Shown here: positions 1 through 32,154 of the stretch, piece after piece
How the letters are laid out: every line of letters starts with the position of its first letter
Position numbering within the stretch: position 1 is the first letter of the stretch
Origin: a virus
Lineage: Duplodnaviria > Heunggongvirae > Uroviricota > Caudoviricetes
DNA length: 32,154 nucleotides
Direction: 5' to 3' (one strand)
IMG/VR virus record: IMGVR_UViG_2531839665_000013
The notes under the pieces: model-generated
Seen by the model: only the letters and a program-made list of their open reading frames with translations
What the model was told of the DNA's origin: nothing
Databases searched by the model: none
Position numbers and translations under genes: made by a program

Positions 1-7332: not shown

Positions 7333-8277
7333 ATGATTTTTCTCAAGAATGGCGAAAGTTTTATTCGCGTGAATGACTGGGCAGAAATTCAGGCGAGAGA
7401 GTCTTACTATCCCAAATTAGAGTTAAATGATCAGCAACTCTCTGACGTTTTTGGTTACTACGATGACCTACCAGAGGAAATTCCATGTGGAAAATCAAAT
7501 TGCCGCAAAGGGCATAAAAAGGGATTTCTGGTAGTTACGAAAGAAGGATTTGAAACGAATATCGGCCATGTATGTGGAACTAATGTTTTTGGTATAGCCT
7601 TTGATAATTTAGCAATAGAACTTTGCCGAAAAGCAGATTTCCATCGCTTACTTACCGCACTTAAAGAGGCAAAAGATGATATTTTTAGCTATTACAAACT
7701 CAAAGCCAAAATCGAATCTGGGCGTCCATCACTAACTGAGGTTGCTCATAGAATACTTGACATGAAAGACCCTAAAATCATCGGGCGTGCAGCTTATCAA
7801 ACATTGAAAAAGATGGCTGCTTCTGGTGATGGGCGTGTTTTCCGCTCAAGATTAAAAAATACAGAAGAGCTAGAACTGGACGAAATTATGTCCCAGAAGC
7901 AAACAAGCGACTCAGCTCCAAAAGTTAACAACAAAAACAAAACCGTAAATGAACTTATTGGGGTAATACAATACCCTGAATGCTTGCTGAATGATTATGA
8001 CATTGCTCTTCTTTATGAAAGAGATATAAAAATGGTTCTGGAAAAATTAAACAAATGTACCCCAGATGAATTGACTGAAAGAGAGGTGTTGTCTTTTGGA
8101 ATAAAGGTTTCAAGATTAAGAGAACGCTTTAACTTTGTTCAGGAACGCTTAGAAAAATCCAGGGTTTTTGCAACAAGAGAAAACCTTAAACCTTTACGTG
8201 CATTACTTAACATTCAGAAATCTGTAAGCAATAAAGACAAATTACTATTTAAGAAATTTATGGAAAATTTACCATAA
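7333..8277 (+). CDS. Hypothetical protein (314 aa), AT-rich, antisense to the late operon
   Basis: Long ORF with AAGGA RBS; visibly more AT-rich than flanking phage genes; followed by a stem-loop at 8285-8302. Confidence 0.7.
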   Translation: MIFLKNGESFIRVNDWAEIQARESYYPKLELNDQQLSDVFGYYDDLPEEIPCGKSNCRKGHKKGFLVVTKEGFETNIGHVCGTNVFGIAFDNLAIELCRKADFHRLLTALKEAKDDIFSYYKLKAKIESGRPSLTEVAHRILDMKDPKIIGRAAYQTLKKMAASGDGRVFRSRLKNTEELELDEIMSQKQTSDSAPKVNNKNKTVNELIGVIQYPECLLNDYDIALLYERDIKMVLEKLNKCTPDELTEREVLSFGIKVSRLRERFNFVQERLEKSRVFATRENLKPLRALLNIQKSVSNKDKLLFKKFMENLP

Positions 8278-8284
8278 TTAAAAA

Positions 8285-8302
8285 ACCCGCTATAAAGCGG
8301 GT
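8285..8302. terminator. Bidirectional stem-loop (ACCCGCT-ATAA-AGCGGGT); T-run on the minus side (candidate tR') and terminator for the 7333-8277 gene
   Basis: Read directly; A-run at 8281-8284 gives a T-run after the hairpin on the minus strand; sits about 110 nt downstream of the Q-like gene. Confidence 0.5.
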
Positions 8303-8413
8303 TCCGTGTTAATTTTTATATTGGCGCTAAACCCCATAATTAAAATGATACAAGACAATTTTATGCAAAGTCAAGTCGGTTGCTCAAAAATCTCTCCGCC
8401 AAAGCTGTTCAGA

Positions 8414-9229
8414 TCAGTAACTCGTTGCCTTCTCAAATTCTCTAGCCGCATGCCGCTCACCTTGATGCAGGATATCAACCAATTTTTCATAGAATGGTTT
8501 CCAATTGCGCGACCATGAAGACTGGTGCAGATCGGGAATGTATATTTGAATAGCTCGATGAACATTAGCTGATTTGATAGATACGAATCCCTTTCCACTA
8601 CAACGCTCGCAGATTTTAAACACTGGCACACCACGCTCGCTTGTGGCTTTGCGGTCCAGTACCTCTCCCTTTCCACCACAACGACACCTGGCACTTATCA
8701 CTCCCTTCCCTTTACATACATCGCAAACGACTGGTACAACTTCCGTTACCTCTGTCCATTTTTCCCAGTCTGACGGTCGAACAGCACGGGAGCGACTGGC
8801 CCAATATGGTGCTTTACCCCATGGGTATGAAACCTTACGAATGACCTGCTTACGGGGTGTTAGTCCGGTACCACTGCAACTATGGCATGTTACGCTGGTG
8901 GCCGCCGATCGGGAATACTCAGCAAAAGCAAACTGAGCCAGTACCAGCATACACCAGCCAAATTCACCACCAGCTGCTTTACGCACATTCTTCGGTGCAA
9001 TTTCCATCGCGTGACGCGCCAGCGCCTGGACTGCCATCTGCTCATCAGTCTTGCTGATACCGGCCTTCCCGAAGAAGGCCGCCAGGCCAAACCGCTCACG
9101 ATTGCTGGTGGTACCAATAGCCGCCATAACATCGGTGCCTGTAAGACGTTCCGGAGAGGTTCCTTTCACATCGTCGCCGATATACATTCCCTGAGGACTG
9201 AAGTATTTTAGCGATGCCTCAAGCTTCAT
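8414..9229 (-). CDS. Late-gene antiterminator Q-like protein (Cys-rich zinc-binding)
   Basis: 271 aa immediately upstream of terminator and late genes; several CxxC motifs (CHSCSGTG, CDVCKGKG, CERCSGKG); position and size fit Q of non-lambda families. Family assignment is by recollection only. Confidence 0.55.
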   Translation of the reverse strand: MKLEASLKYFSPQGMYIGDDVKGTSPERLTGTDVMAAIGTTSNRERFGLAAFFGKAGISKTDEQMAVQALARHAMEIAPKNVRKAAGGEFGWCMLVLAQFAFAEYSRSAATSVTCHSCSGTGLTPRKQVIRKVSYPWGKAPYWASRSRAVRPSDWEKWTEVTEVVPVVCDVCKGKGVISARCRCGGKGEVLDRKATSERGVPVFKICERCSGKGFVSIKSANVHRAIQIYIPDLHQSSWSRNWKPFYEKLVDILHQGERHAAREFEKATSY

Positions 9230-10086
9230 TATTCACACTCCCCAACCAGATTGAGAATGACCGCTGCACCGTCGTCTTCCATGCATTCACCCTTACCACT
9301 TGCCAGAAACCAGCGGCACACCTCCACGGCTTCAGCGCGTGTCACCGGTTTGATAGTTGCCAGCAATTTTTCAAGGTAGCGCTCCCGGTCATATACTGAT
9401 TCGTGATGCTCAGAGTAACCAAACTCATCGCCCTGTTCTTTAGTTGCAGTGTGGCGAACACTGTAGAGCCAGTCCCAGTAAACGAACTCGCGAACAACAT
9501 CAGACAGCGTATAAGGCTCAGGCAGCACATCGCGATATCCATCAACAAATGCCCGACGCTGTTCATCAATTTCGTTCATGCGGCTGCCGCCAATGCTTCC
9601 GGCTTTTTTCTCTGCCGCAGTCCAGCCCCAGAGATGATCGTTGATAAATTTCTGGGAAGACCTGATGACCCGCTCTGCTTCCACATCTTCGAGCGCTGCT
9701 TCATAGCTACCAAACGTAGCCCTGACTGATGCCGCTTTTTTGATGTTCTCCCGGGCGTTCCTGATAACCTGCGCAGGGTTATCCATGCCGATGATGCCGA
9801 ACGCAACCTGGAAAGGTTCGTAACCATTCGCCAGCAGATAACGCGAATAGCGTTCCTGAGCCTCTTTTGGGGAAATTTTAATTTTCACCAGCGCAGCCTC
9901 AGCAGCATCCAGATGTGCGGGTTCGTTCAGACGGATAACCTCCAGCACCCAAAGATAAGCATCAGTCTGCTTATGCCCGGTGATTCTCCGTTGCTCTGGC
10001 AGGGGCTTGATGTTTGCGAGGGCGGAGCTGTACGCTGCCGTCGGGATGGTGAATAGTGCTTTATGTTCGTTGTTATCAGTACGCAT
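9229..10086 (-). CDS. Hypothetical protein (285 aa), translationally coupled between primase and Q
   Basis: TAATG overlaps at both ends (10086 and 9229). Confidence 0.65.
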   Translation of the reverse strand: MRTDNNEHKALFTIPTAAYSSALANIKPLPEQRRITGHKQTDAYLWVLEVIRLNEPAHLDAAEAALVKIKISPKEAQERYSRYLLANGYEPFQVAFGIIGMDNPAQVIRNARENIKKAASVRATFGSYEAALEDVEAERVIRSSQKFINDHLWGWTAAEKKAGSIGGSRMNEIDEQRRAFVDGYRDVLPEPYTLSDVVREFVYWDWLYSVRHTATKEQGDEFGYSEHHESVYDRERYLEKLLATIKPVTRAEAVEVCRWFLASGKGECMEDDGAAVILNLVGECE

Positions 10087-11054
10087 TACGCAACCGCCTT
10101 TTTCTTATGGAAAACCAGCTCTCGAACCTGATCACCGTTCATGAGCATATTGTTGAAATCATCGTGATCCGGCCAGTACACGCTCACGCGCTGCAGGTCA
10201 TTCTTTGCCATCAGATTGGCATGAGCACATTCGCAAGCCGCAGCCAGCCCGGTGGCGCTGTTCTCGTCACGGTCGGCAAAAATAATCAGGTGCAAAACAC
10301 CAGTTGGTACGCGGAACTTTTTCATAAAGCCGCTGTTAATGGTTGCCCAGGTGTTCACGTTATAAATCTGGTGCGCTGACAGCGCTGTTTCGATGCCTTC
10401 GGCGATACCCAGAGTGCTGGCGACAGGAAACATGCGGATAGCTACAGAACGAGCGTGATCCAAATAGTTATCTTCCTGCAGGGATTTGAGGCGCTTTGCA
10501 CTGCTACCGATATCTGCTTTTTTATCACCATCAAGCAGAGTCTGGTGCAGATAGCACAACTCCCCTTTATCGTCCGTAGCAAGTGAATAAAGAGACTGGA
10601 ACACACTCCCGTTGTGTCTCTGCCTGGCATTGAACCGGATCGCCTCAGCAGGAAGACTGAATATTCCACGAGAATTAAGATACGCTGCGCCGGATGTACC
10701 ACGCAGTGCCTCCAGTTTTGAAAACTTGCTCAATACCCGTTTGCGTAAGCTGGTGGCGCTGCTGGTTACCGGGATTTTAACCCGTTGGTAATCATTACCG
10801 ATCAGGCGGTCTATTTCGGTACAAATCTCGTTAAATGGCTTCGCCTGTGTCAGGGTGACAAGTTTCATACCATCGCCACTACCACATACACAGATCCACG
10901 TTCCTGCACCGTCGCGGTCGTCAATTCGGAACTTGCCACGTGCACCGCATACCGGGCATTCACCCTTGAAGTGATTTTTTCCGGTTATCGGCGGCAGACC
11001 GAAGTGCTCTAATATTTCAGGCCAGCGGCCTTTCGCTGCATCTGCTGTTTTCAT
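10086..11054 (-). CDS. DNA primase-like protein: N-terminal zinc-binding domain + TOPRIM domain
   Basis: CPVCGARGKF...WICVCGSGDG zinc ribbon; TOPRIM-like acidic motifs (IAEGIETALS...LIIFADRDENSATG). Confidence 0.7.
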   Translation of the reverse strand: MKTADAAKGRWPEILEHFGLPPITGKNHFKGECPVCGARGKFRIDDRDGAGTWICVCGSGDGMKLVTLTQAKPFNEICTEIDRLIGNDYQRVKIPVTSSATSLRKRVLSKFSKLEALRGTSGAAYLNSRGIFSLPAEAIRFNARQRHNGSVFQSLYSLATDDKGELCYLHQTLLDGDKKADIGSSAKRLKSLQEDNYLDHARSVAIRMFPVASTLGIAEGIETALSAHQIYNVNTWATINSGFMKKFRVPTGVLHLIIFADRDENSATGLAAACECAHANLMAKNDLQRVSVYWPDHDDFNNMLMNGDQVRELVFHKKKAVA

Positions 11055-11055
11055 C

Positions 11056-12714
11056 TTACTGACTCAGACTGTTTATATTTTTCTGGAGTTGGTGCTTTGC
11101 CTGCATGATGCGCCAGGCCTCACTGCCTGCCGGTATCTCACGTCGTTCATCACGTTCCTGAGATAAATCAATCGTTGTTTGTGCGTTTTCAGTGACCTTC
11201 TGAACCCGCTGGTGGCCTTTGGCAAACCGGATCAGTTTGTGTCTGATGTAGTTATTTACCTCAGGGGTAATTTCCATCGGAAAGTTACTCAGTCCGTCAG
11301 GCCACTCGCCGAACTTTTCCCGGAAAGTGTGAGCACACCATCCGTCACTGACTGGACGCCCCAGCGAAGCACGCTGGCGCTGATAAAATTTGATCTGACT
11401 CCACCAGGACTGTTTCTCTGCCTTCGTCGACTGATGCTGATTTTTACCCAGCTTATTAAGTTTGCGGCTAGTGTCAGTATCAACGTCTTCACCTCGCAGC
11501 GGCTTGTGTCCACATTTCGGGCAAACATAGACGCCTGCTGGCTTCATGTAGTGGCATTGAGGGCATTCATGTGGCAGTTTTTCGGCCCGTTCCTCAACTG
11601 CCCGGCGCGCGCTTTCCTCCATGCCGTCAGACTTACCGGGAAGCTCGTCGTACTCGATTGAATCCGGATAACCCAAACGGTGCACGGTGCCGCTGTGATC
11701 GAAGATAAGGCAGGACTCTTTACCCGGTGCGGTGCGAAGCCCACGCCCGAGAGCCTGCAACCAGCGAATTTCGCTTTTTGTTGGCCTGGCGTAGATGATG
11801 CAACGAACGTCACTATCGAATCCGGCTACCAGAACGCCCACACTAACGATGATTTTCGTTGCACCAGTTTCAAAGCGGTGAATGATGGTCTGGCGCTCAT
11901 CTACCGGAGTGTCTGCGGTCATTACCTCAGCGTTAACACCTGCGAGGTTAAACTGGATTGTCAGGTAATTGGCGTGGGCTACGTTGACGCAGAAAGCGAT
12001 GGTAGGTAGATCCCGACCATTCTCCAGCCAGTTCTGTACAATGTCGCCCACCAGCGTAGAGCCGCACATGATTTCAGCCAGCTGTGTTTCGTTGTAATCG
12101 CGGCCGTACTCAAGCGAAGATGTGGTTTTAACACCTTTCAGATCCGGCTTAGTTGGCGCGTAAAATTCGTATTTACTCAGATCGCCACGCTGGATTAACT
12201 CGCCGATGGTGGTCGGTTTAATCAGTCGGTCATAGTATTTGCCCAGGAACGGGGAAAACGGAGTACCCGACAGGCCAATCACCTTTACGCCTTTGCCGCG
12301 CAGACGTTCGATATCCTTCAGGATGCGTTTTTTACGCAGGTGCGCTTCGTCGATAATCAGCAGATCGATATTTTCAGGAAAAACACGACGAATAAGCGTA
12401 TCAGCGCTGGCAATCTGAATTTTCCGGTCCGGATCGTAGTTCGGGTGATCCGCCCAGATATAACCGATTTCATCTCCAGGTAAACCATACTGCACGAACC
12501 GATTAGCCGTCTGACCAATCAGGATGGTGTACGGAACACAGAACAGAGCGCGCATACCACGGCTGACAAAACCAGCAACTATGAAGGCTGCCAGACCCGT
12601 TTTACCGCTACCTGTTGGCGAATACACCATGAAGGTGTCGTTTGCCTTCCAGTCACGGCGCAACATGTTTAGCGCTCGTTCCTGTGCAAAATTCGGCGTG
12701 ATCGTCAGCTCCAT
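11056..12714 (-). CDS. Superfamily-2 DEAH-type helicase with C-terminal zinc ribbon (replication helicase)
   Basis: Walker A SPTGSGKT, motif II IIDEAH, helicase C-terminal region, CPQCH...CPKCGH ribbon. Confidence 0.85.
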   Translation of the reverse strand: MELTITPNFAQERALNMLRRDWKANDTFMVYSPTGSGKTGLAAFIVAGFVSRGMRALFCVPYTILIGQTANRFVQYGLPGDEIGYIWADHPNYDPDRKIQIASADTLIRRVFPENIDLLIIDEAHLRKKRILKDIERLRGKGVKVIGLSGTPFSPFLGKYYDRLIKPTTIGELIQRGDLSKYEFYAPTKPDLKGVKTTSSLEYGRDYNETQLAEIMCGSTLVGDIVQNWLENGRDLPTIAFCVNVAHANYLTIQFNLAGVNAEVMTADTPVDERQTIIHRFETGATKIIVSVGVLVAGFDSDVRCIIYARPTKSEIRWLQALGRGLRTAPGKESCLIFDHSGTVHRLGYPDSIEYDELPGKSDGMEESARRAVEERAEKLPHECPQCHYMKPAGVYVCPKCGHKPLRGEDVDTDTSRKLNKLGKNQHQSTKAEKQSWWSQIKFYQRQRASLGRPVSDGWCAHTFREKFGEWPDGLSNFPMEITPEVNNYIRHKLIRFAKGHQRVQKVTENAQTTIDLSQERDERREIPAGSEAWRIMQAKHQLQKNINSLSQ

Positions 12715-12825
12715 TGTGCAGCTCCCGTGCTGATGAGATAATAATTTTGTGATGTGGTTTTCATGGATTCCCCCTCACATGGCTGGCGGCCTCCCCAAAG
12801 GCTGCCAGCCCCCTTCCGAATCAAC

Positions 12826-13194
12826 TCACTTAAATTTCGTCGCACGAATAACGTCAATTCCGTTCTCGCTATATCGAAGAGGGTGCTTACCGTCCCTGAG
12901 CAGGACAAAACCTGACATCCCCTCAGGTAGCTGAGCCAGCTTCATCAACGAACGGTTGCGGGGAGAATTCTTATCGACCTCAATGGCACACTGCTGGCCG
13001 TCTGATGATGTAACCAGGCAATCAATAAACCCTTTACGACCACCGCTAATGCTGATGCTGAAATTGCGTTGCAGGTGGTATCCCTGAGACTTGATTTTTT
13101 TCTGCATCACATAATCGAAAACGACTTTGTCATCGGAGCGGATGAATTGCTCTTCCAGGAGAGCGATTAAATTTTGCTTCAGGTCTTCACTCAT
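12826..13194 (-). CDS. Hypothetical protein (122 aa); possible PD-(D/E)xK-like motif
   Basis: ORF from track; GFIDCLV...CAIEVDK is reminiscent of a D...(D/E)xK nuclease core (weak). Confidence 0.5.
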   Translation of the reverse strand: MSEDLKQNLIALLEEQFIRSDDKVVFDYVMQKKIKSQGYHLQRNFSISISGGRKGFIDCLVTSSDGQQCAIEVDKNSPRNRSLMKLAQLPEGMSGFVLLRDGKHPLRYSENGIDVIRATKFK

Positions 13195-13442
13195 ACTTTT
13201 TATCCATCTTGTACTAGCTTTCTGGTACAGTCGTTTTTTCAGGGGTATCCCCCTTTAGATCGAGATCTACCTAACCTATGTACCCGTCTGTTGGAAAAGC
13301 CTGTTCCAGTGCTTCGCACTAACACACGGGCACTCCTCCCCCTCCCCTCCTCTCACTGAATTTTGCGTGTACTCCTTAGCTAGTACACAAATGCAATGAG
13401 ATTTGGGATTCAGCCACCGGACACCTTTAAGCCCGGTACCAA

Positions 13443-13736
13443 TCAGGAGCGCGATTGCGTTCCTGCCAGGGGCGGCTGAGTTGTATACCCCTGTAAAGCT
13501 CTGCCCTGATTTCTCACAAACAAGCGGAGCCTTGTGTTTGCTTCGTGCCTTGCTCTGTTCTCCTTGCGGAATGAAACAGGCTCAGCGTCAAAAGTGATTT
13601 CGTATACCTCCGCATATTTCAGGGCGACCTTCCGTCTCAGTGACGGAGGCAGCCCCTGTAACTGCTGCTGAATCCACTCTTCGTCTGCCTGGCAGTACCT
13701 AGATGGCATTTCAACCCTGACTAAATCCTGTTGCAT
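13443..13736 (-). CDS. Hypothetical protein (97 aa) in cII-equivalent position
   Basis: ORF from track downstream of cro-like gene. Confidence 0.45.
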   Translation of the reverse strand: MQQDLVRVEMPSRYCQADEEWIQQQLQGLPPSLRRKVALKYAEVYEITFDAEPVSFRKENRARHEANTRLRLFVRNQGRALQGYTTQPPLAGTQSRS

Positions 13737-13866
13737 GGCTTACTCTTCCCGCTTCGCTATGAGGTTATAAACCCCGCTGATCGGGTCATACCATATGCTG
13801 CGTGGCAGCAGCTTCTGGAAGTAGCGCGGATCTGGCATTACGGTTGACTGTTGTGACATGTCACAC

Positions 13867-14067
13867 CTAACTATTTGTTTTCCGTAATGGAGAAAAAATG
13901 AGGCTCTCTTTAGATAATTTGAGGGTTGGTGAAACTTTAGATACCGCTTCCTCAATTCTTTCAGCCATTGCAACTGAGGGGCGCCTAAAACCCAGAGCCA
14001 TCTGGTTCAGGTATGCAACGCTAGTCCCAGATAACTGTGCCAGCCGCCTCCATTCATCCGCGCTCAT
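13867..14067 (-). CDS. Cro-like HTH regulator (66 aa from internal Met)
   Basis: AGGAG RBS 2 nt before ATG at 14067; helix-turn-helix-like segment ...LAQLSGTSVAYLNQMALGFRRPS...; divergent from the cI-like gene. Confidence 0.55.
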   Translation of the reverse strand: MSADEWRRLAQLSGTSVAYLNQMALGFRRPSVAMAERIEEAVSKVSPTLKLSKESLIFSPLRKTNS

Positions 14068-14125
14068 GACTCCTCTGATTGAGAGCAATACACTGGACAT
14101 AAAAAACCCCATACTGTATTGGTTA

Positions 14126-14178
14126 TTAGCAACGTGCTAACATTAGCACATGAGATCACAATACAGCAATACGCTGTA
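14126..14178. promoter_or_regulatory. Candidate operators in the cro/cI intergenic region
   Basis: Palindromes TTAGCA-ACG-TGCTAA (14126-14140) and TACAGC-AATAC-GCTGTA (14162-14178), plus a TTAGCA half-site at 14143-14148. Confidence 0.5.
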
Positions 14179-14205
14179 AAGCATTTAGCTAACAATGAGA
14201 CAAGC

Positions 14206-14661
14206 ATGGAAATCAAAGATATTCGCTTAAAAAATCTACAGACGGTAATCCAACGCAGCGGCTTAACCCAGACAGATCTGGCGTTAAAATGTGAGATATC
14301 ACCCTCACTTATAAGCCAAATAATGACTAAGCGCAGGAATATGGGAACTGCTCTCGCTAGAAAACTCGAGGGGCGACTGAGCCTATCAGAAGGATGGTTT
14401 GACATCCCCCACTCATTGCTGGATTCCCCATGGCATCTAGCTAAAATGAGGGAAAAGACTGGTGAGACCACTATTGATGAACAGCAACTAACTAAAAGAG
14501 AGACTCGACTTATTGAGTTATTCAGACAAATGCCTGAAAGCGAAAAAGACAGGATAATCAGTGAGTTATCTGAAAAGAAACGTAATTTTGACAAACTACT
14601 TGATGAGCTAATGGCTGTTAAAGCATCAAGAATGCCGATCGACAAAGACGAAAATGAATAA
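14206..14661 (+). CDS. CI-like repressor candidate (HTH, XRE-type; no S24 peptidase domain)
   Basis: Internal start MEIKDIRLKNLQTVIQRSGLTQTDLALKCEISPSLISQIM...; divergent from cro-like gene; C-terminal part is charged and helical, not LexA-like. Confidence 0.55.
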   Translation: MEIKDIRLKNLQTVIQRSGLTQTDLALKCEISPSLISQIMTKRRNMGTALARKLEGRLSLSEGWFDIPHSLLDSPWHLAKMREKTGETTIDEQQLTKRETRLIELFRQMPESEKDRIISELSEKKRNFDKLLDELMAVKASRMPIDKDENE

Positions 14662-14735
14662 TAAATACAACGCACTATAAAAAAAACAGCAAATATTAGC
14701 ATTTTGCTATTGTCAAGAATAACGCATAGCGCTAC

Positions 14736-14771
14736 ATTCACCTCAGCAAGTAAAAACAAGTGAGGTGAATG
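14736..14771 (+). promoter_or_regulatory. 11-bp perfect inverted repeat (CATTCACCTCA ... TGAGGTGAATG) whose 3' arm contains the Shine-Dalgarno of the next gene
   Basis: Read directly; arms 14736-14746 and 14761-14771, 14-nt loop; the GAGG RBS for the ATG at 14774 lies inside the 3' arm. Confidence 0.5.
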
Positions 14772-14773
14772 TA

Positions 14774-15217
14774 ATGTTAAATGATAAACATGACTCTTAT
14801 TCCGTAAACTCTCTGTTGATTTGTGCTCAAGCGGCACTATTAGGCGGTACCGCTTCAAACCATGACGTCATCAACCTCTTAGATGTTGCACAAGACATCA
14901 TCTCTTCAACTATGAATTCCTTTACAGATAGTAGCGCTCCCGGCGCTAATGTTGATTTATTTACCAAAGAAGTTAGCGCTAGTAATTCCCCAGCATTATC
15001 TTTCGGTCAACGTATTCTCCAAGCGCGTAAATCAGCAAGTCTTCAACAACATCATATTGCCAGCGGTGCTGGAGTGACTGTTCAGGCTGTTTCGTTATGG
15101 GAAAATGACTCAGCAATTCCTACTTGCGACAAAATTATCCCATTGGCAAATATTCTTGGCTGCGATCCAATGTGGTTACTGACTGGTGCTTATAAACAAA
15201 ATCAGGAGGAAGCATAA
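14774..15217 (+). CDS. HTH (XRE-family) protein with C-terminal DNA-binding domain
   Basis: C-terminal ...LSFGQRILQARKSASLQQHHIASGAGVTVQAVSLWENDSAIPTCDKIIPLANILGCDPMWLL.. is a typical XRE HTH; the track starts at GTG 14765, the ATG at 14774 has the better RBS. Confidence 0.6.
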   Translation: MLNDKHDSYSVNSLLICAQAALLGGTASNHDVINLLDVAQDIISSTMNSFTDSSAPGANVDLFTKEVSASNSPALSFGQRILQARKSASLQQHHIASGAGVTVQAVSLWENDSAIPTCDKIIPLANILGCDPMWLLTGAYKQNQEEA

Positions 15218-15218
15218 G

Positions 15219-15410
15219 ATGAAAATGTTCAGAGGCCTTACCAACGAACCGGAGACAGTTTTTCATCACATTGCCGTACTGCTTGAAGCGGGGTTAATCA
15301 TTTCGGCTTGCGGTGATGAAGAATGTGATGAACTTTCGGATGATATCTTTTTACTGGCACAACAATACGCCAGAAGCGCATGCGATGCATTTAAGGAGCA
15401 AAGAACATGA
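15219..15410 (+). CDS. Hypothetical small acidic protein (63 aa)
   Basis: AGGAGG RBS 8 nt before ATG at 15219 (the track ORF starts further upstream). Confidence 0.5.
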   Translation: MKMFRGLTNEPETVFHHIAVLLEAGLIISACGDEECDELSDDIFLLAQQYARSACDAFKEQRT

Positions 15411-15598
15411 TAACTCCATTAAATATTCTTGAGGAAGTGGCAGCACAAATAAAAGAGAATACATCAACGCTTGAATTTATATTTAAGAATTCGCCTGATT
15501 CAGGAGAGACAGACGATTATTTATGTTGCCTCATTCGCTCCATGAATAAAACCTGTGAAATGGCTTACGAGTATATCGACACACTGCGCAACGAATAA
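15407..15598 (+). CDS. Hypothetical small protein (63 aa), coupled (ATGA overlap) to upstream ORF
   Basis: AAGGAG RBS; stop/start overlap at 15407-15410. Confidence 0.5.
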   Translation: MITPLNILEEVAAQIKENTSTLEFIFKNSPDSGETDDYLCCLIRSMNKTCEMAYEYIDTLRNE

Positions 15599-15680
15599 AG
15601 AAAACTCAATAAACAATCACACATAAAAACATAACGGCCTCTGGTCGGGAATTTCCACAACCTGAAAATGGTGGTGATGC

Positions 15681-15779
15681 ATGAAAAACAGAAGTGCTTA
15701 TAAAACCGCATTATTAATGGCTAATGCAGGATACTGGTCAGTTGCAATACTGTTTCTCAGGAAAGCATACGGGAAATAA
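15681..15779 (+). CDS. Possible 32-aa small hydrophobic protein (MKNRSAYKTALLMANAGYWSVAILFLRKAYGK)
   Basis: Hand-translated; GGTGGTGA upstream; stops 3 nt before the next gene. Confidence 0.3.
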   Translation: MKNRSAYKTALLMANAGYWSVAILFLRKAYGK

Positions 15780-15782
15780 CAA

Positions 15783-16142
15783 ATGACACATGAACCCATT
15801 AATACATATCGTCGCCGTATAGCTGTTGCGGCACTCCATCGAATAAAACGTAAAACAGGTGGTAATCTGCTTATTGTTGACCTTCCGGATGGGAACATTA
15901 CGACCATAGAAATAACTGAACAGTTTATAAACCAGTTGCTGTTACGCTTCGAAGGTATTACCCGTGGTGAATTGGGCCGGGTGGAGGGTGAAACCGAAAT
16001 CCACACTGCATACCAGAATGCTATCGGGATTAATCAACATACTGAATACCTGACTGAAACCGGAAAGTTAATTATAGACAACCTTTTTCAAGAGGTTATT
16101 GATTACGCGAAAGAAAAATATACCAGTGGAGGAATTAACTGA
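15783..16142 (+). CDS. Hypothetical protein (119 aa) with N-terminal arginine-rich motif; speculative N-like antiterminator
   Basis: N-terminal TYRRRIAVAALHRIKRK resembles arginine-rich RNA-binding motifs; position after the immunity region on the early-left transcript. Confidence 0.5.
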   Translation: MTHEPINTYRRRIAVAALHRIKRKTGGNLLIVDLPDGNITTIEITEQFINQLLLRFEGITRGELGRVEGETEIHTAYQNAIGINQHTEYLTETGKLIIDNLFQEVIDYAKEKYTSGGIN

Positions 16143-16357
16143 TGGCTAATTTATCCCCTGTATCTGTTGTGCGCGAAAAAGTGCAGATCGTTATGACAAT
16201 TGAAAATGGCCAAGTCACAGGTGTCTGCAAAGTCCGCGATGGCGAGCTGATTGCCAGCATGGATACATTCATACGGCTGGCAGAAAGAGCGGGGTATCAG
16301 ATAACAGCACCTGCTCAGGAGGAAACCGGTGGCATTAACAGCAACACGCATTCCTGA
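16142..16357 (+). CDS. Hypothetical protein (71 aa), coupled (TGATG overlap) to upstream gene
   Basis: ORF from track; start overlaps the upstream stop. Confidence 0.5.
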   Translation: MANLSPVSVVREKVQIVMTIENGQVTGVCKVRDGELIASMDTFIRLAERAGYQITAPAQEETGGINSNTHS

Positions 16358-16543
16358 GCGGATCCACCGGCAGGCATTGCAGGTCCTGTTGTTGTACCGA
16401 TGCCGACGGATATTTCCGCATCGGATACAGCGCACCGGATATCTCAGTCTGAAGGTTAACCGTCGCTGGCGGCTGTTATCGAAAGGCGACGGCCGGAACT
16501 GGGAAGTAATGAGTCATGAACGTTATTCGGGAGAAATAAAGAA

Positions 16544-16936
16544 ATGATCGACAACCGCACCGCCAGCGCCATTGACCAGGCATTACAGAAACATGATACA
16601 CCCGTCGGCCCGTTATTTTTTGTAACACGCCACGGAAGAACAAAAAAATGCCTCACCCGAAAAACGGCAATTCGTTACCTGGCATTCTTTATGACCACCC
16701 GCGCTTTTGAACGTTCAGGATTCCGACAACGCTATCCTGACAAGCGTTTTATCTTCAACGGGAATGAGATATGGAAACGTGGAGAATCAACCACAGAGTA
16801 TACCCGCGCACACCAGCGAACAATCAGACGACTGCGCAGACTCATCGCCAGGAAACAGTATACAGAAAAATGGTTCAGAAAATATGACACATGGAGCGCC
16901 GGATATTACGAACTGATGGCAACAAAACCATTCTGA
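16544..16936 (+). CDS. Hypothetical basic protein (130 aa)
   Basis: ORF from track with GGAGA RBS; Arg/Lys-rich. Confidence 0.55.
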   Translation: MIDNRTASAIDQALQKHDTPVGPLFFVTRHGRTKKCLTRKTAIRYLAFFMTTRAFERSGFRQRYPDKRFIFNGNEIWKRGESTTEYTRAHQRTIRRLRRLIARKQYTEKWFRKYDTWSAGYYELMATKPF

Positions 16937-16996
16937 CGTAAACGAAATTAACCATGACGCAATTAAATAAGGCAAGCCGAATACATCAGGAGGACC

Positions 16997-17185
16997 ATGA
17001 ACATTTATTTCAGAATAGTTATATCACTGGCAATTATCACATGTATTTACGGATTAATCGTTCCGGCCCTCATATCAATGAAGGATACGGTAGCAGTGAT
17101 TTCTGGCTTTGCTCTGGCGTGTCTGACCCCGCCCTGCATTTATGCCATTTATAAGGGTCTTTCTTTTTCTAAGGATAAAAGATGA
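16997..17185 (+). CDS. Small membrane protein (62 aa, two predicted TM helices)
   Basis: AGGAGG RBS; sequence is almost entirely hydrophobic; overlaps the next gene by 4 nt. Confidence 0.55.
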   Translation: MNIYFRIVISLAIITCIYGLIVPALISMKDTVAVISGFALACLTPPCIYAIYKGLSFSKDKR

Positions 17186-18009
17186 AAAAATTACTTTTTG
17201 CTTTAGCCCTTGTTCTGCCGACCATTGGCCTTGTCGGTTGCGATCGCGTTGAGCCTGGTAATGTGGGCATCAAAGTAAACAAACTTGGCGACGATAAAGG
17301 CGTCGGTGAAGTGGTCGGTGTTGGGCGCTACTGGACGGGATGGAACACTGAAGTTTACATCTTCCCAACCTTCAAACAAATGAAGACCTACGATGAGCCG
17401 TTCAGCTTCCAGATGAGTGACGGCACAACCATTGGCTATCACATCGGTGTTGCCTACAAAGTTGATCCATCCAAAGTTACCACGGTGTTTCAGACCTACC
17501 GCAAAGGCGTGGATGACATTACCGATACTGACCTGCGCCAGAAGATCGCCGACGCACTCAATCGACTGGCCAGCAAAATGACCACTGACAAATTTATCGA
17601 CGGCGGGAAGTCTGAACTACTGGATGCAGCTCTTAAAGACATTCAGGCAGAAATGACGCCCATCGGTATTCAGGTAATGAGTCTCTCATATGTGGGTAAG
17701 CCGGAGTACCCGCCAACCGTTATCGACAGCATTAATGCCAAAGTCACGGCGAACCAGAAAACCCTGCAACGCGAACAGGAAGTAAAACAGCGCGAAGCGG
17801 AAGCTAACATGTTGCGCGCGGAAGCTGCCGGACAGGCAGATGCGATTCGCACAAAAGCCCAGGCCGAGGCCGATGCTATTCGTTTACGCGGTGAAGCTCT
17901 GCGCCAGAACCCTGGCGTCATGGAGCTGGAAGCCATCAACAAGTGGAACGGTACTCTGCCGCAATACATGACCAGCGGTGCCAATACACCATTTATCCAG
18001 ATTAAATAA
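17182..18009 (+). CDS. SPFH/band-7 (stomatin-prohibitin-HflK/C) family lipoprotein
   Basis: Lipoprotein signal MKKLLFALALVLPTIGLVGC; C-terminal Ala/Glu-rich helix ...AEANMLRAEAAGQADAIRTKAQAEADAIRLRGEALRQNPGVMELEAINKWNGTLP typical of SPFH proteins. Confidence 0.8.
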   Translation: MKKLLFALALVLPTIGLVGCDRVEPGNVGIKVNKLGDDKGVGEVVGVGRYWTGWNTEVYIFPTFKQMKTYDEPFSFQMSDGTTIGYHIGVAYKVDPSKVTTVFQTYRKGVDDITDTDLRQKIADALNRLASKMTTDKFIDGGKSELLDAALKDIQAEMTPIGIQVMSLSYVGKPEYPPTVIDSINAKVTANQKTLQREQEVKQREAEANMLRAEAAGQADAIRTKAQAEADAIRLRGEALRQNPGVMELEAINKWNGTLPQYMTSGANTPFIQIK

Positions 18010-18037
18010 CTTACACGCCCGGCAAACCGCCGGGTTA

Positions 18038-18421
18038 ATGGAAAATCAGATGAACAACCAGAATACTCAACCGCAAATAATGAACTATGACCCGAATCTG
18101 ACGTCGTGCGGACGCATGGCAAAACAAACCGTTCGATTAACTTTCGGACTATGGGAATACCGCGAAACATTCGAAGTTACTGTCGGCGGCAATCTGACCG
18201 GACTGGATGTTATCAATTGCGCTATTGAAAGCCTGTACGCAACGCTGCCTTATGAAGAAGCCCTGGATGAGCGCACAGGGGAAACGGATATCATGGCCAC
18301 CATTAATATTGGCGAACTGATATGCCAGGATGAAGACCTGTCCGGAGAACTCTGGCTTGCCGGGATGCTTATCTCAGCAGAAATTATCAGCATTGAACCC
18401 GCTACAAACATACGGCTCTGA
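18038..18421 (+). CDS. Hypothetical protein (127 aa)
   Basis: Internal ATG of a track ORF, just after the SPFH stop. Confidence 0.45.
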   Translation: MENQMNNQNTQPQIMNYDPNLTSCGRMAKQTVRLTFGLWEYRETFEVTVGGNLTGLDVINCAIESLYATLPYEEALDERTGETDIMATINIGELICQDEDLSGELWLAGMLISAEIISIEPATNIRL

Positions 18422-18452
18422 AGTTCTCACTATTCAGAGAGCAGGAGAAAAA

Positions 18453-18569
18453 ATGTTCGCTCTGATTAATCAGGGACAACTGTATACCGACAGTGCCGGT
18501 TACCCGGTAAAAATTGTTCGCTGCATAAACAACACCGTGTTGTACAGAAGATGTGAAGCGAATGTTTGA
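18453..18569 (+). CDS. Possible small protein (38 aa)
   Basis: AGGAG RBS 6 nt before the ATG. Confidence 0.3.
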   Translation: MFALINQGQLYTDSAGYPVKIVRCINNTVLYRRCEANV

Positions 18570-18612
18570 AGTGTGGTGCCACTGCCGTGGATGAAAGTTT
18601 TATGAGGTTGGC

Positions 18613-18867
18613 ATGCAGACAATCATCTATCAGATAACCCCCAGCAAATGGTGTACGGAGAGAGTCCTTATTGCATCAACAGGGCTAAAGCCCGGCACCA
18701 TCGAGCGGGCCAGAAGAAAGTCATGGATGCAGGGAAAAGAATACCGCCATTACGCTGTAGAAGGTGATCCTGGGCATTACAGTGAATGCCTGTACAACAT
18801 CGAAGAAATTATGCGATGGATCGAAAACCAGAAACAACCAGGTGCCAAAAATGCAAGTTCCGGTTAA
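18613..18867 (+). CDS. xis: Excisionase-like protein
   Basis: 84-aa basic protein immediately upstream of int on the same strand; GAGG RBS. Confidence 0.55.
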   Translation: MQTIIYQITPSKWCTERVLIASTGLKPGTIERARRKSWMQGKEYRHYAVEGDPGHYSECLYNIEEIMRWIENQKQPGAKNASSG

Positions 18868-18900
18868 CCTGTTAATGCTCCTGGACGTCTGGGAGGTTTA

Positions 18901-20187
18901 ATGAGTAACGCATCATACCCGACAGGCGTTGAAAACCATGGAGGATCACTCCGTATATGGTTTCACTATAATGGCAAACGTGTCAGAGAAAACCTCGGTG
19001 TTCCTGACACAGCCAAAAACCGGAAGATCGCTGGTGAACTTCGCACTTCCGTTTGTTTTGCAATCAGAATGGGGAGTTTCGACTACGCCGCGCAGTTCCC
19101 TAATTCCCCTAACCTGAAACACTTTGGTCTGGGAAAAAGAGAGATAACCGTTAAGGCACTTTCGGAAAAATGGTTGGACCTTAAGAAAATTGAGATAGGA
19201 AGTAATGCATTCAGTCGGTATCAATCCGTGGTGAGAAACATGCTTCCTCGCATAGGGGAAAAACGTCTTGCTTCGTCGGTAACAAAGGAAGATTTACTGT
19301 TTATCAGGAAAGATTTGTTAACCGGGTATCATAATCTCTCTAACGGAAAAACAACGCCGATTAAAGGGAGGTCAGTAGTTACGGTTAATTACTACATGAC
19401 GACAATTGCAGGAATGTTTCAATTTGCGGCTGATAACGGCTATATCGTGTCAAACCCATTTAACGGCCTGACACCATTAAAGAGATCCAGAACAGAACCA
19501 GATCCGCTCACACGAGACGAATTTATTCGTTTTATTGATGCCTGTCACCATCAACAAACGAAAAACCTGTGGTCCTTAGCAGTATACACAGGCATTCGTC
19601 ACGGTGAGCTAATATCTCTCGCTTGGGAGGATATTGATTTAAAAGCTAAAACAATGACTATCCGTCGTAATTATACAAAACTCGGGGAGTTCACTCTACC
19701 AAAAACAGAAGCGGGAACTGATCGTGTTATTCATCTTGTTCAACCAGCTGTTGATGCCCTGAAAAGCCAGGCTGAAATGACAAGACTTGGCCCTCAGTAT
19801 CAAATTGACGTCAAGCTTCGGGAGTTCGGTCGCACTGCACGCCATGAATGCACGTTTGTTTTTAATCCGCAACTGGTGAAAAAATGCCAGCAAGTCGGTC
19901 ACCACTATAAAGCAGATTCCATCAGAGATTCCTGGGCATCTGCATTAAGGCGAGCAGGACTGCGGCACAGAAAAGCCTATCAGTCCAGGCATACTTATGC
20001 CTGTTGGGCATTATCGGCAGGAGCGAATCCAAGCTTCATAGCAAACCAAATGGGCCATGCAAATGCACAAATGGTATTCAACGTTTACGGAGCATGGATG
20101 AAAGATAACAATATCGGGCAAATAGAACTACTCAATAAGCAGTTGACGGAGAGTGTCCCATACATGCCCCATAGAGCCAGACTCTGA
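18901..20187 (+). CDS. int: Tyrosine integrase (lambda Int family)
   Basis: 428 aa; C-terminal catalytic region with ...YTGIRHGELISL... (Arg), ...HANAQMVFNVYGAWM... and RHTYA; N-terminal arm-binding-like region; last gene before the host junction. Confidence 0.9.
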   Translation: MSNASYPTGVENHGGSLRIWFHYNGKRVRENLGVPDTAKNRKIAGELRTSVCFAIRMGSFDYAAQFPNSPNLKHFGLGKREITVKALSEKWLDLKKIEIGSNAFSRYQSVVRNMLPRIGEKRLASSVTKEDLLFIRKDLLTGYHNLSNGKTTPIKGRSVVTVNYYMTTIAGMFQFAADNGYIVSNPFNGLTPLKRSRTEPDPLTRDEFIRFIDACHHQQTKNLWSLAVYTGIRHGELISLAWEDIDLKAKTMTIRRNYTKLGEFTLPKTEAGTDRVIHLVQPAVDALKSQAEMTRLGPQYQIDVKLREFGRTARHECTFVFNPQLVKKCQQVGHHYKADSIRDSWASALRRAGLRHRKAYQSRHTYACWALSAGANPSFIANQMGHANAQMVFNVYGAWMKDNNIGQIELLNKQLTESVPYMPHRARL

Positions 20188-20229
20188 AATAATATCTTTA
20201 AATATCAGTTGTTTTAATGGTAGTTGCCG

Positions 20230-20625
20230 TCACATTAACTGCGTGGAGGGCAACACCACGCTTTACGCCCTGCCGAAACCCGAGGTTGTCCTGCGCTGGC
20301 GTGAACAGACCACAGATGACTTCCGCTTCTGTTTTAAGTTTCCGGCGACCATTTCGCATCAGGCAGCATTACGACATTGCGATGATTTAGTGACTGAATT
20401 TTTGACCCGCATGTCACCGTTGGCTCCGCGCATTGGGCAATACTGGCTGCAACTGCCTGCCACATTCGGCCCACGGGAGCTGCCTGCGCTTTGGCATTTT
20501 CTCGATTCTCTCCCTGGCGAATTTAATTATGGTGTGGAAGTCCGCCATCCACAGTTTTTCGCCAAAGGGGAAGAGGAACAAACTCTTAATCGCGGTTTAC
20601 ATCAGCGCGGCGTTAATCGGGTGAT
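20230..20625 (+). pseudogene. Fragment of a host chromosomal gene flanked by two mobile elements; possibly yecE (DUF72)
   Basis: Mid-GC ORF with no start of its own beginning right after int and ending where the AT-rich element begins. The yecE identity is from recollection that yecE is a lambdoid/Stx phage insertion site, not from alignment. Confidence 0.35.
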
Positions 20626-20697
20626 TTTCATCAGACACGTTTAAATACACCACCTAAAGCGATACAATCGCGCTATTAGTTTTTATGGTGGTAAAGA

Positions 20698-22221
20698 ATG
20701 AAACGTGTAATCAGCTACATCAGATTCAGTTCTGAGCGACAAGCCAAAGGCGACTCACTACGCAGACAGTCTAAGATGGTTAATGACTGGCTTAAGGCTC
20801 ATCCTGAGTACTACCTTGACCAAGATTTATCCTTCCGTGATTTAGGTGTGAGTGGATTCACTGGTAAGCACTTGAAAGGTGGCTTAGGTGACTTCTTAAC
20901 CGCTATCGAGAAAGGGCTTGTTAAAGCTGGTGATACGCTCTTGATAGAATCTCTTGACCGTTTGTCACGTCAGGCCGTAGACCGAGCAAGTGAGCTATTA
21001 CGAAACATTCTTCGCTCTGGTGTAGATGTAGTCACCCTGTCCGATGGTGAACATTACACAAGTGAGTCTCTTAAAGACCCGTTAGCTCTGATTAAGTCCA
21101 TCTTGATTATGCAAAGAGCACATGAAGAGAGTCTGCGTAAATCTGAACGTATACAAGCTGCATGGAACCGTAAAAAAGAACTCATCTCTGAAGGTATCAA
21201 GATTTCTAAGCGTTGTCCTGCATGGTTAAGGCTGAATGATGACCGTAAAAGCTTCTCTGTAATCCCTGAGAAGGTAGAAACTGTGAAGAGGTGCTTTCAG
21301 CTACGATTAGAGGGTAAGTCTATCTGGGAGATTGTTCGGACTCTTAATGATGAAGGTCACCAGACGCTTAACCAGCACAAAGCGGGTTCATTTGGTCAAA
21401 GCTCAGTACAAGACCTTTTGAAGAATCGTTCTGTAATTGGTTACTTCACACCTAAAGGCTGTGAGGAGATATCTGGTTATTTCCCCCCTATCATCCCTGA
21501 GACTGATTTCTACAAAGTCCAGCAACTATCATATTCTCGTTATGGAAGAAAGCCTGCTTCAGATAAACCATTGAGTGTGAATCTCTTTAAAGGTGTTATC
21601 CGTTGTTCTGAATGTGGTCATGCTCTGATTATCACAGGCTTTAGCGATACAAGAAACGGGATTTATCGTTGTCCTCTTCGTAATGAAAACCGTTGTAGTG
21701 CTAAAGGGCTGTCACGTAAGCAAACCGATGGTACATTGCTTACCCTGCTATCTCGTCTTGACCGATTTGATAGCGATACGACGAATACCATAGATATGTT
21801 GAGGCTACACCGTGAACACATCTCAAGCAATATTGAAAAGCTGGTACAGCTATCACTTGAAATTGAAGATTTGTCAGCTATTACCATCAAACTAAAGCAG
21901 TTAAAAGGTGAGCTATCACAGGTTGATGCGGATATCGAGAAGGAGACACAACGCCTTAAATCTATTGATGTGGGGTGTTTGTCCGATTGTGACTTGACTA
22001 CAAAGGCGGGAAGGATTGAAGCACAACTGATAATCAAAAGTGCTGTTAAAGAGGTCGTTTTAAATACTGCTAAACGTCGCTGTAAAGTAACTTTTCACAA
22101 CGGTAAAGCAATCACCTTACCAATAACAGAAAACCCCTCAGAGGACGTTACAGAGGCTATACAGTCGCTTTCTGAAGTCACTGAGAGGGGGTTGATAGAT
22201 GTTGATGAGGTTATCATATAG
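20698..22221 (+). CDS. Large serine recombinase (resolvase/invertase N-terminal catalytic domain + recombinase domain + zinc ribbon)
   Basis: N-terminus VISYIRFSSERQ (catalytic Ser), ...LLIESLDRLSR...; 507 aa; Cys cluster CSECGH...YRCPLRNENRC; long C-terminal coiled coil. Confidence 0.88.
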   Translation: MKRVISYIRFSSERQAKGDSLRRQSKMVNDWLKAHPEYYLDQDLSFRDLGVSGFTGKHLKGGLGDFLTAIEKGLVKAGDTLLIESLDRLSRQAVDRASELLRNILRSGVDVVTLSDGEHYTSESLKDPLALIKSILIMQRAHEESLRKSERIQAAWNRKKELISEGIKISKRCPAWLRLNDDRKSFSVIPEKVETVKRCFQLRLEGKSIWEIVRTLNDEGHQTLNQHKAGSFGQSSVQDLLKNRSVIGYFTPKGCEEISGYFPPIIPETDFYKVQQLSYSRYGRKPASDKPLSVNLFKGVIRCSECGHALIITGFSDTRNGIYRCPLRNENRCSAKGLSRKQTDGTLLTLLSRLDRFDSDTTNTIDMLRLHREHISSNIEKLVQLSLEIEDLSAITIKLKQLKGELSQVDADIEKETQRLKSIDVGCLSDCDLTTKAGRIEAQLIIKSAVKEVVLNTAKRRCKVTFHNGKAITLPITENPSEDVTEAIQSLSEVTERGLIDVDEVII

Positions 22222-22235
22222 TTGAGATTCTATCG

Positions 22236-23009
22236 TCAGTATCGCTTGTTAGGATTAACAGAATACTTCTTCAAAGTACTACCTGTACCAGCATTATTAA
22301 GCACCTTTGAAGCTTGCTCATTAGCGGCATCTGAGAAGGTGCTTTTTCCATTCTCAACTTTGACACTTTTACCACAATTGATACGGGCTTGAAGTTGCTC
22401 ATTAGTGAGTTCACTCGTAGAGCGATTATATAGCTCCTGACACATCAACATACCATTACCTAAACTTGTTGTAGTGTTACCTGTATTCTTCTTACTGGTA
22501 GCACCACCATCATTCGTAGTCGCGGCTTTTCCAGTTGCAGCCGAGATATCAGTCTGTCCCACAACAGCTCTGAAGTTAATTTCCTGAAAAGTTAGTTGGA
22601 TTCTTAATCCGTTTGAAATTCCAACATCTTTAGAGGCTTTAAAACTCGTAATAATGGAATCATCAATCTTGATACCGTCTTTACAGATGACCGAAATAAT
22701 TTGCTTCTGGTCACGCCAGCTTTCGAGAGTGTCAATGAAGTTTTCTACTAATTGACCCTGACGAGTTAATAATAAGCTTCCTTCATAGCCAACTACAACG
22801 ACACCACTAATAGTGATTGTTCTGGGTGCTCTTTGCACATTATCTGTGACGGTTTGCCCTGATTGCATGTTCTGTGTAGTCACCTGCATAGGACTATCAA
22901 ATTCCATGTTTTCAGTTGCTGATAAGGTTAAGAAGGCATCTACATTGTCTCTTAAGTGGAAATAGATGCCATCTTTGCCACTATATCTAAGTTGTTTTTT
23001 GTCAAACAT
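22236..23009 (-). CDS. Hypothetical protein (257 aa) downstream of the tape-measure gene; possible distal tail protein
   Basis: Position only (gene after TMP); Thr/Gly/Asn-rich central region. Confidence 0.55.
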
Positions 23010-23098
23010 TGTTGTATTCCTCTTAAGGGTGAGCTACATGAATACACCTGAGTAGTTATAGGTCGTAATTTTTAATTTTCACGTAGAACACCGTTAAA

Positions 23099-25147
23099 TC
23101 AATCATCTTCTGGATAGCTTGAACTTAATAGCGTAGCTTCTGCGTATTGGTCGTAGATATTACTGCTAAAGGTCATAAAGCTGGTTTCATCTGGTTTAAT
23201 GGCAACTTCACCACCAAGTGAAACTTTCACAGGCTCCTGAATACGTTTGCTCAAAGCACTAATTTCATCTCTCAGGCTTTGGATATCCGTATTCGTTAAT
23301 GCCGCATCTTGTCTCATGGTGATTAATTCTGGATGCTGGAAGTTAGCAAGATTCATAGCTGCACTATTAAACCAACCTTTCACATCATCCATAGTGAACA
23401 CTGGTTTAAGTCCAGACTCTTTAGCTAGCTCTGGTAATTTAGCTTGTGCTTCCATTCGTTCAGGTGTAGAAGCTAATCTCTCATAACCTGCATAGATAGC
23501 ACTACCAGCTAATAGCATATTCCCAAGATTAAACCTTGATGGTTTCCCGTTCTTTCTATTCACGTTATCCGCTGTAGTATCAGCGACCTGACCTAATCTT
23601 GTGATAGCAGTCATAAGCCCGTAAATACTTCTGGTTACACCAACAACTTTATTCACAGCAATAACACCAGCCAAGACTTTTAAACTATTAATCAAGCCAG
23701 AACCTAAAGCATCAACTACTTTCTTTTGTTCATCGGTTAAACCACGATAAGCTAATGTCACCTCATCGAAGAATGCTCTTACCCTGTAAGAAATATCGGT
23801 TAGTGAATCGACCCCATGCGACATATCACTCATCAAGCTACCAAAACTTTCACCTAATGTTTTACCACTCCCACCTAAACTATTTAAAAGATTGGTTAAG
23901 CTTCTTGTGAAATCTTGAAGACCATCTTCAGAACCTCTGAAGATATCCGTTAGTGAGTTGTTCCAAGTATTCTTCAAGTTCCCTAGCATTGTCTGCGTAG
24001 AGTCCTGAATAGCTTTCCAGCCACCTCTTGAATTAATCTGTGAACCAAGTTCTTTAGCAAACTTAGGGAGTGCATCAGAGGCTTTAACATCACCATTTTT
24101 CATCTTATCGAAAAGCTGTTTTTCAGTCAGACCTAAAGCCTTTGCAAATGCCTGAGTAGCACCCGGTAAAGCTTCAGATAGTTGCCCCTTAAGTTCTTCA
24201 GCCATCACCTGACCCTTAGAAGCCATCTGCGACACTGCGGTTAATGCTCTTTGAATCTGCTCATCTGAACGACCCATTAAACGAGAATAACCTGTAAGGT
24301 TTTTAAATAATTCCTCTGCCCCTTCAAGACCCATCGTGTTCTTTGCAGATGCACCAAATGAAGCAAATTGCGCTTGTGTTTCGGTTGTGTCCATACCAGT
24401 AATTTGAGTTAAATCCTGAATGAACTTTTTAACCTGTGTACTTTGGTCACCGAATACGAAATCAATACTTCTTTCCGATGATGCACGTTGAAGGCCAACT
24501 TCCATAATCTTCTGATAACTGGCTAATACAGCCTGAAAGCTGATAAATGCACCTGCTGTTTTAACTGCTGCTGAACTCAAACTATCAAGACTATTAGCTG
24601 CTCTGTCACCATTAATGCTGGTGGATGTATGACCTTTAGCTTTAGCAATTGCTTCTCTGACTGAAGCATTTAGCTGAGCCAGCTTCTCATTGAATTTTGA
24701 AGAATCCATTGAACCGGCTTTAGCAGATAGCCCGTAAAACTGAGATTTGATGTATTTCTGCAAAATAGGGTCAAAGCCTTTTAGCTTAGACATATTAGCT
24801 GAGTAAGCCGCTGTGATTGCTCTGTTGCCGCTAATTCGTGGCTGTCTTGGTTGTTTTGGAGGATTAACAGTGTCATTAAATCTGGTGGCAAACTGAAATG
24901 CTCTTGTGTTTCTTGCTCTCTGTTCAATCTTGTCAAAGGTCTTATTAAACTTCCTTTCAAGTTGCCCTAAAGAACTTGTCAGATTGCTGTCAAGCTGCTT
25001 TGTATTAATCCTGAAACCTTTATTTAGGTTCTTTTCAATTCTTTGTGCTGACTGCAAAGCTGCCTTTTCAACTCTTTGCAAGCCCTTAATAACGTTTTCA
25101 CTGAAGCCTAGCTCAACGATAAAACTATCAACTTTAAACTGTGCCAT
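23099..25147 (-). CDS. Phage tail tape measure-like protein (682 aa)
   Basis: Core motif ...MASKGQVMAEELKGQLSEALPGATQAFAKALGLTEKQLFDKMKNGDVKASDALPKFAKELG... is typical of tape-measure proteins; AAGAGGTGA RBS. Confidence 0.75.
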   Translation of the reverse strand: MAQFKVDSFIVELGFSENVIKGLQRVEKAALQSAQRIEKNLNKGFRINTKQLDSNLTSSLGQLERKFNKTFDKIEQRARNTRAFQFATRFNDTVNPPKQPRQPRISGNRAITAAYSANMSKLKGFDPILQKYIKSQFYGLSAKAGSMDSSKFNEKLAQLNASVREAIAKAKGHTSTSINGDRAANSLDSLSSAAVKTAGAFISFQAVLASYQKIMEVGLQRASSERSIDFVFGDQSTQVKKFIQDLTQITGMDTTETQAQFASFGASAKNTMGLEGAEELFKNLTGYSRLMGRSDEQIQRALTAVSQMASKGQVMAEELKGQLSEALPGATQAFAKALGLTEKQLFDKMKNGDVKASDALPKFAKELGSQINSRGGWKAIQDSTQTMLGNLKNTWNNSLTDIFRGSEDGLQDFTRSLTNLLNSLGGSGKTLGESFGSLMSDMSHGVDSLTDISYRVRAFFDEVTLAYRGLTDEQKKVVDALGSGLINSLKVLAGVIAVNKVVGVTRSIYGLMTAITRLGQVADTTADNVNRKNGKPSRFNLGNMLLAGSAIYAGYERLASTPERMEAQAKLPELAKESGLKPVFTMDDVKGWFNSAAMNLANFQHPELITMRQDAALTNTDIQSLRDEISALSKRIQEPVKVSLGGEVAIKPDETSFMTFSSNIYDQYAEATLLSSSYPEDD

Positions 25148-25174
25148 TGTTCATATTTCACCTCTTAAGTGTTC

Positions 25175-25206
25175 ATAGACTTCGGATAGAAGACTATCCT
25201 CATATA
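25175..25206. promoter_or_regulatory. 32-bp element ATAGACTTCGGATAGAAGACTATCCTCATATA (copy 1), containing palindrome GGATAG-AAGA-CTATCC; upstream of the TMP gene
   Basis: Identical copy at 26891-26922. Confidence 0.6.
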
Positions 25207-25301
25207 CAAAAAAGGGAGAAACTACCGAATAATATCGATAATCTCTCCCCGTGTTATAGATTCGATAGAACCTATCTCATACACCCAACCAATTCTTTTT
25301 T

Positions 25302-25511
25302 TTAATGCCTGACAAGATAATGTAATTCCGTTTCACCTATGATTTGGGCATCAGAAGGGATACGGTCGATACACCACTTTGGAATCTTGCGTGTTTTTGG
25401 TTTGTGTGAGGTGATAACTTGACGTTTGTTTTTAATTCTTAAGGCTGGATTGGCTTGTAACTTTAAGTTTTCACAAACAGACCGAATAGTCTCTAAACGT
25501 TCTTCAATCAT
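25302..25511 (-). CDS. Hypothetical small protein (69 aa)
   Basis: GAGGTGA RBS directly before the ATG; start context TGAGGTGATGAATG shared with the next gene. Confidence 0.45.
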   Translation of the reverse strand: MIEERLETIRSVCENLKLQANPALRIKNKRQVITSHKPKTRKIPKWCIDRIPSDAQIIGETELHYLVRH

Positions 25512-25533
25512 TCATCACCTCATAATTCAATTT

Positions 25534-25842
25534 TCACTCCAAGAAGCGAATGCACTTTACACCGCGTTCATTCTTTACAATTTCGTAACGTATTGAGAGA
25601 CCAGCTTTATCAAAGATAGATTCAAGCCGTCCTACATCACGCTTGAGGTCTCTAATAAGGAAGGTTAAATCATCTCGACCCTCAAACTTTAGTTCGGCAA
25701 GAGGCTTTTCTTCCATACGACCAATAAGATATTCAGTGACCTCCTGAATATCACCAAGAGTCGTTTTAATTTCATTGAACCTATCTTCAAAAGGTTCCAT
25801 TACCCCTTTAATTCTTTTATCGCGTTCTGTTAAATCATTCAT
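25534..25842 (-). CDS. Hypothetical acidic protein (102 aa)
   Basis: GAGGTGA RBS; ORF from track. Confidence 0.55.
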   Translation of the reverse strand: MNDLTERDKRIKGVMEPFEDRFNEIKTTLGDIQEVTEYLIGRMEEKPLAELKFEGRDDLTFLIRDLKRDVGRLESIFDKAGLSIRYEIVKNERGVKCIRFLE

Positions 25843-25850
25843 TCATCACC

Positions 25851-26555
25851 TCAAATAGCCTTGCTAAATTCTCGTGGAACACTCAGAAAATCATTGAAGC
25901 TGATAATCTGTGCCAACTCTTGACGGTACTCCTTAGCCAACGCTTGATGGTCACTAATCAGCTTAGCCAGTCTTGATTTCAGCAAATTAATCTCATTTTC
26001 TCTTGCTTTCATCAGTTTCTCTTTGGCAATTTCTTCAAGCTCAGCCTGTGATTTATCAGCAACAATTAGAGACAGTCGATGTGGTGCTCTGACAGCTCTT
26101 TCTGTACGAATAACTCTTTGACCTTCTGGTAAATCTGCAATCACTTTACCAATCTCTACAGGGTCATACCCCCAACCGTCACGGTCCAGTCGAGAGAAAT
26201 AAGCATAAGAATTGGTTTGAAGCTCCATCGAAATAGCCATTTCGTCAATTTCGTCTTCAAGCTTGGACTGAATTTTCTCGTAAACACTTCTCATTGCTTC
26301 TTGAGAGTCTTTAATAGCTTGGAAATATCGGCGTTGTAGCTTCAACTTCAAATCAAGTTCACACTGTTCGTTCATAGAAAAATCAATTTCAACTCTTGGA
26401 ATCTCGAGTGGTTCTGGTGGAATATATGGACCTTTATTTACTTCGTGTGATTCCCGCCAAGCTCTATCAAAAGATTCACGCAAAGTTAATTCGTGAATAT
26501 CAAGTGCACTTGGTCGGCTTTCAATAATCATTTCATTTTCATCACGGATAGCCAT
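25851..26555 (-). CDS. Hypothetical protein (234 aa), highly charged with coiled-coil character
   Basis: ORF from track. Confidence 0.6.
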   Translation of the reverse strand: MAIRDENEMIIESRPSALDIHELTLRESFDRAWRESHEVNKGPYIPPEPLEIPRVEIDFSMNEQCELDLKLKLQRRYFQAIKDSQEAMRSVYEKIQSKLEDEIDEMAISMELQTNSYAYFSRLDRDGWGYDPVEIGKVIADLPEGQRVIRTERAVRAPHRLSLIVADKSQAELEEIAKEKLMKARENEINLLKSRLAKLISDHQALAKEYRQELAQIISFNDFLSVPREFSKAI

Positions 26556-26890
26556 TAATACCTTTCCTCTTCTAAGATAATTTATGTTTCAGTTTTTAAA
26601 AAGCACACCTGACATCCTCGAACTTAGAAGAGGCTTAAAAGGCGGTTTGCCAAGTATGCTTTTTAAAAGCTGAAAAAGCCCTAGATAACTAAAACGCTAT
26701 AAAGGGCTAAGGTGAAGAAATTAAAGAACATCTAAAGGATTCAATGAATGAACAAAGACTTTTCGAGATGACCTCTCAGACTAACCTGAAAGGCCATGTA
26801 GCGAAAAGCATTGCACCTTTCCAACTCAGAATATAGTTATCATCGATGTAGAATGATTAATATTTTAATTCAAGGAGAATTGCTCCCCCT

Positions 26891-26922
26891 ATAGACTTCG
26901 GATAGAAGACTATCCTCATATA
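26891..26922. promoter_or_regulatory. 32-bp element, copy 2 (identical to 25175-25206)
   Basis: Read directly. Confidence 0.6.
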
Positions 26923-26979
26923 TACAATTATGTCATGCTCAAGGTTATTTGTCAACAGCTTTTAACAGATTGGTAACAT

Positions 26980-27045
26980 TTATACTTTAATAGATGCACC
27001 TGCAATCATACCAATCAATACAAAACAGATAATCACCAATCCCAT
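26980..27045 (-). CDS. Possible 21-aa hydrophobic peptide (MGLVIICFVLIGMIAGASIKV), TAATG-coupled to the upstream gene
   Basis: Hand-translated; start overlaps the stop of the 27045-27374 ORF. Confidence 0.25.
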   Translation of the reverse strand: MGLVIICFVLIGMIAGASIKV

Positions 27046-27374
27046 TAATGCACCACCTTCGAATCCGTCACCAAAATATTGTCAGCGTACAAAATTGCTA
27101 TAGCTGCCTTGAGATATCTTTCAGGGCTAACGCTGTATTTGCTCGTTTGCTCGATAACCAATCTTTTCATGTTGCTGTCTTTAATTGGTAGCATCATTCG
27201 AGGCTCGTTAAACTCCACCGACTGAATAAAGTCAGAGATGCTTTCCGCATTATCAGTCATTAACTCTAACAACTTATCAAAGTCAATGCTAATACCTGCA
27301 TCAGTGAAGCTTTGCACCATCATAGCGGTGTCGTTATCAATAAAAATCTGTAGTGGGAAGTTTAATTCTCTCAT
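27045..27374 (-). CDS. Hypothetical acidic protein (109 aa)
   Basis: AAGGAG RBS; ORF from track. Confidence 0.55.
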   Translation of the reverse strand: MRELNFPLQIFIDNDTAMMVQSFTDAGISIDFDKLLELMTDNAESISDFIQSVEFNEPRMMLPIKDSNMKRLVIEQTSKYSVSPERYLKAAIAILYADNILVTDSKVVH

Positions 27375-27523
27375 TTCCTAAAATCTCCTTTTTACCATAC
27401 CTCCTCAATCGCTCTGTAACGAGCTAAACAGTCTTTTTCAGGGGTAGCATGTAGGGGTGTACCACATACCTAAAATAAGATAGTTTTTTGCGTTAGAATG
27501 CGATTGAGAGCGTCTGAGAAGCT
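27375..27523 (-). repeat. Left arm of a ~150-bp imperfect inverted repeat (promoter/5' leader of the 27045-27374 gene)
   Basis: Aligns by eye with the reverse complement of 30293-30445; shared blocks GCTTCTCAGACGCTCT, TTAGAATGCG, TAAAATAA, GTGGTACA, CTACCCCT, GCTCG(T/C)TACAGAGC. Confidence 0.55.
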
Positions 27524-27552
27524 GTTTTTCTAATTTCTCTTAAAGTCTCGGA

Positions 27553-27753
27553 CTACCAATAACCTAATTCCGCTTTATTTCGTTCAAACCATTCCGCTGT
27601 AACTGCTGTCTTTAGTGTTGCGTTTGGGCTGGTGGCATGAATGAAGATATCTTTTGGATTGCAAGCATCACCGAAACCACCTTCTTTGATGAGCAGGTCT
27701 GATACATGCTTAATCATTTTATCTGTCAAATATTCGAATTTAATACATAGCAT
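27553..27753 (-). CDS. Hypothetical small protein (66 aa from the Met that overlaps the HNH stop)
   Basis: TAATG overlap with the upstream HNH gene; the track ORF extends to 27786. Confidence 0.45.
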   Translation of the reverse strand: MLCIKFEYLTDKMIKHVSDLLIKEGGFGDACNPKDIFIHATSPNATLKTAVTAEWFERNKAELGYW

Positions 27754-28025
27754 TAAATCTCCAGTAGTAAATTGTTTGGGTCGCAATTTCTTTTATTACC
27801 ATCCCTGAAGATAATTTTTTTAGTTGCCTGAACTTCATGATGCAAAAACCAGATGACATACTTCAGATAATAATCACGAGTGCCATAACGAATCATTGGA
27901 TTACCGTAAGCATCATCTCTTGTCTTAACTTCTCCACCATCAATCCATTCAAGCATTCCTGTTTCGTAATTAATCATGAAGTAAGTTGCAAAGAACCGTT
28001 TAATATCATCTCGCCATTGCTTCAT
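27753..28025 (-). CDS. HNH-type endonuclease (small, homing-endonuclease-like)
   Basis: ...HHEVQATKKIIFRDGNKRNCDPNNLLL... fits the HNH His...Asn...Asn pattern; AGGAAG RBS. Confidence 0.6.
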   Translation of the reverse strand: MKQWRDDIKRFFATYFMINYETGMLEWIDGGEVKTRDDAYGNPMIRYGTRDYYLKYVIWFLHHEVQATKKIIFRDGNKRNCDPNNLLLEI

Positions 28026-28027
28026 AA

Positions 28028-28309
28028 TCAGACTTCCTGAGACAGTTTGTGAATTTTGATACTTAGTAACCTTGCTAAATCCAGTCCAAAAGCATTTAAA
28101 GATTTCAGACTATCAAGGTCATCTTTCTTAATCCTGACATGGTGTCTTGCTGCCTCTAAACGACTATTAAGCAAATCCTGCTCGTTAATATCACGGTTAA
28201 TTGCAAGCTTCATCACTGCTGAGTGTGGCAGACCTGTAATGTTTTTGATTCGGTTAAGTTCTTCAAAGGCTGTCTTTGTAACTCTGGTTAGCGTGTGTTT
28301 ATTTCCCAT
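28028..28309 (-). CDS. Hypothetical small protein (93 aa), possibly a DNA-binding regulator
   Basis: Internal Met of a track ORF; ATG sits 1 nt after the upstream stop (TAA-A-ATG). Confidence 0.45.
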   Translation of the reverse strand: MGNKHTLTRVTKTAFEELNRIKNITGLPHSAVMKLAINRDINEQDLLNSRLEAARHHVRIKKDDLDSLKSLNAFGLDLARLLSIKIHKLSQEV

Positions 28310-28310
28310 T

Positions 28311-28865
28311 TTAAAATTCCTCTGCTTGTGCGTATACGTCAAATTCAAAGTCTGGTTCACTGGTTGTAAGGCTGATATTTCCAACTTCCGCATGATGATT
28401 AATTGTCTCAATAACTTTCATGCAAATAGTGGCTAAGTTAGCGCAATATTTATCACTTGGTAATTCGTAGCTAAGTCTGGTTGCTTGTCTTTGAAGATGG
28501 CTCGTCACTGTGCTTGAACTAATCTCATCAAGGCTTCGAAGCAAATAAAAAACCTTCCGGTGATAGTTATCCCTTCCAAAGCTGCGACAAGTACCGATAA
28601 TTACATCTTCAATTTTTGATGGTAGTTGCTCGTAAGAATCAAAGCTCATCAAGAAAGTTTTTAAAGTATTCTCTTTTTCTTTGCGTACTGGCATAAATCT
28701 GTCTCGTGGCGTAATGCTACGAATGACCGCTTCAATGTTTTTACGTTCGGTTTTGGAAAAGGCTGGTACTTCGTAGCTGGTGGGGGTGTCTGTGTAAGCG
28801 TAGGAGTTGTGCTTGTTGCGCTCTCTTGATGCTTGAAGCATCGCTCTAAATTCTCTGTCGTTCAT
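28311..28865 (-). CDS. Hypothetical protein (184 aa)
   Basis: ORF from track; first gene after the long non-coding region. Confidence 0.6.
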   Translation of the reverse strand: MNDREFRAMLQASRERNKHNSYAYTDTPTSYEVPAFSKTERKNIEAVIRSITPRDRFMPVRKEKENTLKTFLMSFDSYEQLPSKIEDVIIGTCRSFGRDNYHRKVFYLLRSLDEISSSTVTSHLQRQATRLSYELPSDKYCANLATICMKVIETINHHAEVGNISLTTSEPDFEFDVYAQAEEF

Positions 28866-29375
28866 TCATATTCTGACCCTCATGAAATGTTATTATTCTG
28901 TTAACTTATATATACAATACTAGCATTTTCAAAGACTAATGTCAAGTATTTTTTAACATTTCATTAACATCTGTGGTATAATGGTTCTATGAGAGAGGGG
29001 GAAATATGAAGCGTGGCTATGTATTTGGTCACATGTTTTTGCATTGCACACAGAAGGTACATTGAATGGTAAATCTCCCTCCTGAGCTGGGGTCACCTGA
29101 TGTATGGGCTGGTGGAGGTGTTGGGCTGATTGCAGGTCTTCTGCTCCGCTATTTCATCGTTCGGGTGTTTATCGTGTTCAGATTGTTTGGTCGTGAATGG
29201 TCATTTGACCTCAAGGACAGGACCAGAACAGACAACCACACAGACCCCCGTTAAACTCCCTTCAAATCCCCCTGTACGAGATGGTATAGGGGCATTTTTA
29301 GCATTTTGTGCTATCTATTAAAAAACAGCTTGACAGAACCGGAAGGCTGTATCTATCAAGTATTCACCCCTCTAA

Positions 29376-29530
29376 CAGTGATTTCTAAAAATGCTTATTT
29401 TTCAATGAGTTGTAATTAGCCAATATAAAGGACTGACAAGACTCTTCACAGAGAACTCTGTAACCTTAACATTGATTTCTAAAAGTTATTATTTTTCAAT
29501 AAGTTGTAATCACCCAATATAATAGCTGTT
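29376..29530. repeat. Two ~60-bp direct repeats (29376-29435 and 29469-29530) inside the coding-poor region
   Basis: (C)AGTGATTTCTAAAAATGCTTATTTTTCAATGAGTTGTAATTAGCCAATATAAAGGACTG vs ACATTGATTTCTAAAAGTTATTATTTTTCAATAAGTTGTAATCACCCAATATAATAGCTG; most positions agree. Confidence 0.6.
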
Positions 29531-30292
29531 CAGCACCTTCACAGGGAAACTTCAGAGGCCTTCTTAACCGTCCACTAATCGAGAGAGAGGGTGATACATG
29601 AGAAAGAACCCTCCCTTCTTAAAAACCTTCTTGACAATCTTTACAGACCTTGTTCAAGGTAATCACAATAGTTTTCTTCCCTCGGTTTCCTGTGTTCCTC
29701 GGTTTATCTATTGAGGGCTTTGAAATGTCCCTGTAACTTCCCTCTTAGACAGGGAAGAATAATATTGGTGACACAAGCGAAGCGCCCCTCTAAAAAGATT
29801 TTTTAGCTACTTTGTTTAAAAGCACATCAAACGATACATTTTATTGATTTAGGTCAAAGACAAAAGCATTGACAAAATGGTAAGATTGTTCACATGACCT
29901 TACTTAACAGATTCTTGAGAGCTTTGAAACGGCCTATTTAACAAGGTTACTACCTCTGGTCTTATCGCTCCCTCTTGGTAGTTCTGTTAAGAATTTTTCA
30001 GTTTTTATTCTTAAGATAATTGTTAAGATGATACTCTCCCCTTCGGGTTATATCGTATCTTTCCTCCCGTTAAACACTCCTTCCTAGCAACTTCATAGTT
30101 ATCTGTCAAGTACCTTTGAAGATTCTATCAAAACCCTCTAAATCCGACCTGATATAGAAGTTTTACAGGCATACTCTCTAGATACCATCAAGGGACACTA
30201 AGCGGGAGAGAGGATATGGTGACCATAGGGGAACCCCTCCTGTTAAAAAGACCACTTAGAAGTCTGAGACTTTAGTAAAATCTGTGAATATG

Positions 30293-30445
30293 GCTTCTCA
30301 GACGCTCTGTAACGCATTCTAAGCGATTTTACCCCTTTATTTTAAGATGGGTGGTACATACCTATAGACTACCCCTAAAACTGGGGTTAAAACTCGCTAC
30401 AGAGCTTTCTATGAGGTTTGGTAAGATTGTGCAAAATCTGTACAG
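30293..30445 (+). repeat. Right arm of the ~150-bp imperfect inverted repeat
   Basis: See the left arm at 27375-27523. Confidence 0.55.
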
Positions 30446-31070
30446 TAACTTTTCAGAGTCTGAAAATTTTTATAAAAATCATAGTAACCCCTCTACATTT
30501 CCCTTCACCGATAATCTTAAAAAATATCTACACAGTTGATTCGGTAGAATCTACCTCATGATTGATGGCTGTTAAGTACCCCAGATTCACGATATAGCAC
30601 CCCCTTTGCAAAAGCAGTTAAAATATCTATTGACTTTCTTCATAGCATCTGTTTAGCTCCACCTCAAGAAACCTTCACCACACTTCAAAGCATCTATCAA
30701 GAAGATTTAACCTATCAATAGCTGTAAAATTTTATAGTCCTGTGAAGTCCTCCCCAGTTTTCTCTGTAACAGCTACAAACTTCTGTGACCTTATGTATCA
30801 ATGACTTAGAATACATGCTCTCAAGGTTCTGTATAGTCTCTTATCATCCAATACATAAAACCCTTATAAATCAGTACTGATATGTATACAGTTCGTTTTT
30901 AACATAATAGCTGTTTTACGCACTAATCGTGTTCTACATGAAATCTGTATAGATATTAAGGTGTCTGTAAGTGATTTTTTAAGAGGAGCTACGAAGAACT
31001 ATAACCATCATCTCCTAACTTTCACATGAGAAACTGTTAATCAGCTTGATAGTTACACCATGTGACCAAC

Positions 31071-31318
31071 TGCATAGATAGCGTTATATAGCACTGTATA
31101 TAGCACTTTTCTAGGAGTCGAGAGAGGGACGACTAACACCCTGCATAGCTCCCTGAAAAGAGACTTCACAGATTCTTTATATATTTCAATAAGTTATGAT
31201 AAAAAGGGACTATACCGATACTGCATAGAATCTGTGTAGAATTGCATAGATACTTGGAAAAATGCCTTTAAATTGCATAGGTACTAACCTGTTTATGTCC
31301 TGTTATTTACAGGCATAG
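31071..31318. repeat. Iteron-like cluster: TGCATAG at 31071, 31142, 31222, 31244, 31274 (and GCATAG at 31313), plus TATATAGCAC x2 at 31086-31107
   Basis: Read directly. Confidence 0.55.
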
Positions 31319-31320
31319 CA

Positions 31321-32154
31321 TTATTGGTTAATTAATTCATCCGACTCTATATCATTACCTTTTTCTTTTTCCTTTTTAATTTTAGCCTCTACCATATCGA
31401 ACATTTTCATTGTCTGTGATGAAGTTAGCTCTTTCTTTTGTCGTAGTGCATTACGTATGGTAGAAGCTTCAATATCAGAAACTGTTAAAAGTTCTTCTAC
31501 CCTACTCTTCAATTGCTGTAATGAACGGCTATTATCAACTTTAAAGAAATCATCCATTACCTCAAGTGAGGCAACAATCAAATCCTGTAGTCTCTCTTTT
31601 TCTATCTCGATATTTTCAATGGTTTGTTTTTCTTTAGATACTAACTGCTTTAAATTATTAATTTCTTTCTGAATCAGTTTCTTCTCTGTCTGTAGCTCTT
31701 CTGTGACCAGCTCTTCACGCTTACCACGCTCTACTTCCGCTTTAATATCAGCATCAATTTTAGCATTTTCTTTCTCTTCTTCTCTGGCAACCCGAACCTT
31801 TAACCCCGTTAACCTGATTGAATTAAGGTATTCTTTTTCCTTTGTAAGATAAACATTTTCACTGTGTTTATCTGTAGCCCATTTTTGAGCAAGAGAAAGT
31901 AACCATTGAGCATAAGGAGTAATAACAGCTAGCACACTTCCAAAAAAGACAGGTGCTAACAGATAATGTACATAAAAATATTCCTGAGACAGAATATAAT
32001 CTATTCGAAACTTAACAGGAGCATCACTCATAAAGAGCATTGCTAAGTTAGGCCAATTGAACCATACCCATGCAAGAATGATATATCCCCATAATGGGCT
32101 TTTAATCCTATCGTTTATTGCTTGCATAGTAGAATCTAACCATCCATCACTCAT
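31321..32154 (-). CDS. Hypothetical membrane-anchored coiled-coil protein (277 aa); start codon at window edge, may extend beyond
   Basis: N-terminal hydrophobic segments (LWGYIILAWVWFNWPNLAMLF; LLAPVFFGSVLAVITPYAQWLL) followed by a long Glu/Lys-rich heptad-like region. Confidence 0.55.
   Translation of the reverse strand: MSDGWLDSTMQAINDRIKSPLWGYIILAWVWFNWPNLAMLFMSDAPVKFRIDYILSQEYFYVHYLLAPVFFGSVLAVITPYAQWLLSLAQKWATDKHSENVYLTKEKEYLNSIRLTGLKVRVAREEEKENAKIDADIKAEVERGKREELVTEELQTEKKLIQKEINNLKQLVSKEKQTIENIEIEKERLQDLIVASLEVMDDFFKVDNSRSLQQLKSRVEELLTVSDIEASTIRNALRQKKELTSSQTMKMFDMVEAKIKKEKEKGNDIESDELINQ

Follow-up and report, generated by a model that had tools for sequence, protein, structure and literature searches.

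An unannotated protein family with an invariant, predicted zinc site, encoded antisense behind the late terminator of lambdoid prophages, as a candidate phage-exclusion factor

Several kinds of phage-borne genes are known with which the locus described here can be compared. In lambda, the rexAB exclusion genes are located directly downstream of cI and are transcribed together with it in the lysogen, and RexA and RexB constitute a pair of a sensor and a membrane channel. BstA of the Salmonella phage BTP1, which Owen and colleagues are said to have described in 2021, is reportedly a single prophage abortive-infection protein of ~300 aa encoded beside the repressor. BstA has a KilA-N DNA-binding domain and is accompanied by a cis-acting self-immunity DNA element. 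In the CapRel-type fused sensor-effector proteins, a conserved effector domain is combined with a variable phage-sensing domain. Finally, the Q-to-lysis region of Stx and lambdoid phages contains a variable slot downstream of pR'/tR', in which stx, tRNAs, nanS-p or a DNA methyltransferase is carried; this cargo is co-directional with the late operon and Q-dependent.

The gene studied here is an ORF of 314 aa in the window (the whole analysed stretch of viral DNA, 32,154 nucleotides), which is a lambdoid prophage of E. coli. The family to which its product belongs resembles lambda rexA-rexB in its expression logic, since in Pseudomonas the family gene immediately follows a cI-like repressor in the same orientation, and also in that the family gene is accessory and dispensable for phage growth. 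However, no Pfam, PHROG or fold similarity of the family protein to RexA or RexB was found, the family consists of a single soluble protein with no conserved partner, and the enterobacterial family genes are located behind Q and not in the immunity region. The likeness to BstA comprises the size, the occurrence as a single prophage gene in a position expected to be lysogen-expressed, the two-part architecture and the conserved N-terminal domain. The N-terminal domain of the family differs from that of BstA in that it is a predicted CCHC zinc domain, and no KilA-N domain was detected by Pfam in the window protein, in 64 relatives or in 35 N-terminal domains. In addition, PADLOC gave no match for the window protein, and a self-immunity element was not identified at the family gene.

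The likeness to CapRel is a design analogy only and includes the single polypeptide, the asymmetric conservation of its parts (41% vs 23% identity) and prophage carriage; the family has no homology to CapRel and neither a recognisable toxin fold nor catalytic residues. As for the Q-to-lysis cargo, the family gene occupies the same variable slot, is exchanged in mosaic blocks and co-occurs with stx2i and stx2f. In contrast to the co-directional cargo, it was antisense wherever it was found in the Q slot (about 36 viral contigs and the prophages inspected). It is plausible that the gene is of a known kind, i.e., a prophage-borne single-gene protection module; the family itself has no annotation or structural match in the libraries searched.

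The ORF, its signals and the exchanged block

The ORF begins with ATG. A copy of window positions 7130-8420, including the whole ORF, is present with 100% identity in E. coli strain AUSMDU00002545, where the RefSeq label is WP_000576620.1, 'hypothetical protein'. In the annotation searches, the only match was to phrog_7003 ('unknown function'), which was matched end to end with E = 2e-118. Because of this full-length match, the existence of homologue clusters and the dN/dS values of 0.06-0.11 for the ORF against its orthologues, it may be concluded that the ORF is a real gene and not a chance reading frame, and that it is under purifying selection.

A preliminary description of this DNA, made from its letters alone, had placed the ORF between a Q-like gene and tRNAs, on the strand opposite to all surrounding late genes, and had characterised it as visibly more AT-rich than its neighbours and as possessing its own RBS. 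Every neighbour was indeed found on the minus strand (Table 1), the GC content over 7150-8500 was 0.32-0.39 vs 0.49-0.59 (about 0.52) on either flank, and a Shine-Dalgarno sequence was identified ahead of the start codon. The position also stood, with a correction of the number of tRNA-like genes, three of which adjoin the ORF and not two. The nearest of them is an ileZ-like pseudo-tRNA, which is full-length and has decayed by a 4-nt deletion and substitutions. The possibility that the ORF had inserted into an ileZ tRNA and truncated it was rejected since this tRNA is full-length, though decayed.

Table 1. Coordinates of features in the window
Feature	Positions	Strand	Remarks
NanS-p-like esterase	4635-6485	-	
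Two tRNA-Arg genes	6961-7127	-	
Decayed ileZ-like pseudo-tRNA	7138-7206	-	Variable block bounded on the left by the 5' end (about 7201)
Conserved upstream block, putative own promoter and 5'UTR	7251-7332	+	Alignment of 7 loci
Shine-Dalgarno AAGGA	7323-7327	+	5 nt ahead of ATG
314-aa ORF	7333-8277	+	RefSeq WP_000576620.1; member of an unannotated ~300-aa protein family
Conserved N-terminal beta-rich domain	7333-7626 (codons 1-98)	+	Predicted C52/C57/H61/C81 zinc site and invariant Y43, G64, G78, G82
Fast-evolving helical domain	7627-8274 (codons 99-314)	+	One beta-hairpin; low-confidence variable loop (about 189-203); E179 and N284 conserved
Stem-loop, GC-rich	8282-8305	.	Strong minus-strand intrinsic terminator (late tR') and 3' end of the ORF's own transcript
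pR'-like late promoter TTGACT-18-TATCAT	8345-8374	-	About 60 nt upstream of the terminator
Antiterminator Q	8414-9229	-	PF03589, E = 1e-51
285-aa gene, function not annotated, and primase		-	Neighbours in the same minus-strand block

Conservation upstream of the family gene was studied in an alignment of 7 loci. It spans about 80 nt and includes GTGATTAAATAT and the Shine-Dalgarno sequence, AAGG of which is invariant across the 7 upstream regions. The element GTGATTAAATAT is kept in 5 of the 7 loci, and a sixth locus reads GTGGTTAAATAT. In the window, the extended -10-like element TGATTAAAT is located at 7281-7289 inside the conserved block. Because a consensus promoter scan called no plus-strand promoter for the ORF, the interpretation of this block as the gene's own promoter and 5'UTR is a putative one.

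At the other end of the gene, the stem-loop that had been given as 8285-8302, and taken as the end of the ORF and a possible late terminator, proved to be an intrinsic minus-strand terminator with slightly wider limits (Table 1). Read on the minus strand, it consists of a 10-bp stem followed by TTTTTT, and it adjoins the stop codon of the ORF; its folding energy is -20.6 kcal/mol (z = -2.7). The region from the end of Q through the end of the family gene was aligned for six loci. In this alignment, the promoter is followed by the terminator, the T-run of which adjoins the stop codon of the family gene, and the terminator structure is kept in all 6 loci through compensatory stem changes. The pR'-like site is conserved in the Q-linked loci as TTGACTTTGCATAAAA...TGTATGAT (-35/extended -10). 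Therefore, the positions of the promoter-like site and the terminator give the layout Q, pR'-like promoter, short leader and tR', with the ORF stopping at the terminator. A search against Rfam revealed no RNA family within the ORF, and a Trp_leader match on the pR' leader fell below the threshold.

The homology of the window to other prophages breaks at two points, namely at about 7201, which is the 5' end of the ileZ-like tRNA, and at 8586, inside Q. The last ~58 codons of Q (8414-8586) are thus part of one mosaic block with pR'/tR' and the ORF. When the Q protein of the window was compared with that of E. coli F719, residues 1-212 were nearly identical, and residues 213-271 were about 45% identical; the family member encoded behind the F719 Q shares only 26% identity with the window protein (hhalign probability 100%). 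Considering these breaks together with the Q comparison, it could be concluded that the exchanged block comprises the Q C-terminus, pR'/tR' and the family gene. Matching between the Q C-terminus and qut, as for lambda Q, would make linkage of the Q C-terminus with adjacent cargo expected. The linkage of the Q C-terminus alone is no demonstration of a functional tie between Q and the family gene.

Sequence conservation and predicted structure of the protein

Searches against curated families gave no Pfam or NCBIfam match above the cutoff for the window protein, the best Pfam score being that of DUF6852 (14.6 bits vs a cutoff of 27). Likewise, no match for this protein was found by phmmer among the PDB sequences, and PADLOC-DB v2.0.0 returned 0 matches at E <= 10; when 64 family members were searched against PADLOC-DB, only 2 gave weak single matches of about 1e-3. 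Searches with the profile of the 64-sequence family and with that of 35 N-terminal domain sequences yielded no annotation. Two identities that arose from weak Pfam matches of single members were rejected, namely DS-5A/DUF5830, for which hhalign against DS-5A gave a probability of 0.2%, and the RIG-I C-RD. The preliminary description had recognised nothing similar to the protein and had proposed PADLOC and fold searches; this view was upheld, as no match was obtained in Pfam, NCBIfam, PADLOC, PDB or BFVD.

A word-indexed search revealed 13 clusters of homologues with 56-98% identity in Escherichia, Kluyvera, Ewingella and Yersinia. An exhaustive profile search expanded the family to 550 cluster representatives at E <= 1e-3, or 293 at E <= 1e-10, the clusters being defined at 50% identity. 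Nearly all representatives are 280-320 aa long and align end to end, and their hosts include soil Burkholderiales, Pseudomonas, Vibrio and Enterobacterales.

Residue conservation was counted over 131 full-length members. Residues Y43, C52, C57, G64, G78, C81 and G82 were invariant, and H61 was kept in 130 of the 131 sequences, F86 in 128, N284 in 126, N76 in 125 and E179 in 115. The resulting family motif, CGL-x2-C-x3-H-x2-GY-x-V-x-T-x2-G-x-ETNIG-x2-CG, may be read as a Cys-Cys-His-Cys zinc site formed by C52, C57, H61 and C81. No conserved set of catalytic-type residues was evident in the 131-member alignment.

The structure was predicted with AlphaFold. The model built with a deep alignment had a pLDDT of 95.7 and a pTM of 0.85; it superseded a model built with a shallow alignment of 14 sequences (pLDDT 59). 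No structural match to the deep-alignment model was found in PDB or BFVD. In the model, the N-terminal beta-rich domain spans about residues 1-87, and the four zinc ligands are contributed by a zinc knuckle, by a beta-hairpin and by the first part of a helix. The description of the protein from its letters, with a Cys/His-bearing N-terminal third and a helical remainder, agrees with this model. The mean pairwise identity is 41% in the N-terminal domain vs 23% in the helical domain, and the mean net charge is -1.1 and +2.9, respectively, neither of which is consistently suited to nucleic-acid binding.

The protein was also compared with the HNH / His-Me finger nucleases, which have a zinc-stabilised beta-beta-alpha metal fold and use a catalytic His together with an Asn and a metal-binding His or Asn, besides any structural zinc ligands. 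A topology of zinc knuckle, beta-hairpin and helix is present, as is the near-invariant N76. However, H61, the single invariant His, is taken up as the fourth ligand of the predicted zinc site, H79 beside C81 varies (K/H/N), and there was no Pfam HNH match. No effector signature (nuclease, TIR, SIR2, protease, kinase or pore former) was recognisable in the protein, and no transmembrane or hydrophobic segments were visible in its sequence. The best explanation of these data is that the protein is soluble, consists of two domains and is predicted to bind zinc. Because it appears to be soluble and has no enzymatic motif, it probably acts by binding and not by catalysis.

Placement and carriage of the family gene

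The genomic position is the strongest evidence on the family gene. Among 60 IMG/VR contigs carrying a family ORF, about 36 have the gene antisense between the antiterminator Q and the lysis genes, and the occupants of this slot include members that are only 25-30% identical. In enterobacterial prophages, it stands alone on the plus strand, convergent with Q and pointing away from the holin and lysis genes. This arrangement was present in 4 of 5 contexts of close homologues, and the antisense placement was found in Escherichia, Kluyvera and Ewingella prophages. In the Ewingella prophage, the family gene lies behind a different Q family, PF06323, and in some Q-slot contigs the convergent neighbour is a protein of 183-191 aa or of 226 aa that is annotated as antiterminator Q in similar phages. 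These convergent neighbours therefore indicate that the slot is used behind four different, unrelated Q families.

The second recurrent site is next to the repressor. In Pseudomonas genomes and in 8 of the IMG/VR contigs, the gene immediately follows, in the same orientation, a cI-like repressor with HTH_3 and Peptidase_S24 domains. This position is the same as that of rexAB in lambda. In Klebsiella phage ST13-OXA48phi12.2 and Pseudomonas phage Atpa001, the gene is next to the immunity region, with an orientation opposite to that of the early-left operon. At both recurrent phage sites, transcription would be expected in the lysogen and should cease when the phage is induced. The preliminary description had regarded the antisense arrangement as favouring expression in the lysogen and silencing during late transcription, as for conversion, exclusion or defence genes. 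Its architectural part was strengthened, as relatives recur antisense behind four Q families and downstream of cI-like repressors; the functional part, be it defence, conversion or exclusion, is suggested indirectly.

The family gene was also found outside phages. Plasmid copies have toxin-antitoxin modules and integrases as neighbours. On conjugative plasmids of Vibrio vulnificus, the gene lies among HicAB, Hok, PemK, ParA and an integrase, and it is also present on Burkholderia plasmids, on Pseudomonas megaplasmids and on chromosomes and islands of beta- and gamma-proteobacteria. When the island loci were compared with seven queries (Q, terminase, portal, holin, lysozyme, integrase and S24 repressor), no match was found except the Pseudomonas cI-like repressors and one integrase. 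The family possesses an invariant zinc site, recurs at particular places in phage genomes and is carried by phages, plasmids and genomic islands.

No partner gene conserved across the family was found. Recurrent neighbours were limited to the Pseudomonas cI-like repressor and a small convergent ORF, and integrases accounted for 6 of 150 neighbours scanned. The neighbours on islands include a Tn3 transposase, a resolvase, Gabija GajB (2 loci), PDC-S06 and AbiEii-like ATPases, and type I and type IIG restriction-modification systems also adjoin island copies. Defence-gene adjacency was modest, concerning a handful of about 40 loci, and many chromosomal neighbours were ordinary genes encoding MFS transporters, Hsp70/DnaJ and cation efflux proteins.

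The presence of the gene in related prophages, which had been proposed as a check, was found to be patchy. The window allele was present in 22 of 5426 complete E. coli genomes. Some prophages with homologous Q and tRNAs are without the gene, and others have a methyltransferase remnant or a different allele. Where the Q is a related one, the slot holds nothing but the methyltransferase remnant and an intact ileZ. Behind a Q that nearly equals that of the window over its first 212 residues, the slot is occupied by a second E. coli allele, which shares only 26% identity with that of the window. The occurrence of two such alleles at one slot represents allelic diversification at a hotspot.

Two of the contexts concern Stx phages. 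An intact copy of the window allele is located between Q and stx2i in two food isolates, and phage phi467 has a frameshifted copy of the second allele in the interval from Q to stx2f. Accession WP_096111884.1 corresponds to the copy of the Stx2i prophage.

The foreign composition of the ORF, its own Shine-Dalgarno sequence and upstream block, the terminator common with tR' and the patchy presence are all consistent with autonomy of the gene. The best explanation is that it is an autonomous accessory unit ('moron') of the lambdoid prophage, with a putative promoter of its own.

Candidate functions and their significance

A defence role of this protein was plausibly predicted, independently of the present analysis, by DefensePredictor (DeWeirdt, Mahoney & Laub, Science 2026, PMC13092281). 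Table S10 of that study, which contains 1,041 predicted clusters from 3,000 E. coli genomes, includes a row with the member WP_096111884.1, the cluster id WP_000576620.1 and the label 'Predicted novel defense gene' (PMC13092281). This cluster represents the same protein as the window ORF, as judged by the RefSeq accession of the 100%-identical copy. Its mean log-odds is 4.67 (range 3.6-5.6) against a strict cutoff of 4 (PMC13092281), so that the score is marginal, only just above the cutoff. The HHblits and Foldseek columns for the cluster are empty, with no link to known defence proteins, and the entry is a single row with no family description, positional analysis, structure or experiment alongside (PMC13092281). 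The authors cloned 94 units, of which 45% protected (PMC13092281). The 118 cloned units of Table S6 included none of the family accessions, and the family motif was not found in the protein sequences of Table S8 (PMC13092281). DS-40 of the same study, which has a similar size and score, was considered as a family member and rejected, since it is an unrelated transmembrane DUF6680-like protein. The accession WP_000576620.1 was not found in the main texts of the literature searched, a paper comparing Stx phages contained no mention of the gene, and the literature search revealed no experiment on any family member.

The best reading of the data, to which about an even chance is assigned, is that the gene encodes a lysogen-expressed, single-protein, intracellular factor of phage exclusion or abortive infection. 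We infer expression in the lysogen, antisense shut-off, a defence function and a division of labour between the domains, which would operate as follows. In the dormant phage, transcription of the gene would start at a promoter of its own. On induction, Q-modified polymerase would read through tR' and cross the gene in the antisense direction, and the gene would be switched off; for copies in the repressor operon, silencing of that operon on induction would have the same effect. The protein would protect the lysogen, or another host of the mobile element, against incoming phages. In this process, the N-terminal CCHC zinc domain may be the constant working part, which binds a conserved partner, and the diverging helical domain may be the specificity or sensor part.

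Defence is a plausible function in view of the carriage by several kinds of elements, the lack of an obligate partner, the patchy presence, the allelic divergence, some adjacency to defence genes and the machine-learning call. The recurrent sites, which are expected to be lysogen-expressed, and the asymmetry of identity between the domains (41% vs 23%) may also be counted for it. Counted against it are the lack of a recognisable effector, of a transmembrane segment and of a charge suited to nucleic-acid binding, the modest defence adjacency with many ordinary chromosomal neighbours, the marginal machine-learning score and the negative result of the plus-strand promoter scan.

Alternatively, the protein could be a lysogenic-conversion factor unrelated to defence, which binds a host component and alters host physiology (stress response, regulation or colonisation). 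The evidence for lysogen expression holds equally for such a factor, a soluble protein without a catalytic motif would suit it, and the neighbours in the 'stx region' include host-directed cargo such as NanS-p and the AgvB anti-sRNA. Nevertheless, this explanation is unlikely, given that the hosts of the family differ greatly in lifestyle, from soil Burkholderiales and Pseudomonas to Vibrio and Enterobacterales, and that the extreme allelic divergence at a single slot and the defence neighbours in several loci fit conflict genes better.

The invariable orientation of the Q-slot gene would also suit another function, control of the late operon. In that case, convergent transcription, and possibly the protein too, would damp leaky read-through from pR'/Q into stx and the lysis genes, thereby stabilising lysogeny or timing lysis. 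In the Q slot, tR' is invariably followed at once by the gene, which is antisense in each case, and this holds for four Q families. The Q C-terminus, pR'/tR' and the gene are passed on as a single block, and in Stx phages the gene is located between Q and stx2i or stx2f. However, linkage to the Q C-terminus is expected for any cargo beside the qut site, members of the family also occur without Q or a late operon (downstream of cI, on plasmids and on islands), and a purely cis effect does not explain the strong purifying selection on the protein. This explanation therefore appears distinctly unlikely.

Competition between elements or counter-defence, by which the protein would help the carrier phage, plasmid or island to establish or persist, e.g., by inhibiting a host defence or a rival, would suit the carriers (phages, conjugative plasmids and integrative islands) and a protein that is small, soluble and binder-like and lacks an enzymatic motif, but it is very improbable, as counter-defence genes are normally expressed early and point in the direction of lytic or leading-region operons, whereas the family gene is antisense to lytic operons or in a repressor operon, and DefensePredictor scores it as defence-like.

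If the exclusion or abortive-infection reading is extended to the family as a whole, the picture would be that of a widespread single-protein immune family (>500 clusters in Proteobacteria), in which a CCHC zinc beta-domain is joined to a variable helical sensor in a confidently predicted fold unmatched in PDB or BFVD. Its members would occupy two stereotyped phage sites, in the repressor operon or antisense behind the late terminator, and switching off on induction would provide self-immunity by transcriptional geometry. With all its parts taken jointly, this picture is tentative and rather doubtful.

Where the gene is located between Q and the toxin genes, as in Stx2i and Stx2f phages, its convergent transcription could affect basal expression of the toxin and of the lysis genes. 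Even if the gene is not defensive, it represents a large, confidently foldable and unannotated family present on three classes of mobile element. If it is protective, it would constitute a new single-gene defence family with a non-enzymatic mechanism and a fold that matches nothing searched. It would also supply a rule for finding such genes in temperate phages, namely as a lone antisense gene just past tR' or as the tail gene of a repressor operon, and it would be a concrete case of self-immunity achieved by antisense late transcription.

Mosaic junction within Q

The antiterminator Q of the window was compared with that of E. coli F719, which precedes the second allele of the 314-aa family gene. 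Residues 1-212 of the two proteins were nearly identical, whereas only ~45% identity was found over residues 213-271, and the break fell at the same coordinate in two independent comparisons. The C-terminal part of Q is inherited in one block with the family gene and, between the two, the terminator and the pR'-like promoter.

On its other side, Q adjoins a gene for a 285-aa protein that matched phrog_6204 ("unknown function") with E = 2e-182 and had no Pfam domain above the cutoff. Several E. coli prophages keep this gene adjoining a Q of the window's type.

Coordinates of the features (window unless another locus is named)
Feature	Location	Strand	Remark
Mosaic junction inside Q (8414-9229)	8586	-	comparison with Q of E. 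coli F719
285-aa protein gene	9229-10086	-	between primase and Q; phrog_6204 match
Decayed ileZ-like tRNA	7138-7206	-	comparison with intact tRNA-Ile of related prophages
sRNA STnc100	6694-6886	-	149.7 bits
AgvB anti-GcvB sRNA	6632-6693	+	96.5 bits, above gathering score
NanS-p-like esterase, 616 aa	4635-6485	-	DUF1737 + SASA + DUF6645
Family gene, Stx2i prophage	L084 (E. coli CFIAFB20180511) 4419-5363		intact copy
Family gene, Stx2f phage	L088 (phage phi467) 4001-4875		second allele, frameshifted into two ORFs
Second gene after family gene, 144 aa	L087 (Klebsiella phage ST13-OXA48phi12.2) 5639-6073	+	same strand as family gene
Second gene after family gene, 329 aa	L089 (Pseudomonas phage Atpa001) 4952-5941	+	same strand as family gene

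Genes 3' of the family gene

Pseudomonas prophages L143-L150 and L076-L083 carry, at their loci linked to cI-like repressors, a conserved small convergent ORF of 74-96 aa directly downstream of the family gene. This ORF overlapped or abutted that gene's 3' end and was followed by the gene for a DUF1654 protein; it may be a partner of the family gene or just a syntenic neighbour. No Pfam match was found for the one small ORF tested. The 144-aa and 329-aa second genes likewise had no Pfam match; they are possible lineage-specific partners of the family gene.

The stx region and Stx phages

The NanS-p-like esterase gene lies downstream of the tRNAs, and the intervening stretch carries no stx genes; the tRNA-to-esterase stretch of the window is an "stx region" without stx.

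The two sRNAs are located between the esterase and the tRNA-Arg genes, where Stx phages carry their stx genes. Both AgvB and the 314-aa gene run antisense to the late operon.

The ileZ-like tRNA differs from the intact tRNA-Ile found in related prophages by several substitutions and by a 4-nt deletion in the D-arm region. It scored 36 bits with the Rfam tRNA model and was not called by ARAGORN; in a phage record, this decayed tRNA is annotated as "tRNA-Pseudo-TAT".

The family gene was also found flanked by Q and the toxin genes in the Stx2i prophage and the Stx2f phage phi467. Because it lies between them, stx-directed late transcription must cross it in the antisense direction.

Follow-up and report, generated by a model that had tools for sequence, protein, structure and literature searches.

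A conserved hairpin from the -10 hexamer of a predicted early-left promoter to the start codon of a helix-turn-helix gene in an Escherichia coli prophage: a possible filter on read-through transcripts

What might a lambdoid prophage gain from a long, perfect hairpin that hides the ribosome-binding site of one of its own genes? The question arises in the short gap between two genes for helix-turn-helix (HTH) proteins in the viral record IMGVR_UViG_2531839665_000013, the whole of which (32,154 nt) was analysed here and is referred to as the window. A preliminary description of this DNA had proposed that the hairpin sequesters the Shine-Dalgarno (SD) sequence of the second HTH gene, HTH2, and acts either as a translational control structure or as a protein-binding palindrome. 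We have considered the hairpin together with the transcripts likely to cross it and with its counterparts in related prophages, and the explanation that we favour, with moderate confidence, is that it is an RNA filter: only transcripts from the early-left promoter would be translated, read-through from the repressor gene would be silenced, and the early-left operon would thereby be insulated.

The hairpin and its place in the prophage

The inverted repeat forms a perfect 13-bp stem closed by a 15-nt loop, 41 nt in all (Table 1). It had first been described as two exactly complementary 11-nt arms; the 3' arm (TGAGGTGAATG, 14761-14771) stands as given, but its partner CATTCACCTCA lies at 14735-14745 and not at 14736-14746, and the stem is really 13 bp long. 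When the window was shuffled 200 times with its dinucleotides preserved, an inverted repeat that is perfect over 13 bp or more and has a loop no longer than 25 nt arose in one shuffle, and under the same loop limit one of 11 bp or more arose in 31, so the 11-bp version would be unremarkable by itself. The 41-nt hairpin alone folds at -18.4 kcal/mol with no internal mismatches. Folding of the RNA from 14725 to 14790, which had been put forward as a check, gave -23.1 kcal/mol compared with -8.1 +/- 2.1 kcal/mol in shuffles (z = -7.2), and none of the 200 shuffles folded as well. The hairpin is a real, non-random and conserved feature. Its stem covers the GAGG of the 3' arm, which, as originally reported, would serve the ATG at 14774, and extends to 14773, directly adjoining that ATG.

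On its sequence the window carries an E. coli lambdoid prophage, with the hairpin sitting in the immunity region between a CI-like repressor gene and HTH2. The 1.3 kb around the hairpin are 100% identical to E. coli chromosomal prophages. In AUSMDU00002545 one strand carries portal, terminase and lysis genes, two tRNA-Arg genes, a Q-type antiterminator, a toprim protein (primase) and a helicase, and the opposite strand carries two HTH genes, small ORFs, an excisionase and an integrase. A Cro-like ORF lies back to back with the first HTH gene and operators are found on either side of it, and we therefore take this gene to encode the CI-like repressor. The Cro-like ORF probably has an internal true start; in related loci a 68-aa gene is called at its position. 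The operator motif TTAGCA-N3-TGCTAA, allowing at most one mismatch, occurs at only two places in the whole 32-kb window, namely the OR and OL sites of Table 1. Given that the gap between cI and HTH2 contains one of these operators, this gap is taken to be the OL/PL region. All genes from HTH2 through int lie on the + strand and are free of other sizeable gaps, so the early-left promoter must fall within 14662-14773. A weaker operator-like dyad may also be read in the promoter spacer, and the version of it in variant L160, AAGCACAGAGCTA, is nearer to the operator consensus. HTH2 has an N-terminal domain of unknown function, and its N-terminal half was predicted with a pLDDT of 35-65.

Table 1. 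Positions of the genes, operators, predicted promoter and hairpin segments of the immunity region in the window.
Feature	Positions	Strand	Description	Basis
Cro-like HTH ORF	13867-14112	-	divergent from cI; absent from RefSeq annotation here	
OR operator	14126-14140		perfect dyad TTAGCAACGTGCTAA; in the gap of the divergent cro-like and cI-like genes	
CI-like repressor gene	14206-14661	+	151 aa; HTH_3, peptidase domain absent; PHROG 5736	Pfam, PHROG, RefSeq
OL, CI-type operator	14696-14710		TTAGCATTTTGCTAT; abuts the -35 hexamer; invariant in all variants	
Predicted sigma-70 early-left promoter (PL-like)	14710-14738	+	TTGTCA (14710-14715), 17-nt spacer, TACATT (14733-14738)	
Weaker operator-like dyad (putative)	14722-14734		ACGCATAGCGCTA; fills the promoter spacer and overlaps the start of the -10 hexamer	read from sequence
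Hairpin 5' arm	14733-14745	+	TACATTCACCTCA; begins with the six bases of the predicted -10 hexamer and ends with the predicted +1	sequence, inverted repeat, fold
Hairpin loop	14746-14760	+	GCAAGTAAAAACAAG; would open the predicted early-left transcript; variable at 12 of 15 columns of the alignment	
Hairpin 3' arm	14761-14773	+	TGAGGTGAATGTA; contains the SD GAGG (14763-14766) and the entire SD-to-ATG spacer	sequence, fold
HTH2, first early-left operon gene	14774-15217	+	147 aa; C-terminal HTH_3/HTH_19; PHROG 4836 'CII-like regulator'	

A predicted promoter in the 5' arm and two kinds of transcript

A consensus scan of the gap between cI and HTH2 revealed a single promoter-like site on the + strand, TTGTCA-17-TACATT, whose -10 hexamer is made up of the outer six bases of the hairpin 5' arm. 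The site matches the consensus at 9 of 12 positions, a quality of match that is not enriched here (3 found against 3.2 expected in shuffles). Its spacing and -10 hexamer are invariant in the 15 variants described below, and its -35 hexamer varies in 3 of them. Taking the usual 7-nt distance after the -10 hexamer, transcription is predicted to start at about A14745, where the 5' arm ends; this base is likewise invariant in all variants. A second kind of transcript may arrive from upstream, since cI, the presumed source of read-through, is co-directional with HTH2 and stops 72 nt short of the 5' arm. The terminator scan detected no terminator-like site between the cI stop codon and the hairpin or HTH2. 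A Rho-dependent stop or a roadblock formed by bound CI could nevertheless block such read-through.

The two kinds of RNA fold very differently around the ribosome site. When both arms are present, as in read-through RNAs beginning at 14560-14662, the probability that the SD is unpaired is 0.001, which supports the original proposal that the hairpin sequesters it; opening the SD costs 17-19 kcal/mol and clearing a 30-nt ribosome footprint 21-23 kcal/mol. For promoter RNAs beginning at 14743-14746 the corresponding values are about 0.23, 4-6 kcal/mol and 8-11 kcal/mol, with some weak alternative pairing of the SD still predicted. The promoter RNA would lack the 5' arm, so the hairpin could not form and this RNA should be translatable. 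The computed extra cost of exposing the ribosome site in read-through RNA relative to promoter RNA is about 12-14 kcal/mol, and differences of this size are said, from the work of de Smit and van Duin on SD-masking hairpins, to correspond to several orders of magnitude in translation.

These features can be brought together as follows. In a lysogen, RNA polymerase that passes the end of cI would continue through the gap, and the resulting read-through RNA would contain both arms. It would fold with a stability of about -18 kcal/mol, hiding the SD and everything up to the base before the AUG, and HTH2 would remain untranslated; through polarity, the untranslated RNA would probably be exposed to Rho termination and decay as well. 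Once CI leaves its operators, the early-left promoter would fire and produce an RNA that begins with the loop and is devoid of the 5' arm, in which the SD would be as accessible as in an ordinary mRNA. What the analysis itself shows is the statistically significant structure, its conservation around a freely varying loop, its placement against the SD and ATG, the consensus promoter match and the CI-type operator, the lack of an intrinsic terminator behind cI, and the computed difference in the cost of exposing the ribosome site. Within this scheme we infer the exact +1, the occurrence of cI read-through, the size of the translational block and any involvement of Rho. Given that the predicted +1 lies at the end of the 5' arm, the hairpin most likely silences read-through RNA and not HTH2's own mRNA. 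The suggestion of a translational control structure made in the preliminary description can thus be kept in part: the SD is buried in RNA with both arms (probability unpaired 0.001), but the gene's own mRNA would not be the target, as the -10 hexamer of TTGTCA-17-TACATT is inside the 5' arm.

Variation among relatives and the competing readings

Viral contigs, searches for HTH2 homologues and a single metagenome scan, which was keyed to the operator and not to the hairpin, yielded fifteen distinct versions of the interval from the end of cI to the start of HTH2; they stem from metagenomes and from records of Escherichia, Shigella, Klebsiella, Raoultella and Salmonella. Across these variants CI is 82-100% and HTH2 40-100% identical at the protein level. 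The intergenic region is present in 20 complete E. coli genomes, in all of which it is 100% identical, so these copies bring no comparative information. Among sequenced phages (GenBank records) the immunity module was absent, both by DNA and at >60% protein identity, and a GTDB genome scan with HTH2 gave a single, unrelated match.

Although the alignment columns are not phylogenetically independent, the counts of variable columns are low in the arms (3 of 26) compared with the loop (12 of 15; Fisher p = 2e-5) and with other non-operator intergenic positions (25 of 51; Fisher p = 0.001); 13 of 15 third codon positions just downstream vary. Part of this conservation comes from the SD and the -10 hexamer as such, but arm segments that serve neither as promoter nor as SD are conserved too. 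Thus none of 7 columns varies in AATGTA, the spacer between SD and ATG, for which pairing with the -10 hexamer is the sole obvious constraint. In CACCTCA, the partner of the SD, 2 of 7 columns vary; both changes are C to T, at one position in L086 and L166 and at another in L167 and L168, and each yields a G.U pair in + strand RNA. In L086 the loop is shorter as well, and the stem extends inward by a further 2 bp. The 3' arm varies in 1 of 13 columns, at the closing pair only, where T14761 is C in L154 and L155; the pair becomes A.C in + strand RNA and would read G.U in - strand RNA, so that the strand evidence amounts to just 2 changes against 1. Throughout, the hairpin keeps a stability of -16.1 to -20.4 kcal/mol, with the 13-bp arms separated by 13 or 15 nt and an effective loop of 9-17 nt. 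Compensatory double changes are absent among the 15 variants and 10 of the 13 pairs never vary, and a covariation shuffle control reached the observed value in 500 of 500 shuffles; with no double changes, covariation statistics are therefore uninformative.

A role in RNA of the - strand was considered and rejected. The only promoter-like site on that strand, TTTACG-16-TATCAT (14808 to 14781), is not conserved in the diverged variants, and of the three one-sided arm changes two would create A.C mismatches there, the remaining one favouring the - strand.

Four other readings of the hairpin need to be weighed. The first, which we consider unlikely, is that it forms the 3' end of the cI mRNA, as a weak non-canonical terminator or pause site or as a barrier to 3'-5' exonucleases, with SD masking as a by-product and the early-left RNA still escaping because it starts inside the structure. 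The hairpin is indeed the first stable structure beyond the cI stop codon, no canonical terminator lies between the two, and a stability of -16 to -20 kcal/mol has been held across the variants. Moreover, in L165 and L012, which belong to other immunity modules, a conventional stem with a T-run follows the upstream gene at the equivalent place, and there is no such hairpin. However, a U-run follows the stem in no variant, where AUGUUAAAU, AUGUUCAGU or AUGCUCCGU stands instead, loops of 9-17 nt are atypical of intrinsic terminators, and the terminator scan was negative. In the window itself a 15-nt loop is combined with a stem followed by ATGTTAAATGA, and the scan found nothing at 14733-14790, so that an intrinsic terminator proper, already set aside in the preliminary description for want of a T-run, is rejected here too. 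A role at the cI 3' end would also leave unexplained the exact register of the arms, the 3' arm covering the stretch from SD to AUG and the 5' arm that from -10 to +1. This role is compatible with a translation filter, and could be an added function of the same RNA and not an exclusive one.

The other immunity modules deserve a further word here. The same hairpin is missing upstream of the HTH2 homologues in L164, L165 and L012, which counts against the filter, and the last two also have no masking stem. In L164, where the terminator is absent, a 6-bp UUCUUC/GAAGAA pairing, suggestive but weak, links the -10/+1 region with the SD. This pattern of terminators and masking stems fits the filter idea, in a sample far too small to count.

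A second reading, which had been offered as one of the two original suggestions and which we regard as quite improbable, is that the repeat acts as double-stranded DNA, as an operator covering -12 to +29 for a dimeric or tetrameric regulator such as HTH2, the Cro-like protein, CI or a host factor. Such a role would sit well with the overlap between the repeat and both the -10 hexamer and the predicted promoter start, with the three HTH proteins encoded within 1 kb, and with the conservation of both arms without compensatory change, as expected of a surface contacted by protein; perfect symmetry alone does not separate an RNA from a DNA role. The variation among relatives nonetheless speaks against it. 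In close relatives the distance between the 13-bp arms is either 13 or 15 nt, the loop being the most variable stretch of the gap, and a 2-bp change in spacing would rotate the half-sites by about 70 degrees with respect to one another. Two internal arm changes break the symmetry of the DNA but preserve pairing in the RNA. The regulatory regions of the window hold no further copies of the half-site with at most two mismatches, for which the window as a whole has 12 matches against 9.7 expected, and the CI operator motif present at OR and OL differs from the hairpin arms; nothing points to binding of CI or Cro to the repeat, which we disfavour. Identical arms are, furthermore, found with at least three unrelated types of HTH2 recognition helix (..GVTVQAVSLWEND.., ..NTYSDHISDWECG.. 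and ..DLNEEIIIQWESG..), whereas L164 and L165, which share the HTH type of the window and have another repressor, are without the repeat. Inheritance of the repeat thus follows the CI module together with the N-terminal portion of HTH2, and not the DNA-binding domain of HTH2. Taken together, the variable spacing, the lack of other half-sites, the constancy of the arms despite swapped HTH types and the different CI motif lead us to disfavour a protein-binding palindrome.

It is similarly improbable, in our judgement, that the hairpin regulates the gene's own mRNA, which is in essence the translational control of the preliminary description. The start would then lie upstream of 14733, every HTH2 transcript would contain the stem, and translation would depend on its opening by temperature, by RNase cleavage, by an RNA or protein acting in trans, or by ribosomes translating an upstream frame. 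The SD is fully paired in all RNA with both arms, the +1 used here is a predicted one, and a 19-codon frame running from TTG 14704 to the TGA at 14761-14763 ends right where the 3' arm starts. The consensus scan, however, shows no alternative + strand promoter match farther upstream in the gap, and the small upstream frame has neither an SD nor an ATG and shifts register where loops are 2 nt shorter. Known RNA thermometers are far less stable than a perfect 13-bp stem at -18 kcal/mol, which counts against opening by temperature, and an RNase III site would usually be longer than 13-15 bp. A permissive Rfam search (E <= 10) over 12500-17000 gave three chance-level matches, none of which was to the hairpin. 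We accordingly rejected an RNA thermometer or riboswitch, for which the stem is perfect (-18.4 kcal/mol), no Rfam family was found, and HTH2's own transcript is predicted not to contain the helix. Antitermination signals (nut boxA/boxB or an HK022 put site) were rejected likewise, with the 5' arm predicted upstream of +1, a single long stem, no Rfam match and no N-like gene.

A functionless chance palindrome, lastly, is very improbable: the window does contain two perfect 13-bp inverted repeats, so that this one is not unique, but just 1 of 200 shuffles has such a repeat, the arms are kept across genera while the loop and neighbouring sites diverge, and L086 maintains stability through its compensating stem extension.

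Precedents and wider significance

The filter that we favour follows a design already known from phage T4 and IS10, in which masking of a ribosome-binding site is embedded in a promoter; what differs is the setting, the lysogeny switch of a temperate phage. For the T4 genes e, soc, 49 and I-TevI, the late promoter lies within the DNA that encodes the 5' strand of an inhibitory helix, and read-through transcripts made early or in the middle period fold so that the SD and/or the AUG is buried (PMC3014915). The inhibitory helix of gene e (lysozyme) goes back to McPheeters et al. 1986, as reviewed in PMC3014915, where the synthesis of lysozyme from long transcripts is given as reduced about 100-fold. 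The filter proposed for our locus would work in the same way: a stem would mask the ribosome site on long transcripts, RNA from the internal promoter would be without the 5' strand and be translated, and the gene would stay silent while it is being transcribed through. The T4 helices, however, serve a temporal switch within the lytic cycle, from early and middle to late, and use the gp55 late sigma factor with a TATAAATA promoter, whereas the switch predicted here from the sequence would set lysogenic read-through from a repressor gene against an early promoter that depends on sigma-70 and is repressed by CI, in a temperate phage. The two show no similarity in sequence.

In IS10, read-through RNA from external promoters reportedly includes a segment upstream of the element's own start that pairs with the ribosome-binding site, and the element's own transcript is said to start downstream of that segment and to be translatable. 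This fold-back inhibition of IS10/Tn10 against external promoters is credited to Davis, Simons & Kleckner (1985, Cell 43:379), as cited in PMC13181058. IS10 differs from our case in being a transposon end with an antisense RNA (RNA-OUT), whereas the locus studied here is a phage immunity region, and the transcription coming from 'outside' would be that of the phage's own repressor gene.

The immunity region of lambda consists of cI-rexA-rexB, the terminator tIMM, and then OL/PL and N with nutL. Lambda resembles the prophage described here in that the repressor gene and the early-left operon run in the same direction, the promoter and operators lie just downstream of the repressor unit, and OR and OL share a motif. 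In lambda, however, a terminator ends the repressor transcript and the early-left leader is one of N/nut antitermination, whereas here a terminator-like site, an N-like gene, boxA/boxB and an Rfam match are all absent, and the first early-left gene encodes an HTH protein instead of N. Full-text literature searches did not find the RBS-masking design at a prophage or lambdoid early promoter, which is weak evidence of absence.

If the filter is correct, a temperate phage can in a simple way do without a terminator behind its repressor gene and still insulate the early-left operon from that gene's transcription, and a single 41-nt element unites a -10 hexamer, a start site, a ribosome-binding site and their mutual masking. 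Lambdoid prophages of pathogenic E. coli, Shigella, Klebsiella and Salmonella would then use the design of the T4 late genes and of IS10 in their lysogeny switch, and synthetic biology would gain a compact natural promoter-specific translation filter. The principle is already established, so this would not open a new field and should not surprise a phage specialist. More tentatively, this family of prophages may use the PL-spanning hairpin in place of a cI terminator, making lysogenic read-through untranslatable and prone to Rho and decay; in a bolder version of this rather doubtful idea, HTH2 would be a lytic or anti-immunity regulator and the hairpin would be required in the switch. The N-terminal domain of HTH2 goes along with the CI module in inheritance, whereas the DNA-binding domain is exchanged freely, and because of this HTH2 might be an immunity-specific regulator whose leaky synthesis would destabilise lysogeny.

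The hairpin also bears on where HTH2 begins. An in-frame GTG at 14765 does lie within the 3' arm, as had been remarked from the start. The RefSeq start is the ATG at 14774, and in an alignment of HTH2 homologues all of them start ML.. or MF.. at the position of that ATG; the filter, if correct, also gives annotators a reason to choose ATG 14774 over GTG 14765.

Modular organisation of HTH2

HTH2 (14774-15217 in the window), the first early-left gene, whose Shine-Dalgarno (SD) sequence is predicted to be masked by the 13-bp hairpin in read-through RNA, has a modular make-up in the window and in loci L154-L168. The ~75 N-terminal residues (..SVNSLLICAQAALL..DVINLLDVAQD..) are co-inherited with the CI/operator module, and the C-terminal helix-turn-helix occurs in at least three unrelated versions among the loci compared, with the version carried by the window also found joined to different N-terminal domains and accompanied by different repressors. 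Since the N-terminal half is tied to the CI module and the helix-turn-helix is exchanged, these sequence comparisons suggest an immunity-specific partner for the N-terminal domain. The AlphaFold model of this half is of low confidence.

An HTH2 homologue is also present in L164 (about 1385-1500), a different immunity module comprising an S24-peptidase CI and P22_Cro. Here, the SD sequence GAAGAA is complementary to a UUCUUC located between +1 and a predicted -10 hexamer, TATTAT; this pairing may be either a weak echo of the hairpin-type architecture or chance.

The operator word in unrelated contigs

The window's operator word ATTAGCATTTTGCTATTGAC is also present in the unrelated viral and metagenomic contigs L095, L104, L106 and L127, as well as in L111, L151 and L103. 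In these contigs it is fused to a -35 hexamer and followed by more TTAGCA..GCTAA dyads, and in the first four a clear stem and T-run terminator precedes it. The hairpin is absent from these contigs. Judged from the shared word, the operator specificity seems to be common to otherwise different phages.

Other features of the window

A divergent Cro-like helix-turn-helix ORF (see the table) lacks a RefSeq annotation, falling in the gap between the features at 13443-13736 and 14206-14661. In related loci, gene callers do place a gene of 68 aa here, and the true start of the ORF is probably an internal ATG.

Additional features located in the window
Feature	Position	Strand	Description
Cro-like HTH ORF	13867-14112	-	divergent from cI
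616-aa late-region gene	4635-6485	-	DUF6645
Second inverted repeat	6527-6573		arms TGGGCTGTAGTCC / GGACTACAGCCCA, 21-nt loop; leader of 616-aa gene

The window holds another perfect 13-bp inverted repeat, situated immediately upstream of the DUF6645 gene and downstream of both tRNA-Arg genes; read on either strand, it is not followed by a T-run.

Close to the hairpin, a 19-codon frame (14704-14763) opens with a TTG at 14704 within the OL operator, crosses the 5' arm as well as the promoter, and ends where the 3' arm begins, at a TGA. Neither an SD nor an ATG accompanies this frame, its register shifts in variants with loops 2 nt shorter, and on its sequence features it is probably meaningless. 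Further along the early-left operon, the 72-aa product of 16329-16547 carries the RefSeq label 'ParE family toxin-like protein'.

What the first reader, a model, noticed from the sequence alone, without database searches (positions are those of the whole stretch)
16997..18009. Small membrane peptide plus SPFH/band-7 lipoprotein pair in the early-left accessory region
A 62-aa two-TM peptide overlaps by 4 nt a 275-aa SPFH lipoprotein. Cellular SPFH proteins usually pair with NfeD-type membrane partners and organise membrane proteases or microdomains. A prophage-encoded pair expressed from the early-left operon is a reasonable candidate for superinfection exclusion (blocking DNA injection) or membrane-based abortive infection. 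I do not know it as a named defence system.
Basis: partly seen in the sequence, partly recalled or inferred. Interest (0 to 1): 0.6.

Follow-up and report, generated by a model that had tools for sequence, protein, structure and literature searches.

The report
Phage-borne SPFH lipoprotein with hairpin partner
The two overlapping genes are real: they are a prophage copy of an ancient, widespread, uncharacterised module (the same pair as phage N4 gp19/gp20) that probably builds an HflK/C-like protein cage on the outer face of the inner membrane, but nothing yet shows that it defends against phages.

Summary
Observation confirmed. Window 16997-17185 encodes a 62-aa two-helix membrane hairpin. 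It overlaps by ATGA the gene at 17182-18009 for a 275-aa SPFH/Band_7 lipoprotein (lipobox LVGC, Asp+2). The host element is a phiP27-like lambdoid prophage at yecE in E. coli.

The peptide ORF is genuine. It is intact in 80/80 related loci, has dN/dS about 0.16, and belongs to a family of about 490 clusters at 50% identity. The pair is one conserved cassette. It occurs in:
- phiP27/Stx phages, P2-like P88, and P1-like and SSU5/pMT1-like phage-plasmids;
- strictly lytic phages, including N4 gp19/gp20 (61% identity);
- Pseudomonas and Burkholderia phages and a conjugative element;
- chromosomal housekeeping neighbourhoods in Dyella and Leptospira.

The lipoprotein model matches every cage-forming SPFH protein over its full length. 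The peptide is not NfeD. PADLOC gives no hit, and I found no functional study.

Best reading: a periplasm-facing SPFH cage with the hairpin as a trans-acting membrane anchor, expressed in early or middle phage transcription units. Its biological role is untested; membrane conditioning or exclusion of incoming DNA are the leading candidates. The prophage-defence reading is neither supported nor excluded. I rate it a new variant of a known kind, of moderate interest, and directly testable in N4.

The parts
16988..16993 (+). Shine-Dalgarno AGGAGG for the hairpin peptide gene
   Evidence: Read directly from the sequence; 3 nt before the ATG at 16997.
16997..17185 (+). Gene for the 62-aa inner-membrane helical hairpin. 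TM1 is about aa 4-26, the periplasmic turn is S-M-K-D (aa 27-30), TM2 is about aa 31-52, and the C-tail is basic (KGLSFSKDKR). Family motif P-x-[LM]-[IV]-S-x-x-[DS]-[ST]. PHROG 1130; orthologue of N4 gp19.
   Evidence: ORF; PHROG 1130 at E 1.5e-23; intact in 80/80 loci; dN/dS 0.16; alignments; AF2 hairpin; charge bias; 489 family clusters.
17182..17185 (+). ATGA start/stop overlap, i.e. translational coupling of the two genes
   Evidence: Sequence. A 4-nt overlap, another short overlap or a gap of a few nt recurs in P88, phiP27, MY01, PAN70, phiE125, Xenorhabdus, Sutterella, Pseudomonas, Saprospirales, Sphingomonas and Nodosilinea.
17182..17241 (+). Lipoprotein signal peptide and lipobox (L-V-G-C; Cys20 codon at 17239-17241), followed by Asp+2. 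This point is also the mosaic boundary between the divergent peptide/signal block and the conserved mature block.
   Evidence: Sequence; Cys invariant in 12 homologues; nucleotide identity to P88 is 0.42 over the peptide, 0.60 over the signal and 0.90 over the mature part.
17245..17805 (+). SPFH/Band_7 domain (aa 22-208)
   Evidence: Pfam PF01145 at E 8e-31; AF2 model; Foldseek matches.
17713..17907 (+). Long Ala/Glu/Gln-rich helix (aa 178-242), the 'wall' helix of SPFH cages
   Evidence: AF2 secondary structure H178-242; aligned to HflK, HflC and prohibitin-2 coiled-coil regions.
17941..17961 (+). Conserved C-terminal motif K-W-N-G-x-L-P (aa 254-260), a candidate cap or oligomerisation element
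   Evidence: K254, W255, G257 and P260 are invariant in 12 homologues down to 31% identity. The region is modelled with low confidence.
18017..18035 (+). GC-rich stem-loop just after the SPFH stop codon, with no U-tract. Possibly a transcript-stabilising or weak termination element.
   Evidence: RNA fold -14.1 kcal/mol, z -2.6; not called as a terminator by the scan.

Best explanation
The two genes form one translationally coupled unit that encodes a two-component membrane scaffold.

The 275-aa product is exported, lipidated at Cys20 and, through Asp+2, most likely kept in the inner membrane. Only three residues separate the lipid anchor from the first beta-strand, so the SPFH domain lies flat on the periplasmic leaflet. 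The mature protein has all the parts of an SPFH cage protomer: an SPFH domain, a wall helix of about 65 residues, and a conserved C-terminal motif.

I infer that it oligomerises into an HflK/C-, prohibitin- or QmcA-like ring or cage on the periplasmic face of the inner membrane. The 62-aa hairpin (N-in/C-in) exposes only a 4-5 residue conserved turn, exactly where the base of the SPFH domain would sit. I infer that it supplies in trans the transmembrane palisade that other SPFH proteins carry in cis or receive from NfeD, probably at 1:1 stoichiometry. Together they would fence off a patch of inner membrane.

The module is an old cellular one that many mobile elements have captured. In phages it lies in early or middle (lytic-programme) transcription units.

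For the payoff to the phage, my committed guess is conditioning of the inner membrane during the lytic programme: keeping it intact and energised, or controlling access to a fenced patch. Exclusion of secondary DNA entry is the most attractive specific consequence.

Shown: gene structure, coupling, lipobox, fold, conservation of the pairing, and distribution. Inferred: inner-membrane localisation, cage formation, hairpin-SPFH contact, and the biological role. My rough split for the role is membrane conditioning or lysis timing 0.35, exclusion 0.25, protease modulation 0.12, other 0.28.
For: - Fold: Band_7 hit. The model aligns over its full length (244-307 columns, E 3e-13 to 1e-7) to prohibitin, HflK/C, erlin, stomatin, flotillin, vault and QmcA-YbbJ cage protomers, and it contains a 65-residue helix.
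- Lipoprotein: the lipobox Cys is invariant across the family. The family also occurs in monoderm Actinobacteria (Aurantimicrobium, Iamiaceae), where the only possible location is the outer face of the cytoplasmic membrane.
- Hairpin: topology from the AF2 model and charge bias; conserved turn motif.
- Pairing: found next to the SPFH gene in at least 53 of 80 species-level genome loci spanning Proteobacteria, Leptospira, Bacteroidota, Cyanobacteria, Actinobacteria and Dependentiae. Starting instead from distant peptide hits, 4 of 4 informative contigs have a Band_7 gene directly downstream. Start/stop overlaps are frequent.
- Precedent: QmcA-YbbJ forms a cage of 26 SPFH-partner heterodimers (Tan et al. 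2024, as cited in PMC13086221).
- Cellular origin: Dyella and Leptospira chromosomal contexts.
- Lytic-programme placement: N4 gp19/gp20 lie just downstream of the RNAPII genes; in P88 the pair lies between cox and the replication gene in the P2-type early operon; in the window it lies between the regulators and xis-int, with no promoter of its own predicted.
- Very strong purifying selection on the mature SPFH domain and 76-91% nucleotide identity between unrelated phage types. This fits a partner that is a conserved host structure rather than a fast-evolving phage protein.
Against: - No experiment exists. Localisation, oligomerisation and hairpin contact are all inferred.
- The AF2 model has only moderate confidence (mean pLDDT 71, C-terminal 33 residues below 50).
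- No complex model could be made with these tools.
- Inner-membrane retention by Asp+2 with Arg+3 is a rule-based prediction. Other family members carry Ser, Glu, Asn or Tyr at +2.
- A large Shigella/E. coli lineage keeps the SPFH gene without the hairpin gene (L094/L095), so the lipoprotein may work alone, or that copy may be decaying.
- The hairpin and signal-peptide block is exchanged freely relative to the mature SPFH block. This argues against an intimate co-evolved interface beyond the short turn motif.
- In Pseudomonas prophages the pair follows the cI-like repressor gene directly. That is the classic position of genes expressed in the lysogen to exclude other phages.
Confidence: 0.5

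Rival explanations
1. Superinfection or entry exclusion. The cage and hairpin at the periplasmic face of the inner membrane would block formation or use of the inner-membrane channel through which incoming phage or plasmid DNA enters, for example by corralling the host proteins used as entry ports or by occluding insertion of ejection proteins.
For: - The location and architecture resemble known exclusion devices: small inner-membrane proteins plus periplasmic or lipoprotein components, such as T4 Imm/Sp, TP-J34 Ltp, T5 Llp and Cor (my background knowledge; PMC7677548 and PMC3952083 appeared).
- It is carried by both lytic and temperate phages in early regions, as T4 imm and sp are.
- In Pseudomonas prophages it lies immediately downstream of the cI-like repressor, the position of rexAB in lambda.
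- It is also found in a conjugative element between TraM-like and KorB genes, where entry-exclusion genes are common.
- N4's superinfection-exclusion system is explicitly uncharacterised (PMC12642591). N4 gp18, next to the pair, is annotated as similar to P22 gp17.
- The hairpin is the fast-evolving, swappable part, as expected of a specificity determinant.
Against: - No hit in PADLOC, and no paper links SPFH to phage defence.
- Syntenic chromosomal copies sit in non-mobile contexts.
- The mature SPFH domain is almost invariant between phages with completely different injection machineries: podo-, myo- and siphoviruses.
- In the window no promoter is predicted that would express it in the lysogen.
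Confidence: 0.25
2. HflK/C mimic that modulates a host membrane protease. The phage cage would capture or displace FtsH (or HtpX or another inner-membrane protease) and change the turnover of phage or host substrates. In temperate phages this would shift the lysis-lysogeny decision (CII, CIII and Xis are FtsH substrates in lambda). In lytic phages it would stabilise phage membrane proteins.
For: - The nearest sequence and structure relatives include HflK and HflC (NCBIfam TIGR01932/TIGR01933 at E 1e-5 to 6e-5; PDB 7vhq/7vhp at E 1e-3; Foldseek matches).
- HflK/C SPFH domains are also periplasmic and cage FtsH (PDB 7wi3 and 9cz2 titles).
- This idea has been suggested for a Pseudomonas satellite prophage SPFH gene (PMC4936722).
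Against: - Scores are far below the HflK/HflC equivalog cut-offs (24.6 against 134 bits).
- There is one SPFH gene, not a K/C pair, and a lipid anchor in place of an N-terminal TM helix.
- Many carriers are strictly lytic phages with no lysogeny decision.
- No protease gene is linked to the pair in any context examined.
Confidence: 0.12
3. Toxic hairpin under SPFH control (abortive infection or lysis timing). The 62-aa protein would be a holin-like pore former that the cage sequesters until a trigger releases it.
For: The topology is that of class II holins and pinholins: about 60-70 aa, two TMs, N-in/C-in, basic C-tail (the holin comparison is background knowledge). One family member gives a weak hit to a holin Pfam family at E 0.038.
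Against: - That hit is not significant, and 0 of 9 members hit any holin family at a meaningful E-value.
- The prophage and N4 have their own lysis cassettes elsewhere (PMC12642591).
- Stable chromosomal copies in Dyella and Leptospira and presence in lytic phages argue against a suicide module.
- The conserved part is a polar periplasmic turn, not a holin-like feature.
Confidence: 0.05
4. Lysogenic-conversion or virulence lipoprotein. A surface- or vesicle-released triacylated lipoprotein that acts on the animal host, as claimed for the prophage-encoded HflK/C-like PM0222 of Pasteurella multocida.
For: PMC9872710 reports a prophage-island SPFH protein of 25-35 kDa that was detected in the cultured wild-type lysogen, found in outer-membrane vesicles, acted as a TLR1/2 agonist, and attenuated virulence when deleted. 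The window comes from an E. coli prophage of the Stx-phage phiP27 type.
Against: - I could not verify that PM0222 belongs to this family, because the sequence was not retrievable.
- TLR2 agonism is generic to lipoproteins.
- This role cannot explain the lytic phages, environmental bacteria (Dyella, Sphingomonas, cyanobacteria) or the conserved hairpin partner.
Confidence: 0.05

Closest known systems
Phage N4 gp19/gp20, together with phiP27 L05, P88 'putative SPFH domain protein' and pMT1 YPMT1.49c / pHCM2 HCM2.0006c
   Same: True orthologues. N4 gp20 is 61% identical over the full length, with a lipobox. N4 gp19 is a 68-aa two-TM protein with the same turn motif, and it overlaps gp20 by 8 nt. 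phiP27 L05 is 98% identical.
   Different: None has a tested function. The hairpin gene is unannotated in phiP27 and in the P1-like records. The window's hairpin belongs to a different sequence type from those of P88, the P1-like records and Pastis.
E. coli HflK/HflC-FtsH complex
   Same: SPFH domain plus long helix facing the periplasm from the inner membrane. It is among the best sequence and structure matches. It is the paradigm of a cage that fences a membrane patch.
   Different: HflK/C is a heteromer of two paralogues, each with an N-terminal TM helix, and has a known client (FtsH). Here there is a single SPFH gene, a lipid anchor, a separate hairpin partner, and scores far below the family cut-offs.
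SPFH-NfeD operons (QmcA-YbbJ, PDB 8z5g; stomatin PH1511-PH1510; FloA-NfeD)
   Same: An SPFH gene adjacent to and co-transcribed with a small membrane-partner gene. QmcA-YbbJ is a cage of 26 heterodimers. Foldseek matches QmcA at E 2.6e-7.
   Different: The partner here has no NfeD/OB-fold domain and no detectable similarity to YbbJ. The cage would face the periplasm rather than the cytoplasm. The SPFH protein is lipid-anchored.
Superinfection-exclusion membrane proteins (T4 Imm and Sp, P22 SieA, HK97 gp15, Ltp, Llp/Cor)
   Same: Small phage-encoded inner-membrane or lipoprotein components made early, or from the immunity region. This is an analogy of place and timing only.
   Different: No sequence or family relationship was detected. 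The best PHROG hits are the uncharacterised families 1130 and 200. No exclusion phenotype is known.
Pasteurella multocida prophage protein PM0222 (HflK/C-like)
   Same: A prophage-borne SPFH protein of similar size. It is the only prophage SPFH protein with experimental data that I found.
   Different: Membership of the same subfamily is not verified. The reported role (TLR1/2 agonist in vesicles) concerns the animal host, not phage biology.

Membership tests
SPFH / Band_7 superfamily | Band_7 (PF01145) domain above the gathering threshold | tested here: met
   107.8 bits against a cut-off of 23.6, residues 22-208.
SPFH / Band_7 superfamily | Cage-protomer architecture: SPFH domain followed by a long helix and a C-terminal segment | tested here: met
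   AF2 helix 178-242. Full-length Foldseek alignments to prohibitin, HflK/C, erlin, stomatin, flotillin and QmcA.
SPFH / Band_7 superfamily | Assembly into a large homo- or hetero-oligomeric ring or cage on a membrane | not testable with these tools
   Only monomer prediction is available; this needs cryo-EM or native mass spectrometry.
Bacterial lipoprotein | Signal peptide ending in a lipobox [LVI][ASTVI][GAS]C | tested here: met
   MKKLLFALALVLPTIGLVGC. The Cys is invariant in 12 homologues and a lipobox is found in most genome loci.
Bacterial lipoprotein | Inner-membrane retention (Lol avoidance) signal at +2 | tested here: inconclusive
   Asp at +2 in the window and in the CDRVE enterobacterial homologues; CERA in Chimaeribacter, Xenorhabdus, Morganella and LNA4; Tyr in N4. 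Rule-based only; other clades have S, N, G or Q.
HflK/HflC (FtsH modulators) | Score above the NCBIfam equivalog cut-off | tested here: not met
   24.6 and 22.7 bits against cut-offs of 134.4 and 159.4.
HflK/HflC (FtsH modulators) | Two paralogous SPFH subunits, each with an N-terminal TM helix | tested here: not met
   A single SPFH gene with a lipobox; the neighbours are a hairpin and DUF5406.
HflK/HflC (FtsH modulators) | Physical association with FtsH | not testable with these tools
   Needs pull-down or structure determination.
SPFH-NfeD pair | Partner protein with an NfeD (PF01957) / OB-fold C-terminal domain | tested here: not met
   No Pfam hit at E up to 10 in 9 family members. No PDB hit, which includes YbbJ of 8z5g. 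The peptide is only 62 aa.
SPFH-NfeD pair | Membrane-partner gene adjacent to and co-oriented with the SPFH gene | tested here: met
   ATGA overlap. Adjacency is conserved in at least 53 of 80 genomes and in 4 of 4 reciprocal look-ups.
Known anti-phage defence systems (PADLOC-DB v2) | HMM match of any component | tested here: not met
   0 families for the peptide, the SPFH protein and their neighbours at E up to 0.1.
Known anti-phage defence systems | Protection phenotype against phage | not testable with these tools
   Requires an expression and challenge experiment. No report was found.
Class II holin / pinholin | Small protein with two TMs, N-in/C-in, and a charged C-terminus | tested here: met
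   (topology only).
Class II holin / pinholin | Membership of a holin family and location in the lysis cassette next to the endolysin | tested here: not met
   No significant holin Pfam hit. In the matching genome the prophage's holin and lysozyme lie about 13 kb away on the other strand (L001 4173-4926).
PHROG 1130 + PHROG 200 (phage 'membrane protein' + 'lipoprotein') | Profile matches | tested here: met
   E 1.5e-23 and 4.6e-114. Both families lack a functional annotation.

The most novel reading that the evidence does not exclude
The hairpin and SPFH-lipoprotein cassette is a generic 'DNA-entry gate blocker' of mobile elements. A periplasm-facing SPFH cage would enclose or occlude the inner-membrane sites through which incoming phage or plasmid DNA crosses. 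On this reading it is the so far unidentified superinfection-exclusion system of N4-like phages (and hence the upstream trigger of N4 lysis inhibition), with the fast-evolving, swappable hairpin setting specificity.
Probability: 0.2. Interest if true: 0.8.

Novelty: new variant of a known kind. Interest (0 to 1): 0.5.

Why it matters
SPFH cages (HflK/C, prohibitin, stomatin, flotillin, erlin) have only recently been visualised, and what they enclose is an open question. This cassette would be a minimal version that faces the periplasm, is lipid-anchored, and carries a non-NfeD hairpin partner.

It is present in about 10% of complete E. coli genomes, in hundreds of phage-plasmids, and in at least 382 sequenced phages. 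Those include the model phage N4, where both genes (gp19/gp20) are unstudied and the superinfection-exclusion and lysis-inhibition trigger is still unknown.

Recognising that the Stx-type prophage genes, N4 gp19/gp20 and the chromosomal genes of Dyella and Leptospira are one module makes the function testable in a tractable system. It would also put a name on two large families: PHROG 200, and the unannotated hairpin family of about 490 clusters. If the role turns out to be ordinary membrane homeostasis, the finding is a useful annotation but not a new defence system.

Tried and rejected
- PADLOC scan of both proteins and five neighbours: no hits.
- NfeD hypothesis for the peptide: rejected. 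There is no Pfam hit at E up to 10 and no PDB hit, which includes YbbJ.
- 'Serine protease', the label used in many phage records: rejected as an annotation artefact. The only domain is Band_7, and the weak 'protease' PHROG hit (E 7e-4) covers only the coiled coil.
- Literature: eight full-text searches plus targeted reads found only statements that the function in phages is unclear, together with the Pasteurella PM0222 study. The N4 lysis preprint reports no rapid-lysis mutations in gp19/gp20, and the CRISPRi-ART paper does not mention them.
- Own promoter in front of the pair: none predicted.
- PM0222 sequence (OAZ06802.1): could not be retrieved, so its orthology is untested.
- Antisense ORF 17670-18170 (166 aa): dismissed. 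It overlaps the Ala-rich helix region, and the plus-strand frame is under very strong purifying selection.
- First IMG/VR scan: returned only near-identical relatives. That was useful for dN/dS but not for diversity, so I used the species-level genome scan and individual phage records instead.
- A model of the complex could not be made. The tool predicts single chains only and accepts only window or database sequences.
Full report
**1. What is at the coordinates**

The window carries, on the + strand, a 62-aa ORF at 16997-17185. It is preceded by AGGAGG, and its stop overlaps, as ATGA, the start of a 275-aa ORF at 17182-18009.

The larger protein has a Band_7/SPFH domain (PF01145, E 8e-31, residues 22-208). 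Its N-terminus, MKKLLFALALVLPTIGLVGC|DRVE, is a textbook lipoprotein signal with Asp at +2.

The smaller protein has two hydrophobic helices joined by S-M-K-D and ends in a basic tail. AlphaFold2 with 21 homologues gives a helical hairpin (H2-26, H31-60, pLDDT 80). Over 42 family members the net charge is +1.2 at the N-terminus, -0.45 in the turn and +2.7 in the C-tail. By the positive-inside rule this means N-in/C-in, with only the turn in the periplasm.

**2. Where the window comes from**

The region around the pair is 100% identical to E. coli chromosomes that carry a phiP27-like lambdoid prophage integrated next to yecE (DUF72), followed by yecN and cmoA. The window matches strain AUSMDU00002545 with a constant offset from about 6.5 to 20.9 kb.

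The pair lies in a co-directional gene string:
- two HTH regulators (14206-14661 and 14774-15217);
- several small ORFs;
- a ParE-like ORF (16329-16547);
- a PHROG 1886 ORF (16544-16936);
- the pair;
- DUF5406 (18050-18421);
- a DUF4222 remnant;
- xis (18613-18867) and int (18901-20187).

Replication genes, the Q antiterminator, lysis genes and terminase are on the opposite strand. 'Early-left accessory region' is a fair description. No sigma-70-like promoter is predicted between 15812 and 18900 on the + strand.

**3. The peptide ORF is a real gene**

- It matches PHROG 1130 ('membrane protein', E 1.5e-23).
- In 80 related IMG/VR loci the ORF is intact every time, in 17 protein variants.
- Across 27 distinct alleles the median pairwise dN/dS is 0.16. 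The SPFH gene gives 0.03, and its mature part gives 0.011 between the window and phiP27.
- A profile of 21 members finds 489 clusters at 50% identity among 1.84 billion representatives. Almost all are 55-90 aa and are matched end to end.
- The family has no Pfam model, no solved relative and no name.

**4. The two genes are one conserved cassette**

The same arrangement, a small two-TM ORF overlapping or abutting the SPFH lipoprotein gene, is present in many unrelated elements:
- phiP27 (L05; the peptide is unannotated) and P2-like phage P88;
- P1-like phage-plasmids (peptide unannotated);
- N4 (gp19/gp20, 8-nt overlap; gp20 is 61% identical);
- N4-like Erwinia phage Pastis (81%) and Klebsiella phage MY01;
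- Pseudomonas phage PAN70;
- Burkholderia phage phiE125 (gp44/gp43).

In some phages the arrangement is looser:
- In rV5-like LNA4 the hairpin gene lies one small ORF upstream.
- In FelixO1-like Fifi318 a two-TM ORF lies about 400 nt upstream.
- phiCbK-like RBC57 has a larger multi-TM ORF in that position.
- Bruynoghevirus Clew-1 has a single-TM ORF there.

All hairpins share a turn motif, P-x-[LM]-[IV]-S-x-x-[DS]-[ST].

In a scan of one genome per species, at least 53 of 80 SPFH loci have the hairpin gene directly upstream. These span Enterobacterales, Sutterella, Dyella and other Xanthomonadales, Pseudomonas, Leptospira, Sphingomonas, Saprospirales and other Bacteroidota, a cyanobacterium, Actinobacteria and Dependentiae.

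The reciprocal test also holds. I sampled six distant hairpin hits. The four whose contigs extend downstream all have a Band_7 gene immediately after the hairpin gene. The other two contigs end at the hairpin gene.

**5. Distribution**

- tblastn finds the SPFH protein in 382 of 50,697 phage records. These include Schitoviridae, Vequintavirinae, Ounavirinae, phiCbK-like, crAss-like and Lak phages, and temperate phages of Pseudomonas and Burkholderia.
- It is found in 612 plasmid records. Of these, 593 are non-mobilizable and mostly 95-115 kb, the size and type of P1-like and SSU5/pMT1/pHCM2-like phage-plasmids.
- It is found in 535 of 5,426 complete E. coli genomes.
- One hairpin-SPFH pair lies in a conjugative element between TraM-like and KorB genes.

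The pair also sits in ordinary chromosomal neighbourhoods. In Dyella it lies between BlaR1/BlaI and DUF2076/nrdAB, and this arrangement is syntenic in two species. In Leptospira it lies next to sdhA/sdhC and an EAL protein. The cassette is therefore an old cellular module that mobile elements have captured repeatedly. It is accessory, not universal.

**6. Structure**

The AlphaFold2 model (pLDDT 71) has an alpha/beta SPFH domain, a continuous helix from residue 178 to 242, and a poorly modelled C-terminus.

Foldseek against the PDB aligns it over 244-307 columns to the protomers of every cage-forming SPFH protein: prohibitin (8rrh, E 3e-13), HflK/HflC (7vhq, 7wi3, 9cz2), erlin, stomatin, flotillin, the vault shoulder and QmcA of the QmcA-YbbJ complex. 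By sequence the nearest solved proteins are HflK and prohibitin-2, matched through the helix region. NCBIfam HflC/HflK models score far below their cut-offs.

Across 12 homologues down to 31% identity the invariant positions include the lipobox Cys, the V-x-x-G-x-V-G strand three residues after it, and K-W-x-G-x-x-P near the C-terminus.

**7. Mechanistic reading (inference)**

- With three residues between the lipid and the first strand, the SPFH domain must lie on the membrane that holds the lipid.
- The partner is an inner-membrane hairpin that exposes only a 4-5 residue conserved turn.
- Asp+2 is the enterobacterial inner-membrane retention signal (established Lol-avoidance rule).
- The family exists in monoderm Actinobacteria.

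All four points place the protein on the outer leaflet of the cytoplasmic membrane. By analogy with HflK/C, and with QmcA-YbbJ (26 heterodimers; PMC13086221 citing Tan et al. 2024), I propose a ring or cage facing the periplasm, with hairpins providing the transmembrane fence in trans. The frequent start/stop overlap fits equimolar synthesis. None of this has been tested.

**8. What it does for a phage**

The carriers include strictly lytic phages. In N4 the pair follows the RNAPII genes. In P88 it is inside the cox-to-replication early operon. So at least there it acts during lytic growth, not as a lysogen's shield.

The mature SPFH block is nearly invariant. It is 85-91% identical at the nucleotide level between lambdoid, P2-like and P1-like elements, and 76-82% identical to a lytic Erwinia phage. 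The block upstream of the lipobox, holding the hairpin and signal peptide, is unalignable (about 40%). Hairpin similarity does not track SPFH similarity: 37% to LNA4 with the SPFH protein at 52%, against 16% to P88 with the SPFH protein at 93%. This suggests a conserved host-side target for the SPFH part and a modular, faster-evolving hairpin.

My estimates for the role are:
- General inner-membrane conditioning during infection (integrity, energisation, lysis timing): about 0.35.
- Exclusion of incoming DNA: about 0.25. It is supported by the position next to cI-like repressors in Pseudomonas prophages, by the conjugative-element context, and by the fact that N4's exclusion system is still unknown (PMC12642591).
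- An HflK/C-like effect on FtsH or another protease: about 0.12.
- A holin-like toxin or a virulence lipoprotein: about 0.05 each.

**9. Comparison with what is known**

It is a member of the SPFH superfamily and of PHROGs 200 and 1130. It is an orthologue of N4 gp19/gp20 and phiP27 L05, all uncharacterised.

It is not HflK/C: the cut-offs are not met, there is a single subunit, and the anchor is a lipid. It is not an SPFH-NfeD pair, because the partner lacks the NfeD domain. It is not in PADLOC.

Papers that mention phage SPFH genes call their function unclear or poorly understood (PMC13239085, PMC7760394), or merely recall HflK/C and lambda CII (PMC4936722). The one experimental study concerns a Pasteurella prophage protein described as a TLR1/2-activating virulence factor (PMC9872710). 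I could not verify that it belongs to this subfamily.

**10. Verdict**

The defence interpretation is a reasonable but unsupported hypothesis. The wider distribution makes a prophage-specific defence role less likely than a general membrane function used during the lytic programme.

What is new is the recognition of a conserved two-gene module: a periplasm-facing, lipid-anchored SPFH scaffold with a non-NfeD hairpin partner. It links Stx-type prophages, phage-plasmids, N4 and cellular genomes. I rate it a new variant of a known kind, with interest 0.5.

Noticed in passing
window 16142-16547: A ParE-like toxin ORF (16329-16547; Pfam ParE_like E 1.7e-16; PHROG 1525) overlaps by 29 nt an upstream 71-aa ORF (16142-16357; PHROG 340). 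This is a candidate antitoxin-toxin pair in the same operon as the SPFH cassette.
   Followed up: partly
window 17182-17241, compared with L002, L003 and L006: There is a sharp mosaic boundary at the lipobox. Nucleotide identity to P88, the P1-like record and Pastis is about 0.4 over the hairpin gene, 0.53-0.60 over the signal peptide, and 0.76-0.91 over the 5' and middle parts of the mature SPFH segment. Hairpin type and SPFH similarity are uncoupled.
   Followed up: partly
L094 and L095, about 5700-6828 (Shigella flexneri and E. coli chromosomes): This is a 96%-identical SPFH gene that belongs to the largest protein cluster (P0001, 1366 members). It lacks the hairpin gene: unrelated sequence replaces it right up to the Shine-Dalgarno sequence, and transposase-like ORFs lie nearby. 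It is either an SPFH-only variant or a decaying prophage.
   Followed up: partly
L012 1450-2274 (Pseudomonas phage Clew-1): The SPFH gene is annotated as a 242-aa protein without a signal peptide. The frame in fact continues upstream to I-K-K-I-L-G-L-L-A-I-A-A-L-A-I-T-A-G-C, with an ATT codon 6 nt after an AAGGA. It is probably a lipoprotein with a non-canonical ATT start.
   Followed up: partly
window 18017-18035: A 7-bp GC-rich stem-loop lies 8 nt after the SPFH stop codon (-14.1 kcal/mol, z -2.6) with no U-tract.
   Followed up: partly
window about 20900-32154, e.g. 20698-22221: Beyond the integrase and the truncated yecE, the window stops matching the otherwise identical reference chromosome. 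It encodes a 507-aa large serine recombinase (Resolvase + Recombinase + Zn_ribbon_recom), which suggests a second integrated element next to the prophage.
   Followed up: no
window 6961-7127 (- strand): Two prophage tRNA-Arg genes (anticodons TCT and TCG) lie upstream of the lysis region.
   Followed up: no
L156, L160, L166, L168-L170, L172 (Bacteroidota/Cytophagales): In these genomes the SPFH lipoprotein gene is preceded not by the hairpin but by a different ORF of 75-162 aa with one N-terminal hydrophobic segment. Six of the seven end in (N/A/S)(L/F)RI. This may be an alternative partner family.
   Followed up: no
L177-L179, 2501-3620: A hairpin and Band_7 (307 aa) pair is embedded in a conjugative-element backbone between a TraM-like activator and KorB/ParB, near a TraI relaxase and NikA-like genes. 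In two of the three contigs it also lies next to a Fic-domain gene.
   Followed up: no
L013 2658-3825 (Caulobacter phage RBC57); L011 2748-3795 (Erwinia phage Fifi318): RNA-repair or tRNA genes (two RtcB-like RNA ligase ORFs; a tRNA nucleotidyltransferase) lie just downstream of the SPFH gene. A 2026 paper notes a P. aeruginosa SPFH gene inside the rtc locus. This may be coincidence.
   Followed up: no
L008 1332-1496 (phage LNA4): A 54-aa ORF of unknown function is inserted between the hairpin gene and the SPFH gene in this rV5-like phage.
   Followed up: no
phage records LC5678xx, AJ298298, MN163281 and others: Many deposited phage genomes label this SPFH lipoprotein 'serine protease'. No protease domain is detectable. 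The label probably propagated from the 'membrane protease subunit' naming of the stomatin/prohibitin COG.
   Followed up: partly

Follow-up and report, generated by a model that had tools for sequence, protein, structure and literature searches.

A yecE fragment between a lambdoid prophage and a large serine recombinase island that may be a parasite of Felix O1-like phages

In a 32,154-nucleotide record of a member of the Caudoviricetes (IMG/VR record IMGVR_UViG_2531839665_000013; this whole stretch is hereafter called the window), a coding segment without its own start lies between an integrase gene, which stops at 20187, and a serine recombinase gene. This raises the question of which gene the segment belongs to, how it came to stand between two recombinase genes, and what kind of element the second recombinase serves. 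A preliminary description of the same DNA, made from the letters alone, had proposed that a single host gene, suspected to be yecE, was hit both by the lambdoid prophage and by a second element. The coordinates of the features discussed here are collected in Table 1.

Identity of the segment downstream of int

The segment corresponds to the middle of yecE. Window positions 20227-20628 align without gaps to nt 78-479 of the 819 nt of E. coli K-12 yecE, with 98.0% identity over 402 bp (BLAST), and the best intact yecE alleles are 99.5% identical to the fragment. The gene is widespread, with a yecE match in 5419 of the 5426 complete E. coli genomes. The translated fragment matches Pfam DUF72 (E = 6e-34) over profile positions 17-138 of 217, and is thus an internal piece of this domain. 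A complete 819-nt yecE ORF with its own start is absent, only nt 78-479 being present, and a BLAST search with K-12 yecE revealed no further pieces of the gene elsewhere in the window.

The yecE frame has no internal stop across the fragment. It is open from a GTG at 20153, located inside the 3' end of int in another frame, and is closed by a stop at 20642-20644, 16 nt into the island; this open frame (20153-20644) is an accidental read-in and read-out. The fragment is an inert pseudogene piece, because it has neither a promoter nor a start codon of its own and contains DUF72 only in part. It shows no decay beyond allelic variation, which is consistent with recent insertions and is not diagnostic of them.

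The three parts differ in composition: GC content is 27.7% for positions 20188-20234 (the phage arm), rises to 52.5% across the fragment and drops to 38.8% within the island. The preliminary description had noted a mid-GC coding segment after the int stop and a change of composition at its right end, and both are real; the position that it gave for this change, about 20625, was correct to within a few bases, the actual boundary being 20628/20629. Its suspicion of yecE, which it had been unable to support by an alignment, is now substantiated by the identity values and the DUF72 match, and alignment with intact alleles identifies the segment as a chromosomal gene and maps both junctions to the base.

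Table 1. Features of the prophage, the yecE fragment and the island, in window coordinates
Feature	Position	Strand	Basis or remark
nanS-p-like esterase	4635-6485		
Antiterminator Q	8414-9229		
Excisionase, 84 aa	18613..18867	+	Pfam DUF1233, E = 2e-29; xisR in the syntenic ARS-C301 locus
Tyrosine integrase of the lambdoid prophage, 428 aa	18901..20187	+	Pfam Arm-DNA-bind_2 and Phage_integrase
Phage-derived attR arm, AT-rich, between int stop and att repeat	20188..20226	.	No yecE match
21-bp att repeat CCGTCACATTAACTGCGTGGA	20227..20247 (yecE nt 78-98)	.	LC567842 annotation
yecE middle fragment (nt 78-479 of 819; DUF72)	20227..20628	+	BLAST, Pfam, in-frame
TT crossover dinucleotide	20627..20628 (yecE nt 478-479)	.	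Shared by both island junctions
Island half of attL and recombinase upstream region	20629..20697	.	Carries the TAAATACACC arm, 20642-20651
Large serine recombinase, island integrase, 507 aa	20698..22221	+	Resolvase, Recombinase, Zn_ribbon_recom
Dit-like baseplate protein, 257 aa, Felixounavirus-type N-terminal domain	22236..23009	-	Pfam Dit_like, E = 3e-20
Tape measure protein (TMP), 682 aa	23099..25147	-	Pfam TMP_3 and PHROG tape-measure families
Island-specific small genes, leftward operon	25302..28865	-	69, 102, 234, 109, ~66, 90 (HNH), ~93 and 184 aa
HNH protein, 90 aa	27753-28025	-	Family match, the sole one in the small-gene operon
~93-aa ORF	28028-28309	-	Small-gene operon
Divergent promoter-like pair	28917-28982		Consensus scan 10-11 of 12, extended -10; consensus only
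Rightward 19-aa and 62-aa (hydrophobic) ORFs	within 28917..29292		62-aa ORF annotated in TD225-C4
Terminator-like hairpin (predicted)	29269-29292		
Conserved ~2-kb region without ORFs	29300..31320	.	Repeated motifs GAGAGAGGG and TGCATAG
Last island gene, 277 aa, hydrophobic N-terminus and coiled coil	31321..32154	-	PHROG unknown-function families only

The two integration junctions

The left junction is the attR of a known yecE-targeting lambdoid prophage. The Int of this prophage is 100% identical at the amino acid level to the intR product of more than 20 Stx1a-, Stx2a- and Stx2d-converting phages, including Stx2_12E129_yecE and PPyecE_EH1910 (LC5678xx records), and 99.5% identical to the int product of EH297, whose intR-type integrase has been tied to the yecE site (PMC5592225). 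The gene has been described as an integration hot spot of Stx phages with a 21-bp att, and non-Stx phages at yecE are on record too (PMC8112680), thus stx is not required for membership of this integration family. Window positions 20150-20300, which include the 39 bases of the phage arm, match the reverse complement of the Stx2_12E129_yecE record LC567842 with 100% identity, and the 21-bp repeat_region annotated in that record at 403-423 as 'duplication due to insertion' falls on the att repeat at 20227-20247.

We compared the attR of the window with the attB of K-12 and with the attL of the prophage in the E. coli genome ARS-C301, which also supplied the partner junction, the prophage attL being absent from the window. 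The attR reads ...GTAGTTGCCGTCACA-TTAACTGCGTG-GAGGGC, and the attL of the same prophage type in ARS-C301 reads ...TATGCCCGCCACT-TTAACTGCGTG-ACGCAACA. Both have in common the perfect 11-bp core TTAACTGCGTG (20235-20245, yecE nt 86-96), which is the published CAYGCAGTTAA (PMC5592225) read on the opposite strand and falls inside the 21-bp att of PMC8112680. At 20230 and 20234, the two positions that depart from attB, attR carries the phage-type and attL the host-type base, which places the strand exchange to the right of both. An att core had been anticipated within 20188-20235; this interval overlaps the repeat in part, and the repeat and its core extend further right.

The prophage itself is a mosaic lambdoid one, of which any single phage record covers at most 34%, and has genes for lysis, a nanS-p-like esterase, antiterminator Q, a primase, a helicase, an SPFH-family protein, xis and int. 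No stx was detected in the window's prophage, where the late-gene strand holds no ORF of at least 100 aa from Q to the esterase; this interval contains two tRNA-Arg genes and a 314-aa ORF on the + strand with no Pfam match.

The right junction is the attL of an ~11.4-kb serine-recombinase island. The serine recombinase gene that had been noted from 20698 onwards encodes three Pfam domains (PF00239, PF07508 and PF13408), all above the curated cut-offs. Among 50,697 phage records, nothing exceeds 36% identity to its product, the best match being a YbcK-like protein, and copies with 91-95% identity occur in IMG/VR contigs. Intact yecE alleles cease matching exactly at 20628, in thousands of genomes. 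The left island junction in the window reads GGGTGATT-TT-CATCAGAC (given to another extent as GGGTGATT-TT-CATCAGACACGTTTAAATACACC). The right junction was taken from ARS-C301, whose island is 82-92% identical to that of the window, and reads GCTAATC-TT-AGACAGCC; the end of the element there, GGTGTATTTAGACCTTGCTAATC-TT-AGACAGCCGCC, leads into yecE nt 478-819, with yecN next. The only sequence common to the window's left and the ARS-C301 right junction is TT. The genome AR434, which carries the island and no prophage, has a T-rich overlap containing the same TT, with a slightly different arm sequence. We rejected an insertion of the transposon type, which would have duplicated its target site, as no duplication beyond TT flanks the island. 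The preliminary description had suggested looking for target duplications; none of the transposon type is present, and in their place we found a 21-bp repeat (11 bp of it perfect) on the prophage side and a 2-bp crossover on the island side.

The attP rebuilt from the window's island half and the ARS-C301 right end is imperfectly palindromic about TT; 20 of 32 positions are symmetric, including a perfect 10-bp arm, GGTGTATTTA/TAAATACACC. A degenerate pattern of this attP had no match in IMG/VR and one match in the metagenome collection, the 11,473-bp contig L009 from ERZ1090866. This contig is a related island without host genes, with a recombinase region 88% identical at the DNA level, in which the right-end cargo is joined to the recombinase gene via ...CCTTGATGATT-TT-TATTAGACACG... 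No terminal overlap was found in L009, and one of its ends reads into a Nextera adapter, judging by ORF translation. Its attP-type junction indicates that an excised circle, a concatemer or a tandem array of a related island exists in nature. No candidate for a recombination directionality factor of the island was recognised by sequence; to our knowledge, such factors share no common family. In the journals covered, which were not all, we found no published description of yecE nt 478/479 as an integration site.

The ARS-C301 locus connects both junctions. Its layout is yecD, yecE nt 1-96, an ~50-kb Stx1a prophage, int, yecE nt 78-479, the island, yecE nt 478-819 and yecN. All 819 nt of yecE are accounted for (1-96/98, 78-479 and 478-819), which implies that both insertions were conservative. 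The phage-arm/yecE junction occurs in 95 and the yecE/island junction in 280 of the 5426 complete E. coli genomes, and both are found together in four of them (ARS-C301, JB2, O111:H8 99.1145 and LZSFT34). As about 4.9 would be expected under independence, the double occupancy matches what chance co-occurrence of two site-specific elements would produce.

We conclude that the fragment is almost certainly the middle of chromosomal yecE, isolated by two independent conservative site-specific integrations, one by a lambdoid prophage of a published family with an identical Int and the other by a serine-recombinase element, in line with the double hit proposed at the outset. The tyrosine integrase of the lambdoid prophage would have acted on the 21-bp att (yecE nt 78-98), leaving the int-proximal attR at 20227-20247, and the large serine recombinase of the ~11.4-kb island on the TT (yecE nt 478-479), leaving the recombinase-proximal attL at approximately 20606-20651. 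It is very improbable that the fragment is, instead, a yecE-derived piece belonging to the cargo of a mobile element, as the 'attB-in-prophage' copies of PPompW do. Prophages can indeed carry a 100-bp yecE-like stretch with the 21-bp attB (PMC8112680), and the circular contig L029 from SRR29454733 contains ~280 bp of yecE fused to an island. However, the copies in PPompW prophages are ~100 bp long and 87% identical to yecE, whereas the fragment described here has 402 bp at 98-99.5%, both of its ends coincide exactly with the two att sites, and the other yecE pieces in ARS-C301 adjoin yecD and yecN, in chromosomal synteny. With both reactions being conservative, precise excision of the two elements would restore yecE, and we infer that prophage and island are both still able to excise.

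Gene content, distribution and possible nature of the island

Downstream of the recombinase gene, the island carries two tail genes that relate it to strictly virulent Felixounavirus phages. Over a 536-bp stretch of the Dit-like gene, DNA identity to these phages reaches 98.7%. Its product has 81% amino acid identity to gp119 of phage garuso, with residues 6-185 nearly identical and the C-terminal ~70 aa diverging. The tape measure protein is 29% identical overall to Felixounavirus TMPs, with its first ~45 aa and a C-terminal LLSSSYPE motif conserved, and no TMP more than 30% identical was found among the 50,697 phage records. The order of the two genes is the same as that of gp118-gp119 in garuso. 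No island protein besides these two matched the whole garuso genome, and exact 14- and 15-mers shared between the island and garuso amount to 2-3 times the expectation from mononucleotide shuffling, with no shared cis sites discernible. This combination of conserved ends and a diverged body is what would be expected of proteins that dock into the tail assembly of another phage.

The remaining genes are specific to the island. The order of the small genes is kept in ARS-C301, AR434, TD225-C4 and metagenome contigs, and their homologues in E. coli, Shigella, Citrobacter, Salmonella and Enterobacter are all annotated as 'hypothetical'. Searches of the island-specific ORFs with PADLOC, NCBIfam, Pfam and PHROG gave only the HNH match and a sub-threshold DndE/RHH-like hint, and scans with the same four resources recognised no genes for replication, packaging or capsid remodelling in the island. 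The AlphaFold2 (AF2) model of the 234-aa protein is poor, with a pLDDT of 60 and long helices. That of the 102-aa product encoded upstream of the TMP gene is of moderate confidence (pLDDT 75) and combines a helical hairpin with a beta hairpin; a Foldseek search against the PDB returned only generic helical hairpins and nothing at E <= 0.001, and the protein has no sequence similarity to the garuso chaperones. The ~2-kb region preceding the last gene contains no ORF of at least 70 aa and is 75-92% identical among family members, and an Rfam scan of 20100-32154 gave no match at E <= 0.1. The window ends at the start codon of the 277-aa gene, ~94 bp short of the right junction of the island. In ARS-C301, the homologue of this gene precedes the attR junction, beyond which yecE nt 478-819 begin, and an equivalent junction, GGTGTATTTAGACCTTG...TT-AGACAGCC, leading into yecE nt 478-819, is expected about 94 bp beyond position 32154.

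Sequence matching part of the island is found in approximately 550 of the 5426 complete E. coli genomes. Its architecture at yecE is found in AR434 and ARS-C301. In TD225-C4, the island lies between tonB and yciI and has a different large serine recombinase (35% identical), and the contig L021 is an integrated copy at tonB, while the circular contig L029 carries an island as well. Single island proteins have homologues in Shigella, Citrobacter, Salmonella and Enterobacter; among the GTDB species representatives, the 234-aa protein as a query recovered E. albertii only. The island family is apparently undescribed. Literature searches covering part of the journals gave neither this family nor a satellite of Felix O1-like phages, and this negative result is thus not proof of novelty.

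The island, which carries tail genes of virulent Felix O1-like phages, may be an undescribed parasite of phages. A reading to which we give slightly less than an even chance is that of a satellite or parasite, or a tail decoy, aimed at virulent Felix O1-like phages (Ounavirinae), in a manner similar to the PLEs of Vibrio cholerae. On infection by the helper, the island would excise via its serine recombinase, and its TMP and Dit-like hub would plug into the tail assembly of the helper through the conserved interface regions, the outcome being spread of the island, poisoning of the helper's tails, or both. This is supported by the near-identity of the TMP termini and the Dit N-terminal domain to Felixounavirus, extending in part to the DNA, by the compact and conserved organisation with swappable large serine recombinases, and by the excised, concatemeric or circular forms seen in L009 and L029. 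It further agrees with the occurrence of homologues in E. coli, Shigella, Citrobacter and Salmonella, genera infected by Ounavirinae, and has a precedent in PLEs, which form chimeric tails by means of their own TMP, tail assembly chaperone and baseplate hub (PMC12987554). On the other hand, apart from the recombinase class, no homologue of a PLE marker was found, nor was a gene for replication, packaging or capsid remodelling recognised; the 102-aa chaperone candidate has no structural match, no cis sites shared with the helper genome were detected, and a pure role as a defence decoy fits equally well.

The main alternative, which we regard as unlikely, is that an ordinary temperate prophage once integrated in yecE and has since decayed, with the island as its remnant and not a discrete functional element. 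The presence of just two virion genes and the failure to recognise replication or packaging genes would fit such a remnant, as would the internal stops that the NCBI annotation of ARS-C301 has in the TMP gene and one other, and the interruption of many island copies by IS elements. However, the window has intact genes for the recombinase, TMP and Dit, and several genomes and metagenome contigs share the same compact gene order of ~11 kb. A remnant also accords poorly with matches in about 550 genomes and single-protein homologues in other genera, with the different recombinase of the island at tonB-yciI, with the attP junction of L009 and the circular L029, and with phage records that hold no closer relative of either the TMP or the recombinase. 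Returning to the satellite or decoy reading, we tentatively propose, with somewhat less than even confidence, an undescribed family of Enterobacteriaceae elements of ~11 kb with interchangeable large serine recombinases, using either yecE nt 478/479 or the start codon of tonB as their site, and parasitising Ounavirinae by means of their own TMP and Dit-like hub. Such elements would be the functional equivalent in E. coli of the Vibrio PLE, to which they show no sequence homology.

Significance and comparison with known systems

The split yecE is in itself ordinary, combining a known target gene and a known prophage type with a second site-specific element, and the fragment matters mainly for annotation, as a pseudogene piece that marks a doubly occupied yecE. 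The gene holds two unrelated att sites ~390 bp apart (nt 78-98 and nt 478-479). Since the island junction is present in ~5% of complete E. coli genomes, the island can confound assays (by PCR or in silico) that rely on an 'occupied yecE' to find where Stx phages are integrated. Should the satellite or decoy reading hold true, the island would represent a PLE-like system directed at virulent phages in a genetically tractable host. It would then also bear on phage therapy and biocontrol that use Ounavirinae against E. coli and Salmonella, because ~10% of the complete E. coli genomes carry related sequence.

Large serine recombinases of the phiC31/Bxb1 type are characterised by a 2-bp crossover and the lack of a target duplication. 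The island resembles this type in the architecture of its integrase (resolvase, recombinase and zinc-ribbon domains), in the 2-bp crossover without other identity between the att sites, in the imperfectly palindromic attP and in the position of the recombinase gene adjoining attL. Its recombinase is only distant kin of the characterised members.

The prophage side shares with the Stx and lambdoid prophages at yecE (Stx2_12E129_yecE, PPyecE and EH297; PMC8112680, PMC5592225) the integrase, the int-proximal arm, the 21-bp att with its 11-bp core and the orientation relative to yecE. Unlike the yecE Stx phages, the prophage in the window has no stx between Q and the esterase, and its body is mosaic. 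The attB-in-prophage copies of yecE (PMC8112680) likewise place yecE beside prophage DNA with the same 21-bp att, but those copies are carried by prophages at ompW, whereas here it is the true chromosomal gene.

Among satellites, the P4-like, PICI and cfPICI types were rejected, as the integrase of the island is a serine and not a tyrosine recombinase, and AlpA, primase-replicase, Sid/Psu/Delta and capsid or terminase-small domains were found in none of the island ORFs. The PLE of Vibrio cholerae, which integrates by a large serine recombinase, has the virulent myovirus ICP1 as its helper (PMC12987554), with repA, nixI, capR, lidI and M1-M7 as core markers (PMC10085698). Searches by Pfam, PHROG, NCBIfam and PADLOC gave no sequence homology of the island to repA, nixI, capR or lidI. 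The island has ~11.4 kb, about one-seventh of the 86-kb putative helper, while the median PLE size is 17.7 kb, and the host and helper lineages differ, the helper being putative here. As no PLE marker beyond the recombinase class was found and the chaperone is no more than a candidate, the island is not filed as a PLE. What both have in common is a small size, a large serine recombinase, and a TMP and baseplate-hub-type genes of their own that are related to those of a virulent myovirus.

Prophage accessory genes

In yecE-type Stx phages, the interval from Q to the nanS-p-like esterase (window 6485-8414) is the position of stx. No stx gene was found between these two genes in the lambdoid prophage of the window, and the features detected there are listed below. 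The 314-aa ORF of this interval gave no match in Pfam. The SPFH/Band-7 family lipoprotein-like gene is a possible moron gene. Its neighbours are accessory genes, and xis and int lie ~0.6 kb downstream.

Features of the prophage and of the serine-recombinase island
Feature	Window position	Strand	Location or match
tRNA-Arg	6961-7037		between Q and nanS-p-like esterase
tRNA-Arg	7051-7127		between Q and nanS-p-like esterase
314-aa ORF	7333-8277	+	phrog_7003 (function unknown)
SPFH/Band-7 family lipoprotein-like gene, 275 aa	17182-18009		lambdoid prophage
19-aa ORF	within 29007-29254		3' of rightward promoter-like site
62-aa ORF with hydrophobic helix	within 29007-29254		3' of rightward promoter-like site
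Terminator-like hairpin	29269-29292		after the 19-aa and 62-aa ORFs

Joined forms of the island

The metagenome contig L009 (ERZ1090866 NODE-760, 11,473 bp) consists of a single permuted island unit, in which the attP at 2941-2973 joins the right end of the island to its left end. Host genes were not found in this contig, nor was a terminal overlap when it was looked for, and one of its ends carries Nextera adapter sequence, as judged from ORF translation. For the Logan contig L029 (SRR29454733_31861, 11,680 bp), a 30-nt terminal repeat (k-1) shows a circular path. This contig contains an island with its attL and ~280 bp of yecE (corresponding to window 20348-20628). The yecE piece is fused, at a GCAT microhomology, to an internal position of the 277-aa gene, and a premature stop codon leaves the island recombinase at 470 aa. 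This structure resembles a product of aberrant excision or, alternatively, a tandem unit that includes host DNA.

The ORF-free region and the adjacent small ORFs

Over ~2 kb of the island (window 29300-31320), ORFs of at least 70 aa are absent, while conservation across the island family is 75-92%. Units of GAGAGAGGG recur in this region, and a short ORF or a hairpin comes after each unit. TGCATAG repeats (~31060-31320) and a 56-nt direct repeat with copies at 29373 and 29467 are also present. The region had no Rfam match; small RNAs, operator sites or a replication origin may lie in it. The adjacent 62-aa ORF is conserved and carries an annotation in TD225-C4, and its product is a possible small membrane toxin or holin-like peptide.

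Island ends and relatives at tonB

In E. coli ARS-C301, the stretch from the island attL to the recombinase gene is 48 bases longer than in the window (L002 20531-20578; indel at window ~20663), and these additional bases include the hairpin GGATGAAGCATCC. In reverse complement, GGATGAAGCATCC also occurs at the right-hand end of the island in AR434 (L005 ~27830-27870). This sequence near the island ends may represent a small mobile or recombinase-accessory repeat.

Island relatives, as in TD225-C4 at tonB-yciI (L004 4100-4130 and 15420-15440), integrate at the tonB start codon, and their recombinase shares 35% identity with that of the window island. The 13-bp TCAAGGGTCATTG is found at both ends of the TD225-C4 island, and the tonB start codon is therefore kept.

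Follow-up and report, generated by a model that had tools for sequence, protein, structure and literature searches.

We have found that positions 20698-25147 of the window (the whole stretch of 32,154 nt which was analysed) belong to a complete integrative element and make up one of its ends. The element has about 11.6 kb and interrupts the yecE gene of E. coli in its middle. The element is probably a satellite of virulent Felixounavirus (Felix O1-like) myoviruses, which would build hybrid tails with components of its own. We infer that it depends on a helper and that it is transferred. No published description of the element was found in the literature. The first-pass annotation had proposed two alternatives, either a prophage which a recombinase-borne insertion had cut short or a compact satellite-like or defence element with a tape measure gene. 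The second one is supported and can be made more precise: the tail genes come from Felixounavirus, and the end of the terminal repeat of the phage is present in copy.

The element starts at 20622 and runs beyond the window by about 97 bp; the region 20698-25147 is only its left third. Its attL site lies in positions 20622..20651 (+), as given by a comparison of att sites and by alignment with the yecE gene of K-12, in which homology ends at 20628. The two halves of yecE overlap by 5-7 nt (loci L001 and L002), and from attL, attR and attB the crossover dinucleotide TT may be placed at 20627-20628. On the element side attL has the half-site CATCAGACACGTTTAAATACACC, which repeats the right end imperfectly and in inverted orientation. 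Towards the right no conventional siphovirus prophage is found: relatives with the same right-hand gene reach attR, at the 3' fragment of yecE, and in other E. coli genomes (L001, L002, L036) both halves of yecE directly flank the gene set. The predicted attP, exact and intact, is found inside a metagenome contig of 11,473 bp which has no yecE flanks and in which the right end is joined directly to the recombinase end. Thus an excised form exists; the contig bears on excision alone. Contigs with the whole element have yecE flanks of k-mer length only, and no copy of attP is present among IMG/VR viral contigs.

These boundaries decide on the first alternative. Looked at locally, the tail genes stop abruptly at the recombinase gene, as they would if a recombinase-borne insertion had cut through a conventional tailed prophage and left only its end. 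This explanation is refuted and we leave it practically no probability: the recombinase, both tail genes and all right-hand genes lie within one pair of att sites, bounded by the halves of yecE; size and gene order are constant at three integration sites; in relatives no capsid, terminase or further tail genes come after it; and the excised contig closes right end to recombinase end. On the other hand the description as a second element was correct, since the DNA on its left is a separate lambdoid prophage, which uses a tyrosine integrase and sits at another site in yecE.

The gene next to attL (20698..22221, +) codes for a large serine recombinase (LSR, integrase) of 507 aa with Resolvase, Recombinase and Zn_ribbon_recom domains (Pfam) and a match to PHROG 95 integrase (E 4e-76). 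The numbers of differences in its three codon positions, 259/181/563, indicate purifying selection. Both tail genes converge on it, and there is no gene between the recombinase and the nearest of them. The tape measure protein (TMP, 682 aa, 23099..25147, -) is recognized by Pfam TMP_3 and by 11 PHROG families labelled as tape measure, together with two further PHROG matches without annotated function. It matches the TMP of phage Bas63 (gp017, PDB 9ndy_F) with E 1.9e-67. Its identity with gp118 of phage garuso is 44% in residues 1-81 and 29% in residues 199-682. Both ends match the phage, with about 45 N-terminal residues and the C-terminal motif LLSSSYPEDD in common, while the middle has diverged. 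In the Bas63 structure the C-terminal residues of the TMP contact the hub (PMC12609058), and they are retained in the element. All variants seen are shorter than the phage proteins: 682-724 aa as compared with 735 in garuso and 742 in Bas63. This gene is also under purifying selection (579/357/963).

The second tail gene (22236..23009, -) codes for 257 aa and is, as judged from its sequence, the baseplate tube initiator (Dit-like) of virulent Felixounavirus phages: it matches Pfam Dit_like and the "Tube initiator protein (gp018)" of Bas63 (PDB 9ndy_A, E 1.9e-128) and has 81% amino acid identity with gp119 of garuso. The N-terminal, tube-like domain is almost identical to that of Felixounavirus. 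Over the first 558 nt (22437-22994) the identity with phage KEP2 is at least 97%, and similarity stops beyond; such sharp edges point to recent recombination with phage DNA. The C-terminal tail, about 67 aa, is specific to the element and has the element type in all 16 variants. Differences by codon position are 287/161/748 in the N-terminal part, which is under purifying selection, and 40/44/54 in the tail, which is near-neutral. Both proteins derive from virulent myoviruses (Felixounavirus) and not from a siphovirus.

The first-pass annotation had read these genes well. The recombinase, the short tape measure and the 257-aa gene downstream are all there, the tail genes which usually follow are absent from 20629-32154 in profile searches and tblastn, and the three genes upstream of the TMP (69, 102 and 234 aa) match no tail or chaperone family.

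The features of the two tail proteins also suit another explanation, in which the element is a mobile defence island, not itself transduced, whose TMP and chimeric tube initiator work as dominant-negative decoys. By means of the conserved ends of the TMP and the N-terminal domain of the tube initiator, which is almost that of the phage, they would be built into the Felixounavirus baseplate during assembly and give dead-end or defective tails, so that infected cells release few infective phages. The matching ends and diverged middle of the TMP agree with this idea, as does a tube initiator which joins a phage domain to a tail always of element type, near-neutral or diversifying. Inhibition of tail assembly is besides a known defence strategy, found in Tai (PMC11364771) and in Rta of PLE11 (PMC12987554). 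We consider decoys unlikely, for reasons which appear below, but defence and transduction coexist in PLEs, so that this explanation overlaps with that of a satellite and does not exclude it.

One of these reasons is a conserved region of about 2 kb (29300..31320) which has no ORF: its differences are uniform by codon position and the candidate ORFs have stops in relatives. Its nucleotide identity is 70-94% across variants. In Citrobacter, which has a recombinase of only 34% identity, the value is 67-81%; the region is as conserved as the coding genes. It contains two direct repeats of 56 nt (29373-29428, 29467-29522), a few CTTAACA/TTAACA repeats of phage type (about 29903-30030) and a cluster of TGCATAG(R)TA repeats (31071-31283). 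No Rfam match or conserved RNA structure was found in it. Inside this region there is a block (30445..30640, +) homologous to the end of the direct terminal repeat of Felixounavirus. It has 75-77% identity with 34 phage records (best E 3e-11); among the matches listed, all phages are Felix O1-like (Ounavirinae). The counterpart of the block falls in an ORF-free region of the phage as well. Phage D4 has an exact terminal repeat of 581 bp, which had been reported from a PhageTerm analysis (PMC11737134). In four phages the end of the repeat falls midway in the shared block, with a position of the termini which rests on one GenBank record, and its equivalent in the element is 30573|30574. The bases which flank this boundary on both sides are invariant between elements and phages.

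The block is a candidate for a terminase recognition or cutting site in a satellite. Some features speak against the satellite interpretation: no counterpart of the start of the repeat was found in the element, so that only the boundary at the repeat end is mimicked; element and phages share no more than about 75% identity in the block; and some variants lack the part of it with the hairpin. A defence island with decoy tail proteins would leave both the non-coding region and the terminal-repeat block unexplained.

The rest of the element contains small genes. Directly upstream of the TMP there is a conserved protein of 69 aa (25302..25511, -), with an identity of 84-99% in E. coli variants and 42-54% in distant ones (L021, L023, L035), always in this place. 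It occupies the position of a tail assembly chaperone, a role which is only putative; it has no family match and no similarity to phage chaperones. Between a terminator-like hairpin and the ribosome-binding site of the TMP we find the first copy of a 37-nt direct repeat, D2 (25175..25211, -), with the hairpin GGATAG-TCTT-CTATCC; its two copies are 95% identical. Further upstream, an accessory ORF of 102 aa (25534..25842, -) is present in L001, L036 and L023, missing from most related loci and without family match. It is followed by a core gene of the family (25851..26555, -), which codes for a helical coiled-coil protein of 234 aa. This protein has two allele classes (93-97% or about 25% identity among variants) and homologues only in Escherichia, Shigella and Citrobacter; its AlphaFold2 model has two long helices and low confidence (pLDDT 57).

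A sigma-70-type promoter-like site, TTGACA-17-CATAAT with TG, immediately followed by the second copy of the 37-nt repeat (26891..26955, -), is the candidate promoter of an operon with the 234-aa, 69-aa, TMP and tube initiator genes. It is a consensus match alone, with 11/12 matches in a promoter scan, and the count of such sites in the region is not above chance. With a strong site of host type, expression of the tail operon need not depend on the phage, which counts against a satellite and favours a defence island with decoys.

The next gene (27045..27374, -) codes for a core protein of 109 aa with 71-88% identity in all variants, including Citrobacter, and no credible family match; its sole PADLOC match is a marginal one to a restriction enzyme (E 0.007). 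Then comes a slot of variable gene content (27553..28025, -), here with a 77-aa ORF (27553-27786) and a 90-aa HNH endonuclease (27753-28025; Pfam HNH_3, E 1.5e-5). The first genes of the operon (28028..28865, -) belong to the family core and code for 184 aa (28311-28865) and about 92 aa (within ORF 28028-28411). Positions 28866..29300 (+) comprise a divergent promoter region, with promoter-like sites in 28953-28982 (+) and 28945-28917 (-), and a gene (29066-29254, +) for a single-pass membrane protein of 62 aa, which has a terminator to itself (29269-29292). The codon-position differences (89/22/137) indicate a real gene; the frame is intact in all variants whose alignment reaches the stop (6/9), and PGAP annotates a homologue in DEC5B. 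The terminator-like hairpin region which follows has a conserved structure (SCI 0.85-0.89). Finally, a variable slot beside attR contains a 277-aa cargo gene (31321..32154, -), also found in L002, L029 and L036. Its product has N-terminal hydrophobic stretches which by eye resemble membrane segments, a coiled coil, and no Pfam, NCBIfam or PADLOC match. Other variants have instead an AP2-type gene, a Dam methylase or a small resolvase at or near the attR end.

The family has matches in 550 of the 5,426 complete E. coli genomes. Related elements with other large serine recombinases are found at tonB and in Citrobacter. Throughout three integration sites and three recombinases the size is constant, about 11.2-11.6 kb, and the gene order is kept, even where recombinases are only 34% identical. 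Decoys do not explain this tight size in the presence of variable cargo, nor the spread to three sites and several genera without transfer genes. Searches with Pfam, PHROGs, NCBIfam and PADLOC found no sheath, tube, hub, wedge, fibre, capsid, portal or terminase gene in 20629-32154, and tblastn of a whole Felixounavirus genome found none of them either. The other genes of the element have no homologues in the phage which supplied its tail genes, and for the remaining proteins neither a family nor a fold could be matched. Nothing was identified as a replication initiator, primase, terminase subunit or capsid-size factor, which counts against a satellite; the lack of replication and packaging genes agrees with a defence island.

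Many copies have insertion sequences or stop codons, which also counts against a satellite; in ARS-C301 both the TMP and the 234-aa gene contain internal stops. These copies, and the lack of a recognizable function in most of the proteins, might suggest an inert remnant, be it an integrative element or a temperate relative of Felixounavirus in decay, which captured a piece of tail module, with tail genes and non-coding similarity devoid of function. We find this quite improbable. Every ORF in the window is intact; the TMP, the N-terminal domain of the tube initiator and the recombinase have a strong third-position bias; gene order is conserved in spite of the divergent recombinases, and the non-coding region as strongly as the genes. 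The 558-nt tract speaks for continuing exchange with circulating phages, an excised form exists, and tblastn with the full phage genome gave no pseudogene traces of other phage genes.

Several known systems can be compared with the element. The PLEs of Vibrio cholerae have a size of about 18 kb, as against about 11.6 kb here. They also have a large serine recombinase, and their chaperone, TMP and hub protein replace those of phage ICP1 in chimeric tails, which are about 10 nm shorter (PMC12987554). As in PLEs, we find a small chromosomal island integrated by such a recombinase and related to a virulent myovirus, not to a temperate phage. It has its own TMP, shorter than that of the phage, and a baseplate-core protein, both diverged homologues of phage proteins, together with large conserved non-coding regions with repeats and small genes for nuclease-type and membrane proteins. 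It differs in its hosts (E. coli, Citrobacter), in the phage group (Felixounavirus) and in the absence of recognizable genes for a replication initiator, capsid remodelling or nuclease effectors. In PLE11 the BhuB protein is 41% identical to that of ICP1; the second tail protein of the element is a tube initiator, with an N-terminal domain near-identical to the phage. The likeness to PLEs was set by description.

Satellites of cos type carry the packaging site of their helper, as P4 does with the cos of P2 and SaPIbov5 with its helper cos. The element similarly bears a copy of a helper genome end (30445-30640), through which it would be packaged by the terminase of the helper. However Felixounavirus has direct terminal repeats instead of cohesive ends, and only one of the two boundaries is mimicked. 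Unlike P4 and SaPIs, the element has no tyrosine integrase, primase, sid/psu/delta, terS, cpm or ccm in Pfam and PHROG searches. Capsid-forming PICIs supply capsid, portal, protease and packaging functions from genes of their own and take only tails; none of these genes is present in the element. They are enterobacterial satellites for which putative tmp genes have been reported (PMC12987554, Extended Data Fig. 10), and the element shares with them a predicted TMP gene. As in Tai, PLE11 Rta and Tab, its net effect is likely to be interference at tail assembly (PMC11364771, PMC12987554), but those are small inhibitors unrelated to tail components, whereas here the candidates are homologues of the tail core. 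PADLOC models gave no credible match in the element.

As a satellite, the element would be excised and amplified upon Felixounavirus infection. The phage terminase would recognize its DNA through the mimic of the repeat end, and the DNA would be packaged into heads made by the phage. Since 11.6 kb is about 13% of the helper genome, small capsids or multimers would be needed, which is a difficulty for this interpretation. To these heads hybrid tails would be attached, with the TMP and tube initiator of the element in place of those of the phage, on phage hub, tube, sheath and fibres. As the TMP of the element is 53-60 residues shorter, such hybrid tails are expected to be about 8-9 nm shorter. 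The proposed logic would be the same which has been shown experimentally for the PLEs and phage ICP1. The diversion of tail cores and packaging would reduce phage yield, and in this way the element would protect the host population.

The left part of the window (1–20227) is the right part of a lambdoid prophage, with E. coli as host. It contains Rz, lysozyme, a NanS-type esterase, tRNAs, the AgvB and STnc100 sRNAs, antiterminator Q, primase, helicase, an HTH regulator, an excisionase and a tyrosine integrase (18901–20187). Its insertion site is close to the 5' end of yecE, and its attR side resembles Stx-type phages that use this gene. AgvB (anti-GcvB) and STnc100 adjoin two tRNA-Arg genes at 6632–7206; a third tRNA-like match at 7138–7206 is given by Rfam only (36 bits) and not by ARAGORN. 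Between the tRNA cluster and the Q gene, near the usual place of stx in Stx phages, a 314-aa ORF is found on the opposite strand (7333–8277, +). This ORF, without a Pfam match and in DNA of low GC content (37–41% G+C), may be a cargo or defence gene. Similarity to K-12 yecE resumes at 20227 and continues to 20628; the DNA to the right of this stretch is an element distinct from the lambdoid prophage. The gene has two tandem occupants (20153–20644, 20227–20628): the prophage with its tyrosine integrase, then the serine-recombinase element about 400 bp further in. Strain ARS-C301 shows the same double occupancy.

In this second element the first-pass annotation had noticed a large serine recombinase (LSR), a tape-measure-like gene and one more gene downstream of the latter. 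All three are present: the LSR at 20698–22221 (+), the tape measure protein (TMP, 682 aa) at 23099–25147 (−) and a 257-aa Dit-like tail protein at 22236–23009 (−), called here the tube initiator. The LSR has the resolvase catalytic, recombinase and zinc ribbon domains (Pfam PF00239, PF07508 and PF13408), each above cut-off. The same gene set is enclosed by the 5' and 3' fragments of yecE in E. coli 2e, ARS-C301 and O55:H7 DEC5B. From the alignment with K-12 yecE and the comparison of attL, attR and attB, attL corresponds to 20622–20628 and the crossover TT to 20627–20628. The ends of the element are imperfect inverted repeats GGTGTATTTA(R)AC, a pattern expected of a serine integrase. Relatives which share the right-hand gene have attR 97 bp beyond it, so the window ends just before the right end of the element, whose length is about 11.4–11.6 kb. 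It had been suggested that a prophage was truncated here by the insertion. This reading is refuted: the element is found entirely between its att sites, with no capsid, terminase or other tail genes. The features of a defective prophage or tailocin are absent too, as no sheath, tube, hub or wedge genes were found between the att sites. Neither are there pseudogene traces of a larger phage: the ORF-free region has a non-coding substitution pattern and no protein-level matches.

An exact copy of the reconstructed attP is found inside the metagenome contig ERZ1090866 NODE-760 (11,473 bp), where the right end of the element is joined to the recombinase end, with no yecE flanks. An excised form, circular or concatemeric, therefore occurs in nature. 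The element has the features which define LSR elements: a three-domain integrase, simple att sites with a short crossover and an attP regenerated by excision. Two further assemblies contain the whole element with just 30–58 bp of yecE on each side, as expected where occupied and empty sites coexist in one sample. A search of the IMG/VR viral contigs with the predicted attP found no copy; at least six IMG/VR loci with the TMP are integrated copies with the recombinase gene adjoining. Contigs of about 11 kb in ENA and Logan were considered as packaged or excised copies and rejected: they are integrated, with flanks of k-mer length, or are found at tonB. The variant in the NODE-760 contig differs in its left-hand gene module. 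The contig opens (1–100) with three copies of the palindrome (G)TGACATTTTGTCAC(T), which might serve as operator or origin, and terminates in Nextera adapter sequence.

Matches to the family are present in 550 of 5,426 complete E. coli genomes, all of them in the chromosome; they are strongly mosaic and frequently interrupted by IS elements. Related elements with a different LSR use the 5' end of tonB, and the element of Citrobacter sp. ANG330 has a third LSR, only 34% identical. Records of Shigella, E. fergusonii and Salmonella also belong to the family of the 184-aa core protein. The gene order is conserved. A slot of variable cargo comes first, then about 2 kb of conserved non-coding DNA and the gene of a small membrane protein on the opposite strand; the genes of the 184-aa and about 92-aa proteins follow, then a second variable slot (HNH etc.), the genes of the 109-, 234- and 69-aa proteins, and finally the TMP, the tube initiator and the LSR. 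The last three are labelled by PGAP: 'tape measure protein', 'phage baseplate protein' and 'recombinase family protein'. Two sister elements (L025, L032) have an LSR of 506 aa and lie at the tonB start codon, between promoter and coding sequence, and have a duplicated AATGACCCTTGA, one copy per junction; such an insertion might affect tonB expression. Damaged copies are common. The ARS-C301 copy has internal stops in the TMP (locus L002, 15216–17264) and in the 234-aa gene (17592–18296), the Citrobacter copy has an IS21-like insertion within the TMP (locus L021, 11125–13061), and copies in clinical E. coli often have insertions of IS2, IS100 or ISEc12. Unlike many members of the family, the window copy has every gene intact. 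Identity with SpLE2 of O157 Sakai is unsupported: SpLE2 is listed at sbcB, not yecE.

The tail genes of the element are, as judged from sequence similarity, derived from a virulent Felixounavirus. The tube initiator matches the 'tube initiator protein gp018' of phage Bas63 (PDB 9ndy) with E 1.9e-128, and the TMP matches Bas63 gp017 with E 1.9e-67. Their counterparts in phage garuso, gp119 for the tube initiator and gp118 for the TMP, are adjacent and followed by hub and wedge genes, which the element does not have. In the tube-initiator gene the stretch 22437–22994 has at least 97% nucleotide identity to phage KEP2, and the similarity ends sharply at both edges. In each of the 16 variants compared, the C-terminal 67 residues are of a type specific to the element; differences by codon position are 40/44/54 in this part, almost neutral, versus 287/161/748 in the N-terminal domain. 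In Bas63 a hexamer of this protein is the adaptor between the threefold hub and the sixfold tube, with a C-terminal extension that passes through the baseplate; the hub contact of the TMP is formed by its last 25 residues (PMC12609058). The TMP of the element is far more diverged than the tube initiator, with 29–44% identity to garuso. It retains the first 45 residues or so of the phage protein and the C-terminal motif LLSSSYPE(D/E). Among variants the TMPs are 48–86% identical, mosaic with phage-like segments and always shorter than that of the phage. Both TMP termini and the N-terminal domain of the tube initiator, the parts which would have to fit the hub and tube of a helper, are phage-like; the rest is diverged.

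No further tail, head or packaging genes were found in 20629–32154 with Pfam, PHROGs, NCBIfam and tblastn against the garuso genome. In the three databases credible matches are limited to the LSR, the TMP, the tube initiator and HNH; tblastn gave nothing significant besides the two tail genes. The 69-, 102- and 234-aa proteins were compared pairwise with the two phage TMP chaperones as candidates for this role, with no significant similarity. No T4-type late promoter motif is present in the element. A 37-nt repeat is found in two 95% identical copies (25175–25211 and 26891–26927) with a hairpin GGATAG-TCTT-CTATCC. Upstream of the 234-aa gene there is a strong promoter-like site, and one of the copies forms the beginning of its transcript. 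The second falls between a terminator-like hairpin and the ribosome-binding site of the TMP, with a degenerate third copy just upstream. The repeat may be a control element of the tail operon, of RNA or operator type; its 25-nt core is absent from the garuso genome at up to five mismatches. Long local hairpins with arms of 35 and 28 nt are found at 27404–27508 and 26587–26675, in intergenic DNA upstream of the 109-aa and 234-aa genes.

A previously missed gene at 29066–29254 (+) codes for a conserved single-pass membrane protein of 62 aa; it has its own promoter-like site and terminator and is transcribed away from the main operon. Beyond it, the region 29300–31320 has no ORFs, but its conservation equals that of the genes, also in Citrobacter. 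Rfam gives no match there even at E values as high as 1, no consensus RNA structure emerges for the phage-shared block (−0.06 kcal/mol), and a sliding RNAalifold scan detected conserved structure only in the terminator after the 62-aa gene. Most likely, then, this region acts as DNA. It contains a cluster of TGCATAG repeats of the element's own (31071–31283) and a few repeats of phage type at about 29903–30030. An inverted repeat of 67 nt (27493–27559 and 30256–30322, 75% complementary) pairs the intergenic DNA that follows the 109-aa gene with a site 2.7 kb off in the ORF-free region; five other variants show this pairing too. That the element is just an inert remnant is very improbable: this reading is contradicted by purifying selection, by the conserved non-coding DNA and by the recent exchange with phages.

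Among 50,697 phage records, the block 30445–30640 has 75–77% identity to a stretch of Felixounavirus and Mooglevirus, with no other phages among the matches listed. Its phage counterpart is part of a zone of 1.6 kb with no ORFs, flanked by transcription units that converge on it (garuso 48952–50603). This zone has 17 of the 55 genome copies of CTTAACA, often 11 bp apart and on both strands, which may be a binding array for terminase or a replication protein. Direct terminal repeats were reported by PhageTerm for vB_EcoM_D4 (PMC11737134). In its record (PP886228) we have found an exact 581-bp repeat at both ends, within the ORF-free zone. The end of this repeat falls in the middle of the block which four other phages share with the element. 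The bases flanking the repeat-end boundary are invariant between phages and elements, and the boundary itself corresponds to 30573|30574 in the window; the element has no counterpart of the boundary at the repeat start. The block may be a cis-acting signal for packaging by a helper. Other sources of the phage terminus were of no help: the terminal repeat of KMM2 is merely a 64-bp assembly overlap, the JLBYU28 record has no terminal repeat, and neither the Felix O1 genome paper nor the other literature checked gives a terminus position. We have found no literature description of a Felixounavirus zone with a 581-bp terminal repeat and a CTTAACA array. A defence in which the element is a decoy that is not transduced accounts for the chimeric proteins; it leaves the mimic of the repeat end, the constant size and the spread of the family unexplained, and we consider it rather unlikely.

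The element lacks genes for a virion of its own (capsid, portal, terminase and most tail genes), as is general in satellites. The closest parallel is found in the PLEs of Vibrio cholerae, serine-recombinase islands that parasitise the virulent myovirus ICP1 and have their own chaperone, TMP and hub protein; these replace the proteins of ICP1 and give chimeric tails about 10 nm shorter (PMC12987554). The integrase of our element is also a large serine recombinase. Its tail module consists of a TMP and a tube initiator homologous to those of the candidate helper; the 69-aa protein in the chaperone position has no similarity to the phage chaperones. The host is E. coli instead of V. cholerae and the related phages are Felixounavirus instead of ICP1, so that the likeness is one of shared logic and not of host or helper. 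Core genes of PLEs are RepA, TcaP, NixI, CapR and LidI; Pfam detected no replication-initiator domain in any ORF of the element. In satellites the time of lysis can be changed by small membrane proteins, such as LidI of PLEs, but nothing ties the 62-aa protein to such a role. P4-like satellites have a tyrosine integrase, the alpha primase-helicase, sid/psu/delta and a P2-type cos. None of these features appears in any ORF of the element with Pfam and PHROGs, and its integrase is a serine recombinase. PICIs are characterised by a tyrosine integrase, alpA and pri-rep, to which capsid-forming PICIs add capsid, portal, protease and small terminase genes; none of these defining genes was found either.

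Taken together, the PLE-like anatomy, the absence of virion genes, the excision and the copy of the end of a helper terminal repeat lead us to favour a satellite: the element is probably dependent on Felixounavirus. The excised metagenome copy and the samples with both occupied and empty sites lend indirect support to the putative induction, packaging and transfer by a helper. More tentatively, such elements would be widespread, undescribed satellites of virulent Felix O1-like phages in E. coli and Citrobacter, and would bring almost no machinery themselves. Packaging, and perhaps replication too, would rely purely on cis-acting mimicry of the helper's terminal-repeat region. Only the tail core would be re-tooled, the fast-evolving C-terminal tail of the tube initiator being a switch that favours the satellite TMP and spoils phage tails. 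In the full-text literature we found no description of the element and no link between satellites and Felixounavirus.

To our knowledge, the strategy of hybrid tails has been described only in 2025–2026, for cholera PLEs. If our interpretation is true, this would be a second satellite family which exploits a strictly virulent phage and builds hybrid tails, the first in Enterobacteria as far as is known. The strains and phages of the BASEL collection make the system readily testable, and the solved baseplate of Bas63 gives a structural frame for understanding the chimeric tube initiator and the TMP. Against Salmonella and E. coli, Felix O1-like phages are in wide use in biocontrol and therapy, and they also serve for typing these bacteria. 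About one tenth of the complete E. coli genomes have sequence matches to the family, including strains of EHEC lineages, with many copies partial or disrupted by IS elements. The element could influence the efficacy of Felix O1-like phages and carry DNA between strains.

Follow-up and report, generated by a model that had tools for sequence, protein, structure and literature searches.

A conserved gene-free region with a Felix O1-like phage module as candidate cis-acting DNA of a satellite-like island in Escherichia coli

In phage satellites such as P4 and the PICIs, a short segment lets the helper terminase act: the cos site of P4 matches that of P2, and the cos or pac sites of PICIs are helper-like. 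Another well-described satellite is PLE, a small chromosomal island of Vibrio cholerae whose helper is the virulent myophage ICP1. The integrase of PLE is a large serine recombinase, and its non-coding region (NCR), which contains several repeat types as well as the iterons of the origin, is required in cis for PLE replication (PMC7145576).

The DNA analysed in our study, hereafter the window, is a stretch of 32,154 nucleotides from a Caudoviricetes record (IMGVR_UViG_2531839665_000013), in which an earlier note had described positions 28866-31320 (hereafter the gap) as a coding-poor, repeat-rich region that might be a non-coding RNA or a regulatory hub. We found that the gap belongs to an island of about 11-11.6 kb, inserted in yecE, bounded by the yecE halves in relatives and separate from the adjoining lambdoid prophage. 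As in PLE, a small chromosomal island combines a large serine recombinase with a long gene-free region with repeats, and the phage partner that we propose is a virulent myophage. Unlike PLE, the island encodes homologues of tape-measure and Dit proteins and carries a segment of the phage's non-coding DNA, and neither sequence nor protein homology to PLE nor a RepA_N-type initiator was found: Pfam recognised none of the PLE-type families, RepA_N included, among the ten island proteins scanned, which on this measure places the island outside the PLE family.

The large serine recombinase gene occupies the other island end on the plus strand (20698-22221; Pfam Resolvase, Recombinase and Zn_ribbon_recom). 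Next to it, on the minus strand, are a Dit-like gene (22236-23009) and a tape-measure gene (23099-25147), both identified with Pfam and with tblastn against the Felix O1-like phage VpaE1, where the Dit-like protein is 81% identical to ORF066 over 256 aa and the tape measure 31% identical to ORF065 over 510 aa. An HNH gene adjoins (Pfam). The recombinase, tape-measure, Dit-like and HNH domains are the only ones that PHROGs, Pfam, NCBIfam and PADLOC detected in the island proteins, most of which are unknowns; no capsid, terminase, portal or replication family was recognised with PHROGs, Pfam or NCBIfam. The gene on the left of the gap (28311-28865, minus strand) reads away from it and encodes a 184-aa protein without family or fold match: a PDB sequence search gave no match, and a Foldseek comparison of its AlphaFold model (pLDDT 70.6) with the PDB returned nothing with E below 0.4. 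Two candidate leads were discarded. The PGAP label "transposase" for a 234-aa protein is unsupported by its model, which consists mostly of long helices and is too poor to use (pLDDT 54.5), and contigs of ~87-88 kb with the 184-aa protein resembled phage-sized concatemers, but the places retrieved are ordinary chromosomal contigs. On the right of the gap, a minus-strand gene for a coiled-coil/membrane protein (31321-32154) is cut by the window end. Several relatives do not have this gene, and in them the gap adjoins the island end; judged by this comparison, the coiled-coil gene is optional cargo.

DNA matching the gap is present in 547 of 5,426 complete E. coli genomes, always in the chromosome, and the island uses at least three insertion sites; a plasmid collection gave no match to the gap, and a collection of genome species added only Escherichia albertii. 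The ~11-kb architecture recurs: annotated relatives have it, so do many metagenome contigs, and it also occurs as a circle. The circular form is metagenome contig L046 (11.2 kb, 55-nt overlap), in which the recombinase side is joined to the end of the gap; a 10-nt overlap is common to both arms when it is compared with the integrated copy L055, and the same junction is spanned by a second, independent contig. The circular contig is consistent with precise excision of the island. An own recombinase and precise excision are features of phage satellites in the general sense (P4, PICI, PLE), and both apply to this island, excision being read from these junctions; on the same reading the island, which is an undescribed one, is excisable. 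In the circle, the plus strand of the gap leads into the recombinase gene, and in the excised form of variants without the coiled-coil gene the gap lies directly upstream of it. The cargo in the gap or at its end differs among relatives, comprising a Dam methylase (L024, L071), a 182-aa ORF (L046), an AP2-annotated gene (L013), and the coiled-coil gene or a 221-aa gene, while a non-coding backbone of at least 2 kb is retained in all variants, with or without cargo.

The gap had been said to contain no ORF of 60 aa or more with a convincing start, which proved to be wrong. A small plus-strand gene at 29066-29254 encodes a predicted membrane protein of 62 aa (58-62 aa in relatives; MVNLPPELGSPDVWAGGG...) that has no family match. 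Within a conserved block, a strong promoter-like site with an extended -10, TTAACA-18-TGgTATAAT (28953-28982, plus strand, 11/12 matches), points toward it, and an intrinsic terminator follows at 29269-29292 (z -4.1, structure-conservation index 0.92), the sole strongly conserved hairpin of the interval. Among 20 relatives, codon periodicity is confined to this ORF (29060-29240). It is intact in 19 of 20 sequences under a strict alignment test, and the twentieth has the same protein and stop; in addition, it carries a CDS annotation in the RefSeq relatives L010, L012 and L020-L023. By these signals, 29066-29254 is a real gene. The GC-richer island noted at about 29090-29260 is there, but it corresponds to this gene and not to coding-poor DNA; the description as coding-poor holds for about 29300-31320, which is 2.0 kb of gene-free DNA. 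To the left of the gene, a divergent promoter-like site on the minus strand (TTGACA-17-TAGTAT with TG, 28917-28945) faces the 184-aa gene and the leftward operon, in a block with a pairwise identity of 0.92-0.94 among 20 relatives.

The patterning of the region is real, and it was the interpretation of the patterns that needed revision. The two reported direct repeats were found again as 56-nt units at 29373-29428 and 29467-29522, 88% identical and 94 nt apart, and each of them (within 29373-29522, plus strand) includes a copy of the 14-mer TTTCAATRAGTTRT (at 29400 and 29494) along with a weak arrangement of -35, 17 nt and TATAAA or TATAAT; their copy number differs among relatives. The 14-mer is IHF-like and occurs three times versus 0.10 expected, with two to three copies in most island relatives and, where mapped, the same positions and orientation. 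The third copy, TTTCAATAAGTTAT (31184-31197), is in a conserved right-end block (31070-31316, plus strand) delimited in the relatives' alignment, which also contains TGCATAG five times (31071-31274) and, where relatives lack the coiled-coil gene, is separated from the attachment site by about 30 nt. The recurring motif CTCTGTAAC was confirmed on the plus strand at 27412, 29456, 30305 and 30762 and on the minus strand at 22147, five matches versus 0.12 expected, a number reached by 0 of 100 shuffles. The 14-mer (three copies), TATCTAT, TGCATAG and CTCTGTAAC are repeated in the gap in an oriented manner. As in iteron-type origins, there are oriented direct repeats (the 14-mer three times, the 56-nt unit twice), IHF-like sites and the A/T-rich TTTTTATAAAA; unlike in such origins, no cognate initiator was recognised, and the spacing of 94 nt and 1.7 kb differs from the tight arrays of plasmids.

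Between the 62-aa gene and the repeats we read a promoter-like element in the sequence (29330-29359, plus strand) that comprises an A-tract, TTGACA, 18 nt and TATCAA, with two flanking TATCTAT; the block 29260-29420 has a pairwise identity of 0.94. The most conserved block of the gap in the relatives' alignment (29780-29900, plus strand, 0.92-0.97) includes TTGACA (29869-29874) and TGGTAAGAT (29878-29886), and one of its 24-mers, which 19 of 20 sequences contain, pulled out 39 metagenome stretches. TGGTAAGAT resembles an extended -10. The inverted repeat pairing 27493-27559 with 30256-30322 was also confirmed; in relatives it is longer by BLAST, at about 27393-27554 versus 30260-30424. According to BLAST and folding, 30260-30424 (plus strand) is a palindromic module of ~120-165 nt, the inverted paralogue of the region upstream of a 109-aa gene (27393-27554); it folds better than shuffles (z -3.8; paralogue z -3.0).

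Over the gap, blocks reach 0.90-0.97 pairwise identity versus 0.77-0.84 for the adjacent gene (20 relatives), and where the 184-aa protein of a locus is just 65-66% identical, the gap still keeps 79-91% nucleotide identity. The interval is for the most part non-coding and non-random, with blocks under purifying selection. This bears on the mini-ORFs, riboregulators and decayed genes that had been suggested on account of the SD-like sites. Of the four GAGAGAGGG sites reported, three are exact (28991, 29583 and 31120, all in the gap) and the one at 30206 has a mismatch; allowing one mismatch, the motif is weakly enriched in the whole window (10 versus 4.5 expected; 3 of 100 shuffles reach 10). 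A cluster of translated mini-ORFs behind these sites could draw on the exact matches and on the ATG that follows two of them, but the ORFs are not conserved among the 20 sequences: the 38-codon ORF (29598) is intact in 1 of 20, its ATG being CAG or AAG elsewhere, the stretch with the 19-codon ORF (29006) measures 58-210 nt, with length differences that are mostly not multiples of three, the third lies in a poorly conserved stretch, and there is no periodicity. In-frame conservation and codon-type substitutions, the signature of small proteins, were found for the 62-aa ORF alone, and we regard such a cluster as scarcely credible. It is very unlikely that the gap is instead a residue of the protein-coding genes of a degraded prophage. 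In some relatives the tape-measure gene and a neighbour do contain stops, or IS elements have inserted, which also fits a decaying element, and the strand skew is like that of the neighbouring minus-strand genes. A pseudogene should keep residual similarity to coding sequence and evolve faster than live genes; here, substitutions have no 3-nt periodicity, no ORF other than the 62-aa one is conserved, phage and plasmid nucleotide searches found nothing in the gap outside a ~290-bp block, the blocks are more conserved than the live flanking gene, and the ~11-kb architecture is recurrent, also as a circle.

The description as a non-coding RNA or regulatory hub stands in part, with non-coding, constrained DNA and with promoter-like and other repeated elements, so that "regulatory hub" points the right way; the structured RNA or riboregulator does not. 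Nothing in the interval matched Rfam, whether at gathering score or at E<5, and sliding RNAalifold with column shuffles on both strands yielded weak energies and low structure-conservation indices (mostly below 0.4 across the gap), except for the terminator and a few tiny hairpins. An unstructured RNA is a different matter: rightward promoters might produce long, C-rich, G-poor untranslated transcripts that serve as a leader or attenuator of the recombinase (for example, as a substrate for Rho-dependent termination) or as antisense or sponge RNA against phage or host transcripts. Such a role would agree with plus-strand promoter-like elements at 28953, 29330, 29495, 29878 and 30419, with a negative GC skew over 29500-31500, with the GAGAGAGGG sites lying within local hairpins (z -3.2 at 29580) and with the position of the recombinase gene downstream on the plus strand of the circular form. 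However, besides the absence of an Rfam match and the low structure-conservation indices, promoter-like sites are not in excess (13 versus 16.1 in shuffles), no terminators bound discrete RNAs, and the GC skew equals that of the flanking minus-strand genes, and we consider this explanation quite improbable.

The ~290-bp block is the part of the gap that leads to a phage. The segment 30426-30711 (plus strand) is homologous to the gene-free region of Felix O1-like myophages (nhmmer E 7e-19) and contains the A/T-rich TTTTTATAAAA (30467-30477), AAAATATCT (30521-30529), the invariant 27-mer core GTTGATTCGGTAGAATCTACCTCATGA (30535-30561) and CCCCTTTGCAAAA..TAAAATATC (30601-30627), all on the plus strand. 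It matches 33 phage records; among the matches listed, all are Felix O1-like myophages, belonging, where classified, to Felixounavirus or Mooglevirus. The matches are always in an unannotated region of ~1.7 kb, over 200-290 bp, and of that region this block alone occurs in E. coli chromosomes; the bin with the core is the most conserved bin of the phage region. Like the gap, this Ounavirinae region is gene-free and has many short same-strand motifs, and the homology between them includes the invariant 27-mer. Unlike it, the island has no dense TAACA(A/G) arrays, which dominate the phage region (23 in one kb versus a genome mean of 1), and the rest of the gap has no phage counterpart. We found no described function for the phage region in the literature, and nothing specific on Felix O1 termini, Felix O1 satellites or a serine-recombinase island in yecE. 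It has been reported that Felix O1 is packaged via short terminal repeats (PMC3185647) or by a headful mechanism (PMC5543628, PMC13431587), and on this point the literature disagrees.

In the comparison with the packaging sites of P4 and PICIs, the 200-290-bp block is a candidate site: it matches a phage region, and the ends of two phage records fall within or beside it. The record of pEP20 is opened 12 nt past the core, and the Nanopore assembly of KMM2 has a 64-bp terminal overlap inside the block; it is important to note that record ends can be arbitrary. Unlike in P4 and PICIs, many island copies do not have the 24-nt core, and the P4 and PICI marker genes are absent. The 24-nt core is absent from 37 of 65 sequences, a count that includes phage loci and some island loci ending before the core, and the core-less islands include the circular contig L046, which implies that excision does not need the core, and the core may be dispensable altogether. 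For the hairpins of the core, folding is not better than that of shuffles (z -1.25 and -1.62). In core-less islands, the alternative segment (L005) gave no match to phages, and so provides no evidence for a second type of helper.

The island shares tail genes and the 200-290-bp module with Felix O1-type phages, and the gap may consequently be control DNA of a phage parasite. Our preferred, still tentative, explanation is that the gap is cis-acting DNA of a satellite-like island with a layout similar to the PLE NCR, in which the phage-derived module would be a handle for replication or packaging. The ~2 kb would act in cis as DNA, and the phage replication and/or packaging machinery would recognise the module, so that the excised circle might be amplified and packaged, either as satellite-type piracy or as a decoy harming the phage. 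The IHF-like repeats could help to build a nucleoprotein complex, and the rightward promoter-like elements would reach the recombinase gene in the circular form only. A more specific version, possible but doubtful, is that the gap is the control region (an origin and/or packaging handle together with recombinase control) of an undescribed family of phage satellites whose helpers are Felix O1-like. Such satellites, in E. coli, Shigella and Citrobacter, would be parasites of virulent Felix O1-like myophages and an enterobacterial counterpart of PLE; they would take a copy of part of the chromosome-end region of the helper, and the island tape-measure and Dit proteins might redirect or poison helper tail assembly.

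Against the cis-acting DNA stands an explanation that we consider unlikely, though less so than an RNA: a cargo-swapping scaffold made up of remaining intergenic modules (promoters, leaders, terminators), with accessory genes gained and lost between them, in part by recombination with co-infecting phages that homing endonucleases drive. The phage-like block would be a by-product, since homing endonuclease genes in both partners could produce shared DNA without shared function, and the window would hold a low-cargo copy. Different genes do occur inside the gap or at its end across relatives, the HNH gene is next door, and the 30260-30424 module, which duplicates the upstream region of a gene, lies just upstream of an AP2-annotated gene in L004 and L013, whereas the copy in the window is an orphan. 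Nucleases positioned at exchange boundaries have been reported for phage ICP1 and PLE (PMC10055350). A scaffold does not account as readily for the backbone of at least 2 kb kept in each variant, for several blocks being more conserved than the coding flanks, for the 14-mer repeated in most relatives at the same positions where mapped, or for one specific piece of the phage region being the only one found in chromosomes.

Felix O1-type phages are widely used in typing, biocontrol and therapy of Salmonella and E. coli, and about one in ten complete E. coli genomes has DNA matching the gap. Should the islands exploit such phages or block them, phage success and gene transfer would have a determinant not recognised so far, and satellites of virulent phages, of which examples are rare, would gain a second one. 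In the phages, the 27-nt core that they share with the island points to a functional site within the unexplored gene-free 1.7 kb, and it may give a handle on where Felix O1-like chromosomes start, replicate or are cut. Even if the findings are read cautiously, it is unusual for an 11-kb mobile element to contain 2 kb of non-coding DNA under constraint.

The window consists of Escherichia-type chromosomal DNA. A lambdoid prophage, 100% identical to sequenced E. coli strains, extends from position 1 to about 20630; it carries tRNA-Arg genes, STnc100 and AgvB, and its tyrosine integrase (18901-20187) is followed by a yecE fragment. AgvB scores 96.5 bits and STnc100 149.7 bits; these and the tRNA-Arg genes, two in number, lie within 6632-7206, where a third tRNA-like match (7138-7206) is weak and is not called by ARAGORN. 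To the right of the prophage and the yecE fragment, a different element starts at about 20650; this right third of the window (20650-32154) is a separate island of about 11.5 kb in tandem with the prophage, both using yecE. It contains a large serine recombinase gene (20698-22221), Dit-like and tape-measure genes (22236-25147), which are its only recognisable virion genes, several small unknown genes, a truncated HNH gene, the 184-aa gene, the gene-poor interval 28866-31320 (the gap) and a coiled-coil protein gene leaving the window end. Because the same gene set is found in relatives between both yecE halves (about 11.3 kb), and further copies adjoin yciI (yciI/kch) or ymdF (ymdF/rutG), the gap is part of a small mobile island and not of the prophage. 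We found no description of this island in the literature searched. Gap DNA was identified in 547 of 5,426 complete E. coli genomes, chromosomal in every case; no plasmid matched, and phage records matched at one short block only.

Two more gene-free stretches were observed in the island, 26556-27044 (490 nt) and 27375-27552 (178 nt), the latter palindromic and paralogous to 30260-30424; counting the gap as well, about one quarter of the island's length is non-coding. Proteins homologous to the 234-aa and 184-aa island products (P0153, P0096, P0059, P0060) were also seen in Citrobacter freundii, Salmonella enterica and Shigella sonnei, species that Moogle-type and Felix O1-type phages infect. 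In some strains (L001, L008-L012), RefSeq names the proteins of 25851-26555 and 31321-32154 "transposase" and "myosin/kinesin family protein"; family searches supported neither name, and since the 234-aa model consists mostly of long helices, both names probably reflect coiled-coil composition. Some strains have an internal stop or IS insertion in the tape-measure or a neighbouring gene (L007 7668-9716 and 10044-10748; L001 5511-7026), and some members of the island family may be decaying.

The earlier note held that the gap contains no ORF of at least 60 aa with a convincing start, and this does not stand: 29066-29254 is a real 62-aa gene, with a strong extended -10 promoter (28953-28982) and a terminator (29269-29292). 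It alone shows codon periodicity within the interval; it is intact under a strict test in 19 of 20 sequences, the 20th having the same protein and the same stop, and it is annotated in RefSeq in several relatives. Conservation is lacking for the mini-ORFs proposed to follow the SD-like sites; the one of 38 codons is intact in the window alone, and the leader region ranges between 58 and 210 nt in length. The window's leader is a shortened one, since 15 of 19 relatives have an extra 97 bp from the promoter-proximal mini-ORF to the 62-aa gene (window points 29054/29055 and 29016/29017); eight of the relatives have an additional 30-51 bp in this leader.

The other 2 kb of the gap does not code for protein, yet it is under constraint. 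The window was aligned to 19 relatives, of which 14 were E. coli genomes, one was E. albertii and four were IMG/VR contigs. In this alignment, substitutions in 29300-31316 lack 3-nt periodicity, and pairwise identity reaches 0.90-0.97 in the blocks 28900-28980, 29260-29500, 29780-29900, 30500-30600 and 31100-31260, against 0.77-0.84 in the adjacent 184-aa gene (28311-28865, minus strand). Gap nucleotide identity is still 79-91% in loci whose 184-aa proteins are only 65-66% identical. Nor is the gap a structured RNA, as had been suggested: Rfam gave no match in the interval even at E<5, RNAalifold energies (100-nt windows, both strands) were about 0 to -10 with SCI mostly below 0.4, and the sole strong signal was the terminator (z -4.1, SCI 0.92). 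Promoter-like sites were no commoner in the real sequence than in shuffles.

The gap is homologous to phage DNA at 30426-30711, which 33 phage records match; among the matches listed, all are Felix O1-like myophages, assigned, where classified, to Felixounavirus or Mooglevirus. Identity between island and phage is 93% in the core of the block, 30520-30562, and the shared elements are TTTTTATAAAA, AAAATATCT, the invariant 27-mer GTTGATTCGGTAGAATCTACCTCATGA (30535-30561) and CCCCTTTGCAAAA..TAAAATATC. A whole-gap profile search found the block at E 7e-19, plus a single weak second match; in the reverse search, this block was the only part of the phage region occurring in E. coli chromosomes (99 genomes at that sensitivity). 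In VpaE1 (L014 3412-5163; record 13529-15280) and Moogle (L015 3455-5090), the match lies within 1.65-1.75 kb that carries no gene annotation and is flanked by two gene blocks converging on it, and among four phages compared the 40-nt bin with the core is the region's most conserved. Unlike the island, the phage region is packed with same-strand TAACA(A/G) motifs; counting these, CTTAACA and CTAACAAG, one kb contains 23, where the genome averages 1 per kb, and their orientation appears to flip towards one end. No function of this region has apparently been described.

Record openings suggest that the phage block lies at or near genome ends. The pEP20 record opens 12 nt past the core, many others open within about 1 kb of the block, and the two ends of the KMM2 Nanopore assembly, called complete on the ground of terminal repeats (bioRxiv 10.1101/2023.06.01.543199), overlap by 64 bp, a stretch that maps inside the block. 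It is important to note that such openings are suggestive and no proof, because record ends can be arbitrary. The Felix O1 paper (PMC3185647) inferred short terminal repeats, identified no terminase subunit other than a large one, and is silent on the gene-free region; headful packaging is assumed elsewhere (PMC5543628, PMC13431587).

The 24-nt core (window 30535-30561), common to the phages, shows a clean presence/absence polymorphism among islands. It behaves as a discrete insertion/deletion, present in 28 of 65 sequences, a set in which phage loci are counted as well as some island loci that stop short of the core. In two loci (L025 ~4505-4555; L061), a 22-nt insertion keeps and lengthens its GGTAGA/TCTACC hairpin, a hint that the site depends on structure.

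The repeats described earlier were largely borne out: the 56-nt direct repeats and the inverted repeat are present, CTCTGTAAC occurs five times (0.12 expected), and three exact SD-like GAGAGAGGG sites were confirmed. In addition, the 14-mer TTTCAATRAGTTRT lies at 29400, 29494 and 31184 (0.10 expected) and has one mismatch to the IHF consensus WATCAANNNNTTR; most island relatives carry it two or three times, at unchanged positions where mapped, and it is absent from the phage loci. Seven of the window's 10 TATCTAT copies (3.7 expected) fall inside the gap, and TGCATAG occurs five times on a single strand in 31071-31274. The module 30260-30424 is an inverted copy of the region upstream of the 109-aa gene and folds into a long imperfect hairpin (z -3.8).

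Retrieval with a conserved gap 24-mer yielded 39 metagenome stretches. One of them, L046 (ERZ506742 NODE-633; 11,233 bp), is circular, since its two ends overlap by 55 nt, and is apparently an excised form; at its junction the gap's right end meets the recombinase side. Set against L055, an integrated copy that is 98% identical, its two arms share 10 nt, which is what the core of an attachment site would give. An independent contig (OOBX01000469.1, 23,009 bp; L062, L070) holds more than one unit head-to-tail and spans the same junction. Many more metagenome contigs are of island size, about 11-12 kb. In the circle, the gap stops, at its right end, about 110 nt before the start codon of the recombinase gene, and its plus strand is this gene's sense strand.

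We tentatively favour, at somewhat less than even chance, the reading that the gap is cis-acting DNA of a satellite-like island. What the analysis establishes is the homology, the conservation, the missing coding signal and the circular, apparently excised form; all functional steps are inferred. The main rival of this reading, which we consider unlikely, holds that homing endonucleases have shaped the gap as a scaffold for swapping cargo; the island has its truncated HNH gene, an AP2-annotated gene directly follows the 30260-30424 module in two relatives (L004, L013), and others have a Dam methylase gene or other genes in the gap's interior or at its end. An unstructured leader or regulatory RNA is less probable again. 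Decayed genes, set beside the conserved blocks that lack codon periodicity, are very improbable, and mini-ORFs, given their lack of conservation, scarcely credible.

The satellite-like reading finds its nearest precedent in PLE, a Vibrio cholerae satellite island whose non-coding region bears repeats of several types and is needed for replication; PLE has a large serine recombinase, a class also present here, and exploits a virulent myophage (PMC7145576). As we found no homology between the two islands, membership of the PLE family is not claimed. Of the island's proteins, only two matched VpaE1, and their genes stand in the same order there: the Dit-like protein shares 81% identity with ORF066, and the tape-measure protein 31% with ORF065 over 510 aa. 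If the island is satellite-like, its gap would bring together a regulatory region, a set of repeated sites for protein binding and a module of phage origin through which phage machinery could act on the excised circle, and its Dit-like and tape-measure proteins could remodel or poison the helper's tail assembly.

Follow-up and report, generated by a model that had tools for sequence, protein, structure and literature searches.

PLE of Vibrio, satellites of the strictly lytic phage ICP1, carry a partial mimic of the ICP1 pac site that adjoins their ori (bioRxiv 10.1101/2024.04.22.590561), and the small PICMI islands, which depend on virulent vibriophages and have no capsid-remodelling genes, are packaged as concatemers (PMC10803314). 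The window analysed here, a stretch of 32,154 nucleotides (IMG/VR record IMGVR_UViG_2531839665_000013), holds an 11.6-kb island inserted in yecE (20630-32154, with the right end about 94 bp past the window) that is like PLE in its scale, its large serine recombinase and its relationship to a virulent myovirus. Also as in PLE, a large gene-free region with repeats is present, and a short partial copy of the helper packaging region lies beside island-specific repeats. In PLE this copy is 89 bp long and 71 % identical and has a core of 14 identical bp; in the island it is about 237 nt long and 65 % identical, and its 43-nt core is 93 % identical. Unlike PLE, to which it has no sequence homology, the island has no recognisable RepA-like initiator, TcaP or Gps proteins but carries homologues of the tape-measure and Dit-like/baseplate proteins of its putative helper. 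This helper type packages by direct terminal repeats, so that the mimic covers the genome terminus itself, and satellite behaviour is, in contrast to PLE, something that we infer. As for PICMI, packaging as concatemers would be a way for an 11.6-kb element to fill an 88-kb head, although gene content and integrase differ.

The repeat array at the right end of this island also has parallels in well-studied cis-acting sites. Like lambda cosB (R3-I1-R2-R1), it combines short inverted and direct repeats around an IHF site beside a genome-end site, but there is no sequence similarity, the terminal repeats involved are not cohesive ends, no Nu1/TerS-like protein was recognised, and binding in the island is predicted. 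With iteron origins (pSC101, R6K gamma, P1 oriR) it shares same-direction repeats, partial helical phasing, an IHF site and an adjacent easily melted AT-rich segment; unlike these origins, it has units of about 10 to 11 bp instead of 17 to 22 bp, several copies that are not conserved, no DnaA-box enrichment, and an initiator gene that is neither adjacent nor recognisable. The SRL and SRR short-repeat arrays of phage T7, whose function is unsettled, reportedly flank its terminal repeat and likewise consist of imperfect repeats of about heptamer size that lie immediately outside a direct terminal repeat, but they have another motif, belong to another phage family and lie in the phage rather than in an island. 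We view the TGCATAG cluster as a site where a protein probably binds, in a satellite element that parasitises phages and is as yet undescribed, and its best reading is as the most regular part of a 317-bp island-specific module with predicted protein binding and an invariant IHF-type site.

Island architecture and relatedness to Felix O1-type phages

The islands have a constant gene order, which in the window runs from a large serine recombinase (20698-22221, + strand) via a Dit-like/baseplate protein (22236-23009), a tape-measure protein (23099-25147) and about eight small ORFs including an HNH (all - strand) to an ORF-free stretch. A 184-aa ORF lies at 28311-28865 and a 277-aa cargo gene encoding a coiled-coil protein at 31321-32154 (both - strand). 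The ORF-free stretch was found in 547 to 571 of 5426 complete E. coli genomes, mostly at 80 to 90 % identity and always inside the island. The attP arms are GGTGTATTTAGAC and GTTTAAATACACC, and there are three chromosomal insertion sites: yecE, the 5' end of tonB beside yciI, and the interval between wrbA and ymdF. Islands at tonB and wrbA-ymdF have the same architecture with other large serine recombinases.

As is typical for a satellite, these are integrated islands with their own integrase and an incomplete set of virion and replication genes. The only structural genes that can be recognised are those for the tape-measure and Dit-like proteins, and the island has no capsid, terminase or replication genes. 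Searches of Pfam, PHROGs, NCBIfam and PADLOC recognised no Rep, primase, helicase or terminase-like protein, no island protein could be assigned to DNA binding, replication, partition or packaging, and no repressor-like (HTH) gene is conserved across islands. The 184-aa protein has no Pfam, PHROG, NCBIfam, PADLOC or PDB match, and its AlphaFold model (pLDDT 70, helical) has no Foldseek match; 88-kb contigs encoding this protein proved to be ordinary chromosomal contigs. Among metagenome contigs we found integrated copies only and no excised, circular or packaged island DNA.

Several features of the insertion sites and of the remaining island are worth recording. A lambdoid prophage (1-20200, tyrosine integrase at 18901-20187) ends about 77 nt into yecE (yecE fragment at 20227-20629), and the serine-recombinase island follows about 400 bp on, so that yecE has been hit twice in this genome. 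The prophage encodes the RNAs AgvB (6632-6693) and STnc100 (6694-6886) as well as two tRNA-Arg and a third tRNA match (6961-7206). At the tonB site (L003 8317-8579 with L153; L007, L206 and L207), insertion occurred in the first tonB codons (ATGACCCTTGA/island), which leaves the Fur-box promoter about 11 kb from the gene; tonB must therefore be expressed from about 90 bp at the recombinase end of the island. A second conserved intergenic stretch (26556-27044, - strand) shows 80 to 95 % identity in all islands and has a strong promoter, TTGACA-17-TGnCATAAT (26955 to 26927), with a leader of about 370 nt before a 234-aa gene; this leader holds CTTTTAAGCCTCTTCTAAG, which is very like CTTTTAAGCCTCTTCCTAG of the phage terminal repeat. 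A 22- to 24-bp hairpin insert, TAGGGGTTGGnACAAGCCCAAC, is found in L002 (about 920-945), L006 (about 3120-3145), L007 (about 15285-15310) and L015, in some islands between attL and the recombinase gene and in others in the terminal block before its hairpin, which suggests a tiny mobile or recombinogenic element.

The relationship to Felixounavirus is evident from both proteins and DNA. In Felixounavirus, the gene that directly follows the tape-measure gene encodes a protein with about 82 % identity to the Dit-like protein of the island. The tape-measure proteins of island and phages can be aligned along the full length of the island one at 29 % identity, and the island GC content of about 37 % is like that of the phages and unlike that of E. 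coli (phage side PMC3185647). A 43-nt core in the ORF-free region (30520-30562) is 93 % identical to 20 Felixounavirus records and leads to a 1.75-kb gene-free region of phage VpaE1 that lies between converging gene blocks. Sensitive comparison widens this match to 237 nt (E 1e-20), and a profile built from island copies hits the phages at E 1e-13 to 1e-16, compared to E of about 2 for the best shuffled sequence. Felixounaviruses package via direct terminal repeats (PMC8303462, PMC11737134); bases 1-581 of phage D4 (PP886228) equal bases 88859-89439, i.e., a 581-bp terminal repeat, and this repeat falls inside the gene-free region. The Felix O1 genome paper (PMC3185647) gave us no function for the phage gene-free region, which is dense in phased octamers (L147 1913-3663 for VpaE1; L151/L152 for D4), with CTTAACAG/CTAACAAG near one repeat end and three copies of the inverse TGTTAAGAA at the other.

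Positions 30410-30680 (+ strand) of the window are the homologue of the region around one boundary of this terminal repeat (boundary A) and include the terminus sequence. The phage terminus CTGCTT/GGTAGCCC corresponds to CTGTTA/AGTACCC at 30574/30575 in the window and to CTGCTA/AGTACCC in other islands. Islands and phages share the order CTGTAYAG, TTCAGA and AAAATTTTTATAAA, then AAAAATATCTG, an optional insert of about 30 nt, the terminus, and CCCCTTTGCARAA followed by AAATATC, and the insert shows the same presence/absence polymorphism in both. Pieces homologous to the interior of the terminal repeat lie at 29878-30030 (E 1e-8, 5e-7 and 0.009), one direct and one inverted, so that the ORF-free region is a mosaic of phage end sequences in rearranged order. 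A phage profile spanning the second boundary (B) reached significance in a single island, L003 (E 3e-4, with shuffles at 1.6 or worse), where it places boundary B at 30996/30997, the left edge of the conserved terminal block described below. This block would thus lie just outside an equivalent of the terminal repeat of about 420 bp and before attP. A strict collinear mapping of the cluster onto the repeat interior is undermined by the rearranged pieces at 29878-30030 and by non-significant profile searches, and the start of the JLBYU28 record was discarded as a physical end because this record has no terminal repeat. By sequence similarity, a packaging-site mimic is found at 30410-30680 and not in the TGCATAG block.

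The identity of the Dit-like proteins, the tape-measure homologue, the terminus homology and the common octamer family point to a specific helper relationship. Given its own integrase, few virion and replication genes, helper-related components and partial copy of a packaging end, we infer that the island is a PLE-like satellite propagated at the expense of an infecting Felixounavirus.

The TGCATAG array and the conserved terminal block

TGCATAG occurs five times within 210 bp on the + strand (31071-31077, 31142-31148, 31222-31228, 31243-31249 and 31274-31280), as the earlier note had described except that it put the fourth copy at 31244. The whole window holds eight copies, all on the + strand; none was found on the - strand, the left end of the island included. 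Motif statistics against shuffled sequence, the check that the note had proposed, place the cluster far beyond chance: when the local 250 bp were shuffled 5000 times with dinucleotides preserved, no 7-mer ever reached four copies; a 7-mer with five copies in 250 bp is found nowhere else in the 32 kb; and 300 shuffles of the 2.45-kb non-coding region never yielded five copies in one window. The supposed AT-rich context is not special, with a GC content of 0.32 to 0.44 in the cluster and about 0.36 to 0.38 across the whole island. A sixth GCATAG, at 31313, is present as claimed but straddles the end of the homology between islands and is not conserved.

The degenerate form TGYRTAG occurs eight times on the + strand between 30830 and 31280 and once on the - strand in the whole ORF-free region. 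The array is one-directional and consists of eight units, of the types TGCATAG, TGTATAG and TGTGTAG. Two TGTATAG members lie upstream (30830-30836 and 30946-30952, + strand), each inside (A)TCTGTATAG, and the cluster proper (31071-31280, + strand) comprises the five TGCATAG copies plus TGTGTAG at 31233-31239 (copy 3b). The copies at 31222, 31233 and 31243 are phased at 11 bp and then 10 bp, copy 5 (31274) follows 31 bp further, and the repeat unit is roughly A-W-Y-TGYRTAGA, i.e., about 10 to 11 bp. Scored over 18 distinct island variants, copy 3 (31222) is conserved in all 18 as TGYATAG, copy 5 (31274) in 15, copy 3b (31233) in 14, copy 4 (31243) in 11, copy 1 (31071) in 8, and copy 2 (31142) in only 3 of the 18. 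Only half of the array units are conserved between islands. Measured against iterons, the repeats are unidirectional and non-random but only 7 to 11 bp long, and two of the five exact TGCATAG copies are poorly conserved.

The cluster lies in a conserved terminal block (30997-31313, + strand) whose limits were set by alignment of 8 and later 18 distinct island copies. About 570 of the E. coli genomes have this block, invariably at the end of the island beside attP or cargo, and it is retained irrespective of where the island is integrated, which recombinase allele it has and which cargo lies next to it. Both copies of TATATAGCAC that had been reported were located (31085-31094 and 31097-31106, + strand), and the second one, inside CTGTATATAGCAC, is invariant in the island homologues; GAGAGG-ACGACTAACAC is another invariant element. 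At 31180-31198 (+ strand) an invariant core, TATATATTTCAATAAGTTA, has one mismatch to the IHF consensus WATCAANNNNTTR and an A/T tract upstream, and only one other 40-bp duplex of the island is less stable than the one around this core (-40.3 kcal/mol compared to a mean of -49.9 +/- 3.1). This core is flanked by a 10-bp inverted repeat, CACAGATTCT at 31166-31175 and AGAATCTGTG at 31226-31235, of which all 10 pairs are identical in 8/8 sequences with no covariation; the right arm overlaps TGCATAG copy 3 and TGTGTAG. The block closes with an invariant terminal hairpin/repeat, ACCTGTTTATGTCCTGTTATTTACAGG (31287-31313; CCTGT twice plus ACAGG), which adjoins attP, and homology between islands in different contexts ends directly past it. 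The layout of inverted arms, IHF site, phased units and easily melted core suggests a bent nucleoprotein complex.

No counterpart of the block was found in 50,697 phage records even at E<=1, the only four matches to its invariant arm in IMG/VR are all island copies, and a phage profile of the flank outside the terminal repeat gave no match to the block above noise. Its tie to the phage end is therefore positional only. The location just downstream of a membrane/coiled-coil gene, which the earlier note had used as a landmark, is incidental, since the 277-aa gene is cargo missing from many islands: it is absent in L003, L004, L005 and L007, and another gene replaces it in L006. In islands without it, the block lies about 27 to 75 bp from the attP arm. 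The cluster is thus part of the module that terminates a putative Felixounavirus satellite and does not go with the coiled-coil gene.

Other functional signatures were looked for in the same region. DnaA boxes are not enriched (63 compared to 75 expected), and likeness to the T5 injection-stop region was dismissed as a mere analogy from DnaA boxes with no homology. A sigma-70 promoter array (10 promoter-like sites compared to 7.2 expected), transposon-like ends (no inverted TGCATAG anywhere in the window), a known RNA family (no Rfam match at E<=1, and no compensatory changes in the block) and small ORFs in the block (only 22 to 38 aa and not conserved) were all rejected. Arm-type or res accessory sites should co-vary with the recombinase of the element, but the same block accompanies three different large serine recombinases and att sites. 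The exact 19-mer TATATATTTCAATAAGTTA is found in more than 120 unrelated genomes, both bacteria and viral contigs (L008-L146), often between element-specific short repeats or beside tRNA 3' ends, though such att-like contexts are anecdotal. Composition-matched control 19-mers gave 1 and 11 matches in IMG/VR compared to 19 for TATATATTTCAATAAGTTA, so that its count is not significant.

The block ends an ORF-free region of about 2 kb (29300-31320) within an ORF-poor stretch that extends from 28866 to 31320, with the cluster at its closing end. This ORF-free region is conserved at least as well as the island genes across divergent islands, and no ORFs, tRNAs or Rfam families (even at E<=1) were found in it. 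It is about 10-fold enriched in CTNNAYAG octamers (29 compared to 3.0 +/- 1.8 in shuffles), as is the phage gene-free region (35 compared to 3.0 +/- 1.8), and towards its right end the island has this octamer family in the variants CTGCATAG and CTGTATAG. The region has four IHF-like sites, all on the + strand; one of them matches the strict IHF consensus (30796). Two others (29400 and 29494) lie in a 94-bp tandem duplication (29373-29548, about 80 to 88 % identical by method), with one IHF-like site per copy as well as a CTTCACAG element akin to those in the terminal block.

Just upstream, at 28917-29297, a divergent promoter pair (TTAACA-18-TGnTATAAT on the + strand, TTGACA-17-TAGTAT on the - strand) accompanies a + strand unit with a possible 19-aa leader, a 62-aa hydrophobic membrane peptide (29066-29254) and a strong terminator (29269-29297). 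Some genome annotations list the peptide as a hypothetical protein; it may be a toxin or a small membrane protein of the exclusion type. Between phage-end mimic and terminal block lies a hotspot for inserted genes (about 30530/30613 to 30997; equivalents in L003, L005, L007, L015, L026, L004, H11-H13 and L206). Genes for two small serine recombinases, which are unrelated to each other, were found in it, together with an AP2/HNH-type homing-endonuclease-like gene, the gene for a Dam methyltransferase and, in O157:H7 and O111 copies, IS1203. That the small recombinase segment is an invertible element was rejected, as these are unrelated insertions absent from the window.

Candidate roles of the terminal block

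The proposal that such clustering is typical of replication origins or partition/packaging sites holds insofar as the array is non-random, direction-biased and non-coding and has a neighbour homologous to a phage packaging end, but no recognisable initiator, partition or terminase gene accompanies it. With a non-random array, no signs of RNA or coding, and a phage end next to it, a role in cis in replication or packaging is the most reasonable class. Our tentative preference, held with somewhat less confidence than an even call would imply, is that the block may be the origin of replication of a PLE-like satellite, bent by IHF and located beside a packaging-site mimic. An infecting Felixounavirus would be the helper of an island integrated by its large serine recombinase. 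The module lies between the island attP and the mimic of a Felix O1-type genome end, with a predicted IHF-type bending site between inverted arms and same-direction TGYRTAG(A) units flanking it; host IHF and a DNA-binding protein encoded by island or helper might assemble a bent nucleoprotein complex there that would mark island DNA for helper-dependent amplification. Unwinding and host-factor signatures are mixed: the block contains an IHF-like site and the second least stable 40-mer, but DnaA boxes are not enriched. Against an origin also speak the want of a recognisable initiator, primase, helicase or terminase-like protein (no Rep gene is found in the island, the adjacent 184-aa neighbour without structural match included), units shorter than classical iterons, and the poor conservation of copies 1 and 2. 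The satellite side of this reading further has to contend with a block that has no phage counterpart, a mosaic ORF-free region that is not collinear, and metagenome contigs that yielded no excised, circular or encapsidated island DNA.

The closest competitor, which we consider unlikely though less so than the others, would make the block a packaging-specifier site, where a small-terminase-like protein of the island binds the IHF-bent DNA and recruits the large terminase of the helper to the phage-end mimic; in a variant, the block would correspond in its role to the arrays of repeats flanking the terminal repeat of T7-type genomes. Its position directly right of the probable terminal-repeat equivalent (A at 30574/30575; B at 30996/30997 in L003) fits well, the inverted arms around the IHF site recall R3-I1-R2 of cosB, and the phage repeat ends in three phased TGTTAAGAA units that resemble the three phased TG(CAT/TGT)AGAA units of the island. 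Felix O1 itself has no recognisable TerS (PMC3185647), and PLE use GpsA/GpsB besides pac mimicry (bioRxiv 10.1101/2024.04.22.590561), both of which we count in favour. However, a site read by the helper machinery should resemble the helper, and the block has no phage homologue; no TerS-like protein was recognised in the island, and the mapping of boundary B is significant in one island variant only. An origin-like role is slightly favoured over that of a packaging specifier, because recognition at an origin is expected to be island-specific and because of the layout of PLE.

Readings based on transcriptional control, recombination or a relic/RNA are less likely than either of these. Repeats that act as operators, bound by a repressor or an activator that controls a promoter within the block, are a reading that we regard as quite improbable; they could serve the - strand candidate TACACA-18-TATAGT (31238-31209), which overlaps copies 3 and 3b, or a + strand promoter into the recombinase gene that exists in the circular form only, where the block would come to lie upstream of this + strand gene. 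Operators are commonly short, phased and combined with IHF, but promoter-like sites are not enriched here, TACACA-18-TATAGT scores only 9/12, and there is no good + strand promoter near the block end. The nearest - strand gene is 2.3 kb off and has its own strong promoter (10/12), and a conserved repressor-like (HTH) gene is absent across islands. A decaying remnant, i.e., a defective phage leftover with repeats as functionless relic, would account for the lack of capsid, terminase and replication genes and for the scrambled phage-end mosaic of the ORF-free region; we find it very unlikely together with the related alternative of a structured non-coding RNA. The non-coding region is conserved as well as the genes or better across divergent islands, the architecture is the same at three sites with recombinases intact, and core elements are invariant in 18 variants, while an RNA is opposed by the lack of an Rfam match at E<=1 and by a covariation term near zero (RNAalifold -0.24 in the block, with invariant helices). 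Lowest of all we rank accessory recombination sites, arm-type or res-like, for serine recombinases or a directionality factor. These would suit a block end about 27 to 75 bp from the attP arm, the small serine recombinase gene beside the block in some islands, and an IHF-plus-repeats layout that resembles attP arms. Yet the block does not change between the three integration sites, although their large serine recombinases differ, and such integrases need only sites of about 50 bp and no accessory factors; the small recombinases are unrelated insertions, and inverted copies are lacking at the left end of the island.

Possible satellites of Felix O1-type phages

The main interest of the cluster is the element that it revealed. 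In the literature searched, with subscription journals outside its scope, we found no description of a Felix O1-type satellite, and mimicry of a terminal-repeat-type packaging end was not among the satellite mechanisms described there. That about one tenth of E. coli genomes carry undescribed PLE-like satellites of virulent Felix O1-type phages, with the TGCATAG/IHF module as their own origin or packaging-specifier site, strikes us as a proposition just short of evenly balanced. The module would then be a compact cis element of about 320 bp.

Phages of the Felix O1 type are classic tools in the diagnosis and biocontrol of Salmonella and E. coli. If our reading as a PLE-like satellite is true, this would be the first satellite system for these phages, which are widely used in typing, biocontrol and therapy. 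Should an island that hijacks or blocks these phages be present in a tenth of E. coli genomes, the efficacy of phage therapy and biocontrol would be affected, and the PLE/ICP1 model of a satellite of a strictly lytic phage would be extended to enterobacteria.
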